Shown: piece after piece, positions 1 to 64,000 of the stretch | How the letters are laid out: each line of letters begins with the position of its first letter | Numbering within the stretch: the stretch's first letter is position 1 | Notes under the pieces: model-generated | Seen by the model: only the letters and a program-made list of their open reading frames with translations | The model's database searches: none | What the model was told of the DNA's origin: nothing | Assembly (NCBI GenBank): GCA_934793215.1 | Contig: CAKVOP010000001.1 | Location: 66,280 to 130,279, forward strand | Direction of reading: 5' to 3' | DNA from: an uncultured Clostridia bacterium | GTDB lineage: Bacteria; Bacillota; Clostridia; Christensenellales; UBA1242 | Length of the DNA stretch: 64,000 bases | Made by a program: the position numbers and the translations under genes

Positions 1-284
1 AAAACATGGGCTCGGCAGACTATCAAGCCTTGCCCCCATGCATGCGTGGGGTCTTTGTAAATGTGGTTAACACATTTTTAGAGCCTTATTTATCTAAAAT
101 TCAATCACGAACGCTGATTGTTTGGGGACAAAATGATAAAGATACTCCTCTGTATATGGCAAAAAGATTTAAACGAAAAATTAAAAACTCCTCGCTTGTG
201 GTTTTAAATGGTGGGCACTTTGTCTTCCTCGACTGCCCGCTAGCCTTTTATAAAGTTGTTAGAGAATTCTGGGAGGCAAAATGA
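1..284 (+). CDS. alpha/beta hydrolase, C-terminal fragment (5' end lies outside the window)
   Basis: The translation ends ...RTLIVWGQNDKDTPL...GGHFVFLDCP..., the typical C-terminal Asp/His region of alpha/beta-fold hydrolases. Its stop overlaps the next start (ATGA at 281-284). Confidence 0.6.
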   Translation, partial: NMGSADYQALPPCMRGVFVNVVNTFLEPYLSKIQSRTLIVWGQNDKDTPLYMAKRFKRKIKNSSLVVLNGGHFVFLDCPLAFYKVVREFWEAK

Positions 285-1699
285 TATATGTAAGTATGGT
301 CTTATGTGCATGTGTGAGTACGGCGTTTTCACTTATGTTTTTAAAAACTTATCAACTTTCGTCTTATAAAACGCGGACTTTTTTTAAAGAAATTTGTGCT
401 TTAAATTTTTCAAGTGGAAATAAAAACAAAATTGTCTTTACCAAACGAATTATTCGTTTTCTTATCACTCTGTTCTTATTAAATATGGGGATATTTTACC
501 TTATAAACCGTTTCGTTTCGAACGTATGGTTGCTTCTTCTCGATTATTTGATAGTGCTTGTAATGTGTCCGCTTATTATGATAGTTGCACACTTTGTAAT
601 ATGTCCACTTGAAGAGTTTATTAAGTGGTGCTACATTCAAAGGGCTCGAAAAAAACTCCTAAAGAAAAATGTTATAAAAATTGGGATAACAGGCTCGTAT
701 GGAAAAACTTCAACAAAAAATATTTTGACCGAACTGCTTGAAAAAGAATATAAAGTTTGCACCACCCCGTTAAGTTATAACACCGAAATGGGCATAACAA
801 AAACTATTCTTGAATCTCTTGACGACCATGATGTTTTCATAGCAGAAATGGGGGCTAGAAAAAAAGGCGACATTAAGATTTTGACAGACATTGTAAAACC
901 AGATTATGGAATAATAACAACTGTTGGCAAACAACATATAGAATCTTTTAAAACCCTTTCTGTAATTGAGGATACAAAGTTTGAACTTGCTGAAAATGTG
1001 TCGCATGACGGAGCAATGGTGTTTAATGGTGATAGTCCTTCTGGCGTGAGGCTATTTAAAAGATGTAAAACTAATAAATATTTGGTTTGCGACAAGCGAG
1101 GCTTTGCCTATGCTCAAAATGAAAAAATAACAAGTGAAGGTTGCGAGTTTGAACTTGTGCTTGACGGGCAAATTATAAAAATGAAAACGGCACTTCTCGG
1201 GAAGTGCAATATCGACAATATTGTTTGTGCTTGTGCTATGGCAAGGCTTTTGGGTATAAGTGACGAAGATATGATTTCTGCAGTCAAAAAACTAAAACCA
1301 ACAAGCCATAGACTTGAAATAATTAAAAATGATTATTGCACAATTTTAGATGACTCTTATAACTCTAATCTTGTGGGTGCAAAAGAAGCACTTAATGTAT
1401 TAAGCCATTTTGAGGGCCAAAAAATTGTAATCACTCCAGGATTCGTGGAAATGGGCGAGGCTGGCTCGATGTCTAACTTTGCACTGGGAGCAAGTGTAGC
1501 AGATGTGGCTGATTATATTGTTATAATGAATGAAATTAATAAGAATTATTTATTTTCTGGAGCAATAAGCCACAATTTTGATAAAAATAAAATATTTTTC
1601 TGCTCAACAAGAGAGAAACAAAAAGAAATAATAAATCTTATTTCAACAAAAGGCTGTGTCATTTTATTTGAAAACGACCTTCCAGATAATTTTAAATAG
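281..1699 (+). CDS. murF: Mur ligase, MurF-like (UDP-MurNAc-tripeptide--D-Ala-D-Ala ligase) with a hydrophobic N-terminal region replacing the usual domain 1
   Basis: P-loop GITGSYGKTSTK at about aa 135, with Mur ligase central and C-terminal domains (DDSYNSN, HRLE). It sits immediately upstream of ddl. The first ~130 aa form 3-4 predicted TM helices. Confidence 0.7.
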   Translation: MIYVSMVLCACVSTAFSLMFLKTYQLSSYKTRTFFKEICALNFSSGNKNKIVFTKRIIRFLITLFLLNMGIFYLINRFVSNVWLLLLDYLIVLVMCPLIMIVAHFVICPLEEFIKWCYIQRARKKLLKKNVIKIGITGSYGKTSTKNILTELLEKEYKVCTTPLSYNTEMGITKTILESLDDHDVFIAEMGARKKGDIKILTDIVKPDYGIITTVGKQHIESFKTLSVIEDTKFELAENVSHDGAMVFNGDSPSGVRLFKRCKTNKYLVCDKRGFAYAQNEKITSEGCEFELVLDGQIIKMKTALLGKCNIDNIVCACAMARLLGISDEDMISAVKKLKPTSHRLEIIKNDYCTILDDSYNSNLVGAKEALNVLSHFEGQKIVITPGFVEMGEAGSMSNFALGASVADVADYIVIMNEINKNYLFSGAISHNFDKNKIFFCSTREKQKEIINLISTKGCVILFENDLPDNFK

Positions 1700-1707
1700 G
1701 AGGAAAA

Positions 1708-2823
1708 ATGAAAACGATTTTGGTTATTTATGGTGGGCAAAGCGTGGAACACGATATCTCTGTCATCACCGCTTTGCAGGCAATGAAAAATGTTAAAGGA
1801 TATGATATATTGCCATTGTATATAAAAACTGATGGTGTGATTGTTACAGCAGATAATTTAACAGATGGCAGGATTTATCTTAACTATAAAAAACTAGTAA
1901 AAAATGAAAGACAGGTTTTCTTCAGCCCCGGGCGAAATGAAATATTTTTGCTTAAAAAGAACAAGATTAAAGGTTTTATAAAACCTTATTGCGCCCTTCT
2001 ATGTAATCATGGCCATGGTGGCGAAGATGGCTGTTTGCAAGGAATGCTTGAAATGTGCAATATTCCGTACTCCTCTTCCCAAGTTTTGTCGAGTGCTATC
2101 ACAATGGATAAAGTTTTAACTAAAATGGTGCTTGAAAAAAAACATATCCTTACACCCGCATATGTACATTTTAACAAGTATGAATTTGTGCATTCAAAAG
2201 AGGAAGTTTTGTCTAAAATAAATGACAAATTAGGCTTCCCTTGTATTGTAAAACCCGCAAATGGGGGTAGTAGTGTTGGTATTAGCATATGTGAAGATGA
2301 AAATATGCTGGAACAAGCAGTTCTAGAAGCACTCGAATTTGATGATAAGATTCTTGTTGAGAAATTTGTAGAAAATGCCAAAGAGTTTTCTTGTGCGGTA
2401 ATAAAAAGTGGAAGCAAACTTTTTGCAAGCCGAATTTGGCAGGTTAAAAAAGGCAAATTTTTTACTTTCGAAGAAAAGTATTTGCGTGAAAGTGAAAAAT
2501 TGCATGATGAAATTCCTAAAAAAATTGAAGAGAAAATTAAAGATTTGTCAAAAGACTGTTATGACGCTCTTGAATGTGGAGGCGTGGTAAGGGTAGATTT
2601 CCTTTATGAGGAGGAAACTAAAAAAATGTATGTGGGAGAAATTAATTCAATTCCTGGTTCTCTCGCATTTAACCTTTTCCCATATCCATTTTCTGACCTT
2701 ATTGTTTGTTTAGTGGAAGAGGGAGTCGTCAAATCGCGAGAAAAAAGAGGCATAAAGTATGCTTTTTCTTCCTCTGCCATAAAAAAATATTTAGAATTTG
2801 GTGAAGCTAGAAGCAAGAAATAA
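1708..2823 (+). CDS. ddl: D-alanine--D-alanine ligase
   Basis: N-terminus MKTILVIYGGQSVEHDISV; ATP-grasp motifs (KPANGGSSVGI, EINSIPG); AGGAGG RBS upstream. Confidence 0.9.
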   Translation: MKTILVIYGGQSVEHDISVITALQAMKNVKGYDILPLYIKTDGVIVTADNLTDGRIYLNYKKLVKNERQVFFSPGRNEIFLLKKNKIKGFIKPYCALLCNHGHGGEDGCLQGMLEMCNIPYSSSQVLSSAITMDKVLTKMVLEKKHILTPAYVHFNKYEFVHSKEEVLSKINDKLGFPCIVKPANGGSSVGISICEDENMLEQAVLEALEFDDKILVEKFVENAKEFSCAVIKSGSKLFASRIWQVKKGKFFTFEEKYLRESEKLHDEIPKKIEEKIKDLSKDCYDALECGGVVRVDFLYEEETKKMYVGEINSIPGSLAFNLFPYPFSDLIVCLVEEGVVKSREKRGIKYAFSSSAIKKYLEFGEARSKK

Positions 2824-2843
2824 GGGACTTATTGTCCCTTTTT
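2822..2843 (+). terminator. Rho-independent terminator after ddl
   Basis: AAGGGAC-TTATT-GTCCCTT hairpin followed by a T-run. Confidence 0.7.
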
Positions 2844-2911
2844 GTTCTTTTTTAAACTGGCTTACTAAACATGGCAAGAGTTGAGTTATTATATGGGTGA
2901 TAGGAGGCAAA

Positions 2912-4354
2912 ATGCTAGTAAAAGAACTGCTTGATGGAGTGGACTATGAAGGCGAACTGGAAGAAATAGAAATAAAAGATATAAAAATAGATAGTCGCAC
3001 TATCGAAGAGGGGGATATTTTTATTGCACTGCATGGCAGGCAAGAAAGTGGTGAAAAGTTTATCAATGATGCATTAAAAAGAGGTGCTCGAATTGTTTTG
3101 AGTGAAGAAGAAAATAAAGATAAAAGAGTCATAAAAGTTGCCTCTACAAGGTCAGCGTATGCACTTGTTTGTAAAAACTTTTTTGACAAAGCGTGTGACA
3201 ATCTAAAGATCATTGCAATAACTGGCACAAACGGGAAAACCACCACCGCCACTATCACGAAAGAGGTGCTTGGTTACGCTGGATTAAGAACGGCGGTCAT
3301 AGGAACTCTGGGTGCGGGCGAAAAAGAGCTTCAAGATACTGGATTTACAACGCCAGACCCTTACGCGCTTCATAGAATTTTTAAGGAAATGTACTCGCAA
3401 GGTGTGGAATGCGTAGTTATGGAGGCATCGGCACATGCACTTGCACTTCATAAACTAGATGGAATAAAGTTTGAGATAGGGGTGCTTACGAATGTAACAG
3501 AAGATCATTTGGACTTCTTTGGGGATATGGGAACATACGCACAGGCAAAGTTTAAACTTTTTGAGCCTAACAAAATAAAACTTGGAATTGTTTGCTGTGA
3601 TGATATTTATGGTCGCAAACTTTTTGCAAATGCCAAAGTGCCTATGGTAAGTTATGGCCTGGGCGAGGGAAACGATATAACCGCTTTTGATATAGAAAAT
3701 AGAGGCTTGCAAACGCAATTTGTTTGCAAGGCACTTGGCAGGGAATTTAAAGTCACAAGTCCACTTATTGGAGATTATAATGTTGAAAATATGCTTGCTT
3801 GCGTCGGCAGTTGCATGGCAATGGGGGTTCCAATCGAATTGATTCGACTAGGATTGTCTTGTATAAATCAAGTTGAGGGGAGATTTAATGTTATAACCAT
3901 GGGTGGCGTAAAAATAGTAATCGATTTTGCACATACGCCTGATGGACTTGAAAAAGTTTTGTTGTCAGCAAGAAAACTTACGGGGGGACATCTAAAAGTT
4001 TTATTTGGTTGTGGTGGTGATAGAGACCGATTGAAGCGTCCTATCATGGGCAAGGTGGCCGAGGATTTTGCTGATGAGGTGTATTTAACAAGTGACAATC
4101 CGCGTTTCGAAAATCCGGAAGAAATTATGAAAGAGATAGCCTCTGGAATGAGCAAGCCTTGTAAAATGATTGCAAATCGTAAAGATGCAATTAGACAAAT
4201 TTTGTCTTCCGCTCAAATTGGAGATACGATAGTTTTGGCGGGTAAAGGTGGTGAAAAATATCAAGATATAAATGGTGAAAAATTGCCATATAATGATTTT
4301 GATGAGGTATATCTTTTTTATAGAAATAAAATAAAAGAAGTCGAAAACGAGTAA
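2912..4354 (+). CDS. murE: UDP-MurNAc-L-Ala-D-Glu--2,6-diaminopimelate ligase
   Basis: GITGTNGKTTT P-loop. The DNPR motif (LTSDNPRFE) indicates meso-DAP specificity. I chose the ATG at 2912 because it follows an AGGAGG RBS; the ORF track starts 15 nt earlier. Confidence 0.9.
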   Translation: MLVKELLDGVDYEGELEEIEIKDIKIDSRTIEEGDIFIALHGRQESGEKFINDALKRGARIVLSEEENKDKRVIKVASTRSAYALVCKNFFDKACDNLKIIAITGTNGKTTTATITKEVLGYAGLRTAVIGTLGAGEKELQDTGFTTPDPYALHRIFKEMYSQGVECVVMEASAHALALHKLDGIKFEIGVLTNVTEDHLDFFGDMGTYAQAKFKLFEPNKIKLGIVCCDDIYGRKLFANAKVPMVSYGLGEGNDITAFDIENRGLQTQFVCKALGREFKVTSPLIGDYNVENMLACVGSCMAMGVPIELIRLGLSCINQVEGRFNVITMGGVKIVIDFAHTPDGLEKVLLSARKLTGGHLKVLFGCGGDRDRLKRPIMGKVAEDFADEVYLTSDNPRFENPEEIMKEIASGMSKPCKMIANRKDAIRQILSSAQIGDTIVLAGKGGEKYQDINGEKLPYNDFDEVYLFYRNKIKEVENE

Positions 4355-4617
4355 AAATATTAATTTTAAAAATAAAATATAAAAAGAAAATTGTCGAGAG
4401 TCAATAATAAATAAAATTGTTTTTTCTAAAAAAATTATTTATAAAATGGCTAGAAGTGCCGAAAAATGGTGGAATCATAATTTCTGTCATTTTTTTATTA
4501 AATTTAAAATAGGTGTTTTTATTTTGATTTTTAAAAGACTTTTTTGTTTTTATTTTAAATGCTTATTTTGAAAGAATTTTATTTATTTGCAAAGAATAAA
4601 TTAAATGAGGAGAAATT

Positions 4618-5577
4618 ATGTTAAACTTATTTTTGACCTTTATTATTTCTTTGCTTCTAGCCCTAATTTTGGGTAAACCAATGTTAAGACTTTGTCACAA
4701 ACTTCATTTTTCGCAAACTATTCTTCATTATGTGGACAACCATGCTGGCAAAAGTGGAACGCCAACAATGGGTGGACTTATTTTTATTTTATCGTCTCTC
4801 ATTGGTTCGCTTATATTTATAAAAGGTGATGGTGGAATAAGTCTTATAATTTTGCTTGTCTTTTTTGCGTATGGGCTGTTAGGTTTTCTTGATGACATAA
4901 TTAAAGTACGCGGACACAAAAACGAAGGATTGAAGCCTTACCAAAAAATTATAGGACAAGTTGGTGTTGCTACAGTTATTGGTATTTTTGTTTATCTTAA
5001 AGTAGGTTCAACGCTAGACCTTTTCGGTTTAAAATTAAACATAGGCTTCTTTATAATTCCGTTTATAATTCTTTTTTATGTAGCGGTTACAAATTCAGTT
5101 AATCTTACAGATGGACTTGATGGACTCGCTGGCGGGACAAGCGTTATCTATCTTATCACATTTGCTGTCATTCTATATTTGCAGGGCTTCACAAATTTCT
5201 CAATAATTTCGCTCGCACTGGCTGGCTCGCTCGTGGGCTTTCTTTGCTTTAATTGTTTCCCAGCAAAAATCTTTATGGGTGATACAGGATCTCTTGCTAT
5301 TGGCGGGTTGATCGCATCGCTCGCGGTTTTTTCTGGGCTTGAACTTATTATGCCTATAATTGGAATCATGTTTGTAATGAGTGCGTTAAGCGACGTCTTA
5401 CAGGTTTTGCACTACAAGCGCACTAAAAAAAGAATTTTTAAAATGGCACCTTTGCACCACCATTTTGAACGCTGTGGCGTGCATGAAAATAGAATTGTAT
5501 TAGTATATATAGTTATAACGCTGCTTTGCGGATTAGCATCAATTCTGGGCTATCTGGCAGTGGGAGGAGTGATATAA
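4618..5577 (+). CDS. mraY: phospho-N-acetylmuramoyl-pentapeptide transferase
   Basis: Polytopic membrane protein with NLTDGLDGLA and MGDTGSLAIGG motifs; GAGGAG RBS. Confidence 0.95.
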   Translation: MLNLFLTFIISLLLALILGKPMLRLCHKLHFSQTILHYVDNHAGKSGTPTMGGLIFILSSLIGSLIFIKGDGGISLIILLVFFAYGLLGFLDDIIKVRGHKNEGLKPYQKIIGQVGVATVIGIFVYLKVGSTLDLFGLKLNIGFFIIPFIILFYVAVTNSVNLTDGLDGLAGGTSVIYLITFAVILYLQGFTNFSIISLALAGSLVGFLCFNCFPAKIFMGDTGSLAIGGLIASLAVFSGLELIMPIIGIMFVMSALSDVLQVLHYKRTKKRIFKMAPLHHHFERCGVHENRIVLVYIVITLLCGLASILGYLAVGGVI

Positions 5578-5581
5578 CTTT

Positions 5582-6886
5582 ATGAAATTGAAGGGCAAAA
5601 ATGTTTTAGTATATGGACTTGGAATTAGCGGTCAATCGGCGTGCAAATTATTGCATGAAAAGGGTGCATGCGTGAGCATATATGATGATGAAAGGCGTTT
5701 TTCCAACGTTTACTCTTTTTGTCCAGAACCAAAACTTAAAAAATTTGATCTTGTTGTGTTAAGCCCTGGCATTAAAAGGCTAGGTAATGACCTTGTCGCG
5801 TATTTTGAAGCAATGAAAACGCCAATAATAAGCGAACTAGACCTTGGCTATATATTTTGCAAAGGTAAAGTTATAGGGATAACTGGCACAAATGGAAAGA
5901 CAACTGTAACTTCTCTTGTAGGAGAAATTTTCAAATCTGCTGGTAAGAAGACTTTTGTTTGTGGGAATATAGGCTTGCCTATTACAAACATAGCAATGAA
6001 GACAGATAGAAAAAGTTTTGTCGTGTGTGAAGTCAGCAATTTTCAATTAGAGAGTTCGCAGATTTTTAAGCCAGATGAAGCGACCATATTAAATCTTGCC
6101 CCTGACCACCTTGATAGGCATGGTAGTTATCAAGAATATATACGCGTGAAGCGCAAGATTTTATCTGCAAAAAGACAGAAGGTTGTACTTAATTTTGACG
6201 ATGAAGGCTCAAAAATGAGTAAAATAGATAAAAAAGTGATGTTTTTTTCCAAACTTCCACTTGAAAAAGGCGTTTTTGTGAAAAATAATGCCATTTATCA
6301 TAACAAAACAAAAATCATTTCACTGAATGATATTCCACTTTTCGGCGAAAAAAATCTTGAAAATGTTCTGGCATCTGTGGCACTTGCGGTGGGCTACAAA
6401 GTCAAACTGCAAATAATCAAAAAAGCAATAATTAATTTTGTTGCACCATCACACAGACTTGAATATATTGGCATGGTGAATGGGGCACAGGTTTTTGATG
6501 ACTCCAAGGCAACCAATATTTCGGCAACTATTGGTGCGATTGAATCTCTTGGAGATAACGGACTGGTTTTGATGCTGGGAGGACTCAACAAAGGGTTTTT
6601 GTTTGACGAAATTTTTAATAAAGGTTATTTATTTGATAATTTGTTGTGCTTTGGTGAGGCAGGCGAAGAAATTGCGGATTGCGCAAATAAATACGGATAT
6701 GTTTCTAATATATTCAAAAGTATGAAAGATGCGACCCTTTATGCCAAACAGAATGCTTTAAGTGGTCAAAAAATTCTTCTTGCCCCTGCATGTGCAAGTT
6801 TTGACGAATTTTCGTCTTATGCTGTAAGAGGGGAAGTATTTAAGGAGATTATTACGGGTGAATATGAAAAAAACGAGCGGGGTTAA
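5582..6886 (+). CDS. murD: UDP-N-acetylmuramoylalanine--D-glutamate ligase
   Basis: N-terminal Rossmann motif VYGLGISGQS; GITGTNGKTT P-loop; dcw position after mraY. Confidence 0.9.
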   Translation: MKLKGKNVLVYGLGISGQSACKLLHEKGACVSIYDDERRFSNVYSFCPEPKLKKFDLVVLSPGIKRLGNDLVAYFEAMKTPIISELDLGYIFCKGKVIGITGTNGKTTVTSLVGEIFKSAGKKTFVCGNIGLPITNIAMKTDRKSFVVCEVSNFQLESSQIFKPDEATILNLAPDHLDRHGSYQEYIRVKRKILSAKRQKVVLNFDDEGSKMSKIDKKVMFFSKLPLEKGVFVKNNAIYHNKTKIISLNDIPLFGEKNLENVLASVALAVGYKVKLQIIKKAIINFVAPSHRLEYIGMVNGAQVFDDSKATNISATIGAIESLGDNGLVLMLGGLNKGFLFDEIFNKGYLFDNLLCFGEAGEEIADCANKYGYVSNIFKSMKDATLYAKQNALSGQKILLAPACASFDEFSSYAVRGEVFKEIITGEYEKNERG

Positions 6887-7967
6887 AGATTTAGTCATAA
6901 TTTTGTGCCTAGTTTTCTTTTTGGTAGGCTTCGGTTGCTTGATGGTGTATAGTGCAAGTTTTTATTCGGCACAGTTTAATTACGGGAATAAGTATTTCTT
7001 CCTTTTAAAGCAGTTGTTGGGCGTTGGTATGGGAATAGGGACGCTTTGCCTGTTCTATTTTATTGACTATCATCTACTCTCTAAACTTAAATGGTGGATT
7101 GTAGGAGCAAGCATTGTTTTGCTTGCATTGGTGTTTGTCCCAGGGCTTGGAATGGAAAGTTATGGTGCTAAAAGATGGGTGTCTATTTTAGGCTTTTCAA
7201 TTCAGCCTTCCGAAATTGCGAAGTTTGCCATTGTCATTTTTTCTGCAAGCTATATGAGTGAGCATCATGACGATATGAAGACTTTTAAAGGTCTTTTGCC
7301 AGTGCTGTGCGTTGGTGGAGTAATGTGTTTGCTTATTATGCTTGAACCAAGCATGAGTGTCACAATGTGCATATGCTTTGTTTGTCTTTTTATGCTCATA
7401 ATTGGAGGAATGAGCAAAAAACATACGCTTATGTTTTCAGTTCCAGCTGGTGCGTGTGTTCCGCTTCTTATAATTTTAGAACCTTACAGACTGAAACGCC
7501 TGCTCGCATTTATTGACCCATGGGCATCTCCACAAGGCGAGGGCTTTCAACTTATTCAGTCTTTGTATTCATTAGGCAGTGGGGGCTGGTTTGGTCGAGG
7601 GATATTTGCCAGCCGTCAAAAATGTCTTTTTCTCCCTTTTGCAGAAAGTGATTTTATCCTTTCTATTATTGGAGAAGAGGTGGGGTTTGTTGGGACAACC
7701 CTTCTTTTAGGTGTGTTTCTGTGGCTTGTTATCAAACTTATTAAAATTGCACTCAATGCTCCTGATAGGTTTGGGGCTCTGCTTTCTGCGGGTATCTCAT
7801 TCATAATTGGTGTTCAAACGCTTCTAAACGTCGCGGTTGTAACAGGTTCTATTCCGCCAACGGGACTCCCTCTTCCATTTATCTCCTCAGGTGGAACAAG
7901 CGTTATGATGTTCATGGCTGGGATAGGCATGTGCCTTAATGTGGCTAGGCAAAGCAGGCGTAGATAA
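6864..7967 (+). CDS. ftsW: SEDS-family lipid II flippase/peptidoglycan polymerase (FtsW/SpoVE/RodA family)
   Basis: Ten-TM profile with the conserved tail ...TGLPLPFISSGGTS. The position after murD matches ftsW/spoVE. ATG at 6864 preferred; a GTG at 6858 is also possible. Confidence 0.85.
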   Translation: MKKTSGVKDLVIILCLVFFLVGFGCLMVYSASFYSAQFNYGNKYFFLLKQLLGVGMGIGTLCLFYFIDYHLLSKLKWWIVGASIVLLALVFVPGLGMESYGAKRWVSILGFSIQPSEIAKFAIVIFSASYMSEHHDDMKTFKGLLPVLCVGGVMCLLIMLEPSMSVTMCICFVCLFMLIIGGMSKKHTLMFSVPAGACVPLLIILEPYRLKRLLAFIDPWASPQGEGFQLIQSLYSLGSGGWFGRGIFASRQKCLFLPFAESDFILSIIGEEVGFVGTTLLLGVFLWLVIKLIKIALNAPDRFGALLSAGISFIIGVQTLLNVAVVTGSIPPTGLPLPFISSGGTSVMMFMAGIGMCLNVARQSRRR

Positions 7968-8226
7968 AAATTATTAAAAAGCAGGGCGTCAGGCTTTGCT
8001 TTTTTGTTTTAAAGGAAAAGTAAACTAAAATATCTTTGTTAATATTGGCTTGATAGAATAAATAGTAAAAAGAGAAAGGTCGTTTTTGGGCTAGAGTTAT
8101 GTGGCAAAAATATTTATAGCAGTGATCTTAATTTAATATTGTTTTTCTCCTAAACGCAAGAGTTTGTTTTGCAAAATAATTATGAAAAATTGGACAAGTT
8201 GTGGTAACATATAAATGGAGGAAATT

Positions 8227-8964
8227 ATGAACTATAATGTGGAGCATTGTAAACCATTTAAAAGCAAAAACAATATTTGGATGAAACTGGAACATGTGGG
8301 AAGATATATCTTTGCTAAAGATTTTCTAGAAGACAAGCGTGTTAATAAACTTGCAGATGTTGCTTGTGGAGATGGATATGGATCTAACATCTTGTCTCAT
8401 ATTTCAAAGCATGTATTTTCCATTGATAGAAATTTCACATATTTTAACAAAGAATATTTAAAGAATAAAAAAATATTTTTTCAAAAGTTAAATTTAAATG
8501 ACGAATGTGAATACGAGAAAATAAGTAATCAAGATGCTGTTGTTTGTTTTGAGACTTTGGAACATCTTGAAAAGCCTAAAATGTTTCTTTCGAAAATTTA
8601 TGAACTGCTTAATGAGAATGGGTGGTTTATACTCTCTTTCCCTAATATGCGATTTGAAAGATTTGACGAGAATGGAAACAATAAAGATATTTTTCATCTG
8701 CATGTATTTGAAAAGGAAAAGCTTGAAAAAGATTTAAAAGAAATTGGTTTTAAAGTTGAGGCGGTACTTGGACAAGAATTATGCAACGAGATGTGTTCGG
8801 CAAATTCTAGGCTTGTAAAAAACAAGACTTTGAGTCAAAAAAACATAGATGCATGCTTTAATTATGATGAAACTTCCATAATGACACTGGCAAGACTCTT
8901 TGCTTATCCAAATGAAAAAGATATTGAAGAAAGTTATTCGTATATCTATGTGCTTAAAAAATGA
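8227..8964 (+). CDS. class I SAM-dependent methyltransferase (accessory)
   Basis: SAM-binding motif I LADVACGDGYGS. GGAGG RBS at 8217-8221. Visibly more AT-rich than its neighbours. Confidence 0.7.
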   Translation: MNYNVEHCKPFKSKNNIWMKLEHVGRYIFAKDFLEDKRVNKLADVACGDGYGSNILSHISKHVFSIDRNFTYFNKEYLKNKKIFFQKLNLNDECEYEKISNQDAVVCFETLEHLEKPKMFLSKIYELLNENGWFILSFPNMRFERFDENGNNKDIFHLHVFEKEKLEKDLKEIGFKVEAVLGQELCNEMCSANSRLVKNKTLSQKNIDACFNYDETSIMTLARLFAYPNEKDIEESYSYIYVLKK

Positions 8965-9097
8965 TACACTGTTTGCAATCGTCTTTTGAGCAAAAGTTTG
9001 CAATAGTGCGAAAGAAAAGCAAATGTTATTAGAATTTCATATGTTTATCAAAAGACCACAAATTAAAAGATAAATTTAACTTTTTTAGACTTTATCC

Positions 9098-9125
9098 TTG
9101 AAAAAAAGTATAGTTGTGGTATAAT
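9098..9125 (+). promoter_or_regulatory. sigma-A type promoter for the hydrolase gene
   Basis: TTGAAA, 16 nt spacer, TGgTATAAT (extended -10), 17 nt upstream of the ATG at 9143. Confidence 0.5.
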
Positions 9126-9142
9126 TATTGCTAGGAGGAAAT

Positions 9143-9682
9143 ATGAAAAATTATTTTATTATTCATGGAACTTATGGGCACAACAGAGAAAACTGGTTTG
9201 GTTGGCTTGAAAACAGACTAAAATCAAAGGGCTATGATGTTTATAACTTTAACTATCCAACGCCACAGGGGCACAATTTTGAAAACTGGTCAGCGGTGTT
9301 AGATCAAGTTAAAGATAAAATCACAGAAGATAGTGTTTTTATTTGTCACTCTATCGGTTGTGTGTTTTTGGCCAAATATTGCATAAAAAACAATATTAAA
9401 ATTGGGAAATGTATCTTTGTAAGTGGGTGCAACAACTACTATTTCAACGAAGATTTTGACAAATTGAACCAATATATGTACACAGATGAAATTGAAAAGT
9501 TTATACCTTTATGCAGAGAAAGAGTTTGTATTTATGCGAAAGATGACCCATATATCAAATTTGAAGCATTACAAGATTTTGCTAAATCTATAGACGCAAA
9601 AGAAATCGTTTATGAAAAAGCAGGACATTTCAATGAAAAAGCAGGTTACACATCTTTTGATGATTTATCAAGAGTAATATAA
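9143..9682 (+). CDS. RBBP9/YdeN-family serine hydrolase
   Basis: YFIIHGTYGHNRENWFGWL N-terminus and nucleophile elbow CHSIGC, as I recall for the YdeN (Ser_hydrolase) family. AGGAGG RBS. Confidence 0.65.
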   Translation: MKNYFIIHGTYGHNRENWFGWLENRLKSKGYDVYNFNYPTPQGHNFENWSAVLDQVKDKITEDSVFICHSIGCVFLAKYCIKNNIKIGKCIFVSGCNNYYFNEDFDKLNQYMYTDEIEKFIPLCRERVCIYAKDDPYIKFEALQDFAKSIDAKEIVYEKAGHFNEKAGYTSFDDLSRVI

Positions 9683-9783
9683 AATTTAATAATTCATGTC
9701 TTGTGATAAATTAACTGTTAAAATGATTAAAAATTTGCATTGACAAAAATATGGAAGTAGAAAAGTTTAAATTTTGACAACTA

Positions 9784-9813
9784 ATAGGGGTTACAATGAA
9801 ATCCCTATTTTTT
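9784..9813 (+). terminator. Rho-independent terminator
   Basis: ATAGGG(G)...CCCTAT hairpin followed by TTTTTTG. Confidence 0.6.
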
Positions 9814-9897
9814 GTTTTGAAAAATATGAATGATATGTTAACATTATATATAGGGGAAGTAACACAATCATTGTTAAAGCAATATAAAGGAAACAAG

Positions 9898-10005
9898 ATG
9901 AAGAAGATTTTTAAAGACTGGAATGCGTTTGAAATAATATTCTTATTTGTAAGTTTGCTGGTCATTACATTATGTTTTGCTTTTGGAGTTGATAAAAATT
10001 TGTAG
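9898..10005 (+). pseudogene. pnuC: pnuC (nicotinamide riboside transporter) N-terminal stub, about 35 codons
   Basis: MKKIFKDWNAFEIIFLFVSLLVITLCFAF matches the remembered PnuC N-terminus (FKDW..FE + TM1). The ORF stops after one TM helix and a terminator follows directly. Confidence 0.45.
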
Positions 10006-10023
10006 TCATGTGTTTTATTATAT

Positions 10024-10051
10024 AAAAAGGGCTGAAAATTCAGTCCTTTTT
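10024..10051 (+). terminator. Rho-independent terminator
   Basis: AAGGGCTGA-AAAT-TCAGTCCTT hairpin plus T-run. Confidence 0.7.
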
Positions 10052-10211
10052 ATATCAAAATAGCGTAACAAAAAAGTGTGTTTTTATGCTTATAATTGAA
10101 AAATTGTTAAAATTATCCTTTAATAGGGCAAGTTTAGGATAAGAACTCATGATTCATTTTTCACTCTTCTCTGCTTTGTCATTTTGATTTTTGCAAACAT
10201 ACAATGAGTAT

Positions 10212-11465
10212 ATGGATAAGTTTTTTATTATTGGAGGAAACCCTCTCTATGGAGAGGTGGATATAGACAGCGCTAAAAATTCCCTTTTACCTATCATTGC
10301 TTGTTCGGTTTTAATAAAAGAAGAAGTCGTGTTGCAAAAAGCGGTCAAATACAGAGATGTGCTTGTCATGCAAGATATTATCAAAAGTCTAGGTGGCAAA
10401 GCCTACTGGGAGGGAGACAGTTTAGTTATTAACTGCAAAGAACTTTCTTCATGTTCGATCGATAGAACGCTTACAGCAAAAGCGAGGGCTTCATTTTTTA
10501 CACTGGGAGCGCTTCTTGGGCGACTTGGGCAAGCAAAAATAGGATTTCCCGGTGGGTGCGACATAGGGTTGAGACCTGTCGATATACATATTAGTGCAAT
10601 CAAAAATTTGGGTTGTAAGATTGTTGAGAAAAATGGCTATATTTATGCAGATGCCTCGGCTTTCCATGGCGGAGAGGTGGTTTTGCCATTTCCTAGTGTG
10701 GGTGCTACAGAAAATGTTATGATGCTTTCCGCAAGCATGCCATTTAGGACAGAAATAGTTGGTGGTGCAAAAGAGCCCGAAATTGTTGATCTTGCGTTGT
10801 TTATTAATGCTTGTGGCGGTTTCGTAAGGGGTGCGGGAACAGATAAAATCGTGATTGAGGGTAGACCTCTGCATGGTTGCACATATGTTCCATTTACCGA
10901 CCGAATTGAAGCGGGTACATTTATGGTTGGGTGTGCGTTATGTTCTGGAAAAGTTCAATTAAATGGTGCAAAAAGTGAGTTTAATCGTCCACTTATTTCA
11001 AAATTGCGAAAAATTGGTTGCAATTTGTTATGCGATAATGATAAAATCATAATTGAAAGCAAAGGCAGACTGGAAAGCGTGGGCGAAATTGAAACGGCGG
11101 TGTATCCGGGATTCCCAACCGATTTACAATCACAAATGATGACTCTTGCAAGTGTGACAAAGGGCTCGTCAATAATTGTGGAGAATGTTTTTGAAAATCG
11201 TTTCAAGACTTCGCAAGAACTTATCAAAATGGGTGCTGACATAAAAGTCAAAAATGGTGTCTGTTTAATTGAGGGAAAAGAAAAACTTTTCGGTGCTGAT
11301 GTGGTAAGTCCAGACCTTCGGGGAGGTGCGAGTTTGGTGCTCGCTGGTCTTTACGCAGAGGGGTATACAACACTATCTGGCGTTGAACTTATTGATAGAG
11401 GTTATTATAAATTTGAAGAAAAGATAGCTAGCCTTGGCGGAAATATAAAAAGGATAAAAGAGTGA
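10212..11465 (+). CDS. murA: UDP-N-acetylglucosamine 1-carboxyvinyltransferase
   Basis: MDKFFIIGGNPLYGEV... and the active-site loop GGCDIGLRPVDIH. ATG at 10212 preferred over the TTG at 10191. Confidence 0.9.
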   Translation: MDKFFIIGGNPLYGEVDIDSAKNSLLPIIACSVLIKEEVVLQKAVKYRDVLVMQDIIKSLGGKAYWEGDSLVINCKELSSCSIDRTLTAKARASFFTLGALLGRLGQAKIGFPGGCDIGLRPVDIHISAIKNLGCKIVEKNGYIYADASAFHGGEVVLPFPSVGATENVMMLSASMPFRTEIVGGAKEPEIVDLALFINACGGFVRGAGTDKIVIEGRPLHGCTYVPFTDRIEAGTFMVGCALCSGKVQLNGAKSEFNRPLISKLRKIGCNLLCDNDKIIIESKGRLESVGEIETAVYPGFPTDLQSQMMTLASVTKGSSIIVENVFENRFKTSQELIKMGADIKVKNGVCLIEGKEKLFGADVVSPDLRGGASLVLAGLYAEGYTTLSGVELIDRGYYKFEEKIASLGGNIKRIKE

Positions 11466-12328
11466 CCAAAAAGAAAAGAAATATTATTATTCTGTGCTCG
11501 GTGCTGGTGGCCCTAATTGGGCTACTGGTTACTTTGTGCTTGACAACATTTTCTCTTAAATCCATTTCTGTCGATTTTAGGACAAGCACAATGAACGTAA
11601 CCGCCACCCAAGAAGAAATAATTGGGGCTGGCAAGTTTTCTAAAAAGTGCGTCTTATTTTATAATAAAGATAAGGCCAAAGAAAACATTGAAGAAGCTTA
11701 TCCATATTTAAAGGTTATAAATATAGAAACCAAATTCCCTTCATCTTTTGTTATACATGTGGCAGAGAGGCAAGAAGTTTATGCGGTGACAGATGGTGAA
11801 AAAACAGCCTTCCTTGATGAGGGGCTTAAGGTTTTGAGAGTAGAAAGTGGAGAATTTGTAAGCACTCAATCAAATGCAATTCTTTTAAAGGGAATAAAAC
11901 TTTCTAATGGAGTGAAGGTTTCACAAAGACTCCCACAAGAAAATTACGTAGACCTCTATTCAGCATTTTTACAATCAAACCTGACACTGGGAATGCAAAA
12001 GGAAATTTTTAAAGAAATTGAATTTAAAGTTGAAAAAGATGAAAATGCAAAAAAGGACTATCTTAATGTCTATATTTCTCTTTACAGTGGACAAACAATT
12101 AAAATTTTAGATGTAAGTTATGCCCTTAAATATAAAGCAAATAGAGCATATAACGTTTACTCTTCGCTTTATACATTCATAGGAAAGGATTATACTCTCC
12201 GCTCTGGTGAAACTATAACTCTCACCAAAGCGCATCTTGATAGCGCAAGTATTTGCGTTCAATCTTACTATGATCGTGCTCAACACAAAGAAAGCGAGAC
12301 ATATTTTGTGCTAGATTTTGCCCTTTAA
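11462..12328 (+). CDS. ftsQ: cell division protein DivIB/FtsQ-like (single N-terminal TM, POTRA-type extracellular region)
   Basis: Basic N-terminus plus one TM helix (IIILCSVLVALIGLLVTLCL). The position immediately upstream of ftsA-ftsZ fits. Sequence conservation is weak. Confidence 0.6.
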   Translation: MTKKKRNIIILCSVLVALIGLLVTLCLTTFSLKSISVDFRTSTMNVTATQEEIIGAGKFSKKCVLFYNKDKAKENIEEAYPYLKVINIETKFPSSFVIHVAERQEVYAVTDGEKTAFLDEGLKVLRVESGEFVSTQSNAILLKGIKLSNGVKVSQRLPQENYVDLYSAFLQSNLTLGMQKEIFKEIEFKVEKDENAKKDYLNVYISLYSGQTIKILDVSYALKYKANRAYNVYSSLYTFIGKDYTLRSGETITLTKAHLDSASICVQSYYDRAQHKESETYFVLDFAL

Positions 12329-12338
12329 GTCAAATTTA

Positions 12339-12367
12339 TTGACAAATCAGGGCAAAAATTTTATAAT
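12339..12367 (+). promoter_or_regulatory. consensus sigma-A promoter upstream of ftsA
   Basis: Perfect TTGACA, 17 nt spacer, TATAAT. An 8-bp hairpin GTCGCAAG/CTTGCGAC (about 12383-12405) follows in the 5' UTR. Confidence 0.75.
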
Positions 12368-12424
12368 TGGGTGAAAATAGTGTCGCAAGGTTATGGCTTG
12401 CGACAAAATAAAATGAAGGTGAAC

Positions 12425-13555
12425 ATGGGAAAGTTTGTTTTGGTTTTTGAAATTGGCTCTTCTTCGCTCCGAGGAATGCTTGCTGGAAGAGGCATTAACA
12501 ATACTTTTAAAGTTAAAGGTTATAAAGAAGTTCTTTATGACGGATTTTATGAAGGGAATTTCCTTGCACCTGATAAAATTTATGATGCGTTAAGGGGACT
12601 TATGAGGGAACTTGACGCAATGCCAAATAAAAATCTTGATAAGGTTTACTTTTCTCTGCCAAGCGAATTTTCGTCTGTAAGAACTGCAGAAGTGTCATTA
12701 AATCTTGGGGAGAGACGCAAGATAAAAAAGGCGGACATTGATGCCCTCAATTATACTGCAAGTGAAAAAGCTAAAAATGGTGATGTTGAAATTGTCAGCA
12801 TCGCACCAATCACATATGTTTTAGATGATGGTAGACTCACTCTTGAACCCATTGGAGAGAATGCTTCATCACTTTCAGCGAGAATGTCTATTGTTTATGC
12901 AAGCAAAGAATATATTGAATTTTTCAACTCTATTGCAAGCAAACTTGAATTTGAAAGGGTGGAGTATATAAGTGAAGCCCTTTGTCAAAGCAGATTTGTT
13001 TTACCAAAAGACAAAAGAGAAGAGCTTGCCCTTTTAGTTGATGTTGGAGACCTCACTACAAGCATCGCTTTTGCCAAAGGACAGGGGCTTGTAGGCTTAA
13101 CTTCTTTCTCACGCGGTGGCGGATTTATAACAAACGACCTAGCAGAGGCCTTTGACCTTTCAATAAGTCAGGCAAACAATCTAAAAGAAATTATTGTGCT
13201 TTCTTTACAAGGCAAGAAAGGCGATTTCTATGAACTGACAGGAGATAACGCAGTTGCACAAAAGATTTTGCTTTCAAGTGCAAACGAAGTGGTAAAATAC
13301 AGAATTGACGAACTTGGAAAAGTTATTTCTCGCTACTTACATCTTTTTGCCAAAGATGACTTTGCCAGCGTTCCTGTTTACTTGACTGGTGCAGGTCTTA
13401 CAAAGATTAAGGGCGGTCGTGACTATCTTGCCAAATGTCTTGGAAGAAATGTTAATTACGCTTTCCCTCCACTTCCTGGGAAAGACAAACCAGAACTTGC
13501 TTCAATATACTCACTTGTAAGCGGAGCGCTACAAAGCGAGGAGGAAAAGCACTAA
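12425..13555 (+). CDS. ftsA: cell division protein FtsA
   Basis: Actin-like ATPase (VFEIGSSSLRG, DVGDLTTSIA). ATG at 12425 follows an AAGGTG RBS. Confidence 0.9.
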   Translation: MGKFVLVFEIGSSSLRGMLAGRGINNTFKVKGYKEVLYDGFYEGNFLAPDKIYDALRGLMRELDAMPNKNLDKVYFSLPSEFSSVRTAEVSLNLGERRKIKKADIDALNYTASEKAKNGDVEIVSIAPITYVLDDGRLTLEPIGENASSLSARMSIVYASKEYIEFFNSIASKLEFERVEYISEALCQSRFVLPKDKREELALLVDVGDLTTSIAFAKGQGLVGLTSFSRGGGFITNDLAEAFDLSISQANNLKEIIVLSLQGKKGDFYELTGDNAVAQKILLSSANEVVKYRIDELGKVISRYLHLFAKDDFASVPVYLTGAGLTKIKGGRDYLAKCLGRNVNYAFPPLPGKDKPELASIYSLVSGALQSEEEKH

Positions 13556-13632
13556 AAATGTATAATTATGCAAAAAGATGCCTTAAAAGGTGAAAATTTA
13601 TACATTTTATCAAAAAAATTTAAAGGAAATGA

Positions 13633-13661
13633 TTGCATTTTTATTCAAAATGTATTAAAAT
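13633..13661 (+). promoter_or_regulatory. sigma-A type promoter upstream of ftsZ
   Basis: TTGCAT, 17 nt spacer, TAAAAT. Confidence 0.5.
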
Positions 13662-13691
13662 CTAGTTAATAAATGGTCTAAGGAGATTTTT

Positions 13692-14891
13692 ATGGAAAAC
13701 AATTTCAATACTTCTGCAACAAAAATTAAGGTTATAGGTATTGGTGGAGGCGGGAATAACGCCGTAAACAGAATGATTGACGCAGGCGTTAGTGCTGAAT
13801 TTATCGCTGTCAACACAGATCAACAAACCCTTCTTTTAAGCAAAGCTGACACAAGACTTCAAATTGGTGAACGTCTTACTGGTGGAAGAGGAGCAGGGGC
13901 AAAACCTGAAATTGGACAAAAGGCTGCAGAGGAGAGCAAAACTTCAATTACTGATATGCTCAAAGATGCAAACCTTGTATTTATCACAGCTGGAATGGGT
14001 GGCGGAACTGGAACAGGTGCTGCACCAGTTGTTGCACAAATTGCAAAAGAACTTGGCATTTTGACTATCGCTGTTATCACAAAGCCATTCTCTTTTGAAG
14101 GCCCTATTAGAGCGAAGAATGCCGAAGAGGGGCTTGAAAAACTTAAAAAATATGTTGACGCATTGGTTGTTATTCCAAACGAAAAACTTCTTCAAATTGT
14201 TCCTAAAAAGACACCACTTATTGAATCATTTAGATTTGCAGATGATGTTTTAAGACAAGGTGTTCAAGGAATTAGTGACCTTATCGTATTCCCTGGTCTT
14301 ATCAACCTTGACTTTGCTGACGTTACTACCATCATGAAAGATAAGGGGCTTGCTCATATGGGTATTGGTTATGGACAAGGCGAAAACAAGGCACTTGAAG
14401 CTGTTAAGCAAGCAGTTGCAAGCCCTCTTCTTGAAACAACCATCGAAGGTGCAACAGGTCTTCTTATCAACATTAAGGGTGGGAAAGACCTTACTCAAGA
14501 TGATGTAAGTGAAGCGGCTGCTCTTGTTAGAGAAGTCGTTGACGCTGACTGCAACATTATCCTTGGTACAAGCATTGACGAAAACATGCATGATGAAGTT
14601 GAAATCACTCTTATTGCAACAGGGTTTTCAAGTCCAAATGAAGAAAAAGAAGAAGAAAACGAAATTGATAAGGCTAAATCAATCGGCAACAATGGTCAAA
14701 CCAATGAGGAAAGACCAAGAAGCATGTTTGCTGATTATATGAGAGCCCCTCGTGAGGAAGACAAAGCCGAAGAGGAAGATGATGAAAATGTTGAACTTGA
14801 AGAAACCGACGACCTTGCTTCTTCTCGCGTTGGCATAAAAAACACAGCAGTTCCACCTTGGATCGAAAAACTTCGTAAAAACAGAAGATAA
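13692..14891 (+). CDS. ftsZ: cell division GTPase FtsZ
   Basis: Tubulin signature [10 protein letters not shown] and [17 protein letters not shown]; long acidic linker before the C-terminal peptide. Confidence 0.97.
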
Positions 14892-14960
14892 TATTTCCTT
14901 TGATTTATTGATAAATAGTTAGAAAAAGTGTTAATTTATTGCACTTTTGCAAACGGCATA

Positions 14961-14989
14961 AAACCACCAATCAAACTGGTGGTTTTTTG
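14961..14989 (+). terminator. Rho-independent terminator after ftsZ
   Basis: ACCACCA-ATCAAAC-TGGTGGT hairpin followed by TTTTTTG. Confidence 0.8.
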
Positions 14990-15107
14990 TTTACTAAAAA
15001 GTTGGGGAAAATCTTCTCGCTTAAAAATGCGTTTATTTGAGATTACTCGGCATAATTCGCATTTGAAAAAATAGCTACGAGTGTTACTCTATTGTTACGA
15101 GGGTAAA

Positions 15108-15908
15108 ATGAAAATTGTAATAGAGCTTACCTTACTTGTCAGTTTTTCGTGTACTTTCTATGTGCTTTCACTTACTTCAAGGCTGACCAAACAGCCGATG
15201 AGGCTAGGGGTGCTCGGCGGTGCAGTCGCCAGTTTGATTAGTCTTATTTATCCACTTTGGAATGTGGAAAAGTGGGCACTAGGGGTGCTACTTTTAGGTA
15301 CGTTATCTTGTGTGAATCTAATGTGTTTTAAGTATGTCAATTTCAAAAGGTACCTTGAAAGGTTTGTTCTTATGGCTATGCTAACATTTCTATTTGGAGG
15401 GTGTAGCCTTGCGATTGAAAACTTTTTTGGACAAATAAGCTTGTTTGTTGTGGCTGTTGTGAGCACAGTGACCTTCGCAGTAACAAAGGCGGTAATAAGA
15501 TTTAGAGCACGTCAAAACGCCATTGAAAAGTTTACTTATAGCGTTGTTTTAAAAGACAAGGGCGAAAAAATAGCGTTAAGCGGTTTTTTGGACAGTGGTA
15601 ATATGCTTTATGACACCATAACTAAAAAGCCTATTATGCTTGTCGACTTTGAAGTCTTTCATAAATTGTATGCGGATATTCCATATTTTAAAGTGTTGAC
15701 CAAAACTTTTGATGAACGAAAAGTAAAAAATGGTCACTATATAAAAGTCAACAGCCTTTCTGCTGGGGCGAGTATGTTTGTCTTTTCTGTTGAAGAAGCT
15801 GTTGTGGGTGAAAGCCGAATGGTTAAAGAGCCAATGCTGGGACTTTCATTAAGCGGTTTCGAAAAAAGTTTTGGGCGAAATATTTTGCTTCATAGTGAAC
15901 TTGTATAA
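15108..15908 (+). CDS. spoIIGA: sigma-E processing peptidase SpoIIGA
   Basis: Five N-terminal TM helices plus the aspartic protease motif GFLDSGNMLYD. Directly upstream of sigE. ATG at 15108 follows a GAGGG RBS. Confidence 0.85.
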   Translation: MKIVIELTLLVSFSCTFYVLSLTSRLTKQPMRLGVLGGAVASLISLIYPLWNVEKWALGVLLLGTLSCVNLMCFKYVNFKRYLERFVLMAMLTFLFGGCSLAIENFFGQISLFVVAVVSTVTFAVTKAVIRFRARQNAIEKFTYSVVLKDKGEKIALSGFLDSGNMLYDTITKKPIMLVDFEVFHKLYADIPYFKVLTKTFDERKVKNGHYIKVNSLSAGASMFVFSVEEAVVGESRMVKEPMLGLSLSGFEKSFGRNILLHSELV

Positions 15909-15917
15909 GGAGGGGAA

Positions 15918-16646
15918 ATGGGAATACTTTTTAAAATCAAACAATTCTTTTATAATCTTTTTCATAGACACAACTTATTAAAAGTTGAAAATATTGTTTG
16001 CTATATTTGTGGCAATGAAGCTTTTAAGCCACCCCTTGAAGCGGAAGAAGAGGAAAAACTCCTCATGCTTAAAGAAGAAGGGGATTTGTCTGCGACAGAA
16101 AAACTAATTGAACACAATTTGAGGCTTGTGGCATACATTGCAAAAAAATTCGAGGGCTGCAAAATAGAAATGGAAGACCTTATTTCAATTGGTGCGGTAG
16201 GCCTTATAAAAGCAGTGAGAACTTTTAAACTGGACAAAAACATTAGGCTTGCAACCTACGCTTCGAGATGTATAGAAAATGAAATTCTTATGCAACTTCG
16301 CAAGACCTCAAAGATAAAGAATGATGTGAGTTTAGACAAGCCTTTGAGTGAAGACAACGAGGGAAACGAACTTGTGCTAGGAGATATCATTCCAGCGGGC
16401 GATGACATAGTGGAAGAAACTGTGGATAAGCCAGCTGACAATGACCTATTGCATAAGTTTATTAACAATTTAAATGCACGCGAGCGAGAAATTATGATAC
16501 TTCGCTATGGGCTTTTTGGACAAGAAGAACTTACCCAACGAGAAGTTGCTGAAAAATTGGGAATAAGCCAAAGTTATATATCCCGTCTTGAAAAGCGTAT
16601 TTTGGGTGAGATGAAAATAGAACTTCAAAAAAGTTTTTCAATTTAA
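15918..16646 (+). CDS. sigE: RNA polymerase sporulation sigma factor SigE (pro-sigma-E)
   Basis: N-terminal pro-sequence followed by sigma-70 regions 2-4 (IEHNLRLVAYIAKKF, ISQSYISRLEKR). Canonical spoIIGA-sigE-sigG order. Confidence 0.9.
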   Translation: MGILFKIKQFFYNLFHRHNLLKVENIVCYICGNEAFKPPLEAEEEEKLLMLKEEGDLSATEKLIEHNLRLVAYIAKKFEGCKIEMEDLISIGAVGLIKAVRTFKLDKNIRLATYASRCIENEILMQLRKTSKIKNDVSLDKPLSEDNEGNELVLGDIIPAGDDIVEETVDKPADNDLLHKFINNLNAREREIMILRYGLFGQEELTQREVAEKLGISQSYISRLEKRILGEMKIELQKSFSI

Positions 16647-16746
16647 AATAAATTTATTAGCAAAAAGGGACTACTTTTGTCATTTTTTGTTGATTGCGAA
16701 TAGGAATAACTCCTTTTGAGAAAGATATGCTTGAAAGGAGAGCGAT

Positions 16747-17520
16747 ATGTCATCAAGAGTTTTTATTGCAGGCGTTGACACCTCAAAATTGCCAAAACTT
16801 ACAAGTTCTGATATGGCACAACTCATGGACGAAGTTAAAAAGGGGAGTGCGAAAGCAAGAGAACGCTTTGTTGTGGCAAATTTAAGACTCGTGCTTTCAG
16901 TTGTGCATCGTTTTGGAGGCAAAGGTGAAAAAGCCGACGATATGTTCCAAGTGGGCTGTGTAGGGCTTATGAAAGCAATAGATAATTTTGATAATTCTCT
17001 AAATGTAAAATTTTCAACATATGCTGTGCCAATGATTATAGGGGAAATAAGACGCTACCTTCGCGACAACAATTCAGTCCGTGTTTCTCGATCACTTCGA
17101 GATGTCGCCTATAAAGCACTTCAAGCAAAAGAAGCATTATCCAAAGATAGCATTGCAGAGCCAACGGTTGAAGAGATTTCGCGGGTTATCGATGTTCCTG
17201 CAAAGACAATAAATTTTGCGCTTGACGCTATTAGTGATACGCTGTCACTTAATGATCCAGTTTATAGTGATGGTGGAGATTCTATTAATCTTATGGACCA
17301 AATTGCTGACACGAAGCATACCGACGAAAATATTTTTGAAAATTTATCCATAAAAGATGCCATTAAAACACTCAATGGTAGGGAAAGAGACATACTTTTA
17401 ATGAGATATTATGTTGGTAAAACGCAGACAGAAGTGAGTGAAGAAATAGGGATAAGTCAAGCACAAGTTTCAAGACTTGAAAAAAATGCATTAAAAGTTA
17501 TTAAAGAGTTTCTTGTTTAA
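16747..17520 (+). CDS. sigG: RNA polymerase sporulation sigma factor SigG
   Basis: Forespore-type sigma (VVANLRLVLSVVHRF, ISQAQVSRLEKNAL) located directly after sigE. Confidence 0.85.
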   Translation: MSSRVFIAGVDTSKLPKLTSSDMAQLMDEVKKGSAKARERFVVANLRLVLSVVHRFGGKGEKADDMFQVGCVGLMKAIDNFDNSLNVKFSTYAVPMIIGEIRRYLRDNNSVRVSRSLRDVAYKALQAKEALSKDSIAEPTVEEISRVIDVPAKTINFALDAISDTLSLNDPVYSDGGDSINLMDQIADTKHTDENIFENLSIKDAIKTLNGRERDILLMRYYVGKTQTEVSEEIGISQAQVSRLEKNALKVIKEFLV

Positions 17521-17556
17521 GGGCATTTTTTGACATTTTTCACATAGATATATCTT

Positions 17557-17850
17557 GTGGAAACTTCATTCATAGAGTTAAGATGTAAGGAAGTCGTAAA
17601 TGTGTTGGACGGGCGAAAGCTTGGACACATATGCGACGTTGTATTTGATTTGGGCTCGGCAAGGGTGCTAGGATTTGTGCTCCCGGGGGAGAAAAAAGGC
17701 TGGAACTTTTTACGCAGTGGGGAACAGATTTTTTTGCCGTTTAACTGTATTGTAAAAATTGGGGAAGACGCTATTCTTGTTGAACTTTGTGCATCTCCGC
17801 AACCACAGAATCCTTATATTTTATCTCAAAATACTAATAAAAAGGAATAG
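17557..17850 (+). CDS. YlmC/YmxH family sporulation protein (PRC-barrel)
   Basis: ELRCKEVVNVLDGRKLGHICDVVFD...ARVLGFVLPG matches the YlmC/YmxH signature. GTG start with no obvious SD, so the start is uncertain. Confidence 0.7.
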   Translation: METSFIELRCKEVVNVLDGRKLGHICDVVFDLGSARVLGFVLPGEKKGWNFLRSGEQIFLPFNCIVKIGEDAILVELCASPQPQNPYILSQNTNKKE

Positions 17851-17863
17851 AAGGTTTGCAAAT

Positions 17864-17895
17864 AAAGAAGCCACCATATAAGTGGCTTCTTTTTT
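17864..17895. terminator. bidirectional terminator between the ylmC-like gene and nrdR
   Basis: AAAGAAGCCAC...GTGGCTTCTTT hairpin flanked by an A-run and a T-run, between convergent genes. Confidence 0.75.
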
Positions 17896-18005
17896 CCCTT
17901 GAAATTGACGATGAATTTGATTTTAGCTTAAACGAAGTTGTTTTTGTAAGCAAAATAAAAAAAGAAGAGTACAACGCTTTTAATCTATTGCACTCTTTTA
18001 CATTA

Positions 18006-18449
18006 TTACATATTTTCAAGAAGTTTTTTGAAACTATCGACATCTTTAAAATGACGATAAACTGATGCAAAGCGGACATAGGCCACCTCATCAAGGTCTT
18101 TAAGAGCGTCCATAACCATTTCACCAATCTCGCTCGAACGAACCTCCTGGGTGAGTTTGTTTTGAATCGTCTTTTCAATGTTTGCTACAATCGTATCAAT
18201 TTGCCCCATTGATACAGGTCTTTTTTCGCAGGCTTTGATAATTCCATTTTTAAGTTTGTTTGCGTCAAATGATTGTCTTGAACCATCAGTCTTAATGACA
18301 AGAATAGGAGTCATTTCGATTGTTTCGTAAGTTGTAAATCGTCTTCCACAGTTAAGACATTCTCTTCTTCTTCTAATTGAATTTGTTTCTTCTGAATTTC
18401 TTGAATCAAGCACCTTGCTTTCTTCATTCCCACAATATATACACTTCAT
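18006..18449 (-). CDS. nrdR: transcriptional repressor NrdR
   Basis: [17 protein letters not shown] zinc ribbon plus ATP-cone. ATG at 18449 follows an AGGAG RBS; the ORF track start at 18512 is probably too long. Confidence 0.9.
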
Positions 18450-18559
18450 TATGTTGCTCCTCATACTAAATATAGCATAACTAAAATTTAAAAACAAACA
18501 TTTTTCGACCATTTATCAAATTTTGTCATACCACAAAAGCGGGGCAAATATCATATTTT

Positions 18560-18796
18560 ATGCAAAGTTTGACTTCTTTAAAAATAAATAGTTTGGCTCG
18601 GGTGACTGGATTTTCGCATTGTCTTTCTTCAAGACTTTCACGAAGACTGCTTGAACTTGGTTTTTTGCCGGGCGAAAAGGTGAAAGTTTTAAGAAAATCA
18701 CTGCTTGGAAAGGCCTACCTTGTCGAACTTCGTTTCTATACGCTTACCATTCGGCGGGATATTGCAAAGTTTATTATGGTGGAGGGTGAAAAATGA
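18560..18796 (+). CDS. feoA: ferrous iron transport protein FeoA
   Basis: Small SH3-like protein (LGFLPGEKVKVLRKSLLG). Its stop overlaps the feoB start. Confidence 0.8.
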   Translation: MQSLTSLKINSLARVTGFSHCLSSRLSRRLLELGFLPGEKVKVLRKSLLGKAYLVELRFYTLTIRRDIAKFIMVEGEK

Positions 18797-20814
18797 AAGT
18801 ATGCTTGGTTGGTAATCCTAACACAGGAAAAACCAGTCTTTTTAACACGCTTGCCTCTGCACATGAACATGTTGGCAACTGGCATGGAGTGACTGTAGAG
18901 GAAAAGGTAAAATCTTATCGCTATCACGGAGAGACGGTTGAACTTGTCGACTTGCCGGGGCTATATTCATTATGTCCATTGAGTTATGAAGAAGGCGTGG
19001 CTAGAGATTATATTTTAAAAGAAAAGGATAATGCTCTTTTTGTAAATATTTGTGATGAAAATAATCTTAATCGCAATCTTTATCTTACCCTTTGCCTTAT
19101 GGAACTAGGTGTAAAAATTGTTCTTGCAGTGAATCAAATGGGAAAGAGAAGAACTGTCAAAGTAGATTATGAAAAATTATCCGCTTTACTAGGTGTAAAA
19201 ATAGTGGTGCTTGATGCATGCAAAAAAGAAGATTGTCACAGGTTAAACGAGCAGATTTTATCTTATAACGAAAAGCCTAATTATAGACTTGAATATTTAA
19301 AAGAATTACATCTTCCGCGTGAGGGGACAAGTTTATATGAAAAAGTCAAACTGTTAGAAGGGGACGAACTCACATCACAGTCATTAAAGAAAAATGCCGA
19401 TTTTGCACAAGTGGACACCGTGGCAAAGACTAGGTTTGGTTACATTGATAGCATTCTTTCGACTTGTATGCAATCAGCAAAAAAAGTTTATGGGAAAAGC
19501 AAACTTGACAAAATATTATTAAATCGCTTTTTGGCTCTTCCTATATTTTTATGTTTTATCGCGTTAGCCTTTTATCTGACCTTTTTTTCGGTGGGGAAGT
19601 GGCTATCTTCTCTCACCGAAATATTGCTTGATAAACTTATAGGCTCACCTTTGATTTCCCTTTCAACCAAATGGTTTGGCGAAGGGACTATGACGAGTTT
19701 TGTGAGTGAGGCGTTGGTTGGTGGAATAGGTTCTGTTTTGACGTTCTTGCCACAAGTTGCACTATTATTTTTCTTTTTAAGCCTGCTTGAAGATAGCGGT
19801 TATCTTGCCCGAGTTGCATTTGTATTTGAGGATATTCTTGGGGGAATTGGGCTTTCTGGTAAAAGTGTATACACTCTTCTTATGGGGTTTGGGTGTTCGA
19901 CGACTGCGGTTTTAACGGCACGCAATATGGAAGATAAAAATTCAAAAATAAAAACTGCTTTGCTTTCCCCATATATGTCATGCTCGGCAAAATTTCCAGT
20001 TTACGCTGTTGTGGGCGGTGCATTTTTTGGAGCAAAAAATCTGTGGGTGATTTTGGGATTATATTTCCTTGGTGTGGTGGTCGCGATAACTCTGTCGTTC
20101 GTCTATGAAAAGACCTTGTTAAAAAGTAAGAAGCAGTCATTTATCCTAGAATTTCCGCCTTATAGGCTTATGAGTGCGAAAAGAACAATGAGCCTCTTGT
20201 GGCAAAATGTAAAACTTTTTATTGCTCGCGTGGGTGGTCTTATACTTTTAATGAATATCATAACATGGGTGCTTTCAAACTTTGCTTTTCCTTTTATTTA
20301 TGTTGGACAAAATGGGGTAAGCATGCTCGAAACTCTGGGGAAAATCCTTGCTCCAATCTTTGTTCCGCTAGGGTTTGGTTCTTGGGCGATTGTCAGCGCA
20401 TTAATTGCTGGACTGGTGGCAAAAGAAGTGATTTTATCCTCGCTTGCTATGTTTAATGGGGTGAGCGGGGAAGCACTTGGTGCCAGTCTTCTTGTGCCAA
20501 CGAGTGTGGTTTTCTTTTCATCAAAAGCCTCAGTTTTATCTTTCTTGGTTTTTACTTTGCTGTATTTCCCATGTCTTGCGTCTTTTGCTGTTTTAGTAAA
20601 AGAAGTGGGCAAAAAATGGGCGATAATAGGCTCGTTTGTCGAATTTGTGATTGCATATCTTATGTCTCTATGTGTATATAATCTTGCGAAACTGACGTTG
20701 ACTGGCATATGCACTATTATGCTTGGGATTGTGCTAGTTATCTCGATTGTAATCCTTGTTAAAAAAATGAAGAAAAAAGAGTGCCCTTACAAAGGGAAGT
20801 GTGGGGGCTGTTAA
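18793..20814 (+). CDS. feoB: ferrous iron transporter FeoB (with a Cys-rich C-terminal tail)
   Basis: G-domain LVGNPNTGKTSLFN followed by a polytopic membrane domain. It ends ...KKMKKKECPYKGKCGGC. Confidence 0.95.
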   Translation: MKVCLVGNPNTGKTSLFNTLASAHEHVGNWHGVTVEEKVKSYRYHGETVELVDLPGLYSLCPLSYEEGVARDYILKEKDNALFVNICDENNLNRNLYLTLCLMELGVKIVLAVNQMGKRRTVKVDYEKLSALLGVKIVVLDACKKEDCHRLNEQILSYNEKPNYRLEYLKELHLPREGTSLYEKVKLLEGDELTSQSLKKNADFAQVDTVAKTRFGYIDSILSTCMQSAKKVYGKSKLDKILLNRFLALPIFLCFIALAFYLTFFSVGKWLSSLTEILLDKLIGSPLISLSTKWFGEGTMTSFVSEALVGGIGSVLTFLPQVALLFFFLSLLEDSGYLARVAFVFEDILGGIGLSGKSVYTLLMGFGCSTTAVLTARNMEDKNSKIKTALLSPYMSCSAKFPVYAVVGGAFFGAKNLWVILGLYFLGVVVAITLSFVYEKTLLKSKKQSFILEFPPYRLMSAKRTMSLLWQNVKLFIARVGGLILLMNIITWVLSNFAFPFIYVGQNGVSMLETLGKILAPIFVPLGFGSWAIVSALIAGLVAKEVILSSLAMFNGVSGEALGASLLVPTSVVFFSSKASVLSFLVFTLLYFPCLASFAVLVKEVGKKWAIIGSFVEFVIAYLMSLCVYNLAKLTLTGICTIMLGIVLVISIVILVKKMKKKECPYKGKCGGC

Positions 20815-21069
20815 AATTTAGTCACCATTTTATAAGAGGTGGAATAAAAAATAACATGGGAAAGGAAAAAGAAAGTTCTAAATTTAAAATTATTTGCATT
20901 AAGGCACCAAAGTGGCTTAGTTTTTTATTGCGAAAATTTATTAAAAAAGCATAGACCTGACAGACTATTTGAGGTTTGTTTGCAATCAAAGAAAAGTCTT
21001 ATTGGGGTAATGCAAAGGGTTTTTATTGTTACTGCAATCAAAGATTGGCAAGTGGCGATTTTGTGCAAC

Positions 21070-21092
21070 AAAAAACTAGGCATAAAGCCTAG
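21070..21092 (-). terminator. Rho-independent terminator of rpmB
   Basis: On the minus strand: CTAGGC-TTTAT-GCCTAG followed by TTTTTT. Confidence 0.7.
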
Positions 21093-21128
21093 CAAAAACA
21101 AATGGACAAGCGTCCACGATTATAAGTT

Positions 21129-21311
21129 TTAGCCTTTCTTTGCAGTTCTAATGCATTTAGTGCAGGCTTTAACAGTCTTTTCTTGTCCATCAACTTCAAC
21201 AGTTGTCTTTTGAAGGTTAAGGTCATAAGTTCTGTTATATTTCTTGTTAGAGAAAGAAACTTGTTTGCCAGTCATCTTGCCTCTTCCGCATATTTCACAT
21301 ACTTTGCTCAT
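21129..21311 (-). CDS. rpmB: 50S ribosomal protein L28
   Basis: MSKVCEICGRGKMTGKQVSFSNKKYNRTY... is a typical L28. Confidence 0.95.
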   Translation of the reverse strand: MSKVCEICGRGKMTGKQVSFSNKKYNRTYDLNLQKTTVEVDGQEKTVKACTKCIRTAKKG

Positions 21312-21478
21312 TTTTTCAGTCCTCCGCTTTTTATTATTTGCACTTAACTATATCATTTATTAAGAAAAAAATCAACCTTTTTTATAAAATTTTTACCAAC
21401 AACCTAAAAAAGGGTTGTTTTTTTTGGTAATATATAGTATTATATAAAAGGCGAACTATCTAAAATAGGAGGAATGAG

Positions 21479-21829
21479 TTGACAGTCGATACTAACAATT
21501 ATTATGGCAATATTTCAATCTCCGACAACTCGATTAGGGCTGTTGCGGGCTATGCCGCTCTTGATTGCTATGGCGTTGTTGACCTCGTTTCAAGATCAAT
21601 CACAGATAGTGCAAGAGAATTATTAAAAAAAGAATCTTATTCCAAGGGAATCAAGATTAGTCATATCGACAACAGAATATACATTGATGTTTACTGTATA
21701 TTGAAGTATGGTGTTTCAATTAGTGCAGTAGCAGAGTCTTTGCGTAAGGCAGTTAAATACAGCGTGGAAAACTTCACGGGTATGCTTGTTGACGCCGTTA
21801 ATGTTCATGTTGTCGGGGTTAGAGTTTAG
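21479..21829 (+). CDS. Asp23/Gls24 family envelope stress protein (YloU-like)
   Basis: ISDNSIRAVAGYAALDCYGVV motif. TTG start 7 nt after AGGAGG. Paired with the DAK2 gene as in yloU-yloV. Confidence 0.8.
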   Translation: MTVDTNNYYGNISISDNSIRAVAGYAALDCYGVVDLVSRSITDSARELLKKESYSKGIKISHIDNRIYIDVYCILKYGVSISAVAESLRKAVKYSVENFTGMLVDAVNVHVVGVRV

Positions 21830-21843
21830 GAGAATTTTTAGTT

Positions 21844-23478
21844 ATGATTAAAACGATTAACGGGGCAACTTTCCGTAAAATGATTGTTGCCGGCGCAGGC
21901 CTTTTAGAGCAAAATAAAAAGTATGTTGACTCGCTCAATGTATTCCCAGTTCCAGACGGAGACACAGGAACTAACATGTTCCTTACCATGAAAAGTGCTG
22001 TAAATGAACTTTCACAATGCATAAACAACAATATTGATTCACTCAGTCAAGCATTTGCAAAAGGTGCACTTCGTGGCGCAAGAGGAAACAGTGGTGTTAT
22101 CACATCTCAAATCTTTAAGGGATTTTGCAGTGAAACAGCCAAGGTTAGTGAGATTACAACCAAAGTTTTTGCGAAGGCTATGCAAGAAGGTGCAAACGTG
22201 GCTTACAAGGCCGTAACAAAGCCAAAAGAAGGGACAATTCTTACTGTTATCCGCGTTATGGCAGAAAGTGCTGTTAATCTTGCAAAAAAATATGATGATT
22301 TCGAGATCTTCTTAAAGGAAGTCCTTGCAATAGGAGAAGAGATTTTAAGTCAAACACCTGAAATGCTTCCAGTCCTTAAAAAGGCAGGAGTTGTAGACGC
22401 GGGCGGACGCGGAATCCTTGTTATTTTTACAGGTTTTTATAAACTAATCATTGGGGAAGAAGACTTTGAATTTCAGTTTGAAGACGAGAAAAAGCCTCAA
22501 ACTGTTGATGATGTTATTGCTGATATCAATGCACTTGAAGATATCAAATTTGGCTATTGTACAGAATACATGATTATTCACATGAAAAAGAAAACCACTG
22601 AAGCAGATATTGATAAACTTCGTGAAAAACTTTGCGAACTCGGTGATTCGGTGATTTGTATTGGGGATCTCAACCTTGTAAAAGTTCATGTTCACTCTAA
22701 CGAGCCAAATAAAGCACTTGAATATGCTATGGAACTTGGTGAACTTTACAACTTAAAAATCGAAAATATGCGTGAGCAAAATCGTGAACTTAAAAAGAAA
22801 GCAACCGCAGAGGTTGAAACTAAAGAAAATGGAATGATCGCTGTTGCCCCTGGTGAAGGACTAGCTGCTGTGTATAAAGACCTTGGAGTCGACGAGATTA
22901 TCGTAGGCGGACAAACTATGAACCCTTCTGCTGCTGATATTGCAGCTGCGGCAGATAAGGTTCCTGCAAGAAATGTTTTTGTTTTCCCAAACAATAAAAA
23001 CATCATACTTGCGGCACAACAAGCAAATGATCTTACAAACAAAAATCTTATTATTATTCCAACACGCTCAATTCCAGAAGGAATTACTGCTGCTATCGCA
23101 TTTAATCCTGATGGTGAAGTGGGGGAAAACACAGAGGCTATGACTGACGCTATCAAAGGTGTTAAGTCTGGTTCTGTAACTTATGCTGTAAGAGATACTC
23201 ATGTAGATGGATTTGACCTTTCGGTTGGTGAAATTATTGGACTTGACGACAAGGCAATCCTTGCAAAGGGCAAACTTGTGGCAGACACAACAGAGGCTCT
23301 TATTGATAAAATGATGAGTGATGAAATCATGAATATTACTCTTTTCTACGGAGAAGATATTCGTGAGGAAGAGGCGAATGCTCTTTGTGAGCGTCTTGCC
23401 ATTGCATATCCAAATTGCGAAGTAAGTGCTGTTTATGGTGGACAACCAGTTTACTATTATCTTGTAAGCTTGGAATAA
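21844..23478 (+). CDS. DAK2 domain-containing protein (YloV/DegV-associated family)
   Basis: VPDGDTGTNM Dak2 motif; 544 aa; canonical partner of the Asp23-like gene. Confidence 0.85.
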   Translation: MIKTINGATFRKMIVAGAGLLEQNKKYVDSLNVFPVPDGDTGTNMFLTMKSAVNELSQCINNNIDSLSQAFAKGALRGARGNSGVITSQIFKGFCSETAKVSEITTKVFAKAMQEGANVAYKAVTKPKEGTILTVIRVMAESAVNLAKKYDDFEIFLKEVLAIGEEILSQTPEMLPVLKKAGVVDAGGRGILVIFTGFYKLIIGEEDFEFQFEDEKKPQTVDDVIADINALEDIKFGYCTEYMIIHMKKKTTEADIDKLREKLCELGDSVICIGDLNLVKVHVHSNEPNKALEYAMELGELYNLKIENMREQNRELKKKATAEVETKENGMIAVAPGEGLAAVYKDLGVDEIIVGGQTMNPSAADIAAAADKVPARNVFVFPNNKNIILAAQQANDLTNKNLIIIPTRSIPEGITAAIAFNPDGEVGENTEAMTDAIKGVKSGSVTYAVRDTHVDGFDLSVGEIIGLDDKAILAKGKLVADTTEALIDKMMSDEIMNITLFYGEDIREEEANALCERLAIAYPNCEVSAVYGGQPVYYYLVSLE

Positions 23479-23512
23479 TAAATGATTAAAATATTGACTT
23501 TCTTTTGAATGT

Positions 23513-23629
23513 CAATAATTTAACGAGGCGGAAGAAGTATTTTGCGACGCAAAACACTGGGCTGGCAATTTGCCAGCCTTTTTCGTATGCACATTTGTGC
23601 ATATGAAAGTCTTCCGCCAATAATATTGA
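23513..23629 (+). other. nested multi-hairpin element (candidate structured RNA or palindromic intergenic element)
   Basis: The closing 9-bp helix GGCGGAAGA (23527-23535) / TCTTCCGCC (23610-23618) encloses three hairpins: TTTTGC-GAC-GCAAAA, GGCTGGCA-ATT-TGCCAGCC and TATGCAC-ATTT-GTGCATA. An outer TCAATA/TATTGA pairing is also possible. Confidence 0.5.
23560..23583 (+). terminator. terminator-like hairpin inside the nested element (likely end of the asp23-DAK2 transcript)
   Basis: GGCTGGCA-ATT-TGCCAGCC followed by TTTTT. Confidence 0.6.
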
Positions 23630-23870
23630 GAAATTGCGAGAAGGCAAAAGTTATAAAGCCATTTTATATTTATTTGAGCCCTGCGGATTTTGTTAAGGCG
23701 AGAGTTTTAAGAGCCGATTAACAGACACGCTTAACCAATTTAAAGAATGAAAGATAATTGATTAAAACATTTTAAATGTATAGATAAAGCCAGACAAAAC
23801 AAAAAAAATTTCAATTTCTTTACTTTTTATAAACAAAAAATATAAAAATTAGAATAAAACCATTATTTTT

Positions 23871-23898
23871 TTGCATTTTTTAATAAAAATGTTATAAT
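23871..23898 (+). promoter_or_regulatory. sigma-A promoter placed so that tlyA would be leaderless
   Basis: TTGCAT (23871-23876), 16 nt spacer, TGtTATAAT (-10 at 23893-23898). The ATG at 23905 lies 7 nt past the -10 and has no SD. Confidence 0.55.
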
Positions 23899-23904
23899 TA
23901 CTAT

Positions 23905-24672
23905 ATGAGAATTGATTTATTTTTAACAAAAAATGGATATGCTCAAAGCCGAGCGAAAGCCCAAACAATGATTGAAGAGGGGCTGGTTAGTATAAACGGC
24001 AAAACAATAGAAAAGCCTTCTTTTGAAGTTGATGATAAAGAGACTATTGAAGTTAAACAACACAATCAATATGTTTCGAGGGGTGCACAAAAACTTCTTG
24101 GAGCAATAAATGCGTTTAAACTAAACTTTAAAGATTTGATTGTGCTTGACATGGGTTCGTCAACTGGAGGGTTTACCCAAATCGCTCTTGAACATGGTGC
24201 ACAAAAAGTGATTGCTGTCGATGTGGGGAAGGGCCAACTTGACAAGTCTTTGCGTGAGAACAAAAGGGTGATTTCACTAGAAGAGCGAGATATTAGAACG
24301 CTAAACGAAAGTGAAGTAAAAGGGGTTAAAATTGTAATAGGTGATCTTTCATTTATTTCACTTACAAAAATATTGCCCCATATAAAAACGCTTCTTGGGA
24401 ATGTAGAAATGTGTGTCCTTTTTAAACCACAATTTGAATGCGGGAAAATTTTGGCGAAAAAATGCAAGGGTGTTATAAAAGACGAGAAAACTCATGTGAG
24501 ACTTTTAAATGAGTTTTGTGAGTACATCTCTACTCTTGGCTATTTTGTATGTGGGCTTTGCTCATCACCCATTAAAGGTGGAGATGGCAATAGAGAATAT
24601 CTGGTTCATTTGAATGGTCATAAGACTCCTTATAATATCGAAGAGGTAGTAAAGGCGAATTTTGCAAAATAG
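23905..24672 (+). CDS. tlyA: TlyA family rRNA (cytidine-2'-O)-methyltransferase
   Basis: N-terminal S4 domain (MRIDLFLTKNGYAQSRAKAQ) and FtsJ-type motif LDMGSSTGGFT. Confidence 0.85.
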   Translation: MRIDLFLTKNGYAQSRAKAQTMIEEGLVSINGKTIEKPSFEVDDKETIEVKQHNQYVSRGAQKLLGAINAFKLNFKDLIVLDMGSSTGGFTQIALEHGAQKVIAVDVGKGQLDKSLRENKRVISLEERDIRTLNESEVKGVKIVIGDLSFISLTKILPHIKTLLGNVEMCVLFKPQFECGKILAKKCKGVIKDEKTHVRLLNEFCEYISTLGYFVCGLCSSPIKGGDGNREYLVHLNGHKTPYNIEEVVKANFAK

Positions 24673-24788
24673 GGCGTTCAATTTTGGTTTTTATTAGTTT
24701 CAAAAATATTAAGAGTTAAATCTTAACATGCAAGAATAGAGGTAGAGATTATTATTTACTTTAAAAGCATGCTTGAATATTTATATTA

Positions 24789-24824
24789 AAAAAGGCTTCT
24801 GTTTAATTTTACAAAAGCCTTTTT
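24789..24824. terminator. bidirectional terminator-like hairpin between convergent genes
   Basis: AAAAAGGCTT...AAGCCTTTTT with a 16-nt loop. Confidence 0.45.
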
Positions 24825-24922
24825 ATTAAATAATTAATTGAAAAATGGCAAAATATTTGTATTTTTTATTAAAATTTCACCATTTTTTCAATATTTTGTG
24901 TAATTTAGATTTATTTTAGAGA

Positions 24923-25603
24923 TTAAATATTGTTTAGGTTGTTGAAAGCCTGTGCTGACACTGCGCTTGGATAGAGTGGTAAATCTTGAAGTCCACGGCA
25001 AGCGTTTGAGCAATTATCACATACTTGACAAGGTGGAATCACTGGATAGCCATAACTTGGAACTAAAATATCAACAGGACTAGTAACTTTTACAATAATT
25101 CTCAAACAGCCAGTAACGGTGAAAGTGTTTTCAGCAGTATATGTGCCGATTTGACTTGAAAAGATTGCAGTCGCTGTGATATTGATTGGACTTTGTGAAG
25201 GTTGTGGAACAAATAGAACTGCTGTTTTGTTGACTACAAGGCTACTTGTGCCAGTGCCTACTGTGCCATTTGCATCTCGATAAGTTACAGTAAGTGGAAT
25301 AGTGATTGTCATTGATATGTTTGCATAGTTAGGATTGTTTTCTAGTCTGTCAATCACAATGTCGCTGACAGTAACATCAGTGCCGATTTGATTTGTTGCA
25401 GAAATGTAAGTAAGTGGAAGAACTGGATTTGCAGGATTGAAATTAGTAACAGGGAGAATCACTCCTGTTTCTGTTGTTTGTGTAACGCACGCGTCAAAAA
25501 TCTTTGTGGTTTCAATTAAAACCTTTTCACAAATTCCATTCATAGGGTTTCCTGCAATTGGCCCTGGGCGAAATGGATTTGTATTGTTGATATAAAATGA
25601 CAT
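24923..25603 (-). CDS. hypothetical beta-rich protein with a Cys-rich C-terminus (candidate spore-surface structural protein)
   Basis: Strong AGGAGG RBS. 226 aa, Thr/Val/Asn/Pro-rich. ICEKVLIETTKIFDAC motif near the N-terminus and PPCQVCDNCSNAC near the C-terminus. I recognise no family with confidence. Confidence 0.6.
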   Translation of the reverse strand: MSFYINNTNPFRPGPIAGNPMNGICEKVLIETTKIFDACVTQTTETGVILPVTNFNPANPVLPLTYISATNQIGTDVTVSDIVIDRLENNPNYANISMTITIPLTVTYRDANGTVGTGTSSLVVNKTAVLFVPQPSQSPINITATAIFSSQIGTYTAENTFTVTGCLRIIVKVTSPVDILVPSYGYPVIPPCQVCDNCSNACRGLQDLPLYPSAVSAQAFNNLNNI

Positions 25604-25650
25604 TTTTACCTCCTGATTTTACATGATTTTATCGTAAAACCGCTACACTT

Positions 25651-25678
25651 CAATATATGTCGCGTTTATGCGATATGT
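25651..25678 (-). promoter_or_regulatory. possible mother-cell (SigK/SigE-type) promoter for the 226-aa gene
   Basis: The minus strand reads AC, 17 nt, CATATATTG, close to the SigK consensus AC-17-CATAnnnTA. About 45 nt upstream of the start codon. Confidence 0.3.
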
Positions 25679-25684
25679 GAAAGG

Positions 25685-25713
25685 TTTACATTTTTAAATT
25701 TGCATGATATAAT
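25685..25713 (+). promoter_or_regulatory. sigma-A promoter of prfB
   Basis: TTTACA, 17 nt spacer, TGaTATAAT. Confidence 0.6.
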
Positions 25714-25737
25714 AAAAGCAGTAGAAAGGAGAAATAT

Positions 25738-26836
25738 ATGATACTTGATAATGTAAAAGAAAGATTGGCTGGGAAAAAAGAAGAAATTGATTTTATAAAG
25801 GAGTGTCTTTGACTCCGCCAAATGTGAAAGCGAAATAAGTGCTCTTAAAAAAGAACAACTTTCGCCAAACTTTTATCTAGACTCTTCGCGAGTGCTTGAA
25901 GTTGGTAAAAAAATCAAACATTTTGAAGGGAGACTAAAAACAATAGCAGACCTTGAAAGAATGTATAATGATTGCGTGGCGTGCGTTGAACTTGTTGAAG
26001 AGACACACGACAGTTCGCTTGATAGCGAAGTAGAAGATAGTTTGCACGCTCTTGAAGAAGCAGTTGAAAAAACAAAAATCCAAACTCTTCTAGATGGTAA
26101 ATATGATTCAAACGATGCAATTATCACTCTTCATGCAGGGGCAGGTGGAACAGAAGCACAGGACTGGACTGAAATGCTTTATCGTATGTATTGTATGTAT
26201 AGTGAAAAGGCTGGGTTCAAAGTCAAAGTGCTTGATGTGTTGAGTGGCGACGAGGCTGGACTTAAAGGTATTACTTTTGAAGTGGAGGGAGATAACGCAT
26301 ACGGTTTTTTAAAGGCTGAAAAGGGGGTGCACAGACTTGTAAGAATTTCCCCATTTGACTCCAATGCAAGAAGACACACTTCTTTTGCCAGCGTTGAAGT
26401 TATGCCAAAACTTGAAGAAAAGCCCAATATTGAAATAAGACCCGAAGACTTAAAAATTGACACATATCACGCAAGCGGAGCGGGTGGACAACACATTAAC
26501 AAAACCGAGTCTGCGGTTAGAATTACACACATTCCAACTGGTTTCATTGTTGCTTGTCAAACGGAAAGAAGTCAAACGCAAAATAAAGAAACTGCAATGA
26601 GTATGCTTTATTCAAAACTTGTTGAGAAAGAAGAGCGTGAGGAAATGGAAAAACTTGCTTCTATCCGTGGTGAAGTTAAAAAGATAGAATGGGGAAGTCA
26701 AATTCGTAGTTATGTCTTCTGTCCTTATACTCTTGTAAAAGACCACAGAACAGGTTATGAAGATAGTAATATACAGTCTGTTATGGATGGGAATATTCAA
26801 GAATTTATTAATGAATATCTTAAAAAATCTCATTAA
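25738..26836 (+). CDS. prfB: peptide chain release factor 2 (programmed +1 frameshift at 25807-25813)
   Basis: Frame 0 is MILDNVKERLAGKKEEIDFIKECL followed by TGA. The +1 frame continues DSAKCESEISALKK... into the tracked ORF. The SPF and GGQ motifs are present. Confidence 0.95.
25798..25813 (+). promoter_or_regulatory. RF2 autoregulatory +1 frameshift site
   Basis: The internal SD-like AAGGAG is followed 3 nt later by CTT TGA C, the same slippery/stop context as E. coli prfB. Confidence 0.9.
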
Positions 26837-26895
26837 ATGTAAAAAATGTGCCCTTTTTGCAAATTGGACTTCAATTATGGCAGATATTTAAACTG

Positions 26896-26931
26896 AAAAA
26901 TCATTTTCACAAAATTAGAAAATGATTTTTT
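26896..26931 (+). terminator. Rho-independent terminator after prfB
   Basis: 13-bp AT-rich stem AAAAATCATTTTC / GAAAATGATTTTT running into T residues. Confidence 0.55.
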
Positions 26932-26993
26932 ATTTGTGGGCTGTTGCCTGCTAAACGATTGAAAAAATTAAAAGGTTGTGATATAATAACAGC

Positions 26994-28055
26994 ATGAACT
27001 ATCAAGAAAGAATGAAAGAAAAATTTATGGCACTCAAAGACAAAAAAGATGTCTTAATTTTGTCAATCGAGTCATCTTGTGATGAAACAAGTGTTGCTAT
27101 AGTAAAAAATGGACGCGAGGTTTTGGCAAATATTATAACTACACAGATCCCTATTCATAGACGCTTTGGCGGTGTCGTTCCAGAAGTTGCATCACGAAAC
27201 CATATCCTTGCGATTTCAAATATCTATGAAGAGGCACTTGAAAAAGCAAACATAAAAAAGGAAGATATCGATGCTATCGCCGTGACTTATGGTGCGGGGC
27301 TTATAGGGGCTTTGCTTGTTGGGGTCAACTTCGCGAAGGGACTCGCATACAGTCTTGATAAACCGCTGATTGCAGTTAGTCATGTGCATGGGCATATAAG
27401 TGCCAACTATATTTCTCACCCAGAATTAGAGCCTCCATTTGTATGTCTCATGATAAGCGGTGGGCATAGCGCACTTTTGAATGTGGAAAGCTATAACAAA
27501 TTTACCTTTTTAGGCTCAACGGTAGACGACGCTGTTGGTGAGGCTTTTGATAAGGTTGCACGTGTTTTGGCCCTTCCTTACCCAGGCGGTCCAGAGATTG
27601 ACAAACTCGCAAAGGAAGGACAAAGAAAGTATAACTTTATAGTTTCTAAAAGTTTGAATAATACTCTTAATTTTTCATTTAGTGGGATAAAAACCGAAGT
27701 GGTAAACCTTGTTCACAATGCACATCAAAAAGGCGAAGATGTAAACCCGGCAGATGTTGCGTGCTCTTTCCAAGAGGCTGTTACTGACGAACTGGTCACT
27801 AAATCTCTACGTGCTTGCAGACAAACAGGCATTAAAAAACTCGTAGTGGCGGGTGGGGTTGGAGCAAATTCTTGCTTGCGAGGGAAACTTGACAAAATGT
27901 CAAAAGAGAATGATATAGAATGCTATTATCCAGTTCTAACTTATTGCACCGATAATGCTGCAATGATTGGGTCAATGGCTTACTATATGATGAAGGAAGG
28001 CCTGGGGCTTGCAGACCTCGACCTAACTGCAAAGCCAAATGTGGAATTAAAATAG
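26994..28055 (+). CDS. tsaD: tRNA N6-adenosine threonylcarbamoyltransferase TsaD
   Basis: ILSIESSCDETSVAIV, HVHGHI and ISGGHS motifs. Confidence 0.9.
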   Translation: MNYQERMKEKFMALKDKKDVLILSIESSCDETSVAIVKNGREVLANIITTQIPIHRRFGGVVPEVASRNHILAISNIYEEALEKANIKKEDIDAIAVTYGAGLIGALLVGVNFAKGLAYSLDKPLIAVSHVHGHISANYISHPELEPPFVCLMISGGHSALLNVESYNKFTFLGSTVDDAVGEAFDKVARVLALPYPGGPEIDKLAKEGQRKYNFIVSKSLNNTLNFSFSGIKTEVVNLVHNAHQKGEDVNPADVACSFQEAVTDELVTKSLRACRQTGIKKLVVAGGVGANSCLRGKLDKMSKENDIECYYPVLTYCTDNAAMIGSMAYYMMKEGLGLADLDLTAKPNVELK

Positions 28056-28188
28056 AAAAGATAATTAAGATAAAAATTTTGAAGTATTAGAAATATAAAT
28101 GTAAAAAGATTTAAATAAAAACTTCAAAAGTAAAATAAATTGTTAAATTTATTTAAAATAATTTAATTTTTATATAAGAGAGGTGAAA

Positions 28189-29373
28189 ATGGAACTTCTT
28201 GCTCCTGCTGGGAATTTTGATAAACTAGTAACTGCGGTGCACTTTGGTGCAGACGCAGTTTACTTTGCTGGAAAAAGATTTGGGCTTCGTGCTTTTGCTG
28301 GGAATTTTGAAGATGAAGAAATTTTTAAGGCAATGGATTATCTACATGCTCATGGACGCAAAGGGTATGTGACCGTAAATATTGTTGCAAAAGAGAGTGA
28401 TTTTGACGATGTAGATTCTTATCTTCAACTTTTGCAAGACGCGAAAGTAGATGCATTAATAGTAAGTGACCTAGGGCTCATTTCTTATATTCGCGAGAAA
28501 TTCCCTCTTCTCAATATTCATGTTTCAACTCAAGCAAACATTAACAATTCTTTTACCGCAAAGGTTTATGAATCTTTGGGGGTGACAAGGCTGGTGCTTG
28601 CACGTGAAATGAGCCTTGATGACATCAAAAATTTGCATGAGAAAGTGCCAAATCTTGAACTTGAAGCTTTCGTTCACGGGGCGATGTGCATTTCTTATTC
28701 AGGAAGATGCTTGCTTTCAAACTATCTTACAGGGCGAGATTCCAATCGCGGAGCATGTGTGCAAGCGTGCAGATGGAAATATTTTATCCGTGAGGAAAGC
28801 CGTGATGATGAGATGCCTATCGAAGAGGACGAAAGAGGGACATACATTTTAAATTCTAAAGATATGTGCCTTATTGATTACCTTGACCGCTTTAAAGAGG
28901 CAGGCGTTGATAGTTTAAAAATAGAGGGACGTATGAAAAGTGATTATTATGTTGCGTCCGTTGTTAATGCTTATCGTAGGGCACTAGACGGATATAGTAA
29001 CTTTGATGTGCTTCATGCTGAACTTGAAAAAACCAGTCATAGGCGTTATACCACTGGTTTTTATATGGGGGCAGACGACAAAGAGTACCTTGAAGATTCT
29101 ATGCCAATCCAAACTTATGTGTTTATAGCAAAAGTTGTTGAAGATGCAAAAAATGGAACTTGCAAAGTAGAAATGCGAAACCGCTTCAAGGTGGGAGACA
29201 GCCTTGAAATCTTGTCGGCAGACGATAATTTCTTAAAGACGATCAAAGTTGAAAAAATCATAAATTCACTTGGACAAGAAATAGACGATGCAAAACGCGT
29301 TCAAGAAATAGTTACAATAAATTGCCCTTATTCACTTAAAGACGGCGACATTTTAAGAGTCGAGAAAAAGTAG
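28189..29373 (+). CDS. peptidase U32 family protein
   Basis: MELLAPAGNFDKL...GADAVYFAG N-terminus and the E.F.HGA.C.SYSGRC motif characteristic of U32. Confidence 0.85.
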   Translation: MELLAPAGNFDKLVTAVHFGADAVYFAGKRFGLRAFAGNFEDEEIFKAMDYLHAHGRKGYVTVNIVAKESDFDDVDSYLQLLQDAKVDALIVSDLGLISYIREKFPLLNIHVSTQANINNSFTAKVYESLGVTRLVLAREMSLDDIKNLHEKVPNLELEAFVHGAMCISYSGRCLLSNYLTGRDSNRGACVQACRWKYFIREESRDDEMPIEEDERGTYILNSKDMCLIDYLDRFKEAGVDSLKIEGRMKSDYYVASVVNAYRRALDGYSNFDVLHAELEKTSHRRYTTGFYMGADDKEYLEDSMPIQTYVFIAKVVEDAKNGTCKVEMRNRFKVGDSLEILSADDNFLKTIKVEKIINSLGQEIDDAKRVQEIVTINCPYSLKDGDILRVEKK

Positions 29374-29384
29374 ACTGAAAGAGG

Positions 29385-29409
29385 AAATTTTGAACGCAGT
29401 TCAAAATTT
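29385..29409 (+). terminator. perfect 11-bp hairpin after the U32 gene (possible terminator; weak T tract)
   Basis: AAATTTTGAAC-GCA-GTTCAAAATTT. Confidence 0.35.
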
Positions 29410-29597
29410 GTGTTATCAAACTCGCACATACTCACAAAATTGAAATTTTGTATTTGTCTTAAGTCAATTTAGCAAAGAAGAAAATTGTCCTACTTGCAAA
29501 TAGAATTAACGGCACAAAAATCGAAATTTTTTCATCTTTTCTGTTAATTTATCGACAATTTAAAAGCTAAATGTGAATAAAAGTGTTTTATATTAGA

Positions 29598-29627
29598 TAA
29601 AAGCCTACTAGTAATTAACTAGTAGGC
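29598..29627 (-). terminator. Rho-independent terminator of the ankyrin gene
   Basis: GCCTACTAGT-AATTA-ACTAGTAGGC, with a T-run on the minus strand. Confidence 0.65.
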
Positions 29628-29802
29628 ATTTATTTGTCGTTTAGAAACGCTTGCTCACTATATAGCAGGCAATGAGACTGGCATATTTGAATAGTTTTAA
29701 GCTGGAATATAAACAATAAGATAACAAACATATTAAACGATATGATTGTTATCTAGTTACGCAGTAGTAACAGGACAAAGTTAAAATATAATAGATTTTG
29801 TT

Positions 29803-30546
29803 TTATCTTTCTGGTTCTTCATCTTCAAGGTCGGTAGGCTCGCCATTTTCTGGTTTCGCACCACAAGCAATGAGCAGTGTTATGATATCTTTTTGCTGAT
29901 AATACTCGGCGATATCGAGTGCACTTTTTCCTTCGTTATTTCTAACATTTATATCAGCACCATGATCTATAAGCAATCTACAAGTATCTTTTTTGCCTGC
30001 TGATGCTGCTTTCATTAATGGTGTGCTTCCATTTTCATTGACAGCATTAACATCAGCGCCGTTTTCAATGAGTAGCCTGCAAACGCTTGTGTGTCCAGTC
30101 AATGCACCAACCATCAATGCAGTGCATTTATCTGCATCTACCGCATTTACAAGTGCACCATTTTGAATAAGAAGTTTGCAAACCTCTATTTGACCAGTCC
30201 ATGTGGCTTCCATAAGTGGGGAACACCCCATTAGGCCGACAGCATTAACATCAGCACCATGATTGATTAAAAATCGGCAAATCTCTGTTTGCCCTTTTAA
30301 CGCTAAACGCATAAGTAGCGTGTAGCCGAACTTGTCATTTGAATTAACATTTGCGCCATTTTCAATTAAAAGCTCGCAGATTGCCATTTGTCCTTTTGTA
30401 ACTGCAATCATTAAAGCGGTGCATTCATTTTTATCAATAGCATTTACATCGGCTCCGTCTTTTAAAAGCTTTTGAATCTTTATAATGTTTCCTTCCTTGC
30501 ATGCACTCAAGAACTTTTCATCTAACAGTAATTTTTTGTTTTTCAT
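29803..30546 (-). CDS. ankyrin repeat protein (about 7 ANK repeats, acidic C-terminus)
   Basis: Repeated G.T.LM.A...G....C.LLI..GA.VN units through the whole protein. No signal peptide seen. Confidence 0.9.
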   Translation of the reverse strand: MKNKKLLLDEKFLSACKEGNIIKIQKLLKDGADVNAIDKNECTALMIAVTKGQMAICELLIENGANVNSNDKFGYTLLMRLALKGQTEICRFLINHGADVNAVGLMGCSPLMEATWTGQIEVCKLLIQNGALVNAVDADKCTALMVGALTGHTSVCRLLIENGADVNAVNENGSTPLMKAASAGKKDTCRLLIDHGADINVRNNEGKSALDIAEYYQQKDIITLLIACGAKPENGEPTDLEDEEPER

Positions 30547-30786
30547 TTTTACCCTTTTTGTTTAGTATAGTCATTATAATAAAAAATCTCTTTTTTGTCA
30601 ATAAGGAACCATTGCGACCATGATACCTATAACATAGACACTGCAAAGTTAAGTAAAGATAAATTTTTGTTTGTTAGTCGAGTGATTATTGTTTTATTAT
30701 TTAATTATAATAATATATTTAATAGAAAGTAAAAGTATCGAGATTCAAAATTCGACAAAAAAATTTTAAAAAATTTGCAGTTTTTG

Positions 30787-30815
30787 TTGACTATTTTATT
30801 TTTATTGCGTATAAT
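30787..30815 (+). promoter_or_regulatory. sigma-A promoter of the hrcA-grpE-dnaK-dnaJ operon
   Basis: TTGACT, 17 nt spacer, TATAAT. Confidence 0.8.
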
Positions 30816-30819
30816 ATTG

Positions 30820-30846
30820 CTAGCACTTAAAAGTAGAGAGTGCTAA
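30820..30846 (+). promoter_or_regulatory. CIRCE operator (HrcA binding site)
   Basis: CTAGCACTT-N9-GAGTGCTAA against the consensus TTAGCACTC-N9-GAGTGCTAA, immediately downstream of the -10. Confidence 0.9.
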
Positions 30847-30869
30847 CAAAGTCGAAAACGAGGTTGTTT

Positions 30870-31865
30870 ATGGTTTTAAACGAACGAAGAAAGCAAATCT
30901 TAACTATGGCAGTTGAAGAGTACATTCGAGATTGCTCACCAATCACAAGTGGGGGAATCAAAGATGTCGCATCATTAAACTGCTCAACAGCGACTCTGCG
31001 AAACGAACTTTCCACATTGGAGGCTATGGGATTTTTAAAACAACTCCATACTTCTGGCGGAAGGATTCCAACAGTCCAAGGTTATAGATATTATGTTGAA
31101 AACCTTTTGTCAAGCGCACAAGCGTCAAACAAAGAACTTGAAGATGTGAAAAAAGTTATATCTTCAAGAACATCATCTCTAACTGATATTGTAACAGGGA
31201 TCGCAAAGATTGTCTCAAAGGCGACAAACTATCCAACGGCTATCATGGTTAGCGGAGTGGAACATTTAGTTTTAAACGAATTTAAAATTATTCCACTTCT
31301 TGACGAAAAAATTATGGTGCTAATTGGAACAATGTCTGGCTACATCAATCAAACTATTGAAGTTAAAGCGTCGGCAAAGGATTGCGAAGATGCGTCAAAT
31401 TATTTAACAAAACATTTTCGTGGCGAAACGATTGGATATATGATTGAAAACATAAACCAATTTGAAAAAGGAATGAAAAGTGAGATTAAATCTTTTGAGG
31501 GCGTTGTAAATTCGCTTATCGAAGGACTTAAAAACCTAAACAAGCAAAAGTATTTAGATGTTAGACGAGAGGGAAGCGGGAAAATATTGTCATCTAGCGA
31601 CAAAGAGAGTGCTCAAAAAGTGCTTGATGTACTTGATGATGAAAAAGAACTTTCGTCAATCTTGGAGGTTAAAGGCGAAGATATAGAAGTAACAGTGGCT
31701 GACGAGGACAACGCAAAGTGTAGTGTTGTTAAAGCACCAATTTGTGTAAACGGAAAACAACTTGCTTCAATCGGCGTCATAGGGCCTCAACGAATGGATT
31801 ATGCGGGGATTGCATCGGCTCTTAAAGTAGTGATTGACAATCTTCGAGAAATAAAAGGAGAGTAA
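30870..31865 (+). CDS. hrcA: heat-inducible transcription repressor HrcA
   Basis: MVLNERRKQILTMAVEEYI...PITSGGI winged-helix N-terminus. First gene after CIRCE. Confidence 0.9.
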   Translation: MVLNERRKQILTMAVEEYIRDCSPITSGGIKDVASLNCSTATLRNELSTLEAMGFLKQLHTSGGRIPTVQGYRYYVENLLSSAQASNKELEDVKKVISSRTSSLTDIVTGIAKIVSKATNYPTAIMVSGVEHLVLNEFKIIPLLDEKIMVLIGTMSGYINQTIEVKASAKDCEDASNYLTKHFRGETIGYMIENINQFEKGMKSEIKSFEGVVNSLIEGLKNLNKQKYLDVRREGSGKILSSSDKESAQKVLDVLDDEKELSSILEVKGEDIEVTVADEDNAKCSVVKAPICVNGKQLASIGVIGPQRMDYAGIASALKVVIDNLREIKGE

Positions 31866-32555
31866 ATGAAGGAAAAGGACAAAGAGAAAGAGTATAATTG
31901 TCATTGCAGTGAGCATGGCGAGGGCGAAAAATGTTCTTGCGGTGATAACTGCACATGTGGAGATAACTGCACATGTGGAGACGATTGCCACTGTCACCAA
32001 ACTAACCAAAGCAATGAAAATTGCTCGTGTGGTGATGATTGTACATGCGAAGAAGATTGCACTTGCTCCTCAAACGGAGGTTGCGAATGTGACGACAAAC
32101 CAGATAATTGCAACTGTGTGACAGACGAAAAAGTCTTGGCTGATCAATATCTTAATCTTGCAAAGCGTGTTCAAGCAGATTTTGAAAATTTTAGACGACA
32201 TGCGATTGAAGATATAAAAAGTGCTAGAATTGATGGTCAAAAGTCAGTTATCGAAGTGTTTTTGCCTTGCCTTGATACTTTCAAAGAGGCAAAAAAATCA
32301 ATTAATGATGAAGCGGTTTTAAAAGGCGTTGAAATGATTGAAAATAAGATTTTAGACGCACTTAAATCACTTGGGGTAGAAAAAATCCCTTCTATTGGAG
32401 AGGTTTACAACCCTCACCTTCATGAAGCCATGATGGCAATGAAAGATGAAAAGAAAGAAAACAATATCATCTTGGACGAGTTCCAAGCAGGATATATGTT
32501 TGAAGGTAAAGTAATTAGACATTCAAAAGTTATTGTCAATAAAAAGGAGGATTAA
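31866..32555 (+). CDS. grpE: nucleotide exchange factor GrpE with a Cys-rich (10x CxC) N-terminal extension
   Basis: The GrpE core starts about [22 protein letters not shown]. Residues ~12-85 contain 20 Cys arranged as CxC pairs. Confidence 0.9.
31941..31994 (+). repeat. tandem 18-nt repeat x3 encoding [18 protein letters not shown]
   Basis: ggtgataactgcacatgt / ggagataactgcacatgt / ggagacgattgccactgt. Related units recur to about 32100. Confidence 0.85.
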
Positions 32556-32559
32556 TATT

Positions 32560-34401
32560 ATGGGAAAAATTATTGGTATTGACTTAGGAACTACAAACTC
32601 ATGTGTAGCAGTTATGGAAGGTGGTAAACCAACCGTTATCGCAAATGCAGAAGGGGACAGAACAACTCCATCTGTTGTTGCATACACCAAAGAAGGGGAA
32701 AGACTTGTTGGAAAGGTTGCAAAGCGTCAAGCTATCGTAAACGCTGAAAACACAGTTCAATCTATCAAAAGAGAGATGGGAACAAATTATAAAGTAACAT
32801 TAAATGGCAAAGAGTACACTCCACAAGAGATTTCTGCGATGATTCTTTCAAAACTTAAACAAGATGCTGAAAGTTATCTTGGTGGAGCAGTAACCCAAGC
32901 AGTAATCACTGTTCCTGCATACTTTAACGATGCACAGCGTCAAGCAACAAAAGACGCGGGCAAAATCGCTGGTCTTGAAGTTTTAAGAATTATCAACGAA
33001 CCAACTGCCGCTGCTCTTGCATATGGACTTGATAAAGGCGAAAACGCAAATCAAAAGATTTTAGTTTATGACCTCGGTGGCGGTACATTCGATGTTTCTA
33101 TTCTTGAAATTGGTGACGGCGTATTTGAAGTTCTTTCAACAAATGGCAACACTCGTCTTGGCGGTGATGATTTTGATAACAGAATTATTGACCTTTTGGT
33201 TGAAGAATTTAAGAGAACAAACAATATTGACTTAACAAGCGACAAACTTGCTATGCAAAGACTTAAAGAGGCTGCTGAAAAGGCAAAAATTGACCTTTCT
33301 GCAACTCCAAAAACAACAATTTCTCTTCCATTCATTTCTGCTGACGCTACTGGTCCTAAACATATGGAATATGAACTTACTCGTGCAAAATTTGACGACA
33401 TTACAAGTGATCTTGTAAAAGAAACAATTGACTGCACTGTAAGAGCACTTGCCGATGCAAAACTTGACAAAAATCAAATTGATAAAGTGGTTTTAGTTGG
33501 TGGTTCAACAAGAATCCCAGCTGTTCAAGAAGCAGTAAAATCATTTACTGGTAAAGAGCCATATAAGGGCGTAAACCCAGATGAATGCGTTGCCGTAGGT
33601 GCAGCAATTCAAGCAGGCGTTCTTGGCGGAGAAGTTAAAGATGTTCTTCTTCTTGATGTAACCCCACTTTCTCTTGGTATTGAAACTTTGGGTGGAGTAT
33701 TTACAAAACTCATCGAAAGAAATACAACTATCCCTACAAGAAAATCTCAAATTTTCTCAACTGCTGTTGACAACCAACCAGGCGTTGATATTCATGTTCT
33801 TCAAGGTGAAAGAGAGTTTGCAAATCAAAACAAAACTCTTGGAAGATTCCAATTAAGCGATATTCCACCAGCACCAAGAGGAGTTCCTCAAATCGAAGTA
33901 ACTTTTGATATTGATGCAAATGGTATCGTTAAAGTTTCAGCAAAAGACCTTGGAACAAACAAGGAACAAAACATCACAATCACTGCTTCTTCAAACCTTA
34001 AAGATGAAGATATCGAAAAGGCAATCAAAGAAGCCGAAGCTCACGCAGAGGAAGATAAGAAGCGTAAAGAGCTTGTTGAAACTAAAAACCAAGCCGATAA
34101 TATGGTTTATGGACTTGAAAAAATGCTTAAAGAAAATGGTGATAAACTTGCAGACGAAGATAAGAAAAGACTTCAAGACGCCATTGAAAAAGCAAAGAAA
34201 GAGTTTGAAAGTGATAACATTGAAGTCGTTAAGAAAGCTCTTGAAGAACTTACAAATGTTTCAAATGGTATAGTTTCAAAAATGTATCAATCAGCAAACC
34301 CAAATGGTGGGGCTAATCCTAACGGAGGAGCAAACCCAAATGGTGGAACTGATGGTAATAATGGCTCAAACGGAAGTGACCCAGAAGTTGTAGTTGACTA
34401 A
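32560..34401 (+). CDS. dnaK: molecular chaperone DnaK
   Basis: [14 protein letters not shown]... ATG at 32560 follows AAGGAGG. The C-terminus carries GGANPN x3. Confidence 0.97.
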
Positions 34402-34591
34402 TTTATAATTTAAAATAGTTAACAAAATGTGTTTTAAGAAAGGTGTATGGCAAACAAGATTGCCTTGGGAGGCGAAAGATAAGAGGGCAAAACCAAACTT
34501 CTTCCTCCCAGAAACCTTCCTCCACATATAAATTAAAGAAATTGGTTTTTAGGGGGCTTTTACCCCCTTAAAATCGTAATAAAGGATAAGT

Positions 34592-35725
34592 ATGGCAAGT
34601 AAAGACTATTATGAAATTCTTGGTGTAAGTAAAGATGCAAGTGAAGATGAAATTAAATCTGCTTATCGCAGACTTGCAAAGAAGTATCACCCAGATTTGA
34701 ATAAAACTGAAGAAGCGGCAAGTAAGTTTAAAGAAATTAACGAAGCTTATGAAGTGCTTGGCGACAGCAAAAAGAGAGCAAATTATGACCAATTTGGCTC
34801 GGCTGACGGCAATCCTTTTGGTGCTGGCGGAAACGCTGGTGGTGGTTTTGGAGATTTCTTTGGTGGAGGTGCTGGTGGCTTTGGTGATATTTTTGGCGAC
34901 ATCTTCTCTGCTTTCGGCGGAGGCACTCGTGGAGGCTCACGAGTTTCACAGCAGGGAGAAGACATTAATCTTGCCATGAACCTCACCTTCGAAGAGGCTT
35001 GCTTTGGCGTTGAAAAAGATATAACTGTTGGCAAGATTGAACAGTGTGCTTCTTGCCACGGCACAGGAGCAAAAAATGGAAGTGAATTCACCACTTGTTC
35101 TCAATGCGGTGGAAGCGGAAGAGTTCGCATGCAAGAGCGTACAATATTTGGCGTAAGTATTCGTGAAGGTGCTTGCCCAAAATGTAATGGAACTGGCAAA
35201 ATCATCAAAGAAAAATGCGATGATTGTATGGGCAAAGGGTATAGAAAGATTAACAAACAAATTCATGTCAAATTTCCAGCAGGTATTGACAATGGACAAA
35301 CGCTTCGCATGAGAGGGGAAGGTAATGCTCCTACTTCGGGTGCAGGCGTAAACGGTGACCTTAACATTAAAGTAAGTGTTGGCTCGCATCGTGTTCTTGT
35401 AAGAAAAGGCTACGATTTAACTATGGACCTCTATGTACCTTTCACAACAGCACTTCTTGGCGGAAAAATTGAAATTCCAAGCCTTGAAGGGAAATATGAA
35501 CTTAAAATTCCAGAACGCACAATAAGCGGAACTGTGCTTCGCGTTAAAAATAAGGGAGTACAAAACTTAAACAGTAAAAACAGAGGCGACCTGCTTGTCA
35601 CAATTAAAGCAGAAATGCCTTCGTCTTTAAGTAAAGATGAGAAGAGTGCCATTGAATCGCTTGCAAATTCAATAGGTGATAATTCTTACCCAAAATATAA
35701 TGAAATTTTAAGAAAAATTAAATAA
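34592..35725 (+). CDS. dnaJ: molecular chaperone DnaJ
   Basis: J-domain with HPD, a G/F-rich region and four CxxCxGxG zinc-finger motifs. Confidence 0.95.
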
Positions 35726-35775
35726 AAATGTATTTGTAGAGAAAAATGTTATGAATAAATAGGTTTCTTTGCAAT

Positions 35776-35836
35776 AAAAATGCACTTTAATAAAAGTAGC
35801 TCTTAAAGAGTTCTATTTAAATTAAAGTGCATTTTT
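35776..35836. terminator. long bidirectional terminator between dnaJ and the glycosyltransferase gene
   Basis: Perfect 16-bp arms AAAAATGCACTTTAAT / ATTAAAGTGCATTTTT around a 29-nt insert containing a small CTCTT..AAGAG hairpin. Confidence 0.65.
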
Positions 35837-35848
35837 TATTGGACTAAA

Positions 35849-37054
35849 TTATTTATTTGTTTTTTTCTTTTTGCCTTTAAACTTATAACTTTCTGGATTA
35901 TTTAATGCATCAAATACAATATCTGCTATTTCATCAGCGCCATTTTTGGTCCTGTCAAGTTTGTATGTGTTTTCCCTATACTCATCAAGGGCATGTGGGT
36001 TGTCGACATAGAATTCAACAAGTTTTTTTGCTTTCTTTTTGTTTTTAACAAAAATGCCTGTTTTATAAACTTCTGTAAATAATTTGTTTGAAGCTTTTTC
36101 GATTGGTCCGCTGTAAAAGTTTGTCATAATAGGCGTGTGAACAAACACCGAGTCTGTAATTGCGTTTGGACCCGCTTTTGTTATAAATAGGTCACTTGCA
36201 CAATAATATTCTTCAATATTTCTAGTAAATGGCAATGGAACAAATGTAATATTTTGAGGAATTTTATTTTTCATGTTTTCGTATTCCTTCAAAAGTTGTT
36301 CGTTTCGTCCTGCTACTGGAATAATAGTGATGTCTCGGTTGGTTTTTAAAAGTTCTCTTGTAAATTTATCCATATTTGCTGATGCATAGGCGCCGTCTGC
36401 AAGGATAACAGTAAATTTGTCCTTTGGTAAGTTCAATTTTTCTCTGCATTCATCTTGCGACATTGAAAAATTTTGGATAGACTCTCTTGCCATGAAGTTG
36501 ACTTGCTTTACTTGAGAAGGCAAACACTTTTTCTTGTTGATTGCTTCATTTGTTGCCATATCATTATTGGTGAACAATATGTCACATCTTCTATCCCACC
36601 AACCATGAACGCAATGGTCAGGGTCGTATATTACATTAAGCCAATTGTTTTCTTTGTTATTTTTGCATGCCTCAACACCATAAAATGCTGGCTCAAAGTG
36701 TGTGCTAATAACCATGTCTGGCTTTAATGCTTCAAGATGTTTTATGCATTTTTTATATATTTTATTGAACACAGATTTATATACGAATTTTAATGTTCCT
36801 TGTTCTGTAAAAAGTTTCATGCAGGCAAATTGAAAATCCAAATAGCCCTTGTGTTTATTTGAAAATTTTACATTATCAATAAGCATTTTTTCATGTTTAA
36901 TAAGGTCCTTATCTTCATCTGCTCTAAATATGTAGTCTCTTATAACTTCAATTTCGTTAGGATATTTTTTTTCTAAACTTTGTGCTATTGATTCGGCAGT
37001 AACAATGTGTCCTTGTCCTGCTTCAACAAATGTCACAACTACTCTTTTTTTCAT
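35849..37054 (-). CDS. MGDG-synthase/UgtP-like diacylglycerol glycosyltransferase
   Basis: N-terminal VVVTFVEAGQGHIVTA (the GxGH motif of this GT28-like family). About 400 aa. ATG at 37054 follows an AAGGGGG RBS. Confidence 0.6.
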   Translation of the reverse strand: MKKRVVVTFVEAGQGHIVTAESIAQSLEKKYPNEIEVIRDYIFRADEDKDLIKHEKMLIDNVKFSNKHKGYLDFQFACMKLFTEQGTLKFVYKSVFNKIYKKCIKHLEALKPDMVISTHFEPAFYGVEACKNNKENNWLNVIYDPDHCVHGWWDRRCDILFTNNDMATNEAINKKKCLPSQVKQVNFMARESIQNFSMSQDECREKLNLPKDKFTVILADGAYASANMDKFTRELLKTNRDITIIPVAGRNEQLLKEYENMKNKIPQNITFVPLPFTRNIEEYYCASDLFITKAGPNAITDSVFVHTPIMTNFYSGPIEKASNKLFTEVYKTGIFVKNKKKAKKLVEFYVDNPHALDEYRENTYKLDRTKNGADEIADIVFDALNNPESYKFKGKKKKTNK

Positions 37055-37269
37055 TCTTCCCCCTTTGCGTCTTATCATTATAACCCATTCTTAATAAAAA
37101 AGCAAGTAGGCGAGCCGCTTGCTTTCGTCAAATCCATTTTAAATCATTATTGGTTGGTTTTTAAAATAAGTTTGTCAAAGTTTATGAATTATTTTTTTTG
37201 CTAGTTTATCAACTATTAAAATGCCCAGATTGAACAGTTTTTATATGTTTATTCTTCTCTTTAGGGAGG

Positions 37270-37965
37270 TTAGTTCCCGCTTAAAATACTTACTAGTGCA
37301 AGGGTGGCAACCACTGCGGTGTCACAGCGAAGAATTCTTTTCCCAAGACTTATAGTTTGACTTTTTGCCATGATTTCTTTTGCTTCTTTATCGGCAAAAC
37401 CGGCTTCATTCCCTATAACGACGCAAATGTTTTGAGCATCATTAATCATACTTTCGCTAAACGCAGTTTCAGCATTTTCGTAAGCAAAAATTACTTTATC
37501 AAAACCATCTAATTTTTCAATCATTTTTTTAAATGCAATAGGTTGGCTTACCTTGACCAAAGCAGAACGTTCACATTGTTTGCAAGCGGTTGTCACCATA
37601 TTTTTTACGCGTTCTTCTTTAAAGTTTTTCATTATTGTCCATTCGCTTGTAAAAAATTGTATTTCGCTCACTCCCATTTCAATGGCTTTTGGAATGATGT
37701 TGTCAAAATATTCTTTTTTGGGCATCATTTGAAAAAGTACTATATTGCGTTTTGGGGCCCCTTCGTTTACTTTTACATTGTCAATGTGGCATCGGCAGAA
37801 ATCTTTTTCGAATTTTTGTAAAGTGCAGTAATAATCATTTTCATCATTTACACAGGCAATAATTTTGTCGCCTTCGTTTAGCCTTAAAACTTTTTTAAGA
37901 TGGAAAAATTCATCGCCCTCAATTATAATGTTGTCATTTTCTTTTTTGCCAAAAAACCTTTTCAT
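37270..37965 (-). CDS. rsmE: 16S rRNA (uracil1498-N3)-methyltransferase RsmE
   Basis: MKRFF...IIIEGDEFFHLKKVLRL PUA-like N-terminus and a SPOUT C-terminus (IGNEAGF, LGKRILRCDTA). Confidence 0.85.
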   Translation of the reverse strand: MKRFFGKKENDNIIIEGDEFFHLKKVLRLNEGDKIIACVNDENDYYCTLQKFEKDFCRCHIDNVKVNEGAPKRNIVLFQMMPKKEYFDNIIPKAIEMGVSEIQFFTSEWTIMKNFKEERVKNMVTTACKQCERSALVKVSQPIAFKKMIEKLDGFDKVIFAYENAETAFSESMINDAQNICVVIGNEAGFADKEAKEIMAKSQTISLGKRILRCDTAVVATLALVSILSGN

Positions 37966-38086
37966 AATTCCTCTACGATTATTATAGCATATTTAAATCA
38001 AATTTGAAAGAGATTATTTAATGTGCGCGAATTATAGTTTGTATAAATGCAATTCTCTTGACAAAATTTTAAAGTGCGGGAATTGC

Positions 38087-38119
38087 AAAAAGCAGGGTTG
38101 AAAGTTTTTTCAATCCTGC
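38087..38119 (-). terminator. Rho-independent terminator of the Cys/Pro-rich gene
   Basis: On the minus strand: GCAGGATTGAAA-loop-TTTCAACCCTGC followed by TTTTTG. Confidence 0.75.
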
Positions 38120-38128
38120 CTAAAATTG

Positions 38129-38434
38129 TTAAATGCAGTCCCTGCTTATACTTGATGACAACAAATATCCAGCAAGGAAGAAAAGTGTTGACTTTGGAAA
38201 TGAAAATTGTACGCAGTCACATTTTCTTTCATGTTCTGGGCAACAGCCTCCGCAAGGAGGATATGGCTGTGGACAAGGCGGAAATTGTGGAGGGTAAGGA
38301 ATGTTCCAAGGTGGAATAGATGTGCAAGGGGACAAGCAAGGAGAAGTACAATGGGGAATGCATGGATTCTGTCCGCAACAATAGTTAGGACGCAAAGACA
38401 CGCATTTGCCCATACGATAAGGACAAGTTTTCAT
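38129..38434 (-). CDS. small Cys/Pro-rich protein (candidate spore coat/exosporium component)
   Basis: AAAGGAG RBS and its own terminator. 101 aa with 15 Cys and many Pro (CIPHCTSPCLSPCTS, PPCPQPYPPCGGCCP). Confidence 0.6.
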   Translation of the reverse strand: MKTCPYRMGKCVSLRPNYCCGQNPCIPHCTSPCLSPCTSIPPWNIPYPPQFPPCPQPYPPCGGCCPEHERKCDCVQFSFPKSTLFFLAGYLLSSSISRDCI

Positions 38435-38490
38435 AATTGCTCCTTTTAAAGTAATATACTTTGATTTTGCCTCGTAAAATATAAGGATTT

Positions 38491-39525
38491 ATGTTTTATG
38501 CTTTTTTGGCTATTGTAGGGGGAGTCATTGGTTCTGGATTTATAACCGGCAAAGAAATTGCCGTGTTTTTTGCTAGAAATGGCCTTTTTGCCTTTGTAGG
38601 TGCCATTTTTTCAACGATTTTTTTCTTTTTTCTTTTTAAATACTTTCTTTTTCACGGAGAAAAAGTAGCTTCGCTTCTTGCTTCCTCAAAAATGTTTTTG
38701 TTTATCTCGATTTTGCTAAATGTAATTTTGTCAGCATCGATGATAGCAGGGATTGTTGACATATCTTGTGAGGCTGGGGAAATGGCATCTTTAATTATTA
38801 TCATAACGCTTATTTCTTGTCTTTTTGTTTTTAAAAAGGGAATAAGAGCTCTTGACAATTTCAATATGGCGTTGGTGCCTTTAATGATTGTAGTGTTTGT
38901 TATCATCTTTTTACCAAAAATTTCTTTAAATTTTCATTTCGCGAAGGGTGGTATAATCTCATCTTTGTGGTTTAGCATTCTTTATACTGTGCTAAATATT
39001 GCCAATATGACCTTGCTTCTTTCCTCACTTGGAGCGAAATTAAGAAAAAAGCAGAAAACGCAAGTGGCTTTTTGGGCAACACTTGCGCTTGGAATCCTGC
39101 TTCTTTTAGTAGTGGCAGTTTTACTTCAAAATCAATCAGTTATAGGGCAAGATATGCCACTTCTTTCCTTGGTAAATTCATGGCAAAAGGTGGTAATGAG
39201 CGGGCTCATCTTCCTTGGAAGCGTAACCTCACTTTTTTCATTCGTATATGCAAGTTCATCATCTTTAAGAGGGCTGAACAAAAATGAAATGATAAACTTT
39301 TTTCTTTCAATTCTTTTGCCACTTATTATAAGTTTTTTGGGATTTGGGTTTATCGTGACATATATTTACCCGCTTGCAAGTGTTCTTGGCATCTTGCTTC
39401 TTGGAATGATTTTTTTGCCTCGATTATTTTTTAACCCTTTTCTCAAATATGCCAACAAGAAGATACATTCCTCCTGCAAGCGCGCAAAGCAAAATGATAC
39501 TGGTCATGACGATGTCAAGTTTTAA
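38491..39525 (+). CDS. YkvI-family membrane protein (APC-superfamily-like permease)
   Basis: N-terminal GGVIGSGFITGKEIAVFF matches the remembered YkvI motif G.GFA.GQEI..FF, with about 10 TM helices. The last 34 codons overlap the convergent permease gene. Confidence 0.6.
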   Translation: MFYAFLAIVGGVIGSGFITGKEIAVFFARNGLFAFVGAIFSTIFFFFLFKYFLFHGEKVASLLASSKMFLFISILLNVILSASMIAGIVDISCEAGEMASLIIIITLISCLFVFKKGIRALDNFNMALVPLMIVVFVIIFLPKISLNFHFAKGGIISSLWFSILYTVLNIANMTLLLSSLGAKLRKKQKTQVAFWATLALGILLLLVVAVLLQNQSVIGQDMPLLSLVNSWQKVVMSGLIFLGSVTSLFSFVYASSSSLRGLNKNEMINFFLSILLPLIISFLGFGFIVTYIYPLASVLGILLLGMIFLPRLFFNPFLKYANKKIHSSCKRAKQNDTGHDDVKF

Positions 39526-40242
39526 TATTTGACTGCCGTAGTTGATAAGGTATCCAAGCCCTGCTTGCGATGAAAGGTATTCACCCATAATTGTGCCAAC
39601 CCAACTCATTCCAACATTAATCTTTAAAACGCTAACAAAGTCGGGAAGAGCAGATGGAAGCACCAGTTTAAAGAATATCTGTGCTTTGCTTGCGTGCATT
39701 GATTTCATAAGCAAAATTTTATCTTTGTCACATGAAATGAATGCGTTTAGAGTGGAAATAATTGTTATAATAACGCAAATTAAAACGCACATAACAATCG
39801 TCGCACCAGTTCCAGAGCCTACCCAGAATATAATCATAGGCCCGAGGGCAATTTTCGGAAGGGAATTTAGAATGACAAGATAAGGCTCTAAAACTTTTCG
39901 CAAATTCTCACTCCACCATAGTGCAACGGCAATAACAAAGCCAATAGCAGAAGCAAGCAAAAATCCAATTATGGTTTCATACAGTGAAGTCCAGATATGA
40001 ATCCAAAGGTTGTTTTGACTGGCAAGAGCACCAATACAAGAACATATTCTAGAAGGACTTGAAAAGAAAAATGGGTCTAAAACTTCAACACTTGAAAGAA
40101 GTTCCCAAATCCCGAGGAAAATCAAGAAAAGAGCAATTCGCCAAAAAATAACCCAAAATTTATTCTTTTTTACATTTTTCAAATAAATTTGGCGTGCTTT
40201 TGAAAAATTATTCTTTTTTTGCTTCAACATAAATCTCTCCAA
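39424..40242 (-). CDS. ABC transporter permease, NitT/TauT (SsuC-like) family
   Basis: BPD_transp_1-type membrane protein with six TM helices. An alternative start at 40230 is possible. Overlaps the ATPase gene's end. Confidence 0.8.
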   Translation of the reverse strand: MERFMLKQKKNNFSKARQIYLKNVKKNKFWVIFWRIALFLIFLGIWELLSSVEVLDPFFFSSPSRICSCIGALASQNNLWIHIWTSLYETIIGFLLASAIGFVIAVALWWSENLRKVLEPYLVILNSLPKIALGPMIIFWVGSGTGATIVMCVLICVIITIISTLNAFISCDKDKILLMKSMHASKAQIFFKLVLPSALPDFVSVLKINVGMSWVGTIMGEYLSSQAGLGYLINYGSQILKLDIVMTSIILLCALAGGMYLLVGIFEKRVKK

Positions 40243-40979
40243 ATTTTTTCAAATAGCGTTCCAAATTTTTTGTCCTCTCGTTTTTTGAGAGGGCTTTTTT
40301 GTGGAAAAGACAAGAGGACTTCTTCTTTGACGGACGCAGGTCTCGATGACAAAATGATAACTTTATCGGACATGCTTAACGCTTCCGAAATGTCATGTGT
40401 GACAAGGAGCGCTGTTTTTTCTTCCGTTTTTATAATGTCATACACATCATCGCAGACTTTTAGCCTCGTTTGAAAATCAAGGGCTGAAAAAGGTTCGTCT
40501 AAAAGTAAAAGAGTCGGCTCCATAACCAAAGTTCTAATCAGTGCAACTCTTTGCCTCATGCCTCCGCTAAGCTGTCGAGGCTTTTTGTTTATAAAGTTGT
40601 AAAGGTCATACTTTTTTAGCAGCGAAAGGGCAAATTCTTTCTTTTTCTCGTCTTTTGAAAGTTTGTTAATTTCAAGACCAAGGGTGACATTTTGCCAAAT
40701 AGTTCTCCACTCAAAGAGGTGGTCTTTTTGGAACATGTATCCTATTTTTTCATCGTTTTGTTTTATCTTTTCTCCGCCAAGCAAAATTTCTCCGCTCGAT
40801 GGCGTCAAGAGTCCAGCAATGAGTGAAAGAATTGTAGTTTTTCCACAACCACTTGGCCCCACTAGTGAAGAAAAACTCTTTTCTTCAAGAGAAAAATTAA
40901 TATTGTCAAGCGCCTTTATCTCGCTTTCTTTTGTTTGATAGAAAAAAGAAACATTTTTCATCTCTAGTAAGTTGTTCAT
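40224..40979 (-). CDS. ABC transporter ATP-binding protein, NitT/TauT (SsuB-like) family
   Basis: Walker A GPSGCGKTT, signature LSGGMRQRV, Walker B LLLLDEPFSALD and the family-typical YMFQKDHLFEW. Confidence 0.9.
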   Translation of the reverse strand: MNNLLEMKNVSFFYQTKESEIKALDNINFSLEEKSFSSLVGPSGCGKTTILSLIAGLLTPSSGEILLGGEKIKQNDEKIGYMFQKDHLFEWRTIWQNVTLGLEINKLSKDEKKKEFALSLLKKYDLYNFINKKPRQLSGGMRQRVALIRTLVMEPTLLLLDEPFSALDFQTRLKVCDDVYDIIKTEEKTALLVTHDISEALSMSDKVIILSSRPASVKEEVLLSFPQKSPLKKREDKKFGTLFEKIWRDLC

Positions 40980-41113
40980 TGTTTGACCTCTACAATATCA
41001 GTCTAGCAAAAGGCGGAGGTGATTGTGACAACTTTTCAAAATTTTTGGCAGTAAAGGTGGAAAAGCGTGAAGTGGCAAGGGTATAATGTTGCCAAACTCA
41101 AAAAGGGGAACAG

Positions 41114-41404
41114 ATGGAAGAGGAGGACATGATAAAAAAAGCCTTGCTTAAAAAGGCACTAGGCTATGATGCAGACGATGTTGTAAAAGAGTACACAGGC
41201 GGTGAAGATGGTGACATTGTGCTAGCCAAAAAGAAAGTCACCACAAAGCATTATGCACCTGACGTGTCAGCGGTAAAACTGCTTCTTGACAGATACTATA
41301 AAACTTATAAAGAAATCGTGGACGAAATGACAGATGAAGCCCTGGAAGAGGAAAAGAATAGACTTGAAAAACTTATTAAGGAGGAAGAAGATGGAACTTC
41401 ATGA
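41114..41404 (+). CDS. small-terminase core-like protein lacking an N-terminal HTH
   Basis: KKALGYDADDVVKEY..GEDGDIVLAKKKVTTKHYAPDVSAVKLLLDRY resembles, from memory, the oligomerisation core of SPP1 G1P-type TerS (IALGQEKEQV...THVEVSAKDRIKALELLGK). An in-frame stop lies 8 codons upstream. Confidence 0.4.
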   Translation: MEEEDMIKKALLKKALGYDADDVVKEYTGGEDGDIVLAKKKVTTKHYAPDVSAVKLLLDRYYKTYKEIVDEMTDEALEEEKNRLEKLIKEEEDGTS

Positions 41405-41627
41405 GTGTAATCATTTTTGCAAATGCGACTTTAATGGCTGTAATAACAGAGCAAAGTATACTTTCTCATGTGGTGGGAACATCAGGCGTGATCTTTGCTT
41501 TTGTGAAGAATGTTTGAAGGGAATGTATAACGAAATATCCAAAATGTTCGTGCCAAAAGCGATCAAAAGTCCATTTAAGATAAATCAAAGATTAAGGAGA
41601 GAAGATGAAAGAAGAAAAGATTGTTAA
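41391..41627 (+). CDS. Cys-rich (zinc-ribbon-like) small protein
   Basis: AAGGAGG RBS. MELHECNHFCKCDFNGCNN...CGG...CFCEECLKG followed by a basic tail. Overlaps both neighbouring genes. Confidence 0.55.
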   Translation: MELHECNHFCKCDFNGCNNRAKYTFSCGGNIRRDLCFCEECLKGMYNEISKMFVPKAIKSPFKINQRLRREDERRKDC

Positions 41628-43446
41628 AGAAGTCCTTGACGACTTTAAGAAACGCGCCGAAGAGCGCAAAAGTTTTGACCTCATTTGGCAGATAAACTCT
41701 AACTTTTTAATGGGTAACCAGTACTGTAATGTGGGTTACGGTGGTGAACTCGAAGAGCAAGACCGTCAGTTTTTTTGGCAAGAGAGGGAAGTTTTCAACC
41801 ATATCGCACCAATTTATGACATAAGATTTGCAAAACTATCAAAAGTCAAACCAAACATAAACATCTTGCCTGCGACAAACGAAGAAAAGGACAAGCAAAT
41901 TGCCAAAATTTCAAAGAAAATTTATCAATCTGTGAAAAACAAACTTGAAATAAATGAAAAAGTGAACCAAGCAATAAAATGGAGTGAGGTTTGTGGAACA
42001 GTGTTTTATAAAGTGGGTTGGAACTCAAATATTGGGCAGGTTGTAGGAATTGGTGAAAACGACAAAAAAATCACCTCGGGTGAGGTCGAACTCAGTGTGG
42101 TAAGCCCATTTGAAATTTATCCAGATTCCGCCACTTGTGAAAGTCTTGATGAGTGCCAGAGCATAATTCACGCCAAGGCGTATAAGACCAGTCAAATTAA
42201 ATCAATGTATGGCATCGATGTGAAAGGGCAAGACGTAAATGTGTTCTCGCTTGACGGAGTCAGTGGGTCTGTTGGAGGTCTTGGGTTTAATGGAGCGATG
42301 CCCAAAATTATACAAACCCGCAAAACAGATTCAGCGGTTGTGGTTGAAAGATATGTTCGACCTTGTGCTGAATATCCTAATGGGCGTCTTACCATAGTCG
42401 CTGGCGACAGGCTTGCTTTCGATGGAGATTTGCCATATATGATTAAAGATGACAAGGAGCGGGACTTCCCATTTATTAGACAAACCAGTATCGAGGAGCC
42501 GGGCTGCTTTTGGGGAACTAGTGTAATTGAACGCCTTATTCCTGTGCAAAGAGCCTACAACGCGGTTAAAAATCGCAAACATGAATTTATTAATCGTATT
42601 TCTATGGGAGTACTTTCTGTTGAAGATGGTTCCGTCGACCTTGACAATTTAGAACAAGAGGGGCTATGCCCGGGGAAAGTCTTGGTTTATAGACAGGGGG
42701 CAAAAGAGCCTCAATATCTTCAAAGTGAGGCGATAAGTGGCGAACTTGCAAAGGAAGAAGATGCACTTTTAGAGGAGTTTAACAAAATTAGCGGAGTTAG
42801 TGATATTTTGGGATCGAGCGGAGTTTCAGCAAATATGAGCGGAGTTACGCTTGAGCTCATGATCTCGCAAGACGAAACACGACTTAATGCCTCTGTTGAA
42901 GCAATCAAGATTGCGATGCGTGAAATTGCCAAAAAGATTTTAAAACTTTATAGACAATTTGCGGTTTTCCCACGCCTTGCAAGAATAGTGGGTGAAAATG
43001 GAGATGTGGAAATATTTTATTTCTCGTCAAGTGATATAACAAGCGATGACATAATTGTGGACGATTACGCAGACACCAATCAAACGCTTTCTCAACGAAG
43101 AGAAATGATTTTTAACTTGCTTGAAAATGGAATTTTGACTGACGAGAAAGGAAATCTTACAAACAAAATGAAAACAAAAGTAATGGAGATGCTAGGAATT
43201 GGTGCATGGGAAAGTGCTCAAGACATAAATGAGCTTCACATTAAAAAGGCGGATAAAGAAAACTTCAAACTGCTTGACGGTATTAATTTAAAGCCTAGTG
43301 AAATTGATGACCATGAACTTCACATAAATGAGCATGTGGCTTTTATGCTGGGTGAAGATTTTGAAAAGAAAAAAGCTAAAAATCCAAAAATAGAACAAAT
43401 TTTTTTAGAGCATGTTAAGGCTCACAAGATGATGAAGGAGGAATAA
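41605..43446 (+). CDS. phage portal-like protein
   Basis: 613 aa. N-terminal W..N.NFL.GNQY motif typical of portal families. It sits ahead of the scaffold- and capsid-like genes. AAGGAG RBS. Confidence 0.6.
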   Translation: MKEEKIVKEVLDDFKKRAEERKSFDLIWQINSNFLMGNQYCNVGYGGELEEQDRQFFWQEREVFNHIAPIYDIRFAKLSKVKPNINILPATNEEKDKQIAKISKKIYQSVKNKLEINEKVNQAIKWSEVCGTVFYKVGWNSNIGQVVGIGENDKKITSGEVELSVVSPFEIYPDSATCESLDECQSIIHAKAYKTSQIKSMYGIDVKGQDVNVFSLDGVSGSVGGLGFNGAMPKIIQTRKTDSAVVVERYVRPCAEYPNGRLTIVAGDRLAFDGDLPYMIKDDKERDFPFIRQTSIEEPGCFWGTSVIERLIPVQRAYNAVKNRKHEFINRISMGVLSVEDGSVDLDNLEQEGLCPGKVLVYRQGAKEPQYLQSEAISGELAKEEDALLEEFNKISGVSDILGSSGVSANMSGVTLELMISQDETRLNASVEAIKIAMREIAKKILKLYRQFAVFPRLARIVGENGDVEIFYFSSSDITSDDIIVDDYADTNQTLSQRREMIFNLLENGILTDEKGNLTNKMKTKVMEMLGIGAWESAQDINELHIKKADKENFKLLDGINLKPSEIDDHELHINEHVAFMLGEDFEKKKAKNPKIEQIFLEHVKAHKMMKEE

Positions 43447-44052
43447 ATGGAAGACAGAGAACAACCGACAATGGAACCAGCAAATGTTTTAAACGCAACG
43501 GAGGAAGAAAGTGCTGTGAGTGAGGTCGGCTCTCGCGAAAAAGCAGACCTTGGGAAATTTAAAAGCGTAGAGGATCTTATGGACGCATACAACTCTCTAC
43601 AAAGTGAGTTTACAAGGAAATGCCAACAGCTTAGTCAAACGCTTAAAGATAAAACTGAAATTGAAGTGCCAAAAGAAAGGGAAACCTTTGACGAAGGTAA
43701 GTTTAATGAGTTCCTTGAAGAAAATGACAAGGCCAAAAACTATGCTGATGAGATAAAAAATCTTGTCACACAACAGGGCTCTGCCTCTTATGAGGACGCT
43801 TGGGGCAGAGCTCTTTTAAATCGTATTAAAAGCGACGAGAACTCTTCAAGCGACCCTCTTATTAATCAGTATGTTTTATCTAACGAAGAATTAAAAAACA
43901 AAGTTATCGAAGATTATCTTGAAAGGCTAAAAGGGACAAGCGCCCCTTATGTTATGGCTTCTTCTGGTGGTGAGAGACTTTCAAGCGTAAGCGAGCAAAG
44001 CCCCACCACGCTTGAAGAGGCAAAAGTCCTTACAAGAAAAATGTTTGAATAA
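43447..44052 (+). CDS. scaffolding-like protein (acidic, helical)
   Basis: 201 aa, Glu/Lys-rich with a coiled-coil character. Abuts the portal stop and lies between the portal and capsid genes. Confidence 0.5.
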   Translation: MEDREQPTMEPANVLNATEEESAVSEVGSREKADLGKFKSVEDLMDAYNSLQSEFTRKCQQLSQTLKDKTEIEVPKERETFDEGKFNEFLEENDKAKNYADEIKNLVTQQGSASYEDAWGRALLNRIKSDENSSSDPLINQYVLSNEELKNKVIEDYLERLKGTSAPYVMASSGGERLSSVSEQSPTTLEEAKVLTRKMFE

Positions 44053-44132
44053 TTAGTTTTTTCGACAAAATTTTCGTTAAAAAACATCAAAAAACATGTA
44101 AAAACTATAAAAACGAAGAAAAAGGAGAAAAA

Positions 44133-45356
44133 ATGGTTACTTTACAAACAGCAGATAATGCTTTAAAAAATGTTTATCTTGGAGTTGTTGCAAACCAACT
44201 CAACGTTAAAGCAAACCCACTTCTTGCAAAAATCAAACGCACAAGCAAAGATGTGTGGGGAAAAGAAATTAGAAAACTTGCACCATTTGGAATTAATGGT
44301 GGTGTAGGGGCAGGTGGCGAAACTGACGCTCTTCCAGATGCTTCTGGCAATGGGTATGTTCAATTCGTCAGTGAGCTTAAAAACCTTTATGGTAAAATTG
44401 AGATTTCTGACAAAGCAGTTAGAGCAAGCCAAAATAATATAGGTGCTTTTGTCAATCTATTAACTGATGAAATGGAAGGTCTTGTTAAGGCAAGTGCTTT
44501 CAACCTTGGAAGAATGTTGTACGGAGATGGAACTGGTCTTCTTGCAACAGTTTCTGCCGTTTCAAACAAAACACTTACTTGCGACAAAGTAAACAATCTC
44601 ATTGAAGGAATGCTTGTTGACGTATATTCAACTAGTGGAAAACTTAACACTACTCCACTAAAAATCACTTATGTAGACAGAGTAAATAAAAAGTTTACAT
44701 ACACTGGTACTACAAGCACAATATCTCAAAACTGCAAAGTTTATGTTCAAGGTTCAAAAGATAAAGAAATTTCTGGGCTTGGAAAGATCTTTGATTCAAG
44801 TGCTACTTCTATTTATGGAGTTAGCAAATCGGATAATCCTTGGCTTACTCCATATGTAAGCACAACTGAACAAGAGATTTCTGATATTGTTATCCAACAA
44901 GCGATTGACTTCCTTGATATGAATGTTGACAGCCAAATCAACTTCATTTCTTGTTCAAGCCAAGTTAGACGTGCATATCAAGAATATCTTGGTGCGTATA
45001 GAAGAAATATTGATATCGCAGTTCTTGACGGTGGATACAAAACAATTACTCACAATGGTATTCCTGTTGTTGCAGATAGATTTGTTGATAATGATACAAT
45101 GTATCTTCTTAACACAAATGATTTTACTCTTCATGAACTTTGCGACTGGCAATGGCTCCAAGGTGAGGACGGCAGAATTTTGAAACAAAAAGAAGGCTAT
45201 CCAACATACTCTGCAACCCTTGTTAAATACGCTGAACTTATCTGTGATAAGCCATGCGGACAAGCAAAAATTTCAGGTATTAAGTCAACAGTGACAAATC
45301 CTTTTGCTACAAACTTGACAGTAAATAATAATACTACAACTACACCAACTGAATAA
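44133..45356 (+). CDS. major capsid-like protein
   Basis: 407 aa with a strong AAAGGAG RBS and the expected position after the scaffold gene. Contains a spine-helix-like segment (LTDEMEGLVKASAFNLGRMLYGDGTG). The fold was not verified. Confidence 0.55.
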   Translation: MVTLQTADNALKNVYLGVVANQLNVKANPLLAKIKRTSKDVWGKEIRKLAPFGINGGVGAGGETDALPDASGNGYVQFVSELKNLYGKIEISDKAVRASQNNIGAFVNLLTDEMEGLVKASAFNLGRMLYGDGTGLLATVSAVSNKTLTCDKVNNLIEGMLVDVYSTSGKLNTTPLKITYVDRVNKKFTYTGTTSTISQNCKVYVQGSKDKEISGLGKIFDSSATSIYGVSKSDNPWLTPYVSTTEQEISDIVIQQAIDFLDMNVDSQINFISCSSQVRRAYQEYLGAYRRNIDIAVLDGGYKTITHNGIPVVADRFVDNDTMYLLNTNDFTLHELCDWQWLQGEDGRILKQKEGYPTYSATLVKYAELICDKPCGQAKISGIKSTVTNPFATNLTVNNNTTTTPTE

Positions 45357-45487
45357 TTAAAAATTTATAAGGGCAAAAACTCTTTTTAAGGTAAAATCTT
45401 AAGACTTATTTTAATATTTCAATTATAGGTTTTGATTTTAGCAAAATAGATTTTTTGCCTTTTTAATAAATTTTGGAGGCAAAAATC

Positions 45488-45799
45488 ATGAAAAATCTTT
45501 TAATTATTGAAGGTGACACCTTTTTTATAAATGAAAGACTTAAAGAGATTGACAGAGATTACTATGTTGTTTTCAATCTTGAAAAACAAAAATACGAAGT
45601 TCATGTACATGGACAGGCAGGTAATAGTTATGCTTTTACATTACCCTTTGATAGCCTTGACGAGCGAGCACTTTTGTTTGCTCAAAAAACTCGCATAGAA
45701 AATATGGATAAAATTTTAGAAGAGATTGAAAGAGATAACGAGCAGTCTTATGAACGCCTCATAAAACAGCAGATGAATTTATTGAAGGAGATAATATGA
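45488..45799 (+). CDS. hypothetical protein in the head module
   Basis: GGAGG RBS at 45475-45479. 103 aa. Stop overlaps the next start. Confidence 0.5.
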   Translation: MKNLLIIEGDTFFINERLKEIDRDYYVVFNLEKQKYEVHVHGQAGNSYAFTLPFDSLDERALLFAQKTRIENMDKILEEIERDNEQSYERLIKQQMNLLKEII

Positions 45800-46350
45800 A
45801 AGTAAAAGATATAATCATTTTAGCACTAGATTTTTGTCACGAAGACAGTCTTGCATCACTTTTGAGAACTCAAGAACCAAGTTTGACTGACGAACAGCAA
45901 GAAAAAGTAAACGCTATGACAAGGTGTTTCAACCTTGTTTATGAAGAATTGTCAAGTCAATATCTTCCAATAATCAAAACCGAAACTGTAAGTACTAGTG
46001 ATGGGAAAGTGCTCTTTTCAAGTTTGTCTCAAAAAGTTTTAGATATTGTGGAGGTAAAAAATTCTCATGGCAGAAGAATTAAATTTAGAAAGTTTGATTC
46101 TTACCTTTTTGCCCTTGCTAGCGAAGTGACAGTGTCATATAAAACCATTCCAGCCACGCTTACCGATTCTGGAGAATTTTCTTGCCCATTGCCAGAAAGA
46201 ATTTTTGCGTATGGTGTTGCTAGAGAGTTTTTCTATTTGCTTGGTGCGAGTGACGAGGCTGAAATTTATGATAATCGCTTTAAAGACAGCCTTCTTGTTT
46301 TGCTTGGTAAGTCAAAAGAGATAGTAATGCCCGCGAGGGGGTGGATTTAA
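45796..46350 (+). CDS. hypothetical structural protein (candidate head-tail adaptor/head completion)
   Basis: 184 aa with an AAGGAG RBS. The call rests on position and size only. Confidence 0.4.
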   Translation: MKVKDIIILALDFCHEDSLASLLRTQEPSLTDEQQEKVNAMTRCFNLVYEELSSQYLPIIKTETVSTSDGKVLFSSLSQKVLDIVEVKNSHGRRIKFRKFDSYLFALASEVTVSYKTIPATLTDSGEFSCPLPERIFAYGVAREFFYLLGASDEAEIYDNRFKDSLLVLLGKSKEIVMPARGWI

Positions 46351-47831
46351 TGATATATTTAAATAAGCACACCCCCGCCAAAGCAAAGACAAAAGAGGTT
46401 TCAATATCTTTTGCACAAAAGGATACTTTGGCAGAAGACCTAAAAGAGGGAAAGGGGGAACTTGTATACAACATCACAATCAACAAGGGTGCTTTGAGAA
46501 GTGGCCTTGGATTTGAAAATCTTGCTTCTGCCGTGGATACAGTCAATATAGACACCGAGGTGACATTGCCACTCCGCGGAAATCAAGTCAAGGCAATAAA
46601 TCAACTTTGTTGGCATGACGAAACTGATGATATTACGTCATATTACATTTTTTATTACAATAATGAAGGCTTGATTTGCTATGATGGACTTTATGAGGAG
46701 CGTCTCATTCCAAGCACTATACAAAATAATTTCACAGATATTCCTATTACGTTTCCTTATAAAACTAATGGCGTAGAATGCTTGGTTTTTTCTGGGAAAG
46801 GGACAACAGTGCTTATAGGAAGCGGTGGAAGTAGAACGCTCGAAAAGGTTCCGGGCATGCTTTCGTGCGTAAGTCATTATGGAATGTTTTTTGGAATTAA
46901 AATTCATACTCCGCCAAAGCTTATTTATTCACCAGTGACTGATCTCACAAAATGGGACGACACACTGGTTAAAAACCTTGACTTTACTGATGCAAGGGGA
47001 GAACTTACAAGGCTTGTTTCGTTTAATGACTATGTCTACATATTTAGAAATTATGGGATAACTCAACTTTCTAAATATTCTCAAGATGAAGAATTTTCAA
47101 TTAGTCATATGTATCAAGCCTGCTCTTATATAAATCCAAACACAATTTGCCAGTTTAAAGACGCAGTCTATTTTGTTGAAGATTGCACGCTTAAAGCATT
47201 TAATGGCAATAGCGTAAAGGATATAGAAGTTAAAAACTTTAAATATATGAAAGGTGTCACCAACACTGCACTATTTGGAACATGTTATAAAGGCAAATAT
47301 TACCTCGCGTGTAGATGCGATTTTGGTGATAACGAAGTTGTTGGTTGTGAGGGATATTCTGCAGGATATACAAATAATGCACTCATTTCTTACGACCTTA
47401 CTACTGGCGAAGAAGAGGTCTTACGAGGAGTGGATATAAATCAAATTATGAATTTTGTCACCCCTTTTAAGAGTAAACTTTTAGCATGCTTTAGAAATCA
47501 GCATATTGATAAAATAGGGCAACTTACTTCTAACGGAAAAATTTTTGGTCAATCCCTAAAAAGCAAGTTTGAGAGTACCTATACTGATTTTGGCACAAAA
47601 AGCGCCCGTAAAACGCTTACAAAAATCACTTATAAATGCAGTGGGAAAGTTGCATGTAAGATTATTTGTGATGGACAGGAAAAAACTTTCACACTTGACG
47701 GAAATGGTGTTATGAAAACAAAAAGATTGTCTTTGACTGGGAGAGAGTTTAAGTTTATCTTGACTGGAAACCTTGCACCAATAAATCTTGATGACTTTGT
47801 TGTGACGGCTAAAATTCGCGATGAAAATTGA
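46350..47831 (+). CDS. large beta-rich structural protein (candidate nozzle/tail stub or receptor-binding protein)
   Basis: TAATG stop/start coupling at 46348-46352. 493 aa rich in Gly/Asn/Tyr/Thr, suggesting beta repeats. No family recognised. Confidence 0.45.
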   Translation: MIYLNKHTPAKAKTKEVSISFAQKDTLAEDLKEGKGELVYNITINKGALRSGLGFENLASAVDTVNIDTEVTLPLRGNQVKAINQLCWHDETDDITSYYIFYYNNEGLICYDGLYEERLIPSTIQNNFTDIPITFPYKTNGVECLVFSGKGTTVLIGSGGSRTLEKVPGMLSCVSHYGMFFGIKIHTPPKLIYSPVTDLTKWDDTLVKNLDFTDARGELTRLVSFNDYVYIFRNYGITQLSKYSQDEEFSISHMYQACSYINPNTICQFKDAVYFVEDCTLKAFNGNSVKDIEVKNFKYMKGVTNTALFGTCYKGKYYLACRCDFGDNEVVGCEGYSAGYTNNALISYDLTTGEEEVLRGVDINQIMNFVTPFKSKLLACFRNQHIDKIGQLTSNGKIFGQSLKSKFESTYTDFGTKSARKTLTKITYKCSGKVACKIICDGQEKTFTLDGNGVMKTKRLSLTGREFKFILTGNLAPINLDDFVVTAKIRDEN

Positions 47832-47920
47832 AGTTAGATATTTCGTCCGTTTAGTAAGAGCGAGAGAAAAAGAAAGACTTTTTCATAAGTTTGAATCGTT
47901 CTTGCCAAAAGGAGAAATAA

Positions 47921-48148
47921 ATGGATTTTTGGAATGAACTTGTAAAGATCGTCATAAGTAATGGTGTTTTTGCGACACTCTTTGTTTTCTTGTTTTTCTA
48001 TCAACTTAAAGATTCAACACGCAGGGAAAAGGAGTATCGCACTACGATAGACAACCTTATGAAACATCTTAAAATTATTGACGAGGTGCGAGCGGAAGTA
48101 AGTGACCTAAAAGATTTAGTTTTGGAGAAACAAAATGAAAAGGTTTAA
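47921..48148 (+). CDS. BhlA/UviB family holin-like peptide
   Basis: NGVFATLFVFLFFYQLKDSTRREKEY parallels the remembered BhlA sequence QGPFAVLFCWLLFYVMKTSKERESKLY. One TM helix plus a charged helical tail. Confidence 0.7.
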   Translation: MDFWNELVKIVISNGVFATLFVFLFFYQLKDSTRREKEYRTTIDNLMKHLKIIDEVRAEVSDLKDLVLEKQNEKV

Positions 48149-48449
48149 AAATTATGGATTTTGGACTGCGCTTTCTGGTGCTCTCGTGCTGTTTCTTAAA
48201 ACACTAGGTGAAGCCTTTGGGTTTTCAATCCACCAAGAAACGGTTTCAAATCTTGTTATGGCACTAGCCGAACTTCTTGTTGTTTTTGGAATTGTTGTAA
48301 TGCCAAGAAACAAAGAGGATAGTTCGTCAACAGAAGAAAAAGGTGACGATGCTATCGGCACTGATGACAAACAAGAAGATAAAGAAAAAGTGGAAGAAAA
48401 AGAAGAAACTCAAGGCAAAAAGCCTGATGACGAGAAAGATAAAGAGTAG
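48135..48449 (+). CDS. phage holin (phiLC3 / Phage_holin_1-like) with a long acidic C-terminal tail
   Basis: MKRFKNYGFWTALSGALVLFLK...FG matches the KN..FW.AL.SA..L motif of this holin family. Overlaps the bhlA-like gene by 14 nt. Confidence 0.65.
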   Translation: MKRFKNYGFWTALSGALVLFLKTLGEAFGFSIHQETVSNLVMALAELLVVFGIVVMPRNKEDSSSTEEKGDDAIGTDDKQEDKEKVEEKEETQGKKPDDEKDKE

Positions 48450-48463
48450 TCTTTTCACAACTT

Positions 48464-48496
48464 AAAAAAGTCGGCACTTTAAATGCCGACTTTTTT
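48464..48496 (+). terminator. strong Rho-independent terminator closing the island
   Basis: AAAAAA-GTCGGCA-CTTTAAA-TGCCGAC-TTTTTT. Confidence 0.85.
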
Positions 48497-48738
48497 GTTT
48501 AAATGAGTTATGATTTAAAAATATAAATTTGTGCCACTCGTGCTCCTCAAATAATCCTCTCTTTTTTCACAGCGAAGCAAGCATATGTTTTTGATTTGCG
48601 TTTCAAATTCTAGATGAAAACTTGTTTTAAATTGCTTTTTTATGATAATTTAGATAAAAACGCCATAATTTTCTAAAAAAACTTGAAAATAATGTCATAT
48701 TTCTTTAATTATTTAACCAAATTTGTTAAAATAGCCAT

Positions 48739-50829
48739 ATGAAAAAAGTCGTAAATTATCGTCCACTATTTTTTATCTTTGTTTTTCTCCTTTGCGGAAT
48801 TATTATGGCAAGGAAGGTTTTTGACAAAGATTTTCTAGTTATTTCAATTTTAGTGTTAACGATAATTGCGATGGTAATATGGCTTTGCGTCGCGAAAAAA
48901 TTTAAAATTTTGTGTCTGCTTTTGGGCGTGTTTATTTTGGGAGGAGGACTATTCTTTGCTGGCAAGGCGTGCTATAAAGTAAACGAATACACGGGGCAAG
49001 TGGCAGTTGTTGGAAGAGTGACGGATTCTATTAAAGAAGGTGACCACTATTATAGAGTTGTTTTAGACGATGTTGTCATTGAAGGCAAAAGCGACAAAAA
49101 TATTTCTTTATACATAAGCGTTCGAGACGGCAAGACGGTAAAAGCAGGTGATAAAATTGCTTTTGAATCTAGCCTTGAAAGTGTTTCTCTTTGGACATTA
49201 AAAAATTTCAATTCATACTACTATCGCAATAATATTGGCTATGTTACTTCAATCAATTCAAGTTCGTTGGTTGTGATTGATGGTGGATTAAAACTTGACG
49301 AAAGCATAAGACAGACTGTCAAAAAAAGACTTGAAGATAATCTTTCAAAGGAAAATGCTGGACTTTGTTATGCACTTTTGTTTGGCGATAAAATTGAGAT
49401 TTCAAACGACACTCTTTTAAATTACAAAAATGCAGGAATAATTCATATTTTGGCAGTTAGTGGACTGCATGTTAGTTTTCTGTTAGCACTACTTCTTGGA
49501 CTAATGAAATTATGCAAGGTCAATAAATATGTTAGTTTTGTTTTGGCAACAACTTTTATTATATTTTTTGCCTATCTTTGCTCATTTACTCCTTCGGTTG
49601 TAAGAGCAGGACTTATGTGCATTTTCTTTATGCTTTCTCGTCTTCTAGGCAGAAGATATGACACGCTTTCTTCACTGGGACTTGCGGGAAGTATCATTTT
49701 ACTGGTCAGTCCGCTTACGGCATTTGACATTGGGTTTTTGATGAGCGTATTTTGCGTGCTTGGGATAAGCATGCTTTCAAAGCTTTTCACAAAAGTGTTT
49801 GTAAAAGCTATGCCATATTCCGTCGCCTCTGCTCTTTCGGTTTCACTTTCAAGCCAAATTATAACATTACCTTTTACTGCTTATTTTGGTGGAAAATTTA
49901 ACTTTCTCTCGCCATTTGTAAACTTAATCATTGTGCCTTTCTTTGGCATTCTTTTCCCTTATCTTGTGGTTGCGAGTTTTGTCAGTGCTATTTTGCCTTT
50001 TATGGGATTTATTCTTGCACCTGCTGGCTGGGGATTTAGTGCAGTAACAAGTGTTGTAAGATTCTTTGGAAACACAAGTCTTTATTTACCTATTGAAAAA
50101 GTTCATGTCACCGTGATGATAATGTTTTTTGTGCTTATCTTTGTTTTTAGCAAATTTGTGCTTTTGCCTTTTAACAAAAAATCGGCAGTTATTGGCACGC
50201 TTGCAATTCTTCTTTCTATTTGCGGACTTTTAAGTCCCCTTACGATAAAAAGTGACTTGCAATCAGCGGTTCAACTTTGTTCAAGTTCAAGTCCTTGCTA
50301 TGTCCTTACGTCATCAAGCGGAGAAAGAATGCTGGTTGGATACAATAGTTTGGTAGAGAATTATGCCAGAGAATATAACGCGAGAAAATTTGACTATTTT
50401 CTATCTTTTGAACCAATAGACGAAGAAGACACTTTGGCACTTGCCTCATTTGGTACAAGGCTATTTGTGGCGTGCAGTGGTGACAATTCGTGCGAAAACA
50501 CGATGTATTCATCTGCTGGTGAGTGTGGAGAATTTGAGTATGAATTTTTAAAAAGCGAAAATAAAATTCTTGGCGTGGGAATTAAGTTTGATGAGACAAA
50601 AATTTTTATTGCAACAGGGGCTAGCACGCGGTATAATCAAAAATATGAAGAGTATTTTGATGGATTTAAACCGAGTGTTGTTTTTGTGGGCGAAAATGAT
50701 GAAATCGGGCATGATTATGTCACTATCTCGCTAAACAAAAATGGACAATCATGGACTAGTTTTGAAGAAAATGGCAATATGAAATTTATATTTGAAAGCA
50801 TATTTGTGTACAAGGAGGCATTAGATTGA
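48739..50829 (+). CDS. comEC: ComEC/Rec2 family DNA internalisation protein
   Basis: Polytopic protein with the competence-domain motif GIIHILAVSGLHVSFL. Confidence 0.85.
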   Translation: MKKVVNYRPLFFIFVFLLCGIIMARKVFDKDFLVISILVLTIIAMVIWLCVAKKFKILCLLLGVFILGGGLFFAGKACYKVNEYTGQVAVVGRVTDSIKEGDHYYRVVLDDVVIEGKSDKNISLYISVRDGKTVKAGDKIAFESSLESVSLWTLKNFNSYYYRNNIGYVTSINSSSLVVIDGGLKLDESIRQTVKKRLEDNLSKENAGLCYALLFGDKIEISNDTLLNYKNAGIIHILAVSGLHVSFLLALLLGLMKLCKVNKYVSFVLATTFIIFFAYLCSFTPSVVRAGLMCIFFMLSRLLGRRYDTLSSLGLAGSIILLVSPLTAFDIGFLMSVFCVLGISMLSKLFTKVFVKAMPYSVASALSVSLSSQIITLPFTAYFGGKFNFLSPFVNLIIVPFFGILFPYLVVASFVSAILPFMGFILAPAGWGFSAVTSVVRFFGNTSLYLPIEKVHVTVMIMFFVLIFVFSKFVLLPFNKKSAVIGTLAILLSICGLLSPLTIKSDLQSAVQLCSSSSPCYVLTSSSGERMLVGYNSLVENYAREYNARKFDYFLSFEPIDEEDTLALASFGTRLFVACSGDNSCENTMYSSAGECGEFEYEFLKSENKILGVGIKFDETKIFIATGASTRYNQKYEEYFDGFKPSVVFVGENDEIGHDYVTISLNKNGQSWTSFEENGNMKFIFESIFVYKEALD

Positions 50830-51767
50830 AAACATTAAAACAAAGACTTAAAGAAGGGCTTAAAAATTGCTATATTATGAGCGGTGACGACTATTATCTT
50901 TATGAACGAGCATATGAGATGATAAAAAAAGTTGCCAACATTGAACTTGAAGATTTTAACCTTGTCAAATTTGACGATGAAAACTTTTCAATGAAAGGAC
51001 TTTTAGATTCGTGTGAAGTTATGCCTATGGGAAGCGAAAAGAGGCTAATACTCGTGAAAAACATAGTAAAAGTCACTGAAAATGATAAAAAACTTTTGGA
51101 AGACTATCTTGAAGCACCGGTTGAAAGCACTATTATTGTGATTTTTGATTATTTTGATAAATTTTCGTCAATCAAAAATTGTGAAAGGGTTGATTGCAAG
51201 CGTTTTGACAATAAGACTGCACTTGCGGTTATTGCAAGTGAACTTGAAAAGAAAGGCAAACAAATTTCCACAGAGGCTGGGCAAACTTTGCTTGATTACT
51301 GCAACGGATATTTGACTAGGGTAAACTGCGAACTTGACAAGCTGGCTTACTACGATATTACAAACCCTCTAATCACAAAGAAAATGGTTGAAGAACTTGT
51401 CAGTAAAGACACCGATTATGTAGTGTTTGAACTTACAGAGGCACTAGGTCAAAAAAATGCAGATAAAGCACTTAAAATTTTAGAAAAAATGATAAAAGAG
51501 CAGGGCGTTTTGGGGCTTATTACAAACCATTTTAGAAGACTTTTCTTTATTTCAATAAGTGACATGACCGACAATGCTCTTTCGGGGTTATTGGGCGTAA
51601 AGGAATATGCAATAAGAAAACAGCGCGAACAAGTGAAAAACTTTTCTAAACTTCAACTTAAAAAAATCTATGCTCTTTTAGAGGAAGTGGACTATAAGAT
51701 TAAAAGCGGGGCAATGCTTGCCGACACTGCATTAAACTACCTCGTATTGTCAATTTTGTATATTTAA
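50826..51767 (+). CDS. holA: DNA polymerase III delta subunit
   Basis: TTG start 7 nt after AGGAGG, overlapping the comEC stop. N-terminal CYIMSGDDYYL pattern and the canonical comEC-holA order. Confidence 0.75.
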   Translation: MKTLKQRLKEGLKNCYIMSGDDYYLYERAYEMIKKVANIELEDFNLVKFDDENFSMKGLLDSCEVMPMGSEKRLILVKNIVKVTENDKKLLEDYLEAPVESTIIVIFDYFDKFSSIKNCERVDCKRFDNKTALAVIASELEKKGKQISTEAGQTLLDYCNGYLTRVNCELDKLAYYDITNPLITKKMVEELVSKDTDYVVFELTEALGQKNADKALKILEKMIKEQGVLGLITNHFRRLFFISISDMTDNALSGLLGVKEYAIRKQREQVKNFSKLQLKKIYALLEEVDYKIKSGAMLADTALNYLVLSILYI

Positions 51768-51855
51768 AATGGCTTAAAAGTCTTATAAATGCTTTGTAAA
51801 AAGACTTGCAAATGCGGGGCAAAGTGTGGTAAGATAAATTTAGGAGAAAATAACT

Positions 51856-53169
51856 ATGTATAAACCCGTAGTGGCGGTGGTTGGCCGTCCAAATGTGGGG
51901 AAAAGCACCTTTTTTAACAAAATATGTGGAAAGCGAATCTCTATTGTAGATGATACTCCCGGGGTGACAAGAGATAGAATTTATGCCGATGCCGAATGGT
52001 GTGGGCATGCTTTTACTTTGGTGGACACTGGTGGGCTTGACTCTCAAAGTGACGATGTTTTTCAAAAAGATATTGCCCAGCAAGCAAAAATTGCTATTCA
52101 TGAAGCAGATGTTATAGTCTTTTTAGTAGACGGAAGGGTAGGGGTTACCCCAAATGATGAAGAGGTTGCATCTATTTTGCAACGTTCAAAAACTCCTGTT
52201 GTGCTGGTCGTAAACAAACTTGACAATTTTGAAGTTGAAAAGACTTATGAGTTTTATTCACTTGGGCTTGGCGATCCAATGCCTCTTTCTGTTATGCAAA
52301 GCAAAGGGCTTGGCGATGTTCTGGACGAAATAGTCAAACATTTTAAGGAAAGAAAACTGACTGAAGAGGAAGAAAAACTCACCAAAATTGCACTCGTTGG
52401 ACGCCCAAATGTAGGGAAAAGTAGCCTTGTAAATAGACTTATTGGCGAAACAAGAGTTGTTGTTAGTGATCAAGAAGGCACCACAAGAGATAGCGTTTTA
52501 GTTCCATTTAGGTATAACAAAAAAGATTATGCTCTTGTAGATACCGCAGGGCTTCGCCGTCAAAGGTCAGTGGAAAAAGTTTCTATCGAGGGCTATTCGG
52601 TTTTAAGAACGATGTCGGCGATTGATGAGGCAGATGTTGTGGCAATCGTTATCGACGGAAGCAGTGAAATAATAAGTGAGCAAGATGTTCGTATTGCGGG
52701 ATATGTGCACGAAGCGGGAAAACCTAGTGTGATTGTAGTGAACAAGTGGGATATTAAGTCTCGTAGCAAAGAAGACTATATGGCTCTTTTAAACGAAGCA
52801 CTTTCATTTATGAGTTATTTCAAAGTTATTTTTGTTTCCGCCCTTACTGGTGCTAGTACAGGACAAATCATGCAGATGCTTGAAGAAAGTTATCAAAATT
52901 CCTCAAAGCGTATCACAACTGGACTATTAAACGACCTTTTACATGATGCAATTCTTGGACATGAACCTCCAAGTCACAATGGGGCACGCGTAAAAATAAA
53001 ATATATTACGCAGGCTTCTTCAAATCCTCCAACCTTTGTACTTTTTGTTAATGATGCTAAACTTATTAATTTTTCATACAAGAGATACCTCGAAAACAAA
53101 CTTCGAGAGAGAGTTGATTTTACCGGCACACCTATAAGGCTAAACATTAAGGGAAAGGGGGACGAATGA
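51856..53169 (+). CDS. der: ribosome biogenesis GTPase Der (EngA)
   Basis: Two tandem G domains (GRPNVGKST and GRPNVGKSS) plus a KH-like C-terminus. Confidence 0.95.
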   Translation: MYKPVVAVVGRPNVGKSTFFNKICGKRISIVDDTPGVTRDRIYADAEWCGHAFTLVDTGGLDSQSDDVFQKDIAQQAKIAIHEADVIVFLVDGRVGVTPNDEEVASILQRSKTPVVLVVNKLDNFEVEKTYEFYSLGLGDPMPLSVMQSKGLGDVLDEIVKHFKERKLTEEEEKLTKIALVGRPNVGKSSLVNRLIGETRVVVSDQEGTTRDSVLVPFRYNKKDYALVDTAGLRRQRSVEKVSIEGYSVLRTMSAIDEADVVAIVIDGSSEIISEQDVRIAGYVHEAGKPSVIVVNKWDIKSRSKEDYMALLNEALSFMSYFKVIFVSALTGASTGQIMQMLEESYQNSSKRITTGLLNDLLHDAILGHEPPSHNGARVKIKYITQASSNPPTFVLFVNDAKLINFSYKRYLENKLRERVDFTGTPIRLNIKGKGDE

Positions 53170-53170
53170 T

Positions 53171-53965
53171 ATGGTTTATTTATACTTTGTTCTCATAGCG
53201 ATTGCAAGTTATTTGATTGGAACTATAAACTTTTCCAAAATTATTGCTTGGAATGCTAGACGAAAGGATATAACAAAAATTGGTTCGCATAACCCAGGCA
53301 CAATGAATATGCTTCGTTCTTTCGGGTTCGGGCTTGCCTTCACAACTTTCGTGGCTGAAATTGTTAAGTCGGGGCTTGTGTGCCTTATTGTAAAACTTAT
53401 TTTGCCAGCATATGGCGACCTTGTTTATTTCTTTGCAGGTTTTTTCCTTATGCTTGGAAATGGATTTCCTATTTGGTCAAAATTTAAAGGTGGCAAGTGT
53501 GTGGCATGCCTAGCTGGAATCTTCTTGTTTTCAAGTATTTGGTATGCTTCATTAGGCTGGTTTGTAGTTTGCTTTATACTTCTTATTTTTGTAGATATTG
53601 GAAGCGTGATATCGTTTTCGTACATTGGAGGACTTGCAATTTCTTACACGGTGTATGCATGGGTTAAACATATTCCTTATGCATGGGCAGTGACCGCTCT
53701 TATTTGGGTTATGTATTTAATTATGCTTGCAAAGCATCATGCTAATATCGGTAGACTTTTCAAAGGCAAAGAGAACCATGTGGGCTTTAAAGACAAACTT
53801 AAATCCTTCTTTTCTAAAAAGAAAGAAAAAGAGGAAGAGGTGGTCGTTGAAGATGGTCAAACAATGCCTGAAAATGAAATTGTTATTGATGACTCTATTC
53901 CAGCAAATGATGAAGACTCATTAAACGACGAAAAGTCTCGTAGTGAAAGTGATAAAGAAAGTTAA
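53171..53965 (+). CDS. plsY: glycerol-3-phosphate acyltransferase PlsY (with an acidic C-terminal extension of about 65 aa)
   Basis: GSHNPGTMNMLRSFG and FKGGKCVA motifs. The tail is rich in Glu/Asp/Ser. Confidence 0.9.
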   Translation: MVYLYFVLIAIASYLIGTINFSKIIAWNARRKDITKIGSHNPGTMNMLRSFGFGLAFTTFVAEIVKSGLVCLIVKLILPAYGDLVYFFAGFFLMLGNGFPIWSKFKGGKCVACLAGIFLFSSIWYASLGWFVVCFILLIFVDIGSVISFSYIGGLAISYTVYAWVKHIPYAWAVTALIWVMYLIMLAKHHANIGRLFKGKENHVGFKDKLKSFFSKKKEKEEEVVVEDGQTMPENEIVIDDSIPANDEDSLNDEKSRSESDKES

Positions 53966-54001
53966 ATTATACTCAAAAACATGCTTTATAAAATTTTGAA
54001 G

Positions 54002-54031
54002 ACCTTTCCTTAAACTGGGGAAAGGTTTTTT
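54002..54031 (+). terminator. Rho-independent terminator after plsY
   Basis: ACCTTTCC...GGAAAGGT hairpin followed by TTTTTTG. Confidence 0.75.
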
Positions 54032-54055
54032 GTTTTAAATTGAATTATAAATATG

Positions 54056-54084
54056 GCATAAAAGCATAAAAATGGGCATAGATT
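54056..54084 (+). promoter_or_regulatory. possible SigE-type promoter of spoIVA
   Basis: GCATAAA, 14 nt, CATAGATT against the remembered SigE consensus kmATATT-14-CATACAnT. About 20 nt upstream of the RBS. Confidence 0.35.
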
Positions 54085-54103
54085 ATGGTGTCACGGAGGA
54101 TTT

Positions 54104-55579
54104 ATGGAAAAATTTGAAATCTATGAGGACATCAAATCGCGAACTAATGGCGATATTTATATTGGCGTGGTTGGACCTGTTAGAGTGGGTAAAAGCACTT
54201 TTATAAGTCAATTTATGCAAAGACTTGTTGTCCCAAACATTACTGAAAAAAACGCGAAGGAAAGAACTCTCGACGAGCTCCCTCAAAGTGCGGACGGAAA
54301 AACAATCATGACAACTCAACCTCACTTTGTTCCCAACGAAGCGGTAAAAATTAAAGTTGCAAACGCTGAAATGAGGGTAAGGCTTATTGATTGCGTGGGC
54401 TATCTTGTGAGTGGAGTTATGGGGCACACCGAAGACGATAAACCACGGCTCGTTAAAACCCCTTGGTCTAACAAAGAAATGCCATTTGAAGAAGCTGCTG
54501 AATTTGGAACGACAAAGGTAATAGAAGACCACTCGACAATTGGTATTATGGTTACAACTGATGGCTCTGTTGCCGATTTGCCTAGAAGCAGTTATGTTGA
54601 AGCCGAAGAGAGGGTCGTAAAGAAACTCAAAGATGCTGGCAAACCATTTGTAATTGCCCTTAACTGCAAAAATCCACACTCCCAAGATAACAAAAAGTTG
54701 GCACAAAGTTTGTCTGTAAAATATGACGCACCAGTTATTCCAATCAATGCACTTGAACTTAAAGACGAAGATGTGGATAAAATTTTTGAAAATGTGCTTA
54801 TGGAATTTCCTGTTAAGTCAATTCAAGTAAAAATGCCTGATTGGCTTCGTGCACTTGACTTCAATGACGACATTATCAGTGAAATTACAAATGAAATGAG
54901 AAAGGTTGGGCAAGGCATGCTTAAATTGAGCGATGCAAATAAAAATCAAATTGCCTTTTCTGAAAGTACCGCTTTTGATCCAATCACTCTTTCGGTTATT
55001 GACGCTGGAAATGGAATAATCAAATTTAATGTCATTCCAAAGGACGGATTGTTTTATAAAGTTCTGTCAAAAGAATGTGGATATGAACTTGCCGATGATT
55101 TCGCACTTGTTAAATATATCAAAGAACTTGCTGTTGCCAAACTTGAATATGATAAACTCAAAACTGCCCTTGAAGAGGTTAAACAAACAGGTTATGGCAT
55201 AGTTGAACCTCGCAGAGAAGATTTGGAACTTGGCGAGCCAGAGGTTATTAAACAAGGGGGAAGGTATGGCGTTAAGATTAAGGCGTCTGCACCAAGCCTT
55301 CATATCATGAGAGTTGATGTAGAAACAGAGGTTACCCCTCTTGTAGGAAGTGAAGACCAAAGCGAAGATTTCGTTAAGAGCCTTCAAGAGCAATTTGAAA
55401 CTAAACCAGAAAGCATTTGGGATACCAACATTTTGGGGAAGAGCCTTTATTCGCTTGTTGGAGATAATATCAATTCAAAAATTATCACTATGCCAGTTGA
55501 GGCTCAACGTAAAATGAGAAAAACGCTTAGCAGAATAGTCAACGAGGGTAAGGGGGGAGTGCTTTGTATACTTCTTTAA
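54104..55579 (+). CDS. spoIVA: stage IV sporulation protein A (spore coat morphogenetic ATPase)
   Basis: MEKFEIYEDIKSRTNGDIYIGVVGPVRVGKSTFI Walker A N-terminus; 491 aa. Confidence 0.95.
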   Translation: MEKFEIYEDIKSRTNGDIYIGVVGPVRVGKSTFISQFMQRLVVPNITEKNAKERTLDELPQSADGKTIMTTQPHFVPNEAVKIKVANAEMRVRLIDCVGYLVSGVMGHTEDDKPRLVKTPWSNKEMPFEEAAEFGTTKVIEDHSTIGIMVTTDGSVADLPRSSYVEAEERVVKKLKDAGKPFVIALNCKNPHSQDNKKLAQSLSVKYDAPVIPINALELKDEDVDKIFENVLMEFPVKSIQVKMPDWLRALDFNDDIISEITNEMRKVGQGMLKLSDANKNQIAFSESTAFDPITLSVIDAGNGIIKFNVIPKDGLFYKVLSKECGYELADDFALVKYIKELAVAKLEYDKLKTALEEVKQTGYGIVEPRREDLELGEPEVIKQGGRYGVKIKASAPSLHIMRVDVETEVTPLVGSEDQSEDFVKSLQEQFETKPESIWDTNILGKSLYSLVGDNINSKIITMPVEAQRKMRKTLSRIVNEGKGGVLCILL

Positions 55580-55622
55580 ATTAATTAAAGAATGTTAAAA
55601 TGATGAAAATATGCAAAAAAAC

Positions 55623-55650
55623 AAAAAAGGCTTAAAAAAAGCCTTTTTTT
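55623..55650 (+). terminator. Rho-independent terminator after spoIVA
   Basis: AAAAAAGGCTT-AAAAA-AAGCCTTTTTTT. Confidence 0.7.
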
Positions 55651-55814
55651 GTTAAATTAAAGTAATTTTTCGTGTTTTTCATTTAAATATTTTACAATGT
55701 GAAAATTTTAATTTTTTATTCTATCTCATAAAGCCATGTTTTAATTAAATGGTATTACCAAAATAAGCCGGCTTTTTGCTTTGAAAAGTTGTTAAAAAAT
55801 GCTATCATATATTC

Positions 55815-58082
55815 ATGAATTACGACATTAACTCTTTAAATGAAGAACAACTTGCACCTTTGAAACAGATTGATGGTGCTGTGCTGGTTACAGCGGGTGC
55901 AGGTAGTGGGAAGACTAGGCTTTTGACTCATCGTGTGGCATATCTTATAGAACACGAGGGGGTAAGCCCTTTCAATATCCTTGCTATAACATTTACAAAT
56001 AAAGCAGCGGGCGAAATGAAAGAAAGAATTTCAAAAATGGTTGCGGGGGCGGATAGAGTTTGGATTTCCACCTTCCACTCTATGTGTGCCAAAATTTTAA
56101 GAATGGACATAAATTACCTCCCTCCATTCACCAAAGATTTTTCTATTTACAGCGAAAGCGATAGTGACAAAGTTGTGAAAGAAGTGCTGGCCGAGCGAGG
56201 CATAAGCGACGACAAAATCAAAAAGGAACTTGTTTATCATATTTCTAACTGGAAAAACAATGGGCAAAGTTATATGGATTACATACAAACCCATGAAAGC
56301 GAATATGATATGCGTAAAATTGGGTCTATGATGCTGGCGTATGATGAAAAACTTGCCAAAAATAATGCACTAGACTTTGATGACCTTCTCGTTAAAACGA
56401 TAGAACTTTTCACCAAAAATCCAGATGTTTTAGATAAATATGCAAGACGATTCGAATACATTTTGGTCGATGAGTTTCAAGACACCAACCGTGTTCAATA
56501 TAATCTTGTAAAAATGCTTGCAAGCGTGCATAAAAATGTGTTTGCCGTCGGTGACGAAGACCAGTGTATTTATTCTTGGAGAGGTGCAAATTTTCAAAAT
56601 ATTTTCAATTTCAAAAAAGACTTTGAGGGAGCAAGAACATATAAACTTGAAAGAAACTACCGTTCAACAAATGAAATAATTTCTGTCGCAAACAATGTTA
56701 TTAAGCATAATAGTTCTCGTCTTGATAAAAATATGTGGACAGACAAAAATGGTGGTGAAAAGCCCACGCTTTACAACGCCTACGATGAGCGAGACGAAGC
56801 ACTGTATGTCGCAAAAACCATTTCTTCACTAAAAAGTGAAGGGTATGATTACGATGATATAGCTGTTTTAATGCGAATGAACTCCTTGTCGCGTAGCGTT
56901 GAAGAGGCACTGCTTTCTTACAACATTCCTCATCGAATTTTTGGTGGGTTCAAATTCTATGAACGTGCTGAAATAAAAAATATAGTTGCATATTTGAGAC
57001 TCTTTGTAAATCCTAAAGATGACATATCTTTTGCACGAATAATAAATTTCCCAAAGCGAGGGATAGGAGACGGAACTCTTGCTAAACTTGGAGAATTAAA
57101 TAAAAACTGCTCTTTGCTTGAAAACTGTATAGGGGAAGAAATTAAAACTTCTGCTCTTTATAAAAAATTCCAACCTTTTGCGGAAGCATTTAATAATGTA
57201 AAATTGAAGTCTCAAAAACCTCTTTCAAGTTTTGTTGAGGAAGTCTTAAATGAATTTAATGTTCGCGATTCTTATAATCAAAATATTGAAGAAGATGTGG
57301 ACAAAATTATGAATATCGACCAGTTTGTGGCGTCGGTAAAAGAATTTGAAGCATTAAATCCAGATGCGGGGCTTAACGAATTTCTTGAAAACATAACCTT
57401 GTCTAGTGAAAATGATGAAATAGGACAAGGCGGAGCGGTGACAATAGCCACTGTTCACGCGGTTAAAGGGCTCGAATTTAAAGTGGTTTTTGTGATAGGG
57501 CTTGAAGAGGGAATATTCCCGATTAAGCGTGCGACCTCTACTATGGATATAGAAGAAGAGCGTCGACTTATGTATGTTGCCTTAACGCGTGCCGAAGAGA
57601 GGTTGTTTTTAAGTCATGCAAGCAAAAGATATATGTACTGTGAAAGTCAGTATCAATCACCAAGCCGGTTTTGCAAGGAACTAGGGCTTTTAGGTATTGA
57701 GAGAAAGGAAAACAAAAGTTATAGTGCAGATCGTGCATATGATGGCTATTCTCGCTCTTCAAATGGTTATGCAAGTAGACCAAAATACCAAAAAGTATAT
57801 AATTTTGAAGAAAATGGCGATAATTTTAATGATTTTAGCGACTATTCCGCCCCAAAACCTTTATTTAATAAAAATTTGGTGCTAAAAAGCGAAACAAGAG
57901 AAGAAAAACCAAAGCAAGATGTAAGTCGTTACAAAGTGGGCATGAGGGTCTTTTATCAAAAATTTGGTGAAGGGAAAATAGTTGATATAAGTGATGACGG
58001 ACTTGTTGGAGACATTATTTTTGATGATTTTGGCAAGAAAAGTTTGATGCTTGAAACGGCTAAACTTGACATAATTTCATAG
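55815..58082 (+). CDS. pcrA: ATP-dependent DNA helicase PcrA
   Basis: UvrD/PcrA motifs AGAGSGKTR, DEFQDTN, YRS and the VHAVKGLEF-type motif VI. 755 aa, upstream of ligA. Confidence 0.95.
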   Translation: MNYDINSLNEEQLAPLKQIDGAVLVTAGAGSGKTRLLTHRVAYLIEHEGVSPFNILAITFTNKAAGEMKERISKMVAGADRVWISTFHSMCAKILRMDINYLPPFTKDFSIYSESDSDKVVKEVLAERGISDDKIKKELVYHISNWKNNGQSYMDYIQTHESEYDMRKIGSMMLAYDEKLAKNNALDFDDLLVKTIELFTKNPDVLDKYARRFEYILVDEFQDTNRVQYNLVKMLASVHKNVFAVGDEDQCIYSWRGANFQNIFNFKKDFEGARTYKLERNYRSTNEIISVANNVIKHNSSRLDKNMWTDKNGGEKPTLYNAYDERDEALYVAKTISSLKSEGYDYDDIAVLMRMNSLSRSVEEALLSYNIPHRIFGGFKFYERAEIKNIVAYLRLFVNPKDDISFARIINFPKRGIGDGTLAKLGELNKNCSLLENCIGEEIKTSALYKKFQPFAEAFNNVKLKSQKPLSSFVEEVLNEFNVRDSYNQNIEEDVDKIMNIDQFVASVKEFEALNPDAGLNEFLENITLSSENDEIGQGGAVTIATVHAVKGLEFKVVFVIGLEEGIFPIKRATSTMDIEEERRLMYVALTRAEERLFLSHASKRYMYCESQYQSPSRFCKELGLLGIERKENKSYSADRAYDGYSRSSNGYASRPKYQKVYNFEENGDNFNDFSDYSAPKPLFNKNLVLKSETREEKPKQDVSRYKVGMRVFYQKFGEGKIVDISDDGLVGDIIFDDFGKKSLMLETAKLDIIS

Positions 58083-58090
58083 GAGGGGAA

Positions 58091-60043
58091 ATGGACAAAC
58101 TTGACGAAATGAAGACGCTGATAAGCGAAATTGAAAAACACAACTACAACTACTATGTAAGGGATAATCCTACCATTTCGGACAGTGAATATGATAAACT
58201 CTATTATCACCTTGTTGACCTTGAAAAGGAAACGGGAGTAACGCTTCCTTATTCGCCTACTTTGCGTGTTGGGGACAGGGTTCAAGAGGGGTTTGAAAAG
58301 AAACGCCATGAGGTGCCTCTTTATTCGCTCAATAAAGTGCGTGATTTTGAAGAACTCGCATCTTGGGTGGCGGACATGAAAAGACTTGCGGACAATACTG
58401 ATTTTGCAGTGGAATACAAGTTTGATGGATTGCAAATCGTTGTTGAATATAACGACGGCGTGTTTGTGAGTGCTACGACCCGTGGAAATGGGACAATTGG
58501 TGAAGATGTTTCGTTGCAAGTTAAAACAATAAAAAGCGTGCCTTTGCTCATACCGTATAAAGGGAAATTAATCGTGCAGGGCGAAGGCATGATGACTAAT
58601 AAAAGTTTTGAAAAATACAACAAAACTGCCGAAGAAAAACTTAAAAATCCTCGCAATGCGGCGGCGGGAGCAATAAGAAACCTTGATCCAAAAGAGACAG
58701 CCAAAAGAAACCTTGACTATTTTTGTTATTCAATTCTTGCCTGTCCAGAGAAAACTTTTTCTACTCAACAAGAAATGCATCAATTTTTGGAGGATAATGG
58801 ATTCAAGACTGGGGACTATTTTAAACTTTGTTCTTCATGTGAGCAAATTATCGATTGCATAAACGATATAGATAAAAAGAAAAGTAAACTTGATGTAATG
58901 ATAGACGGAATGGTCATTAAAATTAATAAAGTTTCTCCTCGTGAGGAAATCGGTTGGACGGCCAAGTTCCCTAAATGGGCACTCGCCTATAAATTTGAAG
59001 CACAAGAGGTTACAACGATTCTTCAAAATGTTACCTGGCAAGTTGGAAGAAGCGGAAGGGTTACCCCAATAGCAAATTTACAGCCTGTTTCGCTTGCGGG
59101 GGCCACGGTTTCAAGAGCGACACTCAATAATATAGACGACATAAGACGCAAAGATGTTTACGAAAATTCTCGTGTGTTTGTAAGACGTTCAAACGAAGTT
59201 ATTCCTGAAATTATGGGTCTCGCCGAAAAGTTCGAGAATTCAATACCCGTCAAGGTGCCACAGGTATGCCCTTGTTGCGGGGAAAGATTGACGCAAAAGG
59301 GGCCACTTCTATTTTGCACAAATCATCTTGGCTGTAAAGAACAAGTGGTAGATAGATTAAGTCATTTTGCTAGTAGAGAAGCGTTCAATATTGAGGGGCT
59401 GTCAATCAAAACCTGTCAGGCTCTTTATGACAATTTGGGTGTTCGAAGATTGAGTGACTTATTCAAGTTAAAGAAAGAAGATTTGTTAAAACTTGACAAA
59501 TTTAAGGATAAAAAAGCCGAAAATATCGTAAAAAGTCTTCAAAAAAGCAAAATTATAGATTTTTATAAATTTTTATTTGCTCTTGGCATAAGTGAAGTTG
59601 GTGTGAAAACGGCAAAGGATCTTGCAAAACATTTTAATGGGCTAAACGAAATTAAGACCGCTTCAAAGGAAGATATTTTAGAGGTTGAAGATATAGGTGA
59701 AGTGATTGCCAATAATATAGTCTCCTTTTTTGAAAATAAAGACAATTTGGCTGAAATTGATAGTCTTTTAAATCAAGGGGTTTCTGTTAAAGAAAAGGAT
59801 AGCCTTTCTCAAAATCAAAAACTTAAAGGATTGACTTTTGTGCTTACGGGCACAATATCTAGAAGCCGTGCAGAAGTTGAAAAGGAAATTGAAAGCATGG
59901 GAGGAAAGTGCTCAAGTTCAGTTTCTAAAAACACTGATTATGTCCTTGCGGGTGAAAGTGCAGGAAGCAAACTTGATAAAGCCCGCACTCTTGGAATAAA
60001 AGTTATAACCGAAGAGGAATATAACGCTTTAATTAAAGAGTAG
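58091..60043 (+). CDS. ligA: NAD-dependent DNA ligase LigA
   Basis: Adenylation motif VEYKFDGL, a four-Cys zinc site (CPCCGERL...C..HLGC), HhH repeats and a BRCT C-terminus. Confidence 0.95.
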   Translation: MDKLDEMKTLISEIEKHNYNYYVRDNPTISDSEYDKLYYHLVDLEKETGVTLPYSPTLRVGDRVQEGFEKKRHEVPLYSLNKVRDFEELASWVADMKRLADNTDFAVEYKFDGLQIVVEYNDGVFVSATTRGNGTIGEDVSLQVKTIKSVPLLIPYKGKLIVQGEGMMTNKSFEKYNKTAEEKLKNPRNAAAGAIRNLDPKETAKRNLDYFCYSILACPEKTFSTQQEMHQFLEDNGFKTGDYFKLCSSCEQIIDCINDIDKKKSKLDVMIDGMVIKINKVSPREEIGWTAKFPKWALAYKFEAQEVTTILQNVTWQVGRSGRVTPIANLQPVSLAGATVSRATLNNIDDIRRKDVYENSRVFVRRSNEVIPEIMGLAEKFENSIPVKVPQVCPCCGERLTQKGPLLFCTNHLGCKEQVVDRLSHFASREAFNIEGLSIKTCQALYDNLGVRRLSDLFKLKKEDLLKLDKFKDKKAENIVKSLQKSKIIDFYKFLFALGISEVGVKTAKDLAKHFNGLNEIKTASKEDILEVEDIGEVIANNIVSFFENKDNLAEIDSLLNQGVSVKEKDSLSQNQKLKGLTFVLTGTISRSRAEVEKEIESMGGKCSSSVSKNTDYVLAGESAGSKLDKARTLGIKVITEEEYNALIKE

Positions 60044-60224
60044 AAGAAATTAGTTTCTAGATAATAACCATAATGAACACAGCGAAAAATAATTTGACCA
60101 TTTGAAAAAATAAAAGCATTTGAGAAATATTGAACTCAAACTTATCAATTAGTTTAATTATAAGTGGTTTGCATTTCTAGGTGCCACAAGAAGGCTTAAA
60201 TTTATAAAAACCTTTAAAAATTTC

Positions 60225-60253
60225 TTGACAAGGTGGTGGCGGTTTGTTATAAT
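60225..60253 (+). promoter_or_regulatory. strong sigma-A promoter of the str operon leader
   Basis: TTGACA, 17 nt spacer, TGtTATAAT. Confidence 0.8.
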
Positions 60254-60421
60254 AAGCCCGTATGCTTCGTTGTCGGAGGCAATGCTTGGATTATCCAACC
60301 TCGCATAAACAAACAACAGGTGTTCTTGCTGGAACAAGTTATGCCGATTTGCTTAAACGCAAAGTTACCCAAAGAGGGTGATCGTGTTGTTCATGTTTTA
60401 CTAGAAAAAAGCATTTTTATG

Positions 60422-60455
60422 TGCGACAACGCCTGCAAGGATTGTCGCATTTTTT
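60422..60455 (+). terminator. intrinsic terminator inside the rpsL leader (candidate attenuator)
   Basis: TGCGACAA-12 nt-TTGTCGCA followed by TTTTTT, 48 nt upstream of the rpsL ATG. Confidence 0.65.
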
Positions 60456-60503
60456 AATCGACAAAAGATATTCTGCCGTAAAGCAGTTAAAAGGGGAACA
60501 GAT

Positions 60504-60884
60504 ATGCCTACAATAAACCAACTTGTTAGAAAAGGAAGAGAAACTTTCGAGAAAAAGAGCAAAGCTCCACTTCTTGACGAGTGCCCTCAAAAGAGAGGTG
60601 TTTGCCTCGTTGTTAGAACTGCAACACCTAAAAAGCCTAACTCAGCGCTTAGAAAAATCGCCAGAGTAAAACTTTCTAACGGAACTGAAGGAACTTGCTA
60701 TATTCCTGGTGTTGGACACAACCTTCAAGAGCACAGTGTGGTTCTTGTTCGTGGCGGAAGAGTTAAGGATATCCCTGGTGTAAGATATCACATCGTAAGA
60801 GGTACTCTTGATACAGCCGGCGTTCAAAACAGAAAACAAAGCCGTTCTAAATATGGTGCTAAACGTCCAAAGAAAACTAAATAA
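60504..60884 (+). CDS. rpsL: 30S ribosomal protein S12
   Basis: [13 protein letters not shown]...[10 protein letters not shown]. Confidence 0.98.
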
Positions 60885-60955
60885 TTAGGTTTGGAACAAA
60901 TTTGCACAATTCGCCCCTAGGGCAACAATGAAATTAACAAAAGGAGAATAATAAT

Positions 60956-61429
60956 ATGCCAAGAAGAAATAGTGCAGTTAAAAGAGATGTTCTTCCTGAT
61001 CCAATTTATTCAAGCAAAGTTGTTACCAAACTTGTTAACCAAGTTATGGAGTCTGGTAAAAAAGGACTTGCTCAAAGAATAGTTTATGGTGCATTTGACA
61101 TCATTAAAGAAAAGATGGATCAAGATCCAATGGAAGTTTTCACAACTGCTATCGAAAATGTTAAGCCTGTGCTTGAAACAAAATCTAGAAGAGTTGGTGG
61201 TGCAACCTACCAAGTTCCTATGGAAATTCGCCCAGAACGCAGACAAACTCTTGCCATTAGATGGATGGTTGACTTCGCAAGAAAGAGAAGCGGAGAAAGA
61301 GGAATGGATGCTAAACTTGCTGGTGAAATCATGGACGCCTACAACTCAACTGGTGCTTCTATAAAAAGAAGAGACGAAATGCACAGAATGGCAGAAGCAA
61401 ACAAAGCTTTCGCACACTTCAAGTGGTAA
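60956..61429 (+). CDS. rpsG: 30S ribosomal protein S7
   Basis: [18 protein letters not shown]... Confidence 0.98.
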
Positions 61430-61577
61430 TCATTTGAAATTTTTGCGGGCTATTAATAATGTCTATTTATTAAGTAATAGGGGAATTATTATTAGTACGT
61501 TTTAAGAGGCTTGTCCTCAAAAGAAAATTCGTGGCTGGAAACATGAATTTTCGTTTAATTAATTAAGGAGAAAAATT

Positions 61578-63650
61578 ATGGCTAATAATCTAGAAATGAC
61601 TAGAAACGTTGGTATCATGGCTCACATCGATGCTGGTAAAACAACCACAACAGAAAGAATCCTTTTCTATACTGGTAAAAGCCACAAAATCGGCGAAGTT
61701 CATGACGGCGCTGCAACCATGGACTGGATGGAACAAGAGCAAGAAAGAGGTATTACTATCACTTCTGCTTGTACAACTTGTTTCTGGAAAGACCACAAAA
61801 TCAACATCATTGATACACCTGGACACGTTGACTTCACAGTTGAAGTAGAGCGTTCACTTAAGGTTCTTGATGGTGCTGTGCTTGTTTTGTCTGCTCGTGA
61901 CAAGGTTCAACCTCAAACTGAAACAGTTTGGCGTCAAGCAAACAAATACAAAGTTCCTACAATCATTTATGTAAACAAGATGGATAGAGACGCCGCTGAC
62001 TTTTTTGGCTGTGTAGAGTCAATCGAACGCAGACTTAAAACAAAGGCTCTTCCTATTCAAATGCCTATTGGAGAGGCTGAAACATTCTCTGGAATTATCG
62101 ACCTTCTCACAATGAAAGCAGAAATCTATAAGGACGACCTTGGAAAGGAAATCGAAATCACTGATATCCCAGCCGAACTTAAAGACAAAGCTCAAAAGGC
62201 TCATGATGAAATGATCGAAAAAATCGTTGAAACTGACGATGACCTTCTTGAAAGATACTTTGGTGGAGAGGAAATCTCTATTGAAGAACTCAAAAAAGCG
62301 ATTAGAAAAGCAACTATCAACAAGACATTTGTCCCTGTTCTTTGTGGTTCTTCTTACAAAAACAAGGGTGTTCAAATGCTTCTTGATGCTATGGTTGACT
62401 ATCTTCCAAGTCCACTTGATATCGATCACATTACTGGAATTAACCCAGAAACTGGCGAAACTGAAACTCGTGCTCCTGATGCAAATCAACCTCTTGCAGG
62501 TCTTGCATTCAAAATCATGACAGACCCATTTGTTGGTGGACTTACTTTCTTCCGTGTTTATTCTGGAAAACTCACTGCAGGAAGTTATGTTTACAACTCA
62601 AATACAGGCAAAACTGAAAGAGTTGGTCGTCTTATTCGTATGCACGCTAATACTCGTCAAGAAATCACCGAAGTTGAAGCAGGTGATATTGCCGCTATCG
62701 TAGGACTTAAAGATACAATCACTGGTCACACTCTATGTGACGAAAAACACCCAATTCAACTTGAAAGTATGGAATTCCCAGAACCAGTTATTCAACTTGC
62801 TATCGAGCCTAAAACAAAAGACATGCAAGAGAAAATGGCTCTTGCTCTTGCAAAACTTTCAAGAGAAGACCCATCATTTAGAGTTTCAACAAACCAAGAG
62901 ACAGGACAAACTCTTATTGCTGGCATGGGGGAACTCCACCTTGAAATTATCGTTGATAGACTTTTGAGAGAATTTAAAGTTGAAGCGACTGTTGGTAAAC
63001 CACAAGTTTCTTACCGTGAAGCAATCAAGAAAGCGGTTAGAGCAGAAGGTAAATTTATTCGTCAAAGTGGTGGTAAAGGTCAATATGGTCACTGCGTTAT
63101 CGATATGGAACCACTCCCAGCTGGTAGCGGGTATGAATTTATTGATAAAACTGTTGGCGGATCTGTTCCTAAAGAATATATCCAACCTATCAATGTTGGT
63201 ATCCAAGAGGCCCGTATGAATGGTGTTCTTGCTGGATATGAAACAGTTGATTTTAGAGTTACTCTTGTTGATGGTTCTTACCATGAAGTCGACTCTTCTG
63301 AAATGGCCTTCAAGATCGCCGGTTCTATGGCATTCCAAGAAGGTGCTAGGGCCGCTGACCCAGTTATTTTGGAACCTATTATGAAGGTATCAGTTGAAGT
63401 TCCTGATGAATATCTTGGAACAGTTATGGGCAACCTTACTTCTCGTCGTGGTATGCTTACAGGTAACGAATCAGCTGCTGGAATTCAAATTGTTAACGCC
63501 GAAGTTCCTCTTGCAGAAATGTTCGGTTATGCAACAGACCTTCGTTCACAAACACAAGGTAGAGGAAACTATGTAATGGAACCACTCCGTTACCAAGAAG
63601 TTCCTAAGTCTATCGCTAATCAAATCATTGGCGAAAGAGCGTCTAGATAA
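61578..63650 (+). CDS. fusA: elongation factor G
   Basis: [21 protein letters not shown]-domain; 690 aa. Confidence 0.98.
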
Positions 63651-63771
63651 CGCATTTATTGAAATTCAATCTATTTTTCTCGGGAGAGGACAAATTCGTC
63701 CTCTTCTGGGAGAAAATAACCCTTTATGGGTCAAAAATATTAATTCTAGATGAAAATCTTGCAAAATTGTT

Positions 63772-63799
63772 TTGACTTTGCAAAAAAATATGCTAGAAT
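63772..63799 (+). promoter_or_regulatory. internal sigma-A promoter upstream of tuf
   Basis: TTGACT, 16 nt spacer, TGcTAGAAT. Confidence 0.55.
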
Positions 63800-63833
63800 A
63801 CCATTAGTAAGTTTAAAAAAGGAGATTTTTAAA

Positions 63834-64000
63834 ATGGCAGAAGCTTATGTTAGATCTAAGCCACACGTAAATGTGGGAACAATCGGTCACGTTGACCACG
63901 GCAAAACTACTCTTACCGCCGCTATCACAATGCTTTACGGAACTCAAAAAATGAGATATGATGAAATCGATAAAGCACCAGAAGAAAGAGCAAGAGGAAT
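63834..64000 (+). CDS. tuf: elongation factor Tu, N-terminal fragment (runs off the window)
   Basis: [41 protein letters not shown]... Confidence 0.95.

Follow-up and report, generated by a model that had tools for sequence, protein, structure and literature searches.

The 64-kb window, by which we mean the whole stretch of DNA analyzed, comes from an uncultured, gut-type Clostridia bacterium and harbors a heat-shock operon in which the gene order is hrcA-grpE-dnaK-dnaJ. This order, together with the operator upstream of it, places grpE in an HrcA/CIRCE heat-shock operon, the typical home of grpE, dnaK, and dnaJ in Bacillota. The encoded GrpE carries an N-terminal tail packed with cysteines. 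The relevant features, all on the forward strand, are as follows.

30787..30815 (+): sigma-70-type promoter of the hrcA-grpE-dnaK-dnaJ operon, read off the sequence: TTGACT (30787-30792), a 17-nt spacer, and TATAAT (30810-30815)
30820..30846 (+): CIRCE operator, the HrcA binding site, CTAGCACTT-N9-GAGTGCTAA
30870..31865 (+): hrcA, 331 aa (Pfam HrcA, 1.9e-30), its TAA stop adjoining the grpE ATG
31856..31860 (+): Shine-Dalgarno site AGGAG, 5 nt 5' of the grpE ATG
31866..32555 (+): grpE, 229 aa plus stop
31899..32117 (+): Cys-rich, metallothionein-like tail, residues 12-84, with 20 Cys, ten CxC pairs, and 4 His
31932..32003 (+): four consecutive in-frame hexapeptide units, residues 23-46
31944..31981 (+): perfect tandem duplication, 2.1 copies of the 18-nt unit GATAACTGCACATGTGGA (Tandem Repeats Finder, 100% match, score 76)
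32127..32552 (+): canonical GrpE core, residues 88-229, comprising a long helix (88-145), a second helix (149-168), and a beta domain
32560..34401 (+): dnaK, 613 aa, the partner Hsp70 of GrpE
34592..35725 (+): dnaJ, 377 aa, with four CxxCxGxG zinc motifs

The initial annotation of this DNA described the operon as CIRCE/HrcA controlled, and the operator at 30820-30846 bears this out. Specifically, CIRCE gives one match, with two mismatches relative to TTAGCACTC-N9-GAGTGCTAA and a chance expectation of 0.04, and it lies directly 3' of the TTGACT-17-TATAAT promoter. The 331-aa hrcA is called on all contigs that carry an identical GrpE. An Rfam search of the whole 64-kb window returned no match.

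The GrpE core and its cysteine-rich tail

Re-translation of 31866..32552 yields the same GrpE as that originally reported. Its C-terminal portion is a conventional exchange factor. Pfam GrpE (PF01025) matches residues 92-226 with an E value of 3e-34 and 118.5 bits, against a gathering cut-off of 25.8, and the match spans profile positions 27-165 of 165. AlphaFold predicts the GrpE fold for residues 88-229 at a pLDDT of about 90, and the first 13 Foldseek matches in the PDB are all GrpE or GrpEL1 (E 8e-14 to 7.5e-5). The NCBIfam GrpE equivalog cut-off is not reached (best model NF010738, 112.9 bits versus 137); this score marks a divergent GrpE lineage and is no argument against family membership. 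The predicted helix starts at residue 88, in keeping with the earlier claim that a normal coiled coil follows directly on the extension.

The first ~85 residues of GrpE form a disordered, strongly acidic module of CxC pairs that precedes the coiled coil. Twenty Cys and several His, arranged as CxC pairs, had been noted at residues ~12-85; the exact tally is 20 Cys and 4 His within residues 12-84. The Cys occupy positions 12, 14, 23, 25, 29, 31, 35, 37, 41, 43, 53, 55, 59, 61, 65, 67, 73, 75, 82, and 84, and none falls outside the ten pairs. The His lie at 13, 17, 42, and 44, and the sole nearby aromatic residue, Y10, sits just outside the Cys-rich part. AlphaFold assigns the tail no secondary structure, with a pLDDT of 38-51 for residues 12-84 and of 38-61 across the two runs, on the full-length protein and on the tail only (isolated tail: mean pLDDT 49, pTM 0.20), which is the disorder expected of an apo-thionein. 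In a six-frame scan, the tail is the densest Cys run of the 64-kb window, with 17 Cys per 60 aa; the runner-up ORF has 12 per 60 aa, and the remaining ORFs have at most 9. This density, and the recurrence of the pattern in every one of the best 120 homologues, speak against chance. Pfam, composition, and AlphaFold thus agree with the initial annotation that the GrpE of this operon possesses a metallothionein-like N-terminal extension, and the extension appears to be translated.

Translation deserves scrutiny, since a true start downstream of the Cys-rich region had been named as the finding that would overturn that annotation. Under this alternative, the Cys-rich region is untranslated and the real GrpE start lies near residue 85-91, where an in-frame GTG (32118) and TTG (32136), the only alternative starts 5' of M156, do lie close to the beginning of the core. 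Neither of these is preceded by a Shine-Dalgarno site, whereas the ATG at 31866 has AGGAG at -5. The abutment of the hrcA stop and the grpE ATG is kept in all relatives examined, including four close ones, and AAGGAG/AGGAA Shine-Dalgarno sites precede the start of the Cys-rich ORF in relatives L001-L004. The Cys-rich frame is open and conserves its Cys in more than 140 homologues, whose database start sites are gene-caller predictions. In five aligned sequences, pN in the tail (0.21-0.32) is well below pS (0.72-0.96), values that are semi-quantitative only because the tail alignments are uncertain and pS is saturated. Among the 12 columns that are Cys in all five sequences, 10 switch between TGT and TGC. 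Across family tails that otherwise resemble one another little, mean column identity is 20%, but conservation reaches 90% or more at 13 Cys columns. The Shine-Dalgarno geometry, the hrcA abutment, the TGT/TGC turnover, and the purifying selection together indicate that the tail is translated and under selection, and they make a downstream start very unlikely.

A repeat-built tail in a clade of uncultured Clostridia

An 18-nt/6-aa unit, C-x-C-G-[DE]-[DEN], built the tail by tandem duplication, and the length of the tail continues to rise and fall through changes in unit number. Three perfect-phase 18-nt repeats had been reported at 31941-31994; this count was too generous. Only the 2.1 copies listed above are perfect, the third in-phase unit, GGAGACGATTGCCACTGT, is identical at 12 of 18 bases, and the units flanking the perfect copies are degenerate. 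Across the family, the hexad consensus is C-x-C-G-[ED]-[EDN], and its register is irregular in most members. The companion proposal, that the domain is expandable, fares better. Arrays of 18- or 36-nt units, with up to 6 copies and a 69-85% match, are present in four close relatives, and a 71% array is also present in L001. Tails range from 41 to 137 aa, and in comparisons of sequences at least 90% identical, strain-level indels are confined to the tail.

The orthologue survey that the initial annotation called for finds both the extension and the variation. The Cys-rich tail is present in 120 of the 120 best full-length homologues, which carry 6-31 Cys in 41-137 aa; in a wider set, tails have 6-39 Cys each and 3-16 CxC pairs, with the number differing between strains. 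Among the matches listed, 80 species-representative GrpEs possess a Cys tail only in the four closest cases; the 76 GrpEs from other phyla lack CxC pairs altogether, and their upstream frame contains 0-4 Cys. A relative annotated as "uncultured Catabacter sp." (Christensenellales), also among the matches listed, is 50% identical.

The tail is also missing close to home. Roughly 15% of the closest orthologues have no Cys-rich tail and retain the canonical acidic one with its hydrophobic pair, and thus the Cys-rich tail is not essential to GrpE function. The cores of these tail-less orthologues are 78-87% identical to those of the Cys-rich proteins, and their genes share the synteny U32 peptidase-hrcA-grpE-dnaK-dnaJ-rsmE. 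No Cys-rich ORF was found beside grpE in the tail-less relatives within ~7 kb on each side, which speaks against relocation of the module to a neighboring gene over that distance. A crude neighbor-joining tree of the cores, read with pairwise identities, points to at least two transitions between tail states. The tail is therefore a clade-wide yet patchy feature and not a one-off, and selection maintains it across a large clade of uncultured Clostridia.

Ordinary sequence search is unable to trace the tail. A word-index homology search with the tail alone gave nine candidates, none significant. When 1.84 billion representatives were searched exhaustively with the tail by phmmer, five matches reached E<1e-3, with no GrpE among them; that phmmer misses the GrpE tails probably stems from composition correction and 50% clustering. 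One "zinc ribbon domain-containing protein" (P0180, grouped in the P0024 cluster) proved to be unrelated and mis-clustered. We note that the hexad module recurs outside GrpE: at least three unrelated proteins bear it, including one anchored at the surface, which hints at a broader, lineage-specific use. Carriers of the hexad include P0146, P0148, and P0149.

What the tail resembles is a metallothionein. Over 121 family tails, the composition is 29% Cys, 30% Asp+Glu, and 7% His, with aliphatic plus aromatic residues below 1.5%, and successive Cys are spaced by 2 in 48% of cases and by 4 in 24%. Curated metallothionein families in Pfam, screened at E up to 1, yield no hit above the gathering score: the only match is Metallothio_5, at 17.7 bits versus 25, which reaches E<0.01 for 2 of 44 tails, and no bacterial metallothionein family was returned by that scan. 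The sole PDB profile match of the tail is the snail Cd-metallothionein 6qk5 (E 0.011, compositionally biased). A different identity, a folded hexapeptide-repeat domain akin to a left-handed beta-helix, with Cys in place of Ile/Leu/Val and no metal-thiolate cluster, is suggested by the resemblance of C-x-C-G-[DE]-[DEN] to the [small]-x-[LIV]-G-[DE]-[ND] hexapeptide repeat, and by weak matches to LpxD models (E 0.011, 14.7 bits) and to the hexapeptide-repeat proteins P0147 and P0150. We reject this identity as highly improbable. The LpxD score falls far short of the cut-off of 242.5, Pfam at E up to 1 gave only GrpE and Metallothio_5 and no hexapeptide-repeat family, AlphaFold models a beta-helix neither in the full-length protein nor in the tail by itself, and the irregular register of the hexads in most family members also speaks against it.

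Possible functions of the tail

An action of the GrpE tail on the DnaK substrate-binding domain was demonstrated only recently: in the tail of Escherichia coli GrpE (residues 1-33), an acid-flanked hydrophobic motif, 17-IIM-19, binds there as a pseudo-substrate (PMC12915176). The tail of the window GrpE, like the canonical one, is disordered, lies N-terminal to the coiled coil, points toward the DnaK substrate-binding domain, and has a comparable acidic content (Asp+Glu about 31%, versus 29% in other GrpEs). Where the canonical tail has two to three acid-flanked hydrophobic residues, the window tail has none and carries 20 Cys instead. Specifically, no aliphatic residue occurs between M1 and V85, and the acid-flanked hydrophobic pair is absent. 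In the clade, this pair is present in 13 of 21 Cys-poor tails (62%) versus 20 of 137 Cys-rich tails (15%), a difference with a Fisher probability of 1e-5 when sequences are counted as independent despite their shared phylogeny. The Cys module thus appears, from these comparisons, to stand in place of the pseudo-substrate motif in most members, the window GrpE included. With that motif lost, we propose that tail-assisted substrate release would be weakened or would depend on the metal or redox state of the tail.

In our judgment, the most likely function, to which we attach middling confidence, would be that of a heat-shock-induced metal/thiol buffer tethered beside the DnaK substrate-binding domain. 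The notion is that the module acts like a metallothionein: the ~20 thiolates and 4 imidazoles of each chain, and twice as many in the GrpE dimer, could fold around thiophilic ions, Zn(II)/Cd(II) or Cu(I); if 20-Cys metallothioneins are a guide, each chain would take up ~6-7 divalent ions. Because grpE belongs to a CIRCE/HrcA heat-shock operon, this metal/thiol capacity would rise together with DnaK and DnaJ when proteins unfold. The organism would thereby gain a stress-induced buffer at the DnaK substrate-binding domain, the known location of GrpE tails. Since the number of CxC pairs varies from 3 to 16, and since some orthologues have no module, selection appears to act on capacity and not on exact geometry. 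Counting against a buffer, low-complexity repeats in disordered tails can spread under weak selection.

Other functions merit weighing against a metal/thiol buffer. The main rival, which we regard as possible but doubtful, is a redox or zinc switch: the Cys pairs would hold zinc or stay reduced under anoxia, and oxygen or reactive oxygen species would convert them to disulfides with release of metal. Oxidation could then alter the contact that the tail, or the coiled coil next to it, makes with DnaK, such that the Hsp70 cycle runs more slowly or stops with substrate bound, a strict anaerobe's response to oxidative stress of the kind seen with Hsp33, GrpEL2 Cys87, and Mge1. The hosts are Clostridia, and the missing pseudo-substrate motif makes a new mode of tail action plausible. 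Moreover, redox control is documented for GrpEL2 (Cys87 disulfide) and Mge1 (Met oxidation) (PMC12987570), and the tail is directly N-terminal to the thermosensing helix and near the DnaK substrate-binding domain (PMC12915176). The Cys of a switch should be a defined set, whereas 3-16 CxC pairs, differing by strain, fit dosage better than geometry, and some orthologues do without the tail. We give a similarly guarded, minority weight to a related scheme in which the metal-thiolate module replaced the pseudo-substrate tail such that its metal load or thiol redox state would gate substrate release and, perhaps, the coiled-coil thermosensor too.

A largely neutral origin is improbable. In such a scenario, 18-nt slippage expands a dispensable tail, and Cys repeats are tolerated in a reducing, anaerobic cytoplasm. 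The perfect and decayed 18/36-nt arrays, the frequent indels in the tail, the close orthologues (cores 78-87% identical) that lack it entirely, and the absence of an AlphaFold fold all suit such drift. Against it, Cys positions outlast both the decay of the DNA repeats and TGT/TGC turnover, the CxC grammar is kept despite the low column identity noted above, hydrophobic residues are kept out along the whole tail, and for an abundant heat-shock protein it would be expensive to carry 20 free thiols in each chain to no purpose. Slightly less probable again is a metallochaperone or store that passes a specific metal to folding clients, such as Zn to the two zinc centers of DnaJ or Ni/Fe to hydrogenases. 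The His/Cys-rich tail of the Helicobacter pylori GroES (HspA) or of SlyD serves nickel enzymes in this fashion, and the dnaJ with its four CxxCxGxG motifs resides in the operon of grpE. HspA, described as a Ni-scavenging chaperone, supplies a precedent for a co-chaperone with a lineage-specific metal-binding tail (PMC8779794, PMC5116745). Neither the window nor the related loci that were examined show a client or metal-enzyme gene linked to grpE, the His content of the tails (7%) is unlike that of Ni-binding tails, and variable copy number speaks against specific docking.

Relation to known systems

GrpE is among the most studied co-chaperones, and in the literature searched we found no earlier description of a GrpE with a metallothionein-like tail. 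If the metal load or thiol redox state of the tail does gate substrate release, no earlier bacterial Hsp70 exchange factor would have fed metal or oxygen stress directly into the chaperone cycle, and repeat copy number would tune the sensitivity. The tail may, moreover, connect the heat-shock regulon with metal or thiol homeostasis in strict anaerobes. The clade that swaps its GrpE tails is large, uncultured, and probably gut-associated, and the swap offers a natural experiment on GrpE tail function. Finally, as a bacterial sequence of metallothionein-like character, the tail belongs to a new class, distinct from the SmtA/BmtA type, that standard domain databases miss.

Metallothioneins, such as those of Diptera family 5, 6qk5, and bacterial SmtA/BmtA, share with the GrpE tail a content of ~30% Cys in CxC motifs, hardly any aromatic or aliphatic residues, disorder in the metal-free state, and duplication in modules. 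Unlike a metallothionein, which is a small free-standing polypeptide, the tail is the N-terminal domain of a 229-aa, 26-kDa protein, and it is far more acidic. A bacterial folded domain fused to a metallothionein domain has also been reported, in the thioredoxin-metallothionein chimera "TrxA" of Runella aurantiaca, in which AlphaFold confidence is likewise low over the metallothionein part; that part is C-terminal and 98% identical to cyanobacterial SmtA (PMC13578184). TrxA and the GrpE tail are unrelated in sequence, partner, and repeat architecture.

Chaperone systems provide other parallels. Hsp33 contains a CxC-bearing Cys cluster, with four fixed Cys that bind one Zn in a folded domain, whereas GrpE tails have 6-39 Cys, varying by strain. 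Human GrpEL2 (Cys87) and yeast Mge1 (Met155), like the GrpE tail, place oxidizable sulfur near the stalk that contacts Hsp70 (PMC12987570); theirs is a single residue within the helical stalk, and that of the window GrpE is 20 Cys in an N-terminal module of its own, the length of which varies. A further counterpart is HspA of Helicobacter pylori, a GroES with a His/Cys-rich, nickel-binding C-terminal tail (PMC8779794, PMC5116745). The likeness is one of analogy, with no homology. In both cases, a heat-shock co-chaperone bears a lineage-specific, low-complexity tail, and in HspA metal handling is co-expressed with the chaperone. HspA differs in being a GroES with a short, His-dominated Ni/Bi tail at the opposite terminus, whereas the GrpE tail is Cys-dominated, 41-137 aa long, and built of repeats.

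The cysteine-rich tail and its operon

The GrpE considered here carries an N-terminal extension (the tail, residues 12-84) ahead of the GrpE core, and its gene is the second in an hrcA-grpE-dnaK-dnaJ series. The relevant features are:

30820-30846, CIRCE operator (2 mismatches; chance expectation, 0.04 matches)
31866..32555, + strand, grpE, a 229-aa ORF

A promoter, TTGACT-17-TATAAT, precedes the operator, in keeping with the CIRCE/HrcA control proposed in the initial annotation. Nine metagenome contigs from several samples encode an identical GrpE protein and operon. The G+C content of the window is 36.5%.

The tail contains 20 cysteines, all paired as CxC (ten pairs), and four histidines; the spacers between pairs are mostly Gly, Asp, Glu, and Asn. 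Across all reading frames of the 64-kb window, the tail has the highest cysteine density (17 Cys per 60 aa), the next ORF reaching 12 and the others at most 9. Translation thus bears out the sequence, coordinates, and cysteine counts first reported. The claim of three perfect 18-nt repeats requires correction: the perfect unit is present in 2.1 copies (31944-31981), and the next in-phase unit matches at 12/18 bases. At the protein level, four six-residue units (hexads, C-x-C-G-[DE]-[DEN]) follow in succession. The remainder is recognizable GrpE. Specifically, the Pfam GrpE model scores 118.5 bits over residues 92-226, AlphaFold models residues 88-229 (pLDDT about 90) as a long helix, helical bundle, and beta domain, and the top 13 Foldseek matches in the PDB are all GrpE or GrpEL1.

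Several neighboring genes merit mention. At the dnaK C terminus (about 34330..34401), three ANPNGG hexapeptides in tandem lead up to the terminal acidic motif, so that the operon encodes a second disordered tail composed of repeats. A 247-aa ankyrin-repeat protein (29803..30546, - strand; Ank_2, 1.1e-60) is encoded in the interval separating the U32 peptidase gene from hrcA. Its counterpart on another contig with the identical GrpE has 181 aa, 66 aa (about two repeats) shorter, and the gene is absent at the corresponding position in three relatives (L090, L093, L095); it is a strain-variable insert with varying repeat number, unusual for bacteria. Second in cysteine density among window frames is a 101-aa Cys/Pro-rich ORF (38129..38434, - strand; …CCGQNPCIPHCTSPCLSPCTS…PPCGGCCPEHERKCDC…) between rsmE and a membrane-protein gene. 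It has no Pfam match and may encode a small Cys-rich protein, spore-coat-like or otherwise. Phage-like genes run from 41114..43446 (+ strand) onward. A 613-aa ORF (41605..43446) has P22-like and SU10 portal proteins as matches (6.7e-18), and the start of a prophage or phage remnant is therefore probable near 41.1 kb. The beginning of this portal gene is shared with a 97-aa Cys-rich ORF (41334..41627), which overlaps it.

Translation, selection, and repeat turnover

The grpE ATG at 31866 has AGGAG 5 nt upstream and directly abuts the hrcA stop, an arrangement shared by four close relatives; in four more distant relatives, a good Shine-Dalgarno sequence precedes the start of the Cys-rich ORF. 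The initial annotation had allowed for a true start downstream of the cysteines. The only in-frame alternatives before Met156, GTG 32118 and TTG 32136, lack a Shine-Dalgarno sequence, and the Cys-rich frame is conserved. In codon alignments of the window tail with four relatives (proteins 64-76% identical), non-synonymous differences are 0.21-0.32 per site and synonymous differences 0.72-0.96, a contrast to be read as semi-quantitative only, given saturation at synonymous sites and the uncertainty of aligning low-complexity sequence. Of the 12 all-Cys columns in the five-sequence alignment, 10 use both TGT and TGC. Together, the start geometry, the gene abutment, the poor alternative starts, the low non-synonymous rate, and the mixed codons argue that the Cys-rich frame is read and its cysteines are under purifying selection. 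That the region is untranslated is exceedingly improbable.

In each of the five close relatives, Tandem Repeats Finder reports arrays of 18- or 36-nt units (69-100% match, as many as 6 copies), at differing positions and stages of decay. Tails in this group range from about 64 to 102 aa by gain and loss of whole CxC units, and within clusters at least 90% identical every length difference, including a single CxC pair gained or lost, falls within the tail. On an evolutionary time scale, describing the tail as expandable is justified. For the window allele itself, exact-match look-ups, which would miss such variants, showed no difference in copy number.

Distribution of the tail and of the canonical motif

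A full-length search of 5.8 billion proteins returned 961 matches, and the best 120 all possess Cys-rich tails. The 121 tails compared measure 41-137 aa (median 86) and contain 6-31 cysteines (median 18); successive cysteines are spaced by 2 in 48% of cases and by 4 in 24%, and the hexads follow the consensus C-x-C-G-[ED]-[EDN]. By residue, the tails consist of 29% Cys, 17% Glu, 13% Asp, 8% Lys, and 7% each Gly, Asn, and His, with aliphatic and aromatic residues summing to <1.5%. Column identity in the tail-only alignment averages 20%, but conservation reaches 90% or more in 13 Cys columns. Among the species-representative genomes, only the four closest of the 80 GrpE loci in the matches listed (one labelled uncultured Catabacter, Christensenellales; three uncultured Clostridia) have a Cys-rich tail. 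The other 76, from Bacilli, Actinomycetota, Acidobacteriota, Cyanobacteria, Negativicutes, and other Clostridia, lack any CxC pair in the upstream frame, where cysteines number 0-4.

One extreme relative (L004 2061..3203; uncultured Clostridia MAG, CALDMJ010000154.1) has a 258-aa tail with 39 cysteines and a different repeat grammar: 48-nt units (CNSDCDCGCVD / CGKCxxGCxDPA), then a poly-His/Asn run (HHNHHHHHNHHHNNGEHHHEH). Separately, the 90%-identity cluster of one GrpE, P0024, also holds unrelated 165-200-aa proteins, including P0180 of Candidatus Blautia intestinavium, named 'zinc ribbon domain-containing protein'. This mixture is an artefact of clustering, and annotations transferred across it could be misleading.

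A search with the core alone (residues 86-229) gave 118 classifiable top matches: 100 Cys-rich, 17 with 0-2 cysteines, and 1 with a few. The Cys-free proteins are true orthologues: the two loci examined share the window's order, U32 peptidase-hrcA-grpE-dnaK-dnaJ-rsmE, and in both the hrcA stop directly adjoins the grpE ATG. No Cys-rich ORF lies within about 7 kb on either side of these two genes. Cys-free tails are ordinary: acidic, with an acid-flanked hydrophobic pair (DDDFIIS, AEIFGEE, GEIIPPE). Such a motif in E. coli GrpE, 17-IIM-19, binds the DnaK substrate cleft and promotes substrate release (PMC12915176). The motif occurs in 13/21 Cys-poor versus 20/137 Cys-rich tails (Fisher p = 1e-5, without phylogenetic correction) and is absent from the window GrpE. 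In the few Cys-rich tails with both elements (e.g., P0030, P0211, P0229), the hydrophobic motif comes first, which suggests that the Cys module first formed between the pre-existing motif and the coiled coil, with loss of the motif as a later step. One Cys-free group has core identities of 78-86% to its nearest Cys-rich protein (P0105 for 4/5 members) and 74-81% to other Cys-free groups; thus, the tail state has changed at least twice.

Possible roles and known parallels

By its sequence and predicted structure, the tail is a translated, selected, repeat-built CxC module, disordered when apo. It occupies the position from which GrpE tails ordinarily extend to the DnaK substrate-binding domain, stands in place of the pseudo-substrate motif, and is expressed from a CIRCE/HrcA heat-shock operon. 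Besides GrpE, Pfam (E up to 1) returns only Metallothio_5, below threshold (17.7 versus 25 bits) and at E<0.01 in 2/44 tails only. The sole PDB match to the tail profile (E up to 1) is snail Cd-metallothionein (E 0.011, strong composition bias). Zinc knuckles and Fe-S sites typically use CxxC spacing, which accounts for only 3% of Cys-to-Cys spacings in the tails. AlphaFold models the tail, in full-length and tail-only runs, essentially without secondary structure (pLDDT 38-61), and a thionein without metal is expected to be disordered. Low AlphaFold confidence was likewise noted for a reported bacterial thioredoxin-metallothionein chimera, whose thioredoxin is 96% identical to enterobacterial TrxA and whose metallothionein is 98% identical to Synechococcus SmtA (PMC13578184). 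Such identities are what one would expect had a cloning-vector fusion contaminated an assembly, and the chimera is therefore a weak precedent for natural fusions. The exhaustive tail search also found C-x-C-G-[DE]-x modules on three non-GrpE proteins: P0146 (L088 6001..6705), with a signal peptide, two modules, and an LPXTG/NPXTG-type surface anchor, adjoining an ATP synthase operon; P0149 (L087 698..1282), 194 aa with a module at each end, whose gene has an ECF-type sigma factor gene downstream; and P0148, a ferredoxin-like fragment of 69 aa bearing a CxC tail. The same search matched hexapeptide-repeat proteins, and the hexad echoes the repeat of left-handed beta-helices (weak LpxD matches, E 0.011). 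We rejected that fold as very improbable since the scores are far below cut-off and AlphaFold predicts no beta-helix.

The tail cysteines could coordinate thiophilic metals (Zn/Cd or Cu(I)) as metal-thiolate clusters, and the Hsp70 machine would then carry a tethered buffer for metals and thiols, induced by stress. On a purely computational basis, we rank this reading first and give it about an even chance. Its main rival, a redox or zinc switch gating GrpE action in strict anaerobes, has precedents in GrpEL2 Cys87 and Mge1 (PMC12987570). However, CxC pair number varies widely and rapidly and tail-less orthologues exist, and we consequently favor an accessory function of the capacity type; a switch with precise tuning seems unlikely. 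Less probable still are neutral low-complexity expansion, which the repeat turnover favors but the selection on the cysteines speaks against, and, by analogy with Helicobacter HspA, a specific metallochaperone role.

Our full-text literature search found no account of a GrpE with a Cys-rich, metallothionein-like, or metal-binding tail, and a 2025 review of GrpE-like factors covers tail function and redox control and mentions neither metal nor zinc (PMC12987570). The GrpE tail is nonetheless not categorically new, because Helicobacter HspA already exemplifies a co-chaperone with a metal-binding tail.

Follow-up and report, generated by a model that had tools for sequence, protein, structure and literature searches.

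The gene for TerS, the small terminase, is usually found upstream of that for TerL, the packaging motor. PBSX of Bacillus subtilis, a GTA-like defective prophage or tailocin, is a myovirus-type element of about 28 kb that has its own TerS and TerL, a tail and regulators, and known phage satellites redirect packaging with variant TerS proteins. The small terminase of the Rhodobacter capsulatus GTA (RcGTA), gp1, has no DNA-binding domain, a trait that its authors propose to be defining for a GTA-type TerS (Sherlock et al. 2019, PMC6854486). In gut Clostridia, host DNA is commonly packaged in a GTA-like manner, with genes assigned only in Faecalibacterium, and the element of Faecalibacterium prausnitzii (FpGTA) is a 10-ORF operon in which TerS again lacks a DNA-binding domain (PMC12946183, Nat Commun 2026). 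Packaging of this kind has also been seen in Christensenellaceae, with fragments of 4.1 kb in HGM11616 and 6.3 kb in QANA01, and no gene cluster has been assigned to the process (PMC12946183).

The whole stretch of DNA analysed here, referred to as the window, comprises 64,000 nucleotides from an uncultured Clostridia bacterium. It harbors an operon of 10 genes and 7.3 kb (Table 1) that encodes two small proteins, ORF1 and ORF2, followed by a P22-like portal protein, a scaffold-like protein, a capsid protein, three structural proteins and two holins. We consider it probable that this is a GTA-like head operon of the podovirus type, domesticated and vertically inherited in Christensenella-like gut Clostridia, with ORF1 and ORF2 at its start. 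On this view, the gene for the packaging motor, TerL, would lie outside the 64-kb window.

By description, the element resembles FpGTA in many respects. Both are found in gut Clostridia, with about 10 ORFs in about 10 kb that include a portal, a scaffold, a capsid and podovirus-like proteins, and in both TerS lacks a DNA-binding domain, replication genes are absent and the genes are distributed, in the present case putatively, over more than one locus. However, in FpGTA the TerS candidate is encoded upstream of TerL, and TerL is found inside operon I, whereas the present operon lacks TerL and has its holins inside. With PBSX it shares a chromosomal, non-replicating, phage-derived character in a Firmicute and, putatively for the present element, release by lysis, but PBSX is of the myovirus type and far larger than this 7.3-kb podovirus-type head operon. 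The P22-like podovirus module offers a further parallel, both in the match of the portal to P22_portal and in the order portal-scaffold-coat. The proteins of 184 and 496 amino acids, and one of about 300 amino acids in other groups, appear to parallel P22 gp4, gp10 and gp26 in size; none of the operon proteins gave a sequence match to the gp4, gp10 or gp26 families. P22 differs in the position of TerS, and the present operon has no ejection-protein or tailspike genes.

Table 1. Features of the head operon and its promoter, in window coordinates. All dN/dS values refer to the comparison with locus L101.
Feature	Position	Strand	Length (aa)	dN/dS	Evidence and remarks
Operon promoter	41046..41087	+			TGGCAG box 41046-41051; -35-like TGGAAA 41058-41063; 18-nt spacer; TATAAT 41082-41087
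ORF1, TerS-like core without HTH, candidate GTA-type small terminase	41114..41404	+	96	0.033	
ORF2, Cys4 zinc-ribbon-like protein	41391..41627	+	78	0.007	ATG 41391 after AAGGAGG
Portal protein, P22/SU10-like	41605..43446	+	613	0.008	Pfam P22_portal 6.7e-18; PHROG 156 1e-35
Scaffold-like protein	43447..44052	+	201		Position and composition only; weak family matches
Major capsid protein	44133..45356	+	407	0.027	PHROG 14242 1.4e-51
Conserved protein, role unassigned	45473..45799	+	108	0.071	Syntenic in groups A, B and D
Conserved protein	45796..46350	+	184	0.077	Syntenic
Virion structural protein	46341..47831	+	496	0.081	Weak PHROG 3287 'virion structural protein' 8e-6; syntenic
BhlA-family holin	47921..48148	+	75		Pfam Holin_BhlA 2.4e-14
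Second holin	48135..48449	+	104	0.24	Pfam Phage_holin_1 1.3e-4; PHROG 297 3e-11

The scaffold-like gene is situated between the portal and capsid genes at every locus, and the capsid protein is only about 28% identical to the nearest deposited phage capsids. No Pfam or PHROG family matches the 184-aa protein, which from its position is possibly a head-completion or adaptor protein; the 496-aa protein is possibly a tail-hub analogue. In other groups the gene for the latter is followed by a DUF7934 gene, which the cassettes resembling that of the window (the window-like loci) do not have. Neither an endolysin nor a recognisable tail fibre gene was found in the operon. Holins of the BhlA type are also tied to bacteriocin activity in the PHROG annotation.

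The identity of ORF1 is central to the interpretation of the operon. An earlier reading of the window, made from the sequence alone, had likened it to the central core of a small terminase and had noted that an N-terminal HTH was missing, and both observations have held up. All 33 aligned homologues match PHROG 309, 'terminase small subunit', and 11 of the 33 match PHROG 23444. The suggested kinship with TerS profiles is borne out by these PHROG matches but not by Pfam, where none of the 33 matches a TerS family (Terminase_2 and others). In BFVD, Foldseek ranks a TerS model first (E 2.6e-5). A further comparison is with a modular phage TerS of 185 amino acids that is encoded directly upstream of TerL on the phage contig MT835637.1 and carries a Pfam Sf6_terminase HTH at residues 4-64. 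The part that follows this HTH aligns with ORF1 with an hhalign probability of 95.8% (E 8e-9); residues 63-117 correspond to residues 5-59 of ORF1 at 35% identity, across the motif LLKKALGY...PD.SA.K.LL, such that ORF1 begins where the HTH of the phage protein ends. The ORF1 family comprises 1145 clusters, with a median length of 106 amino acids among the 150 best-scoring representatives. Pfam detects no HTH in ORF1 or in the 10 longer family members tested, and the extensions that do occur are often Lys-rich tails (19 of the 53 extensions of at least 20 amino acids in the 150 representatives). As judged from these alignments, ORF1 is homologous to the region of TerS that follows the N-terminal HTH, and the whole family is short and devoid of this domain. 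The AF2 monomer, with a mean pLDDT of 84, is predicted to consist of a helix, a long beta-hairpin and three helices, and the hairpin would be compatible with an oligomeric barrel, modular small terminases being ring oligomers of 8-11 subunits that bind TerL.

The start of the gene is consistent with this short form. An in-frame TAA at 41084-41086 overlaps the -10 box of the conserved promoter, and a longer protein is therefore excluded, as had been proposed, although the stop is 10 codons ahead of the ATG and not the eight originally counted. A shorter protein may be made from M6 at 41129, which has GGAGG ahead of it, and some homologues are called at 91 amino acids.

In its domain layout, ORF1 is similar to RcGTA gp1. 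Both are short TerS proteins, or in the case of ORF1 a predicted one, in which the core is retained and the N-terminal sequence-specific DNA-binding domain is absent, the combination proposed to characterise a GTA-type small terminase. Both are encoded in a host-conserved cluster of phage-derived structural genes, and for both non-specific packaging is proposed. The predicted folds differ, that of RcGTA gp1 being coiled-coil and 44RR-like (PMC6854486) in place of the helix and hairpin arrangement of ORF1. The position of the genes also differs: RcGTA gp1 is encoded ahead of TerL in the same cluster, ORF1 comes after TerL in relatives, and in the window there is no TerL close to it.

This unusual position bears on whether ORF1 is a terminase subunit at all. 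In relatives its gene is found between those for TerL and the portal, and not ahead of TerL. The second and third BFVD matches are Lactococcus phage proteins of about 98 amino acids, one of which is annotated 'Structural protein 5'. A PDB sequence search gave no match with E < 1, a PDB Foldseek search gave a best E of 0.37 with no TerS among the top 50, and tblastn with the ORF1 consensus found no match in phage records. ORF1 could accordingly be a small protein associated with the head or portal, serving in structure or assembly, and have no more than an ancient fold in common with TerS cores. We regard this as unlikely in view of the uniform PHROG match and the alignment with the core of a genuine TerS that has an HTH and is encoded directly upstream of its TerL. 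Moreover, the compact cassettes contain no other TerS candidate. A DUF1492/sigma-region-4-type regulator is encoded two genes ahead of TerL.

The sequence-only reading had described ORF2 as a small, Cys-rich, zinc-ribbon-like protein with a basic tail that overlaps both of its neighbours, and this description, with the zinc ribbon as a prediction, is confirmed; the overlaps are 14 nt with ORF1 and 23 nt with the portal gene, which starts at 41605. The cysteines number nine (C6, C10, C12, C17, C27, C36, C38, C41 and C78) instead of about 10, and only C12, C17, C38 and C41 are invariant, forming a CX4C...CX2C motif that is present in all 79 loci. A PK..I.SPFK motif is conserved as well. The AF2 model has a mean pLDDT of 80 and short strands in residues 1-40, where the pLDDT is 86-91; Foldseek against the PDB returned weak zinc-finger matches only (best E 1.4). 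No relatives were found in Pfam, PHROG, the PDB or, by tblastn, phage records. Its sequence marks ORF2 as a conserved protein of the Cys4 type, basic at its tail and without known relatives. A role as a terminase-associated HNH endonuclease was considered and rejected, there being no Pfam or PHROG match and no invariant His. No fusion of ORF1 and ORF2 was observed among the 150 family representatives, and the N-termini of ORF1 are more basic in loci that have no ORF2, which, like the Lys-rich tails of the family, is no more than an indirect hint of non-specific DNA binding. To our knowledge, RcGTA has no zinc-ribbon partner gene.

In dozens of species the operon is found, with conserved synteny, at one and the same position in the chromosome; the order of the 10 genes and the adjoining ABC-transporter genes are unchanged in species with DnaK proteins 89-95% identical to that of the organism studied here. 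All complete copies recovered have open frames of family-typical length (87 loci for ORF1, 89 for the portal and 92 for the capsid). In the comparison with L101, nine of the 10 genes have dN/dS values of 0.007-0.08, which match those of flanking housekeeping genes such as those for the ABC ATPase (0.026) and DnaK (0.014). The values are taken from this comparison alone because synonymous sites are near or at saturation for L001 and L021, and several genes gave no nucleotide alignment. None of the ten operon genes is disrupted, and purifying selection on them is strong. The island was found to be free of integrase, replication, primase and repressor genes, of flanking tRNA genes and of att-like repeats. 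Chromosomal phage-derived structural genes without genes for replication, integration or lysogeny, inherited vertically and kept under purifying selection across species, are features that the operon shares with GTA-like elements.

The promoter of the operon is the best sigma-70-type match within 40900-48800. The arrangement TG(G/T)CA-N7-T(T/G)G followed by a -10 box is found 18-40 nt ahead of ORF1 in nearly all window-like loci, and farther upstream in many other loci. A sigma-54 reading of the TGGCAG box was rejected because the GG-to-G spacing is 12 and not 11, and because a TATAAT box follows 17-18 nt after the -35-like hexamer.

These observations count against the idea that the locus is a decaying remnant, in which a podovirus prophage has lost TerL and other genes and has left two small ORFs as functionless leftovers. 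The local absence of a TerL that is encoded immediately upstream of ORF1 in relatives would fit such a history, as would the missing genes for an endolysin, a tail fibre and DUF7934. Against it stand the housekeeping-like selection, the intact frames at every complete locus, the identical order and site across species, and a conserved promoter that is positioned exactly where TerL would be expected. A decaying prophage is strongly disfavoured and in our estimation highly improbable.

The absence of TerL from the locus, as remarked in the sequence-only reading, is real. Searches by tblastn with five TerL queries found none in the 64-kb window or the window-like loci, none in the surroundings of the latter (about 7-10 kb) and none after groEL in these loci, and the 10 kb beyond the upstream end of the window contain only housekeeping and sporulation genes. 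In related cassettes, however, a very conserved TerL is encoded directly upstream of ORF1. The order TerL-ORF1-(ORF2)-portal was found in L007-L012, in L099 and in about 48 IMG/VR loci. ORF2 does not, therefore, occupy the slot of TerL, as had been supposed, since the two small genes and TerL occur side by side in these relatives. The pair is thus indeed found next to a normal TerL, but in compact, host-embedded cassettes and not in complete phages. Because the TerL-bearing homologues are as compact and host-embedded as the present operon, the form without TerL is best understood as a conserved functional arrangement and not as simple decay. In some lineages TerL exists as an intact, stand-alone module, in which groESL, a regulator, a membrane protein and TerL are found together (L093, L096, L184 and L185) with no head genes within 10 kb. 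These examples come from a neighbouring lineage, with a DnaK 81% identical to that of the organism studied here and 90% identical to that of locus L072. TerL is highly conserved, with 62-82% identity across groups; among the IMG/VR matches it is 56-69% identical within the family, after which the values drop to 45% and then to 33% or less.

This conservation also bears on a role as a phage satellite, either a PICI or a capsid-forming PICI-like element, in which a TerS without an HTH and a zinc protein would hijack or block the terminase of a helper. Such a role had been raised in the sequence-only reading, and a compact, capsid-encoding island without TerL would be in keeping with it. It has not survived the wider comparison. 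The genes for integration, replication and repression, the tRNA and the att repeats of a mobile island are lacking, the site is fixed in dozens of species and is inherited with the host instead of being sporadic, and the purifying selection is at the level of DnaK and the ABC ATPase. Relatives furthermore own their conserved TerL, and no plausible helper is in view because the most similar phage TerL reaches 45% identity at most. We therefore hold a satellite to be very unlikely.

More thought has to be given to a particle that works independently of TerL. Here, the clade would have lost both TerL and DUF7934 and would use its portal-bearing shells for protein or other cargo, as a decoy or as a toxin carrier, with ORF1 and ORF2 acting as loading adaptors. 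Neither the 74 kb surrounding the operon nor any window-like locus contains TerL, DUF7934 is missing too, selection has nevertheless remained strong, and among the best 120 of 4972 TerL relatives none is linked to a window-like contig. This reading, which we judge to be quite unlikely, has to accommodate a portal that is among the most constrained genes and a TerS-like protein that has been kept, features that make most sense with DNA translocation. Known GTAs normally have split loci (PMC12946183), the sister lineage has detached but intact TerL modules, and the TerL relatives concerned are the best 120 of 4972. The narrower proposition, that genomes of the clade have neither any TerL nor the plug-like DUF7934 gene, and that a constrained operon is filled or used without TerL with ORF1 and ORF2 as a portal loading adaptor, appears improbable to us. 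Recruitment of non-DNA cargo, which had also been suggested at the outset, is favoured by none of the observations and is a minority possibility.

Within the preferred interpretation, that of a domesticated GTA-like head operon, ORF1 would assemble into a TerS ring at the portal, where the ring would recruit TerL and regulate it. It is proposed, as for RcGTA gp1, that packaging would start on any cellular DNA because ORF1 is without a sequence-specific DNA-binding domain. Produced coordinately with ORF1, ORF2 probably docks on the ORF1 ring, on TerL or on the portal through its SPFK motif, and may provide non-specific DNA contacts by means of its putative zinc ribbon and basic tail. Another locus of the genome would provide TerL in trans, and the two holins would serve to release the particles.

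The cassette represents a concrete and widespread candidate for the packaging in Christensenellaceae that has been without a locus, with relatives of its capsid in at least 543 species-representative genomes. It may constitute a minimal system for the initiation of packaging, in which a TerS core and a zinc-ribbon protein that possibly contacts DNA exist as two distinct polypeptides. Some lineages keep TerL apart, beside groESL and together with a phage-type regulator of its own. If TerL should truly be absent from the clade, the operon would represent a new use of a portal-bearing capsid.

ORF1, the small TerS-like gene, and ORF2, the small Cys4 gene, head a run of ten genes that extends over 7.3 kb on one strand. 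ORF2 shares 14 nt with ORF1 and 23 nt with the portal gene, so the overlap with both neighbors seen in the sequence-only reading holds. To the left of the operon lie divergent ABC-transporter genes and, farther out, rsmE, dnaJ, dnaK, grpE, and hrcA; to the right are found comEC, holA, der, plsY, spoIVA, pcrA, ligA, and ribosomal protein genes. This flanking gene content identifies the host as a spore-forming, low-GC member of the Clostridia. The left flank also encodes, just upstream of hrcA, a 246-aa protein consisting almost wholly of ankyrin repeats, a composition that is uncommon in bacteria. Another ORF, of 101 aa and rich in Cys and Pro (..CCGQNPCIPHCTSPCLSPC..PPCPQPYPPCGGCC..), is without a Pfam match; its possible counterpart in the related locus L001 is a called gene of equal length in the matching dnaJ-rsmE stretch, on the strand opposite its neighbors.

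Features of the window, with the operon genes in their order; dN/dS is relative to the related locus L101 (nucleotide identity 84-92%, synonymous sites unsaturated)
Feature	Position	Strand	dN/dS	Remark
Ankyrin-repeat protein	29803-30546	-		246 aa
Cys-/Pro-rich ORF	38129-38434	-		101 aa
TGGCAG box	41046			precedes promoter-like site
Promoter-like site	41058-41087			TGGAAA, 18 nt, TATAAT; directly before ORF1
Ten-gene run	41114-48449	+
ORF1	41114-41404	+	0.033	96 aa
ORF2	41391-41627	+	0.007	78 aa; ATG at 41391 preceded by AAGGAGG
Portal gene	start 41605	+	0.008	P22/SU10-type
Scaffold-like gene		+	0.076
Major capsid gene		+	0.027
108-aa gene		+	0.071
184-aa gene		+	0.077
496-aa gene		+	0.081
BhlA holin gene		+	0.010
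Second holin gene		+	0.24
ABC ATPase (flank)			0.026
DnaK (flank)			0.014
DnaJ (flank)			0.029
ComEC (flank)			0.059

Rather than debris, the operon is a feature conserved in its hosts. Nearly all of the homologs listed (95 for ORF1 and 20 for ORF2) are equally short, some reside on contigs as long as 429 kb, and every complete copy in the fetched loci is an open reading frame of a length typical of the family. Diverged homologs retain the identical ten-gene order with the same ABC genes alongside. When a single genome was scanned for each species, at least 543 genomes proved to encode a relative of the capsid, and the best 80 of them, all from gut samples, are those of uncultured Clostridia or are Christensenella-like MAGs. 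The nearest capsids among deposited phages are only about 28% identical. The alternative that the island is the remnant of a prophage is contradicted by the dN/dS values and by the synteny. A further alternative is a phage satellite, as in the earlier suggestion that the ORF pair might interfere with a helper's packaging; this fails the tests that define such an element, as the island harbors no integrase, replication gene, or repressor and no att-like repeats were found flanking it. An endolysin gene is likewise absent from the island, as are tRNA genes from positions 36000-52000.

ORF1 appears to be a TerS core without the N-terminal HTH, as had been proposed from the sequence. All 33 aligned members of its family match the PHROG 309 profile "terminase small subunit", with a best E of 7e-8; a second TerS PHROG is matched by 11 of the 33. 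The AlphaFold2 model (mean pLDDT 84) comprises a helix, a long beta-hairpin, and three helices, for which the top Foldseek match among predicted viral structures, and several others, are annotated as TerS (E 2.6e-5 and up); Pfam TerS families, PDB sequences, and PDB folds gave no match. The clearest evidence comes from the phage contig MT835637.1, in which a 185-aa protein encoded directly upstream of TerL has a Pfam Sf6_terminase HTH spanning residues 4-64 (32.5 bits against a cut-off of 27). Residues 5-59 of ORF1 align with residues 63-117 of this protein (hhalign 95.8%, E 8e-9), past the HTH, and ORF1 therefore starts where the DNA-binding domain of a normal TerS ends. An in-frame TAA does lie upstream of ORF1, at a distance of 10 codons rather than the 8 first counted. 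When 1.84 billion representative proteins were searched with a profile, 1145 clusters were obtained; median length in the 150 best is 106 aa, and no Pfam HTH is present in ten longer members. The missing HTH is thus a property of the family and not a local truncation.

Among the 150 best representatives, 19 of the 53 extensions of at least 20 aa are Lys/Arg-rich tails. In P0275, P0276, P0289, P0376, P0388, P0395, and other longer ORF1-family proteins, the HTH is replaced by Lys-rich, histone-H1-like N- or C-terminal tails. Such tails hint that proteins of this family bind DNA non-specifically. Both ends of the window's ORF1 are acidic, and within the pair a basic tail is found in ORF2 only.

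The Cys richness and basic tail first described for ORF2 are borne out, with nine cysteines rather than about ten. Only C12, C17, C38, and C41 are invariant, forming a CX4C...CX2C motif that is found in 79 of 79 loci with ORF2; behind it come a helix, the conserved motif PK..I.SPFK, and the basic tail. In the model (mean pLDDT 80), short strands surround the Cys pairs, and two helices are also present; no relatives were found in Pfam, PHROG, phage records, or the PDB. Of 80 distinct loci, 70 have ORF2 between ORF1 and portal. The other 10 encode an ORF1 whose N-terminus is both longer and more basic (net charge +2.7 versus +0.1), a contrast that is only suggestive because these loci are related to each other.

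TerL is not detectable anywhere in the 64-kb window, in agreement with its reported absence from the terminase slot, and the 10 kb beyond the upstream end hold housekeeping and sporulation genes only. Three TerL arrangements are seen among relatives. In compact cassettes, seen in L007-L012 and in about 48 IMG/VR loci, a regulator gene and a membrane protein gene on the opposite strand precede TerL, ORF1, (ORF2), portal, scaffold, capsid, and further genes; the cassettes are embedded among host genes, for example gyrB/A, ispG, and nusA. In a second group (L055, L061, L074, L099, and others), a BspA-type surface protein gene separates TerL and ORF1. No TerL lies within 7-10 kb in the window-like group or in one further group. 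Stand-alone modules with an intact TerL occur in one lineage (about 10001-11431 in L093, L096, and L184; 4254-5684 in L185), in the order groES-groEL, a 187-aa sigma-region-4/DUF1492-like regulator, a membrane protein of about 230-285 aa (opposite strand), and a 476-aa TerL; no head gene lies within 10 kb of them. That the particle is independent of TerL appears unlikely. The detached-TerL genomes fall outside the window's own clade: their DnaK is 81% identical to the window's, against 89-95% among clade members. TerL is strongly conserved, with 62-82% identity across groups; among IMG/VR matches it is 56-69% within the family, then drops to 45% and to 33% or less. In two IMG/VR contigs, TerL ends early, at about residue 320-380, and is followed by unrelated genes (L147, 1611-2591; L146, about 2677-3801), which may reflect insertion, for example of another prophage, into a domesticated TerL. 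Other cassette groups carry a DUF7934 protein of about 300 aa after the 496-aa gene (e.g., L009, 17327-18256; L099, from 20602), whose central part is Glu/Lys-rich and possibly helical. This gene is absent after position 47831 of the window and from all window-like cassettes, and the cassettes without it are the same group that is without a local TerL. The roles of the 184-aa, 496-aa, and DUF7934 proteins are proposals from gene order and size alone.

The promoter-like site before ORF1 is the best of the region. Upstream of ORF1 homologs (L001-L092), a composite motif is found, with a TG(G/T)CA(G/C/T) box, 6 nt, a TTGAAA-like -35, 17-18 nt, and TATAAT, conserved in nearly all window-like loci and many others. 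The motif resembles a sigma-54 element, a reading that was rejected as the spacing is off by one. In TerL-bearing cassettes, a DUF1492/sigma-region-4-type protein that matches the phage transcriptional activator families PHROG 36 and 248 is encoded two positions upstream of TerL, and the composite motif may be a candidate binding site for this activator. In several surface-protein cassettes (L074, L076, L078, L080-L082, and L085), the stretch from the promoter box to the start of ORF1 contains a GC-poor hairpin and then a T-run, which could be a leader terminator, an antitermination control, or just the terminator of the upstream gene.

For gp1 of the gene transfer agent RcGTA, it has been proposed that the missing DNA-binding domain defines a GTA-type TerS (PMC6854486), and ORF1 shares with gp1 a TerS core without this domain. 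FpGTA of Faecalibacterium, described in 2026, has a ten-ORF operon for a TerS without DNA-binding domain, TerL, portal, scaffold, and capsid, with further structural and lysis genes at a second locus 125 kb away; its capsids of about 40 nm contain 8.4-8.9 kb of host DNA (PMC12946183). By description, the window operon is alike in its ten genes, its portal, scaffold, and capsid, and its HTH-less TerS, whereas only the FpGTA operon includes TerL. GTA-like packaging of 4.1-6.3 kb fragments, with no gene cluster assigned, has also been reported in Christensenellaceae (PMC12946183). In the window's system, ORF1 would form a putative ring for recruiting TerL irrespective of sequence, ORF2 would be a putative co-translated partner that touches DNA, TerL, or portal, and TerL would act in trans. 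Taken together, the data fit a head and packaging system of podovirus type that has been domesticated and is GTA-like.

Follow-up and report, generated by a model that had tools for sequence, protein, structure and literature searches.

A lysin-less pair of holin-family genes at the end of a domesticated podovirus-like operon of gut Clostridia and its possible role in particle release

Two small overlapping genes encoding holin-family proteins were found to close a conserved chromosomal operon that carries the parts of a podovirus-like particle, and no endolysin gene accompanies them, either in the window (the whole 64-kb stretch of DNA that was analysed) or in about 50 related islands. Holin-endolysin pairing is nearly a rule for lysis by tailed phages and GTAs. 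The reading that we prefer, with a probability of roughly 0.55, is that the pair forms a two-component holin which sets the moment at which a domesticated GTA-like particle is released by lysis, with a wall hydrolase acting in trans. Two-holin cassettes and orphan holins are already known; what is new is a lysin-less BhlA plus Phage_holin_1 pair as a conserved module of a large, apparently undescribed podovirus-like operon family fixed in the chromosomes of gut Clostridia. The reduced form of this operon seen in the window's clade, which is without TerL and without the DUF7934 gene that follows the nozzle gene in fuller islands, is likewise new.

The first gene of the pair, bhlA (47921..48148, plus strand), encodes a 75-aa protein of the BhlA/UviB/TpeE family (TCDB 1.E.27) that matches the Pfam model Holin_BhlA (PF10960; E = 2.4e-14; 53.5 bits, cut-off 22.6) and also phrog_2429 (E = 2e-10). 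As predicted from hydropathy, the product has the size (about 70–90 aa) and topology of its family: one TMD near the N-terminus (approximately residues 6–28), then KDSTRREKEYR and a helix-prone, charged C-terminus. Orthologues in two related islands (L020 and L021) match PF10960 too, and the exact BhlA sequence was found on 49 contigs. The alignment of BhlA proteins from the island relatives was too variable to serve as a query for a viral scan. PDB sequence searches with the nozzle and BhlA profiles returned nothing informative. In PHROGs, BhlA families bear the label ‘bacteriocin production or immunity’.

The second gene (48135..48449, plus strand) encodes a 104-aa protein. It passes the Pfam model Phage_holin_1 marginally (PF04531; E = 1.3e-4; 22.9 bits, cut-off 22.0) and matches phrog_297 ‘holin’ (E = 3e-11); its score against TIGR01598 holin_phiLC3 (E = 4.5e-7, 30.0 bits) is under the equivalog cut-off of 39.7, and the protein is therefore phiLC3-like and not an equivalog. 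Residues 1–65 are 41–43% identical to Staphylococcus phage holins. Hydropathy predicts the two TMDs of a class II holin, with hydrophobic segments at approximately residues 9–32 and 35–59 and a basic N-terminus (+3). To judge from these matches, neither protein is exceptional, each being a member or near-member of a known holin family, and the BhlA/UviB-like and phiLC3-like assignments made in a first-pass annotation of this DNA hold, the second by the marginal PF04531 match, phrog_297 and the sub-cut-off TIGR01598 match. The 14-nt overlap of the two genes noted there (48135–48148) is real. Each start is preceded by a GGAG ribosome-binding site (47911–47914 for bhlA, 48124–48127 for the holin gene). 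The junction is similar in relatives: the two genes overlap by 4–35 nt in 23 of the 28 non-redundant pairs, and a purine-rich site of the Shine-Dalgarno type (GGAG/GAGG-like) lies 5' of nearly all holin starts, within the 3' end of bhlA where the genes overlap. Because bhlA has a dN/dS of 0.010 and residues 2–58 of the holin one of 0.06 (0.38 for its tail), measured against the closest relative, the pair is evidently not made of chance ORFs.

The holin ends in an acidic tail of 45–47 aa; the 47-aa version has 20 acidic and 11 basic residues and a net charge of −9 (about −9 to −10). The sequence of the tail is not conserved but its acidity is kept, with a net charge of −5 to −11 in close relatives. 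Its length across related islands varies between about 20 aa, as in L016 and L068, and about 250 aa, as in L057 and L061; it is always acidic, and in distant islands it consists of acidic low-complexity sequence, never with an enzyme domain. The long ‘holin’ ORFs of L057, L061 and L078 were considered as holin-lysin fusions, which was ruled out, since they have just long acidic low-complexity tails. The holin of Staphylococcus phage StB20, from the same Pfam family, has the same layout with a 72-aa tail of net charge −13. The tail is thus a family trait, because related islands and the StB20 holin carry acidic tails as well; the earlier description of it as unusually long and acidic was correct as to the acidity, but such a tail is not out of the ordinary.

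The two genes occupy the 3' end of a cluster of 10 genes (41114–48449, 7.3 kb), all on the plus strand. Upstream lie a palindrome, TTGTGACAA (41023–41031), and a promoter-like site of the sigma-A type, TGGAAA-18-TATAAT (41058..41087, plus strand), which was found by a consensus scan and falls in a block that is conserved in the intergenic alignment of the clade; its function as the promoter of the operon is presumed. The block has no second copy within the 64-kb window. The first gene, g1 (41114..41404), encodes a 96-aa protein weakly like the C-terminus of a small terminase subunit (phrog_309, E = 1.3e-5) and is present in all related islands; g2 (41391..41627), supported by an ORF and a gene call and conserved in most islands, encodes a Cys-rich, zinc-ribbon-like protein of 78 aa. 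They are followed by a P22/SU10-like portal gene (41605..43446; PF16510, 6.7e-18; phrog_156, 1e-35), by a gene for a putative scaffolding protein of 201 aa (43447..44052), which has no family match and is so named from its position between portal and capsid in every island, and by the major capsid gene (44133..45356; phrog_14242, 1.4e-51). The next two genes are conserved and both keep their position: g6 (45488..45799, 103 aa) has no Pfam, PHROG or NCBIfam match, and g7 (45796..46350, 184 aa) has no family or PDB sequence match and is, by position and size, a candidate head-to-tail adaptor.

The last structural gene (46350..47831) encodes a 493-aa beta-propeller protein that we identify as a tail nozzle of the podovirus type by AlphaFold2 (pLDDT 87.4) and Foldseek; the best PDB match of the model is the Pa223 tail (9nwi_Y, E = 1.3e-17), followed by VP1, GP4, SU10, Pam1 and the T7 gp12 nozzle. 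This gene had been considered as the source of a hidden lysin, which was rejected on the match of the model to tail nozzles. A bridging ORF of 38 aa (47821..47937, plus strand), present in all clade members, overlaps both the stop of the nozzle gene and the start of bhlA. In fuller islands, DUF7934 genes have N-terminal extensions that this ORF resembles, and it is probably what is left of a deleted DUF7934 gene. A separate promoter between nozzle gene and bhlA was considered too and rejected, as the conserved small ORF fills this space.

Nozzle gene, small ORF, bhlA and holin gene overlap in a chain, and there is therefore no space for a terminator or for a promoter of the pair's own. Among plus-strand terminator-like sites inside 41114–48449 there is one weak match, within the nozzle gene. 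Directly after the pair an intrinsic terminator (48463..48497, plus strand) consists of a 14-bp stem and a U-run (dG −17.6 kcal/mol, z = −6.8); no shuffled sequence folded as well. A simple consensus scan overlooked this hairpin, and an Rfam scan gave only sub-threshold terminator-like matches. The first-pass annotation was therefore right to place a terminator immediately 3' of the pair and to group the pair with the capsid genes. Because of the ORF chain and the lack of a convincing internal terminator, co-transcription of the pair with the capsid genes is strongly suggested; its place directly after the nozzle gene and before the terminator is the distal end of a late operon.

The 64-kb window is core chromosome throughout. 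On the 5' side of the operon are the dcw cluster (murE to ftsZ), spoIIGA-sigE-sigG, feoB, hrcA-grpE-dnaK-dnaJ, rsmE and an ABC transporter, and on the 3' side comEC, holA, der, plsY, spoIVA, pcrA, ligA, rpsL, rpsG and fusA. The 10-gene island recurs at this site, flanked by the ABC transporter and comEC, in other assemblies (L003–L006, L016–L019), including relatives in which ComEC is just 35–37% identical and the capsid 82–84% identical; in L016 the capsid is 82%, the ABC ATPase 78%, HolA 64% and ComEC 37% identical. Divergence of the island genes follows that of the flanks, with the capsid more conserved than the flanking housekeeping genes, and the GC content of the island (0.370) is close to that of the flanks (0.364). 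In comparison with the closest relative, dN/dS is 0.008 for the portal gene, 0.033 for the capsid gene (0.03–0.15 over the comparisons made) and 0.010 for bhlA; bhlA and the TMD region of the holin (0.06) are comparable in this to the flanking genes, with 0.026 for abc and 0.031 for holA. No integrase, replication or lysogeny genes and no TerL were found in the 64-kb window. Chromosomal location, vertical inheritance, strong purifying selection and the lack of integrase, replication and lysogeny genes are the marks of a viriform, and we take the island to be a domesticated, vertically inherited element and not a decaying prophage.

Related islands are numerous. Homologues of the capsid number more than 6,244 in the database; the best 120 are all at least 77–78% identical, on contigs of up to 368 kb. 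In INPHARED, a collection of GenBank phages, it is just 24–28% identical to any capsid, the sole matches being to actinophages and to two uncultured Caudoviricetes records. IMG/VR gave no match when scanned with the capsid as a single sequence, whereas an alignment-based scan succeeded; 80 metagenomic and 53 IMG/VR loci with capsid identities of 36–84% were collected in this way and annotated with HMMs built on the island proteins. One of the family's capsids is assigned by annotation to a MAG of Candidatus Borkfalkia (Christensenellaceae). This being the sole named relative, the idea that the relatives are the FpGTA of Faecalibacterium was rejected.

In fuller islands the gene order is: a sigma-like regulator of the RinA/ArpU/ECF type, an SH3b protein on the opposite strand, TerL, g1, g2, portal, scaffold, capsid, g6, g7, nozzle, sometimes a protein of about 400 aa, DUF7934, BhlA and holin. 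The operon of the window's clade is reduced, being without TerL and without the DUF7934 and ~400-aa genes, both of which are candidate tail appendages by position only; the regulators found 5' of TerL in relatives are absent from the window too. A GTA would be expected to have a large terminase and to package random host DNA. Of the 55 informative loci, 32 have TerL in reach and the other 23, the window's clade included, have none within at least 2.5 kb. TerL lies directly 5' of g1 in many relatives and 3–6 kb off in L040–L048, with the host gene ppdK in between in L040; the island cluster therefore does fragment. Both holin genes were found in 29 of the 53 non-redundant islands with at least 2.5 kb of sequence past the nozzle gene, the holin only in 8, BhlA only in 3 and neither in 13. 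These 13 belong mostly to higher-GC or more distant lineages, and the pair is therefore not universal. A phage-like relative of the island family is found on a 30-kb IMG/VR contig (L150) that has strong PHROG structural matches; immediately 5' of its TerL lies a cassette in which an Amidase_2/SPOR endolysin (phrog_1794, 9e-43) stands between a one-TMD protein and a two-TMD protein whose tail is acidic.

The first-pass annotation had reported that no lysin gene follows the pair on either strand, and both gene annotation and lysin searches confirm this for the whole 64-kb window. No peptidoglycan hydrolase was recognised in any gene of the window, and four phage lysin seeds had no match in its six-frame translation; the ORFs without annotation that were checked comprise one ankyrin-repeat protein and others without a family match. 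As a positive control, the search detected lysins in L007, L008 and L150. Among the relatives, searches with the lysin seeds over all locus ORFs found none inside any of the roughly 50 islands, and the unknown genes of the islands, scanned directly with Pfam and PHROG, gave no lysin either. Pfam families were also tallied for 135 non-redundant ORFs from the 5 kb that follow the nozzle gene, and no hydrolase family was common to at least two members; the tally reports only families matched by at least two members, such that a singleton or novel-fold hydrolase could be missed. Even islands that appear complete from regulator and TerL to holin (L020, L068, L075, L090, L131) have no lysin in cis. 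The SH3b protein encoded 5' of TerL in relatives was considered as the missing lysin and rejected: it is a secreted protein, anchored at its C-terminus, that has two SH3b domains but lacks a catalytic one, and the window does not encode it. An endolysin beside or between the holins, as in a canonical cassette, is thus found neither in the island, nor in the window, nor in the related islands. This absence is family-wide, and the simplest history would be that it is derived, a sandwiched lysin of the phage ancestor having been lost early in the domesticated lineage.

How could such a pair act? On the reading that we prefer, bhlA and the holin gene would be a translationally coupled unit, the last cistrons of a single late-type operon (41114–48449) that builds a putative podovirus-like particle from portal, scaffold, capsid and nozzle. 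Both holins would accumulate in the membrane during particle assembly and, once triggered, would collapse the proton motive force (PMF) and permeabilise the membrane. The wall would then be cut by a hydrolase unlinked to the operon, be it host autolysins that the PMF collapse has deregulated or a dedicated lysin from another locus of the genome, and the cell would lyse and free the particles. We infer the holin activity of the pair, its role in timing and the source of the hydrolase. Several autolysins of Gram-positive bacteria become active when the PMF collapses, phage SV1 is released with the help of LytA once its holin has fired, and two-holin functional units are described for PBSX, SPP1 and Ms6 (PMC6116005); for BhlA proteins, holin and bactericidal activity has been shown, as reported for Bacillus BhlA (PMC9527704). 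Because no cis lysin is found even in otherwise complete islands, we tilt slightly towards host enzymes, whether housekeeping or sporulation autolysins, over a dedicated unlinked lysin. A bolder version, which we offer only tentatively, makes the cassette an endolysin-free lysis device that suffices by itself: the family, in gut Clostridia of the Christensenellales type, would have dropped its endolysin early, and the holin pair would abolish the membrane potential and unleash host autolysins or exploit the lysis of the mother cell in sporulation. If this were true, particle release would be under host control. That the operon of the window's clade is pared down and yet has a capsid conserved beyond the neighbouring housekeeping genes is a hint that its function may not be classical DNA transfer.

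It should be noted that the lack of a lysin in cis does not demonstrate independence from a lysin, as FpGTA and the displaced TerL genes illustrate. Lysis by this operon could be canonical, with a dedicated endolysin at another co-regulated locus, in which case the linkage would be unusual and not the mechanism. The lysis genes of RcGTA are unlinked to its head-tail cluster. A distance of 125 kb separates the head operon of Faecalibacterium FpGTA from the second operon, which contains its holin and endolysin genes (PMC12946183), and fragmentation is documented in the island family itself, where TerL is displaced in L040–L048 and out of reach in 23 of the 55 loci. Relocation should, however, leave intermediates, and not one of the approximately 50 islands, apparently complete ones included, has a lysin in cis; nor does the conserved promoter block, of which the 64-kb window holds a single copy, point to a second locus under the same control there. 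We consider a dedicated, relocated endolysin possible but doubtful. It overlaps with our preferred explanation, in which the hydrolase may be either a host autolysin or an unlinked lysin.

A different proposal is that the pair has no lytic role, being a channel of the TpeE/TcdE/UviB type for permeabilisation or for export of a protein cargo, or a membrane-damaging toxin, bacteriocin or programmed-death module independent of the capsid genes. The first-pass annotation had leaned this way, suggesting non-canonical release of whatever the capsid genes make and citing UviB/TcdE-type export without a dedicated lysin. That precedent stands in part: TpeE, of the BhlA family, exports TpeL without a linked lysin, and only for it and for TcdE has non-lytic toxin export been argued, but UviB always occurs with an amidase (PMC9527704). 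BhlA, and the BhlA TMD alone, are bactericidal (PMC9527704), and the lysin is not linked here, with the PHROGs label also pointing to bacteriocins. No toxin or bacteriocin gene, on the other hand, is found in or beside the island, and no TcdR/UviA-type sigma factor is adjacent to it in the window, such that the linkage typical of toxin export (a signal-less toxin or bacteriocin with a TcdR/UviA sigma factor) is lacking; moreover, the pair is tied by a translational chain to the nozzle gene and always co-occurs with structural genes. Assembled capsids would presumably be unable to cross intact peptidoglycan, so their release would have to be lytic, which makes non-lytic capsid export implausible. 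As for a stand-alone membrane-damaging or defence role, PADLOC matched neither holin and offers it no support. Altogether, we regard a function outside lysis as improbable. The genes could, finally, be inert leftovers of a decayed prophage lysis cassette from which the lysin was lost, in keeping with an island that has no integrase, replication genes, TerL, post-nozzle DUF7934 gene or lysin and with an ORF (47821–47937) that looks like a deletion remnant. Such decay is very hard to reconcile with dN/dS values of 0.01–0.06, with reading frames that are intact and an overlap and ribosome-binding site that are kept across relatives whose ComEC is 35–37% identical, with the identical BhlA on 49 contigs, or with a capsid more conserved than the flanking housekeeping genes; the selection data lead us to reject it.

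If the pair does release particles, the operon would be a natural system in which to ask whether PMF collapse by holins together with host autolysins suffices for particle release from Gram-positive cells, and it would allow the study of how domestication rewires the control of lysis. GTA-like packaging has been reported in Christensenellaceae (PMC12946183), with no locus assigned so far, and the island family may underlie it; it is a candidate genetic basis for GTA-like DNA packaging in Christensenellaceae and in other gut Clostridia. In IMG/VR, many islands of this family appear as ‘viral contigs’, and the capsid has more than 6,000 homologues; the host-fixed status of the family therefore matters for virome annotation.

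Among known systems, TpeE-TpeL and UviB-Bcn5 resemble the island in that TpeE and UviB belong to the BhlA family and that TpeE acts without an adjacent canonical lysin. The TpeE, TcdE (with TcdA/B) and UviB loci differ from it in having as neighbours a large signal-less toxin and also a TcdR/UviA sigma factor, to which the UviB locus adds an amidase; the island has none of these. Another parallel is FpGTA, a podovirus-like GTA of Faecalibacterium (PMC12946183), which, like the island, has a chromosomal, conserved head operon of about 10 genes (TerS-like, portal, scaffold, capsid, short tail) in gut Clostridia and a multi-locus organization. Operon I of FpGTA includes TerL and no holins, whereas the island has its holins in the head operon and neither TerL nor endolysin in view; operon II of FpGTA, which includes fibre and RBP genes, is where its holin and endolysin are encoded, the two systems being compared here by description only.

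The gene content of the pair itself is matched by lysis cassettes of Firmicute phages: BhlA, a 269-aa lysin and a holin in a Paenibacillus senegalensis prophage; uviB, cwlA and a holin in Paenibacillus phage HB10c2; and BhlA, an endolysin and a holin in C. perfringens phage CPAS-15. Phage StB20 has a holin followed by a CHAP endolysin. As in the three cassettes with BhlA-type genes, the island combines a one-TMD BhlA protein with a two-TMD holin at the end of a late structural operon, after the tail genes and with a small ORF ahead; unlike them, it has no amidase or endolysin between the two genes, which instead overlap, and this holds across the family. Two small membrane proteins are likewise encoded together in PBSX (XhlA/XhlB-XlyA), SPP1 (gp24.1/gp26) and SPbeta (BhlA/BhlB-BlyA), although all three of these have a linked amidase, which the island lacks, PBSX XhlA belongs to a different Pfam family from the island BhlA, and no homology of the island holins to the SPbeta or PBSX proteins was detected in the phage search. 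Paired small membrane proteins of the PBSX, SPP1 and SPbeta type have been proposed to act as a single holin unit (PMC6116005), and PBSX is, like the island, a domesticated particle.

The whole capsid island (window 41114-48449), a podovirus-like operon of 10 genes, is chromosomally fixed. When compared with the related locus L016, the capsid protein stands at 82% and ComEC at 37%, the island capsid being more conserved than the neighbouring housekeeping genes. Homologues of this capsid protein number more than 6,000. The IMG/VR 'viral contigs' carrying the same capsid family (L102-L154) are mostly 5-16-kb pieces that hold the island gene set only; these pieces are probably elements fixed in host genomes and wrongly catalogued as viral. 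Some distant relatives (L140, L141 and L145; e.g. L141:6163-8436) have two adjacent capsid-family ORFs in tandem, which may represent a duplication of the capsid gene.

TerL was not found for the window's clade (its close relatives with the same reduced island) in the 64 kb in view. Two genes lie immediately upstream of TerL in nearly every TerL-containing relative examined that has sufficient upstream sequence: one for a sigma-like regulator of ~185 aa, with weak ECF/RinA/ArpU matches, and, on the opposite strand, one for a secreted protein of ~245 aa that carries two SH3b-like domains and is anchored in the membrane at its C-terminus (L020:1933-3234; also L041, L045, L068, L075, L090 and many IMG/VR loci). 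Neither the regulator nor the SH3b protein is present in the window. Host genes can split the island cluster, since in the relative L040 a housekeeping gene, ppdK (L040:3247-5940), which encodes pyruvate, phosphate dikinase, separates TerL from g1, an island gene.

The clade also lacks the DUF7934 gene and the ~400-aa gene, both of which follow the nozzle gene in fuller islands. Between nozzle and bhlA, a 38-aa ORF beginning MKIEVRYFVRLVRAREKERLF (window 47821-47937, + strand) is conserved in all clade members, where it overlaps the stop codon of the nozzle gene as well as the start codon of bhlA. It is similar to the N-terminal extension of the DUF7934 genes of fuller islands and therefore looks like a stub kept from a deleted gene.

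Three further features of the window were noted. The block TTGACCTCTACAATATCAGTCTAG (40983-41006, + strand), which immediately adjoins the ABC-transporter start codon, is nearly invariant among clade members and has no Rfam match; it could serve the divergent transporter operon as an operator or leader. An ORF of 101 aa on the - strand (38129-38434), Cys/Pro-rich with CxxC and PP repeats and no family match, may encode a spore-coat-like protein or be spurious. A 247-aa ankyrin-repeat protein (29803-30546, - strand), with multiple ankyrin-type matches in NCBIfam and no precomputed match in Pfam, sits amid core genes of this Clostridia genome.

Among relatives, the holin orthologues of L057 (255 aa; L057:3750-4517) and L061 (315 aa; L061:13884-14831) have expanded C-terminal tails of 200-250 residues, acidic, N/Q/E/D-rich and of low complexity. 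L150, which comes from an IMG/VR contig of 30 kb, is a phage-like relative. Directly upstream of TerL it encodes a one-TMD protein of 93 aa, an Amidase_2+SPOR endolysin and a two-TMD, acidic-tailed protein of 106 aa (L150:4878-6174). This gene set is a plausible model for what the lysis cassette looked like in the ancestor, with the lysin still included.
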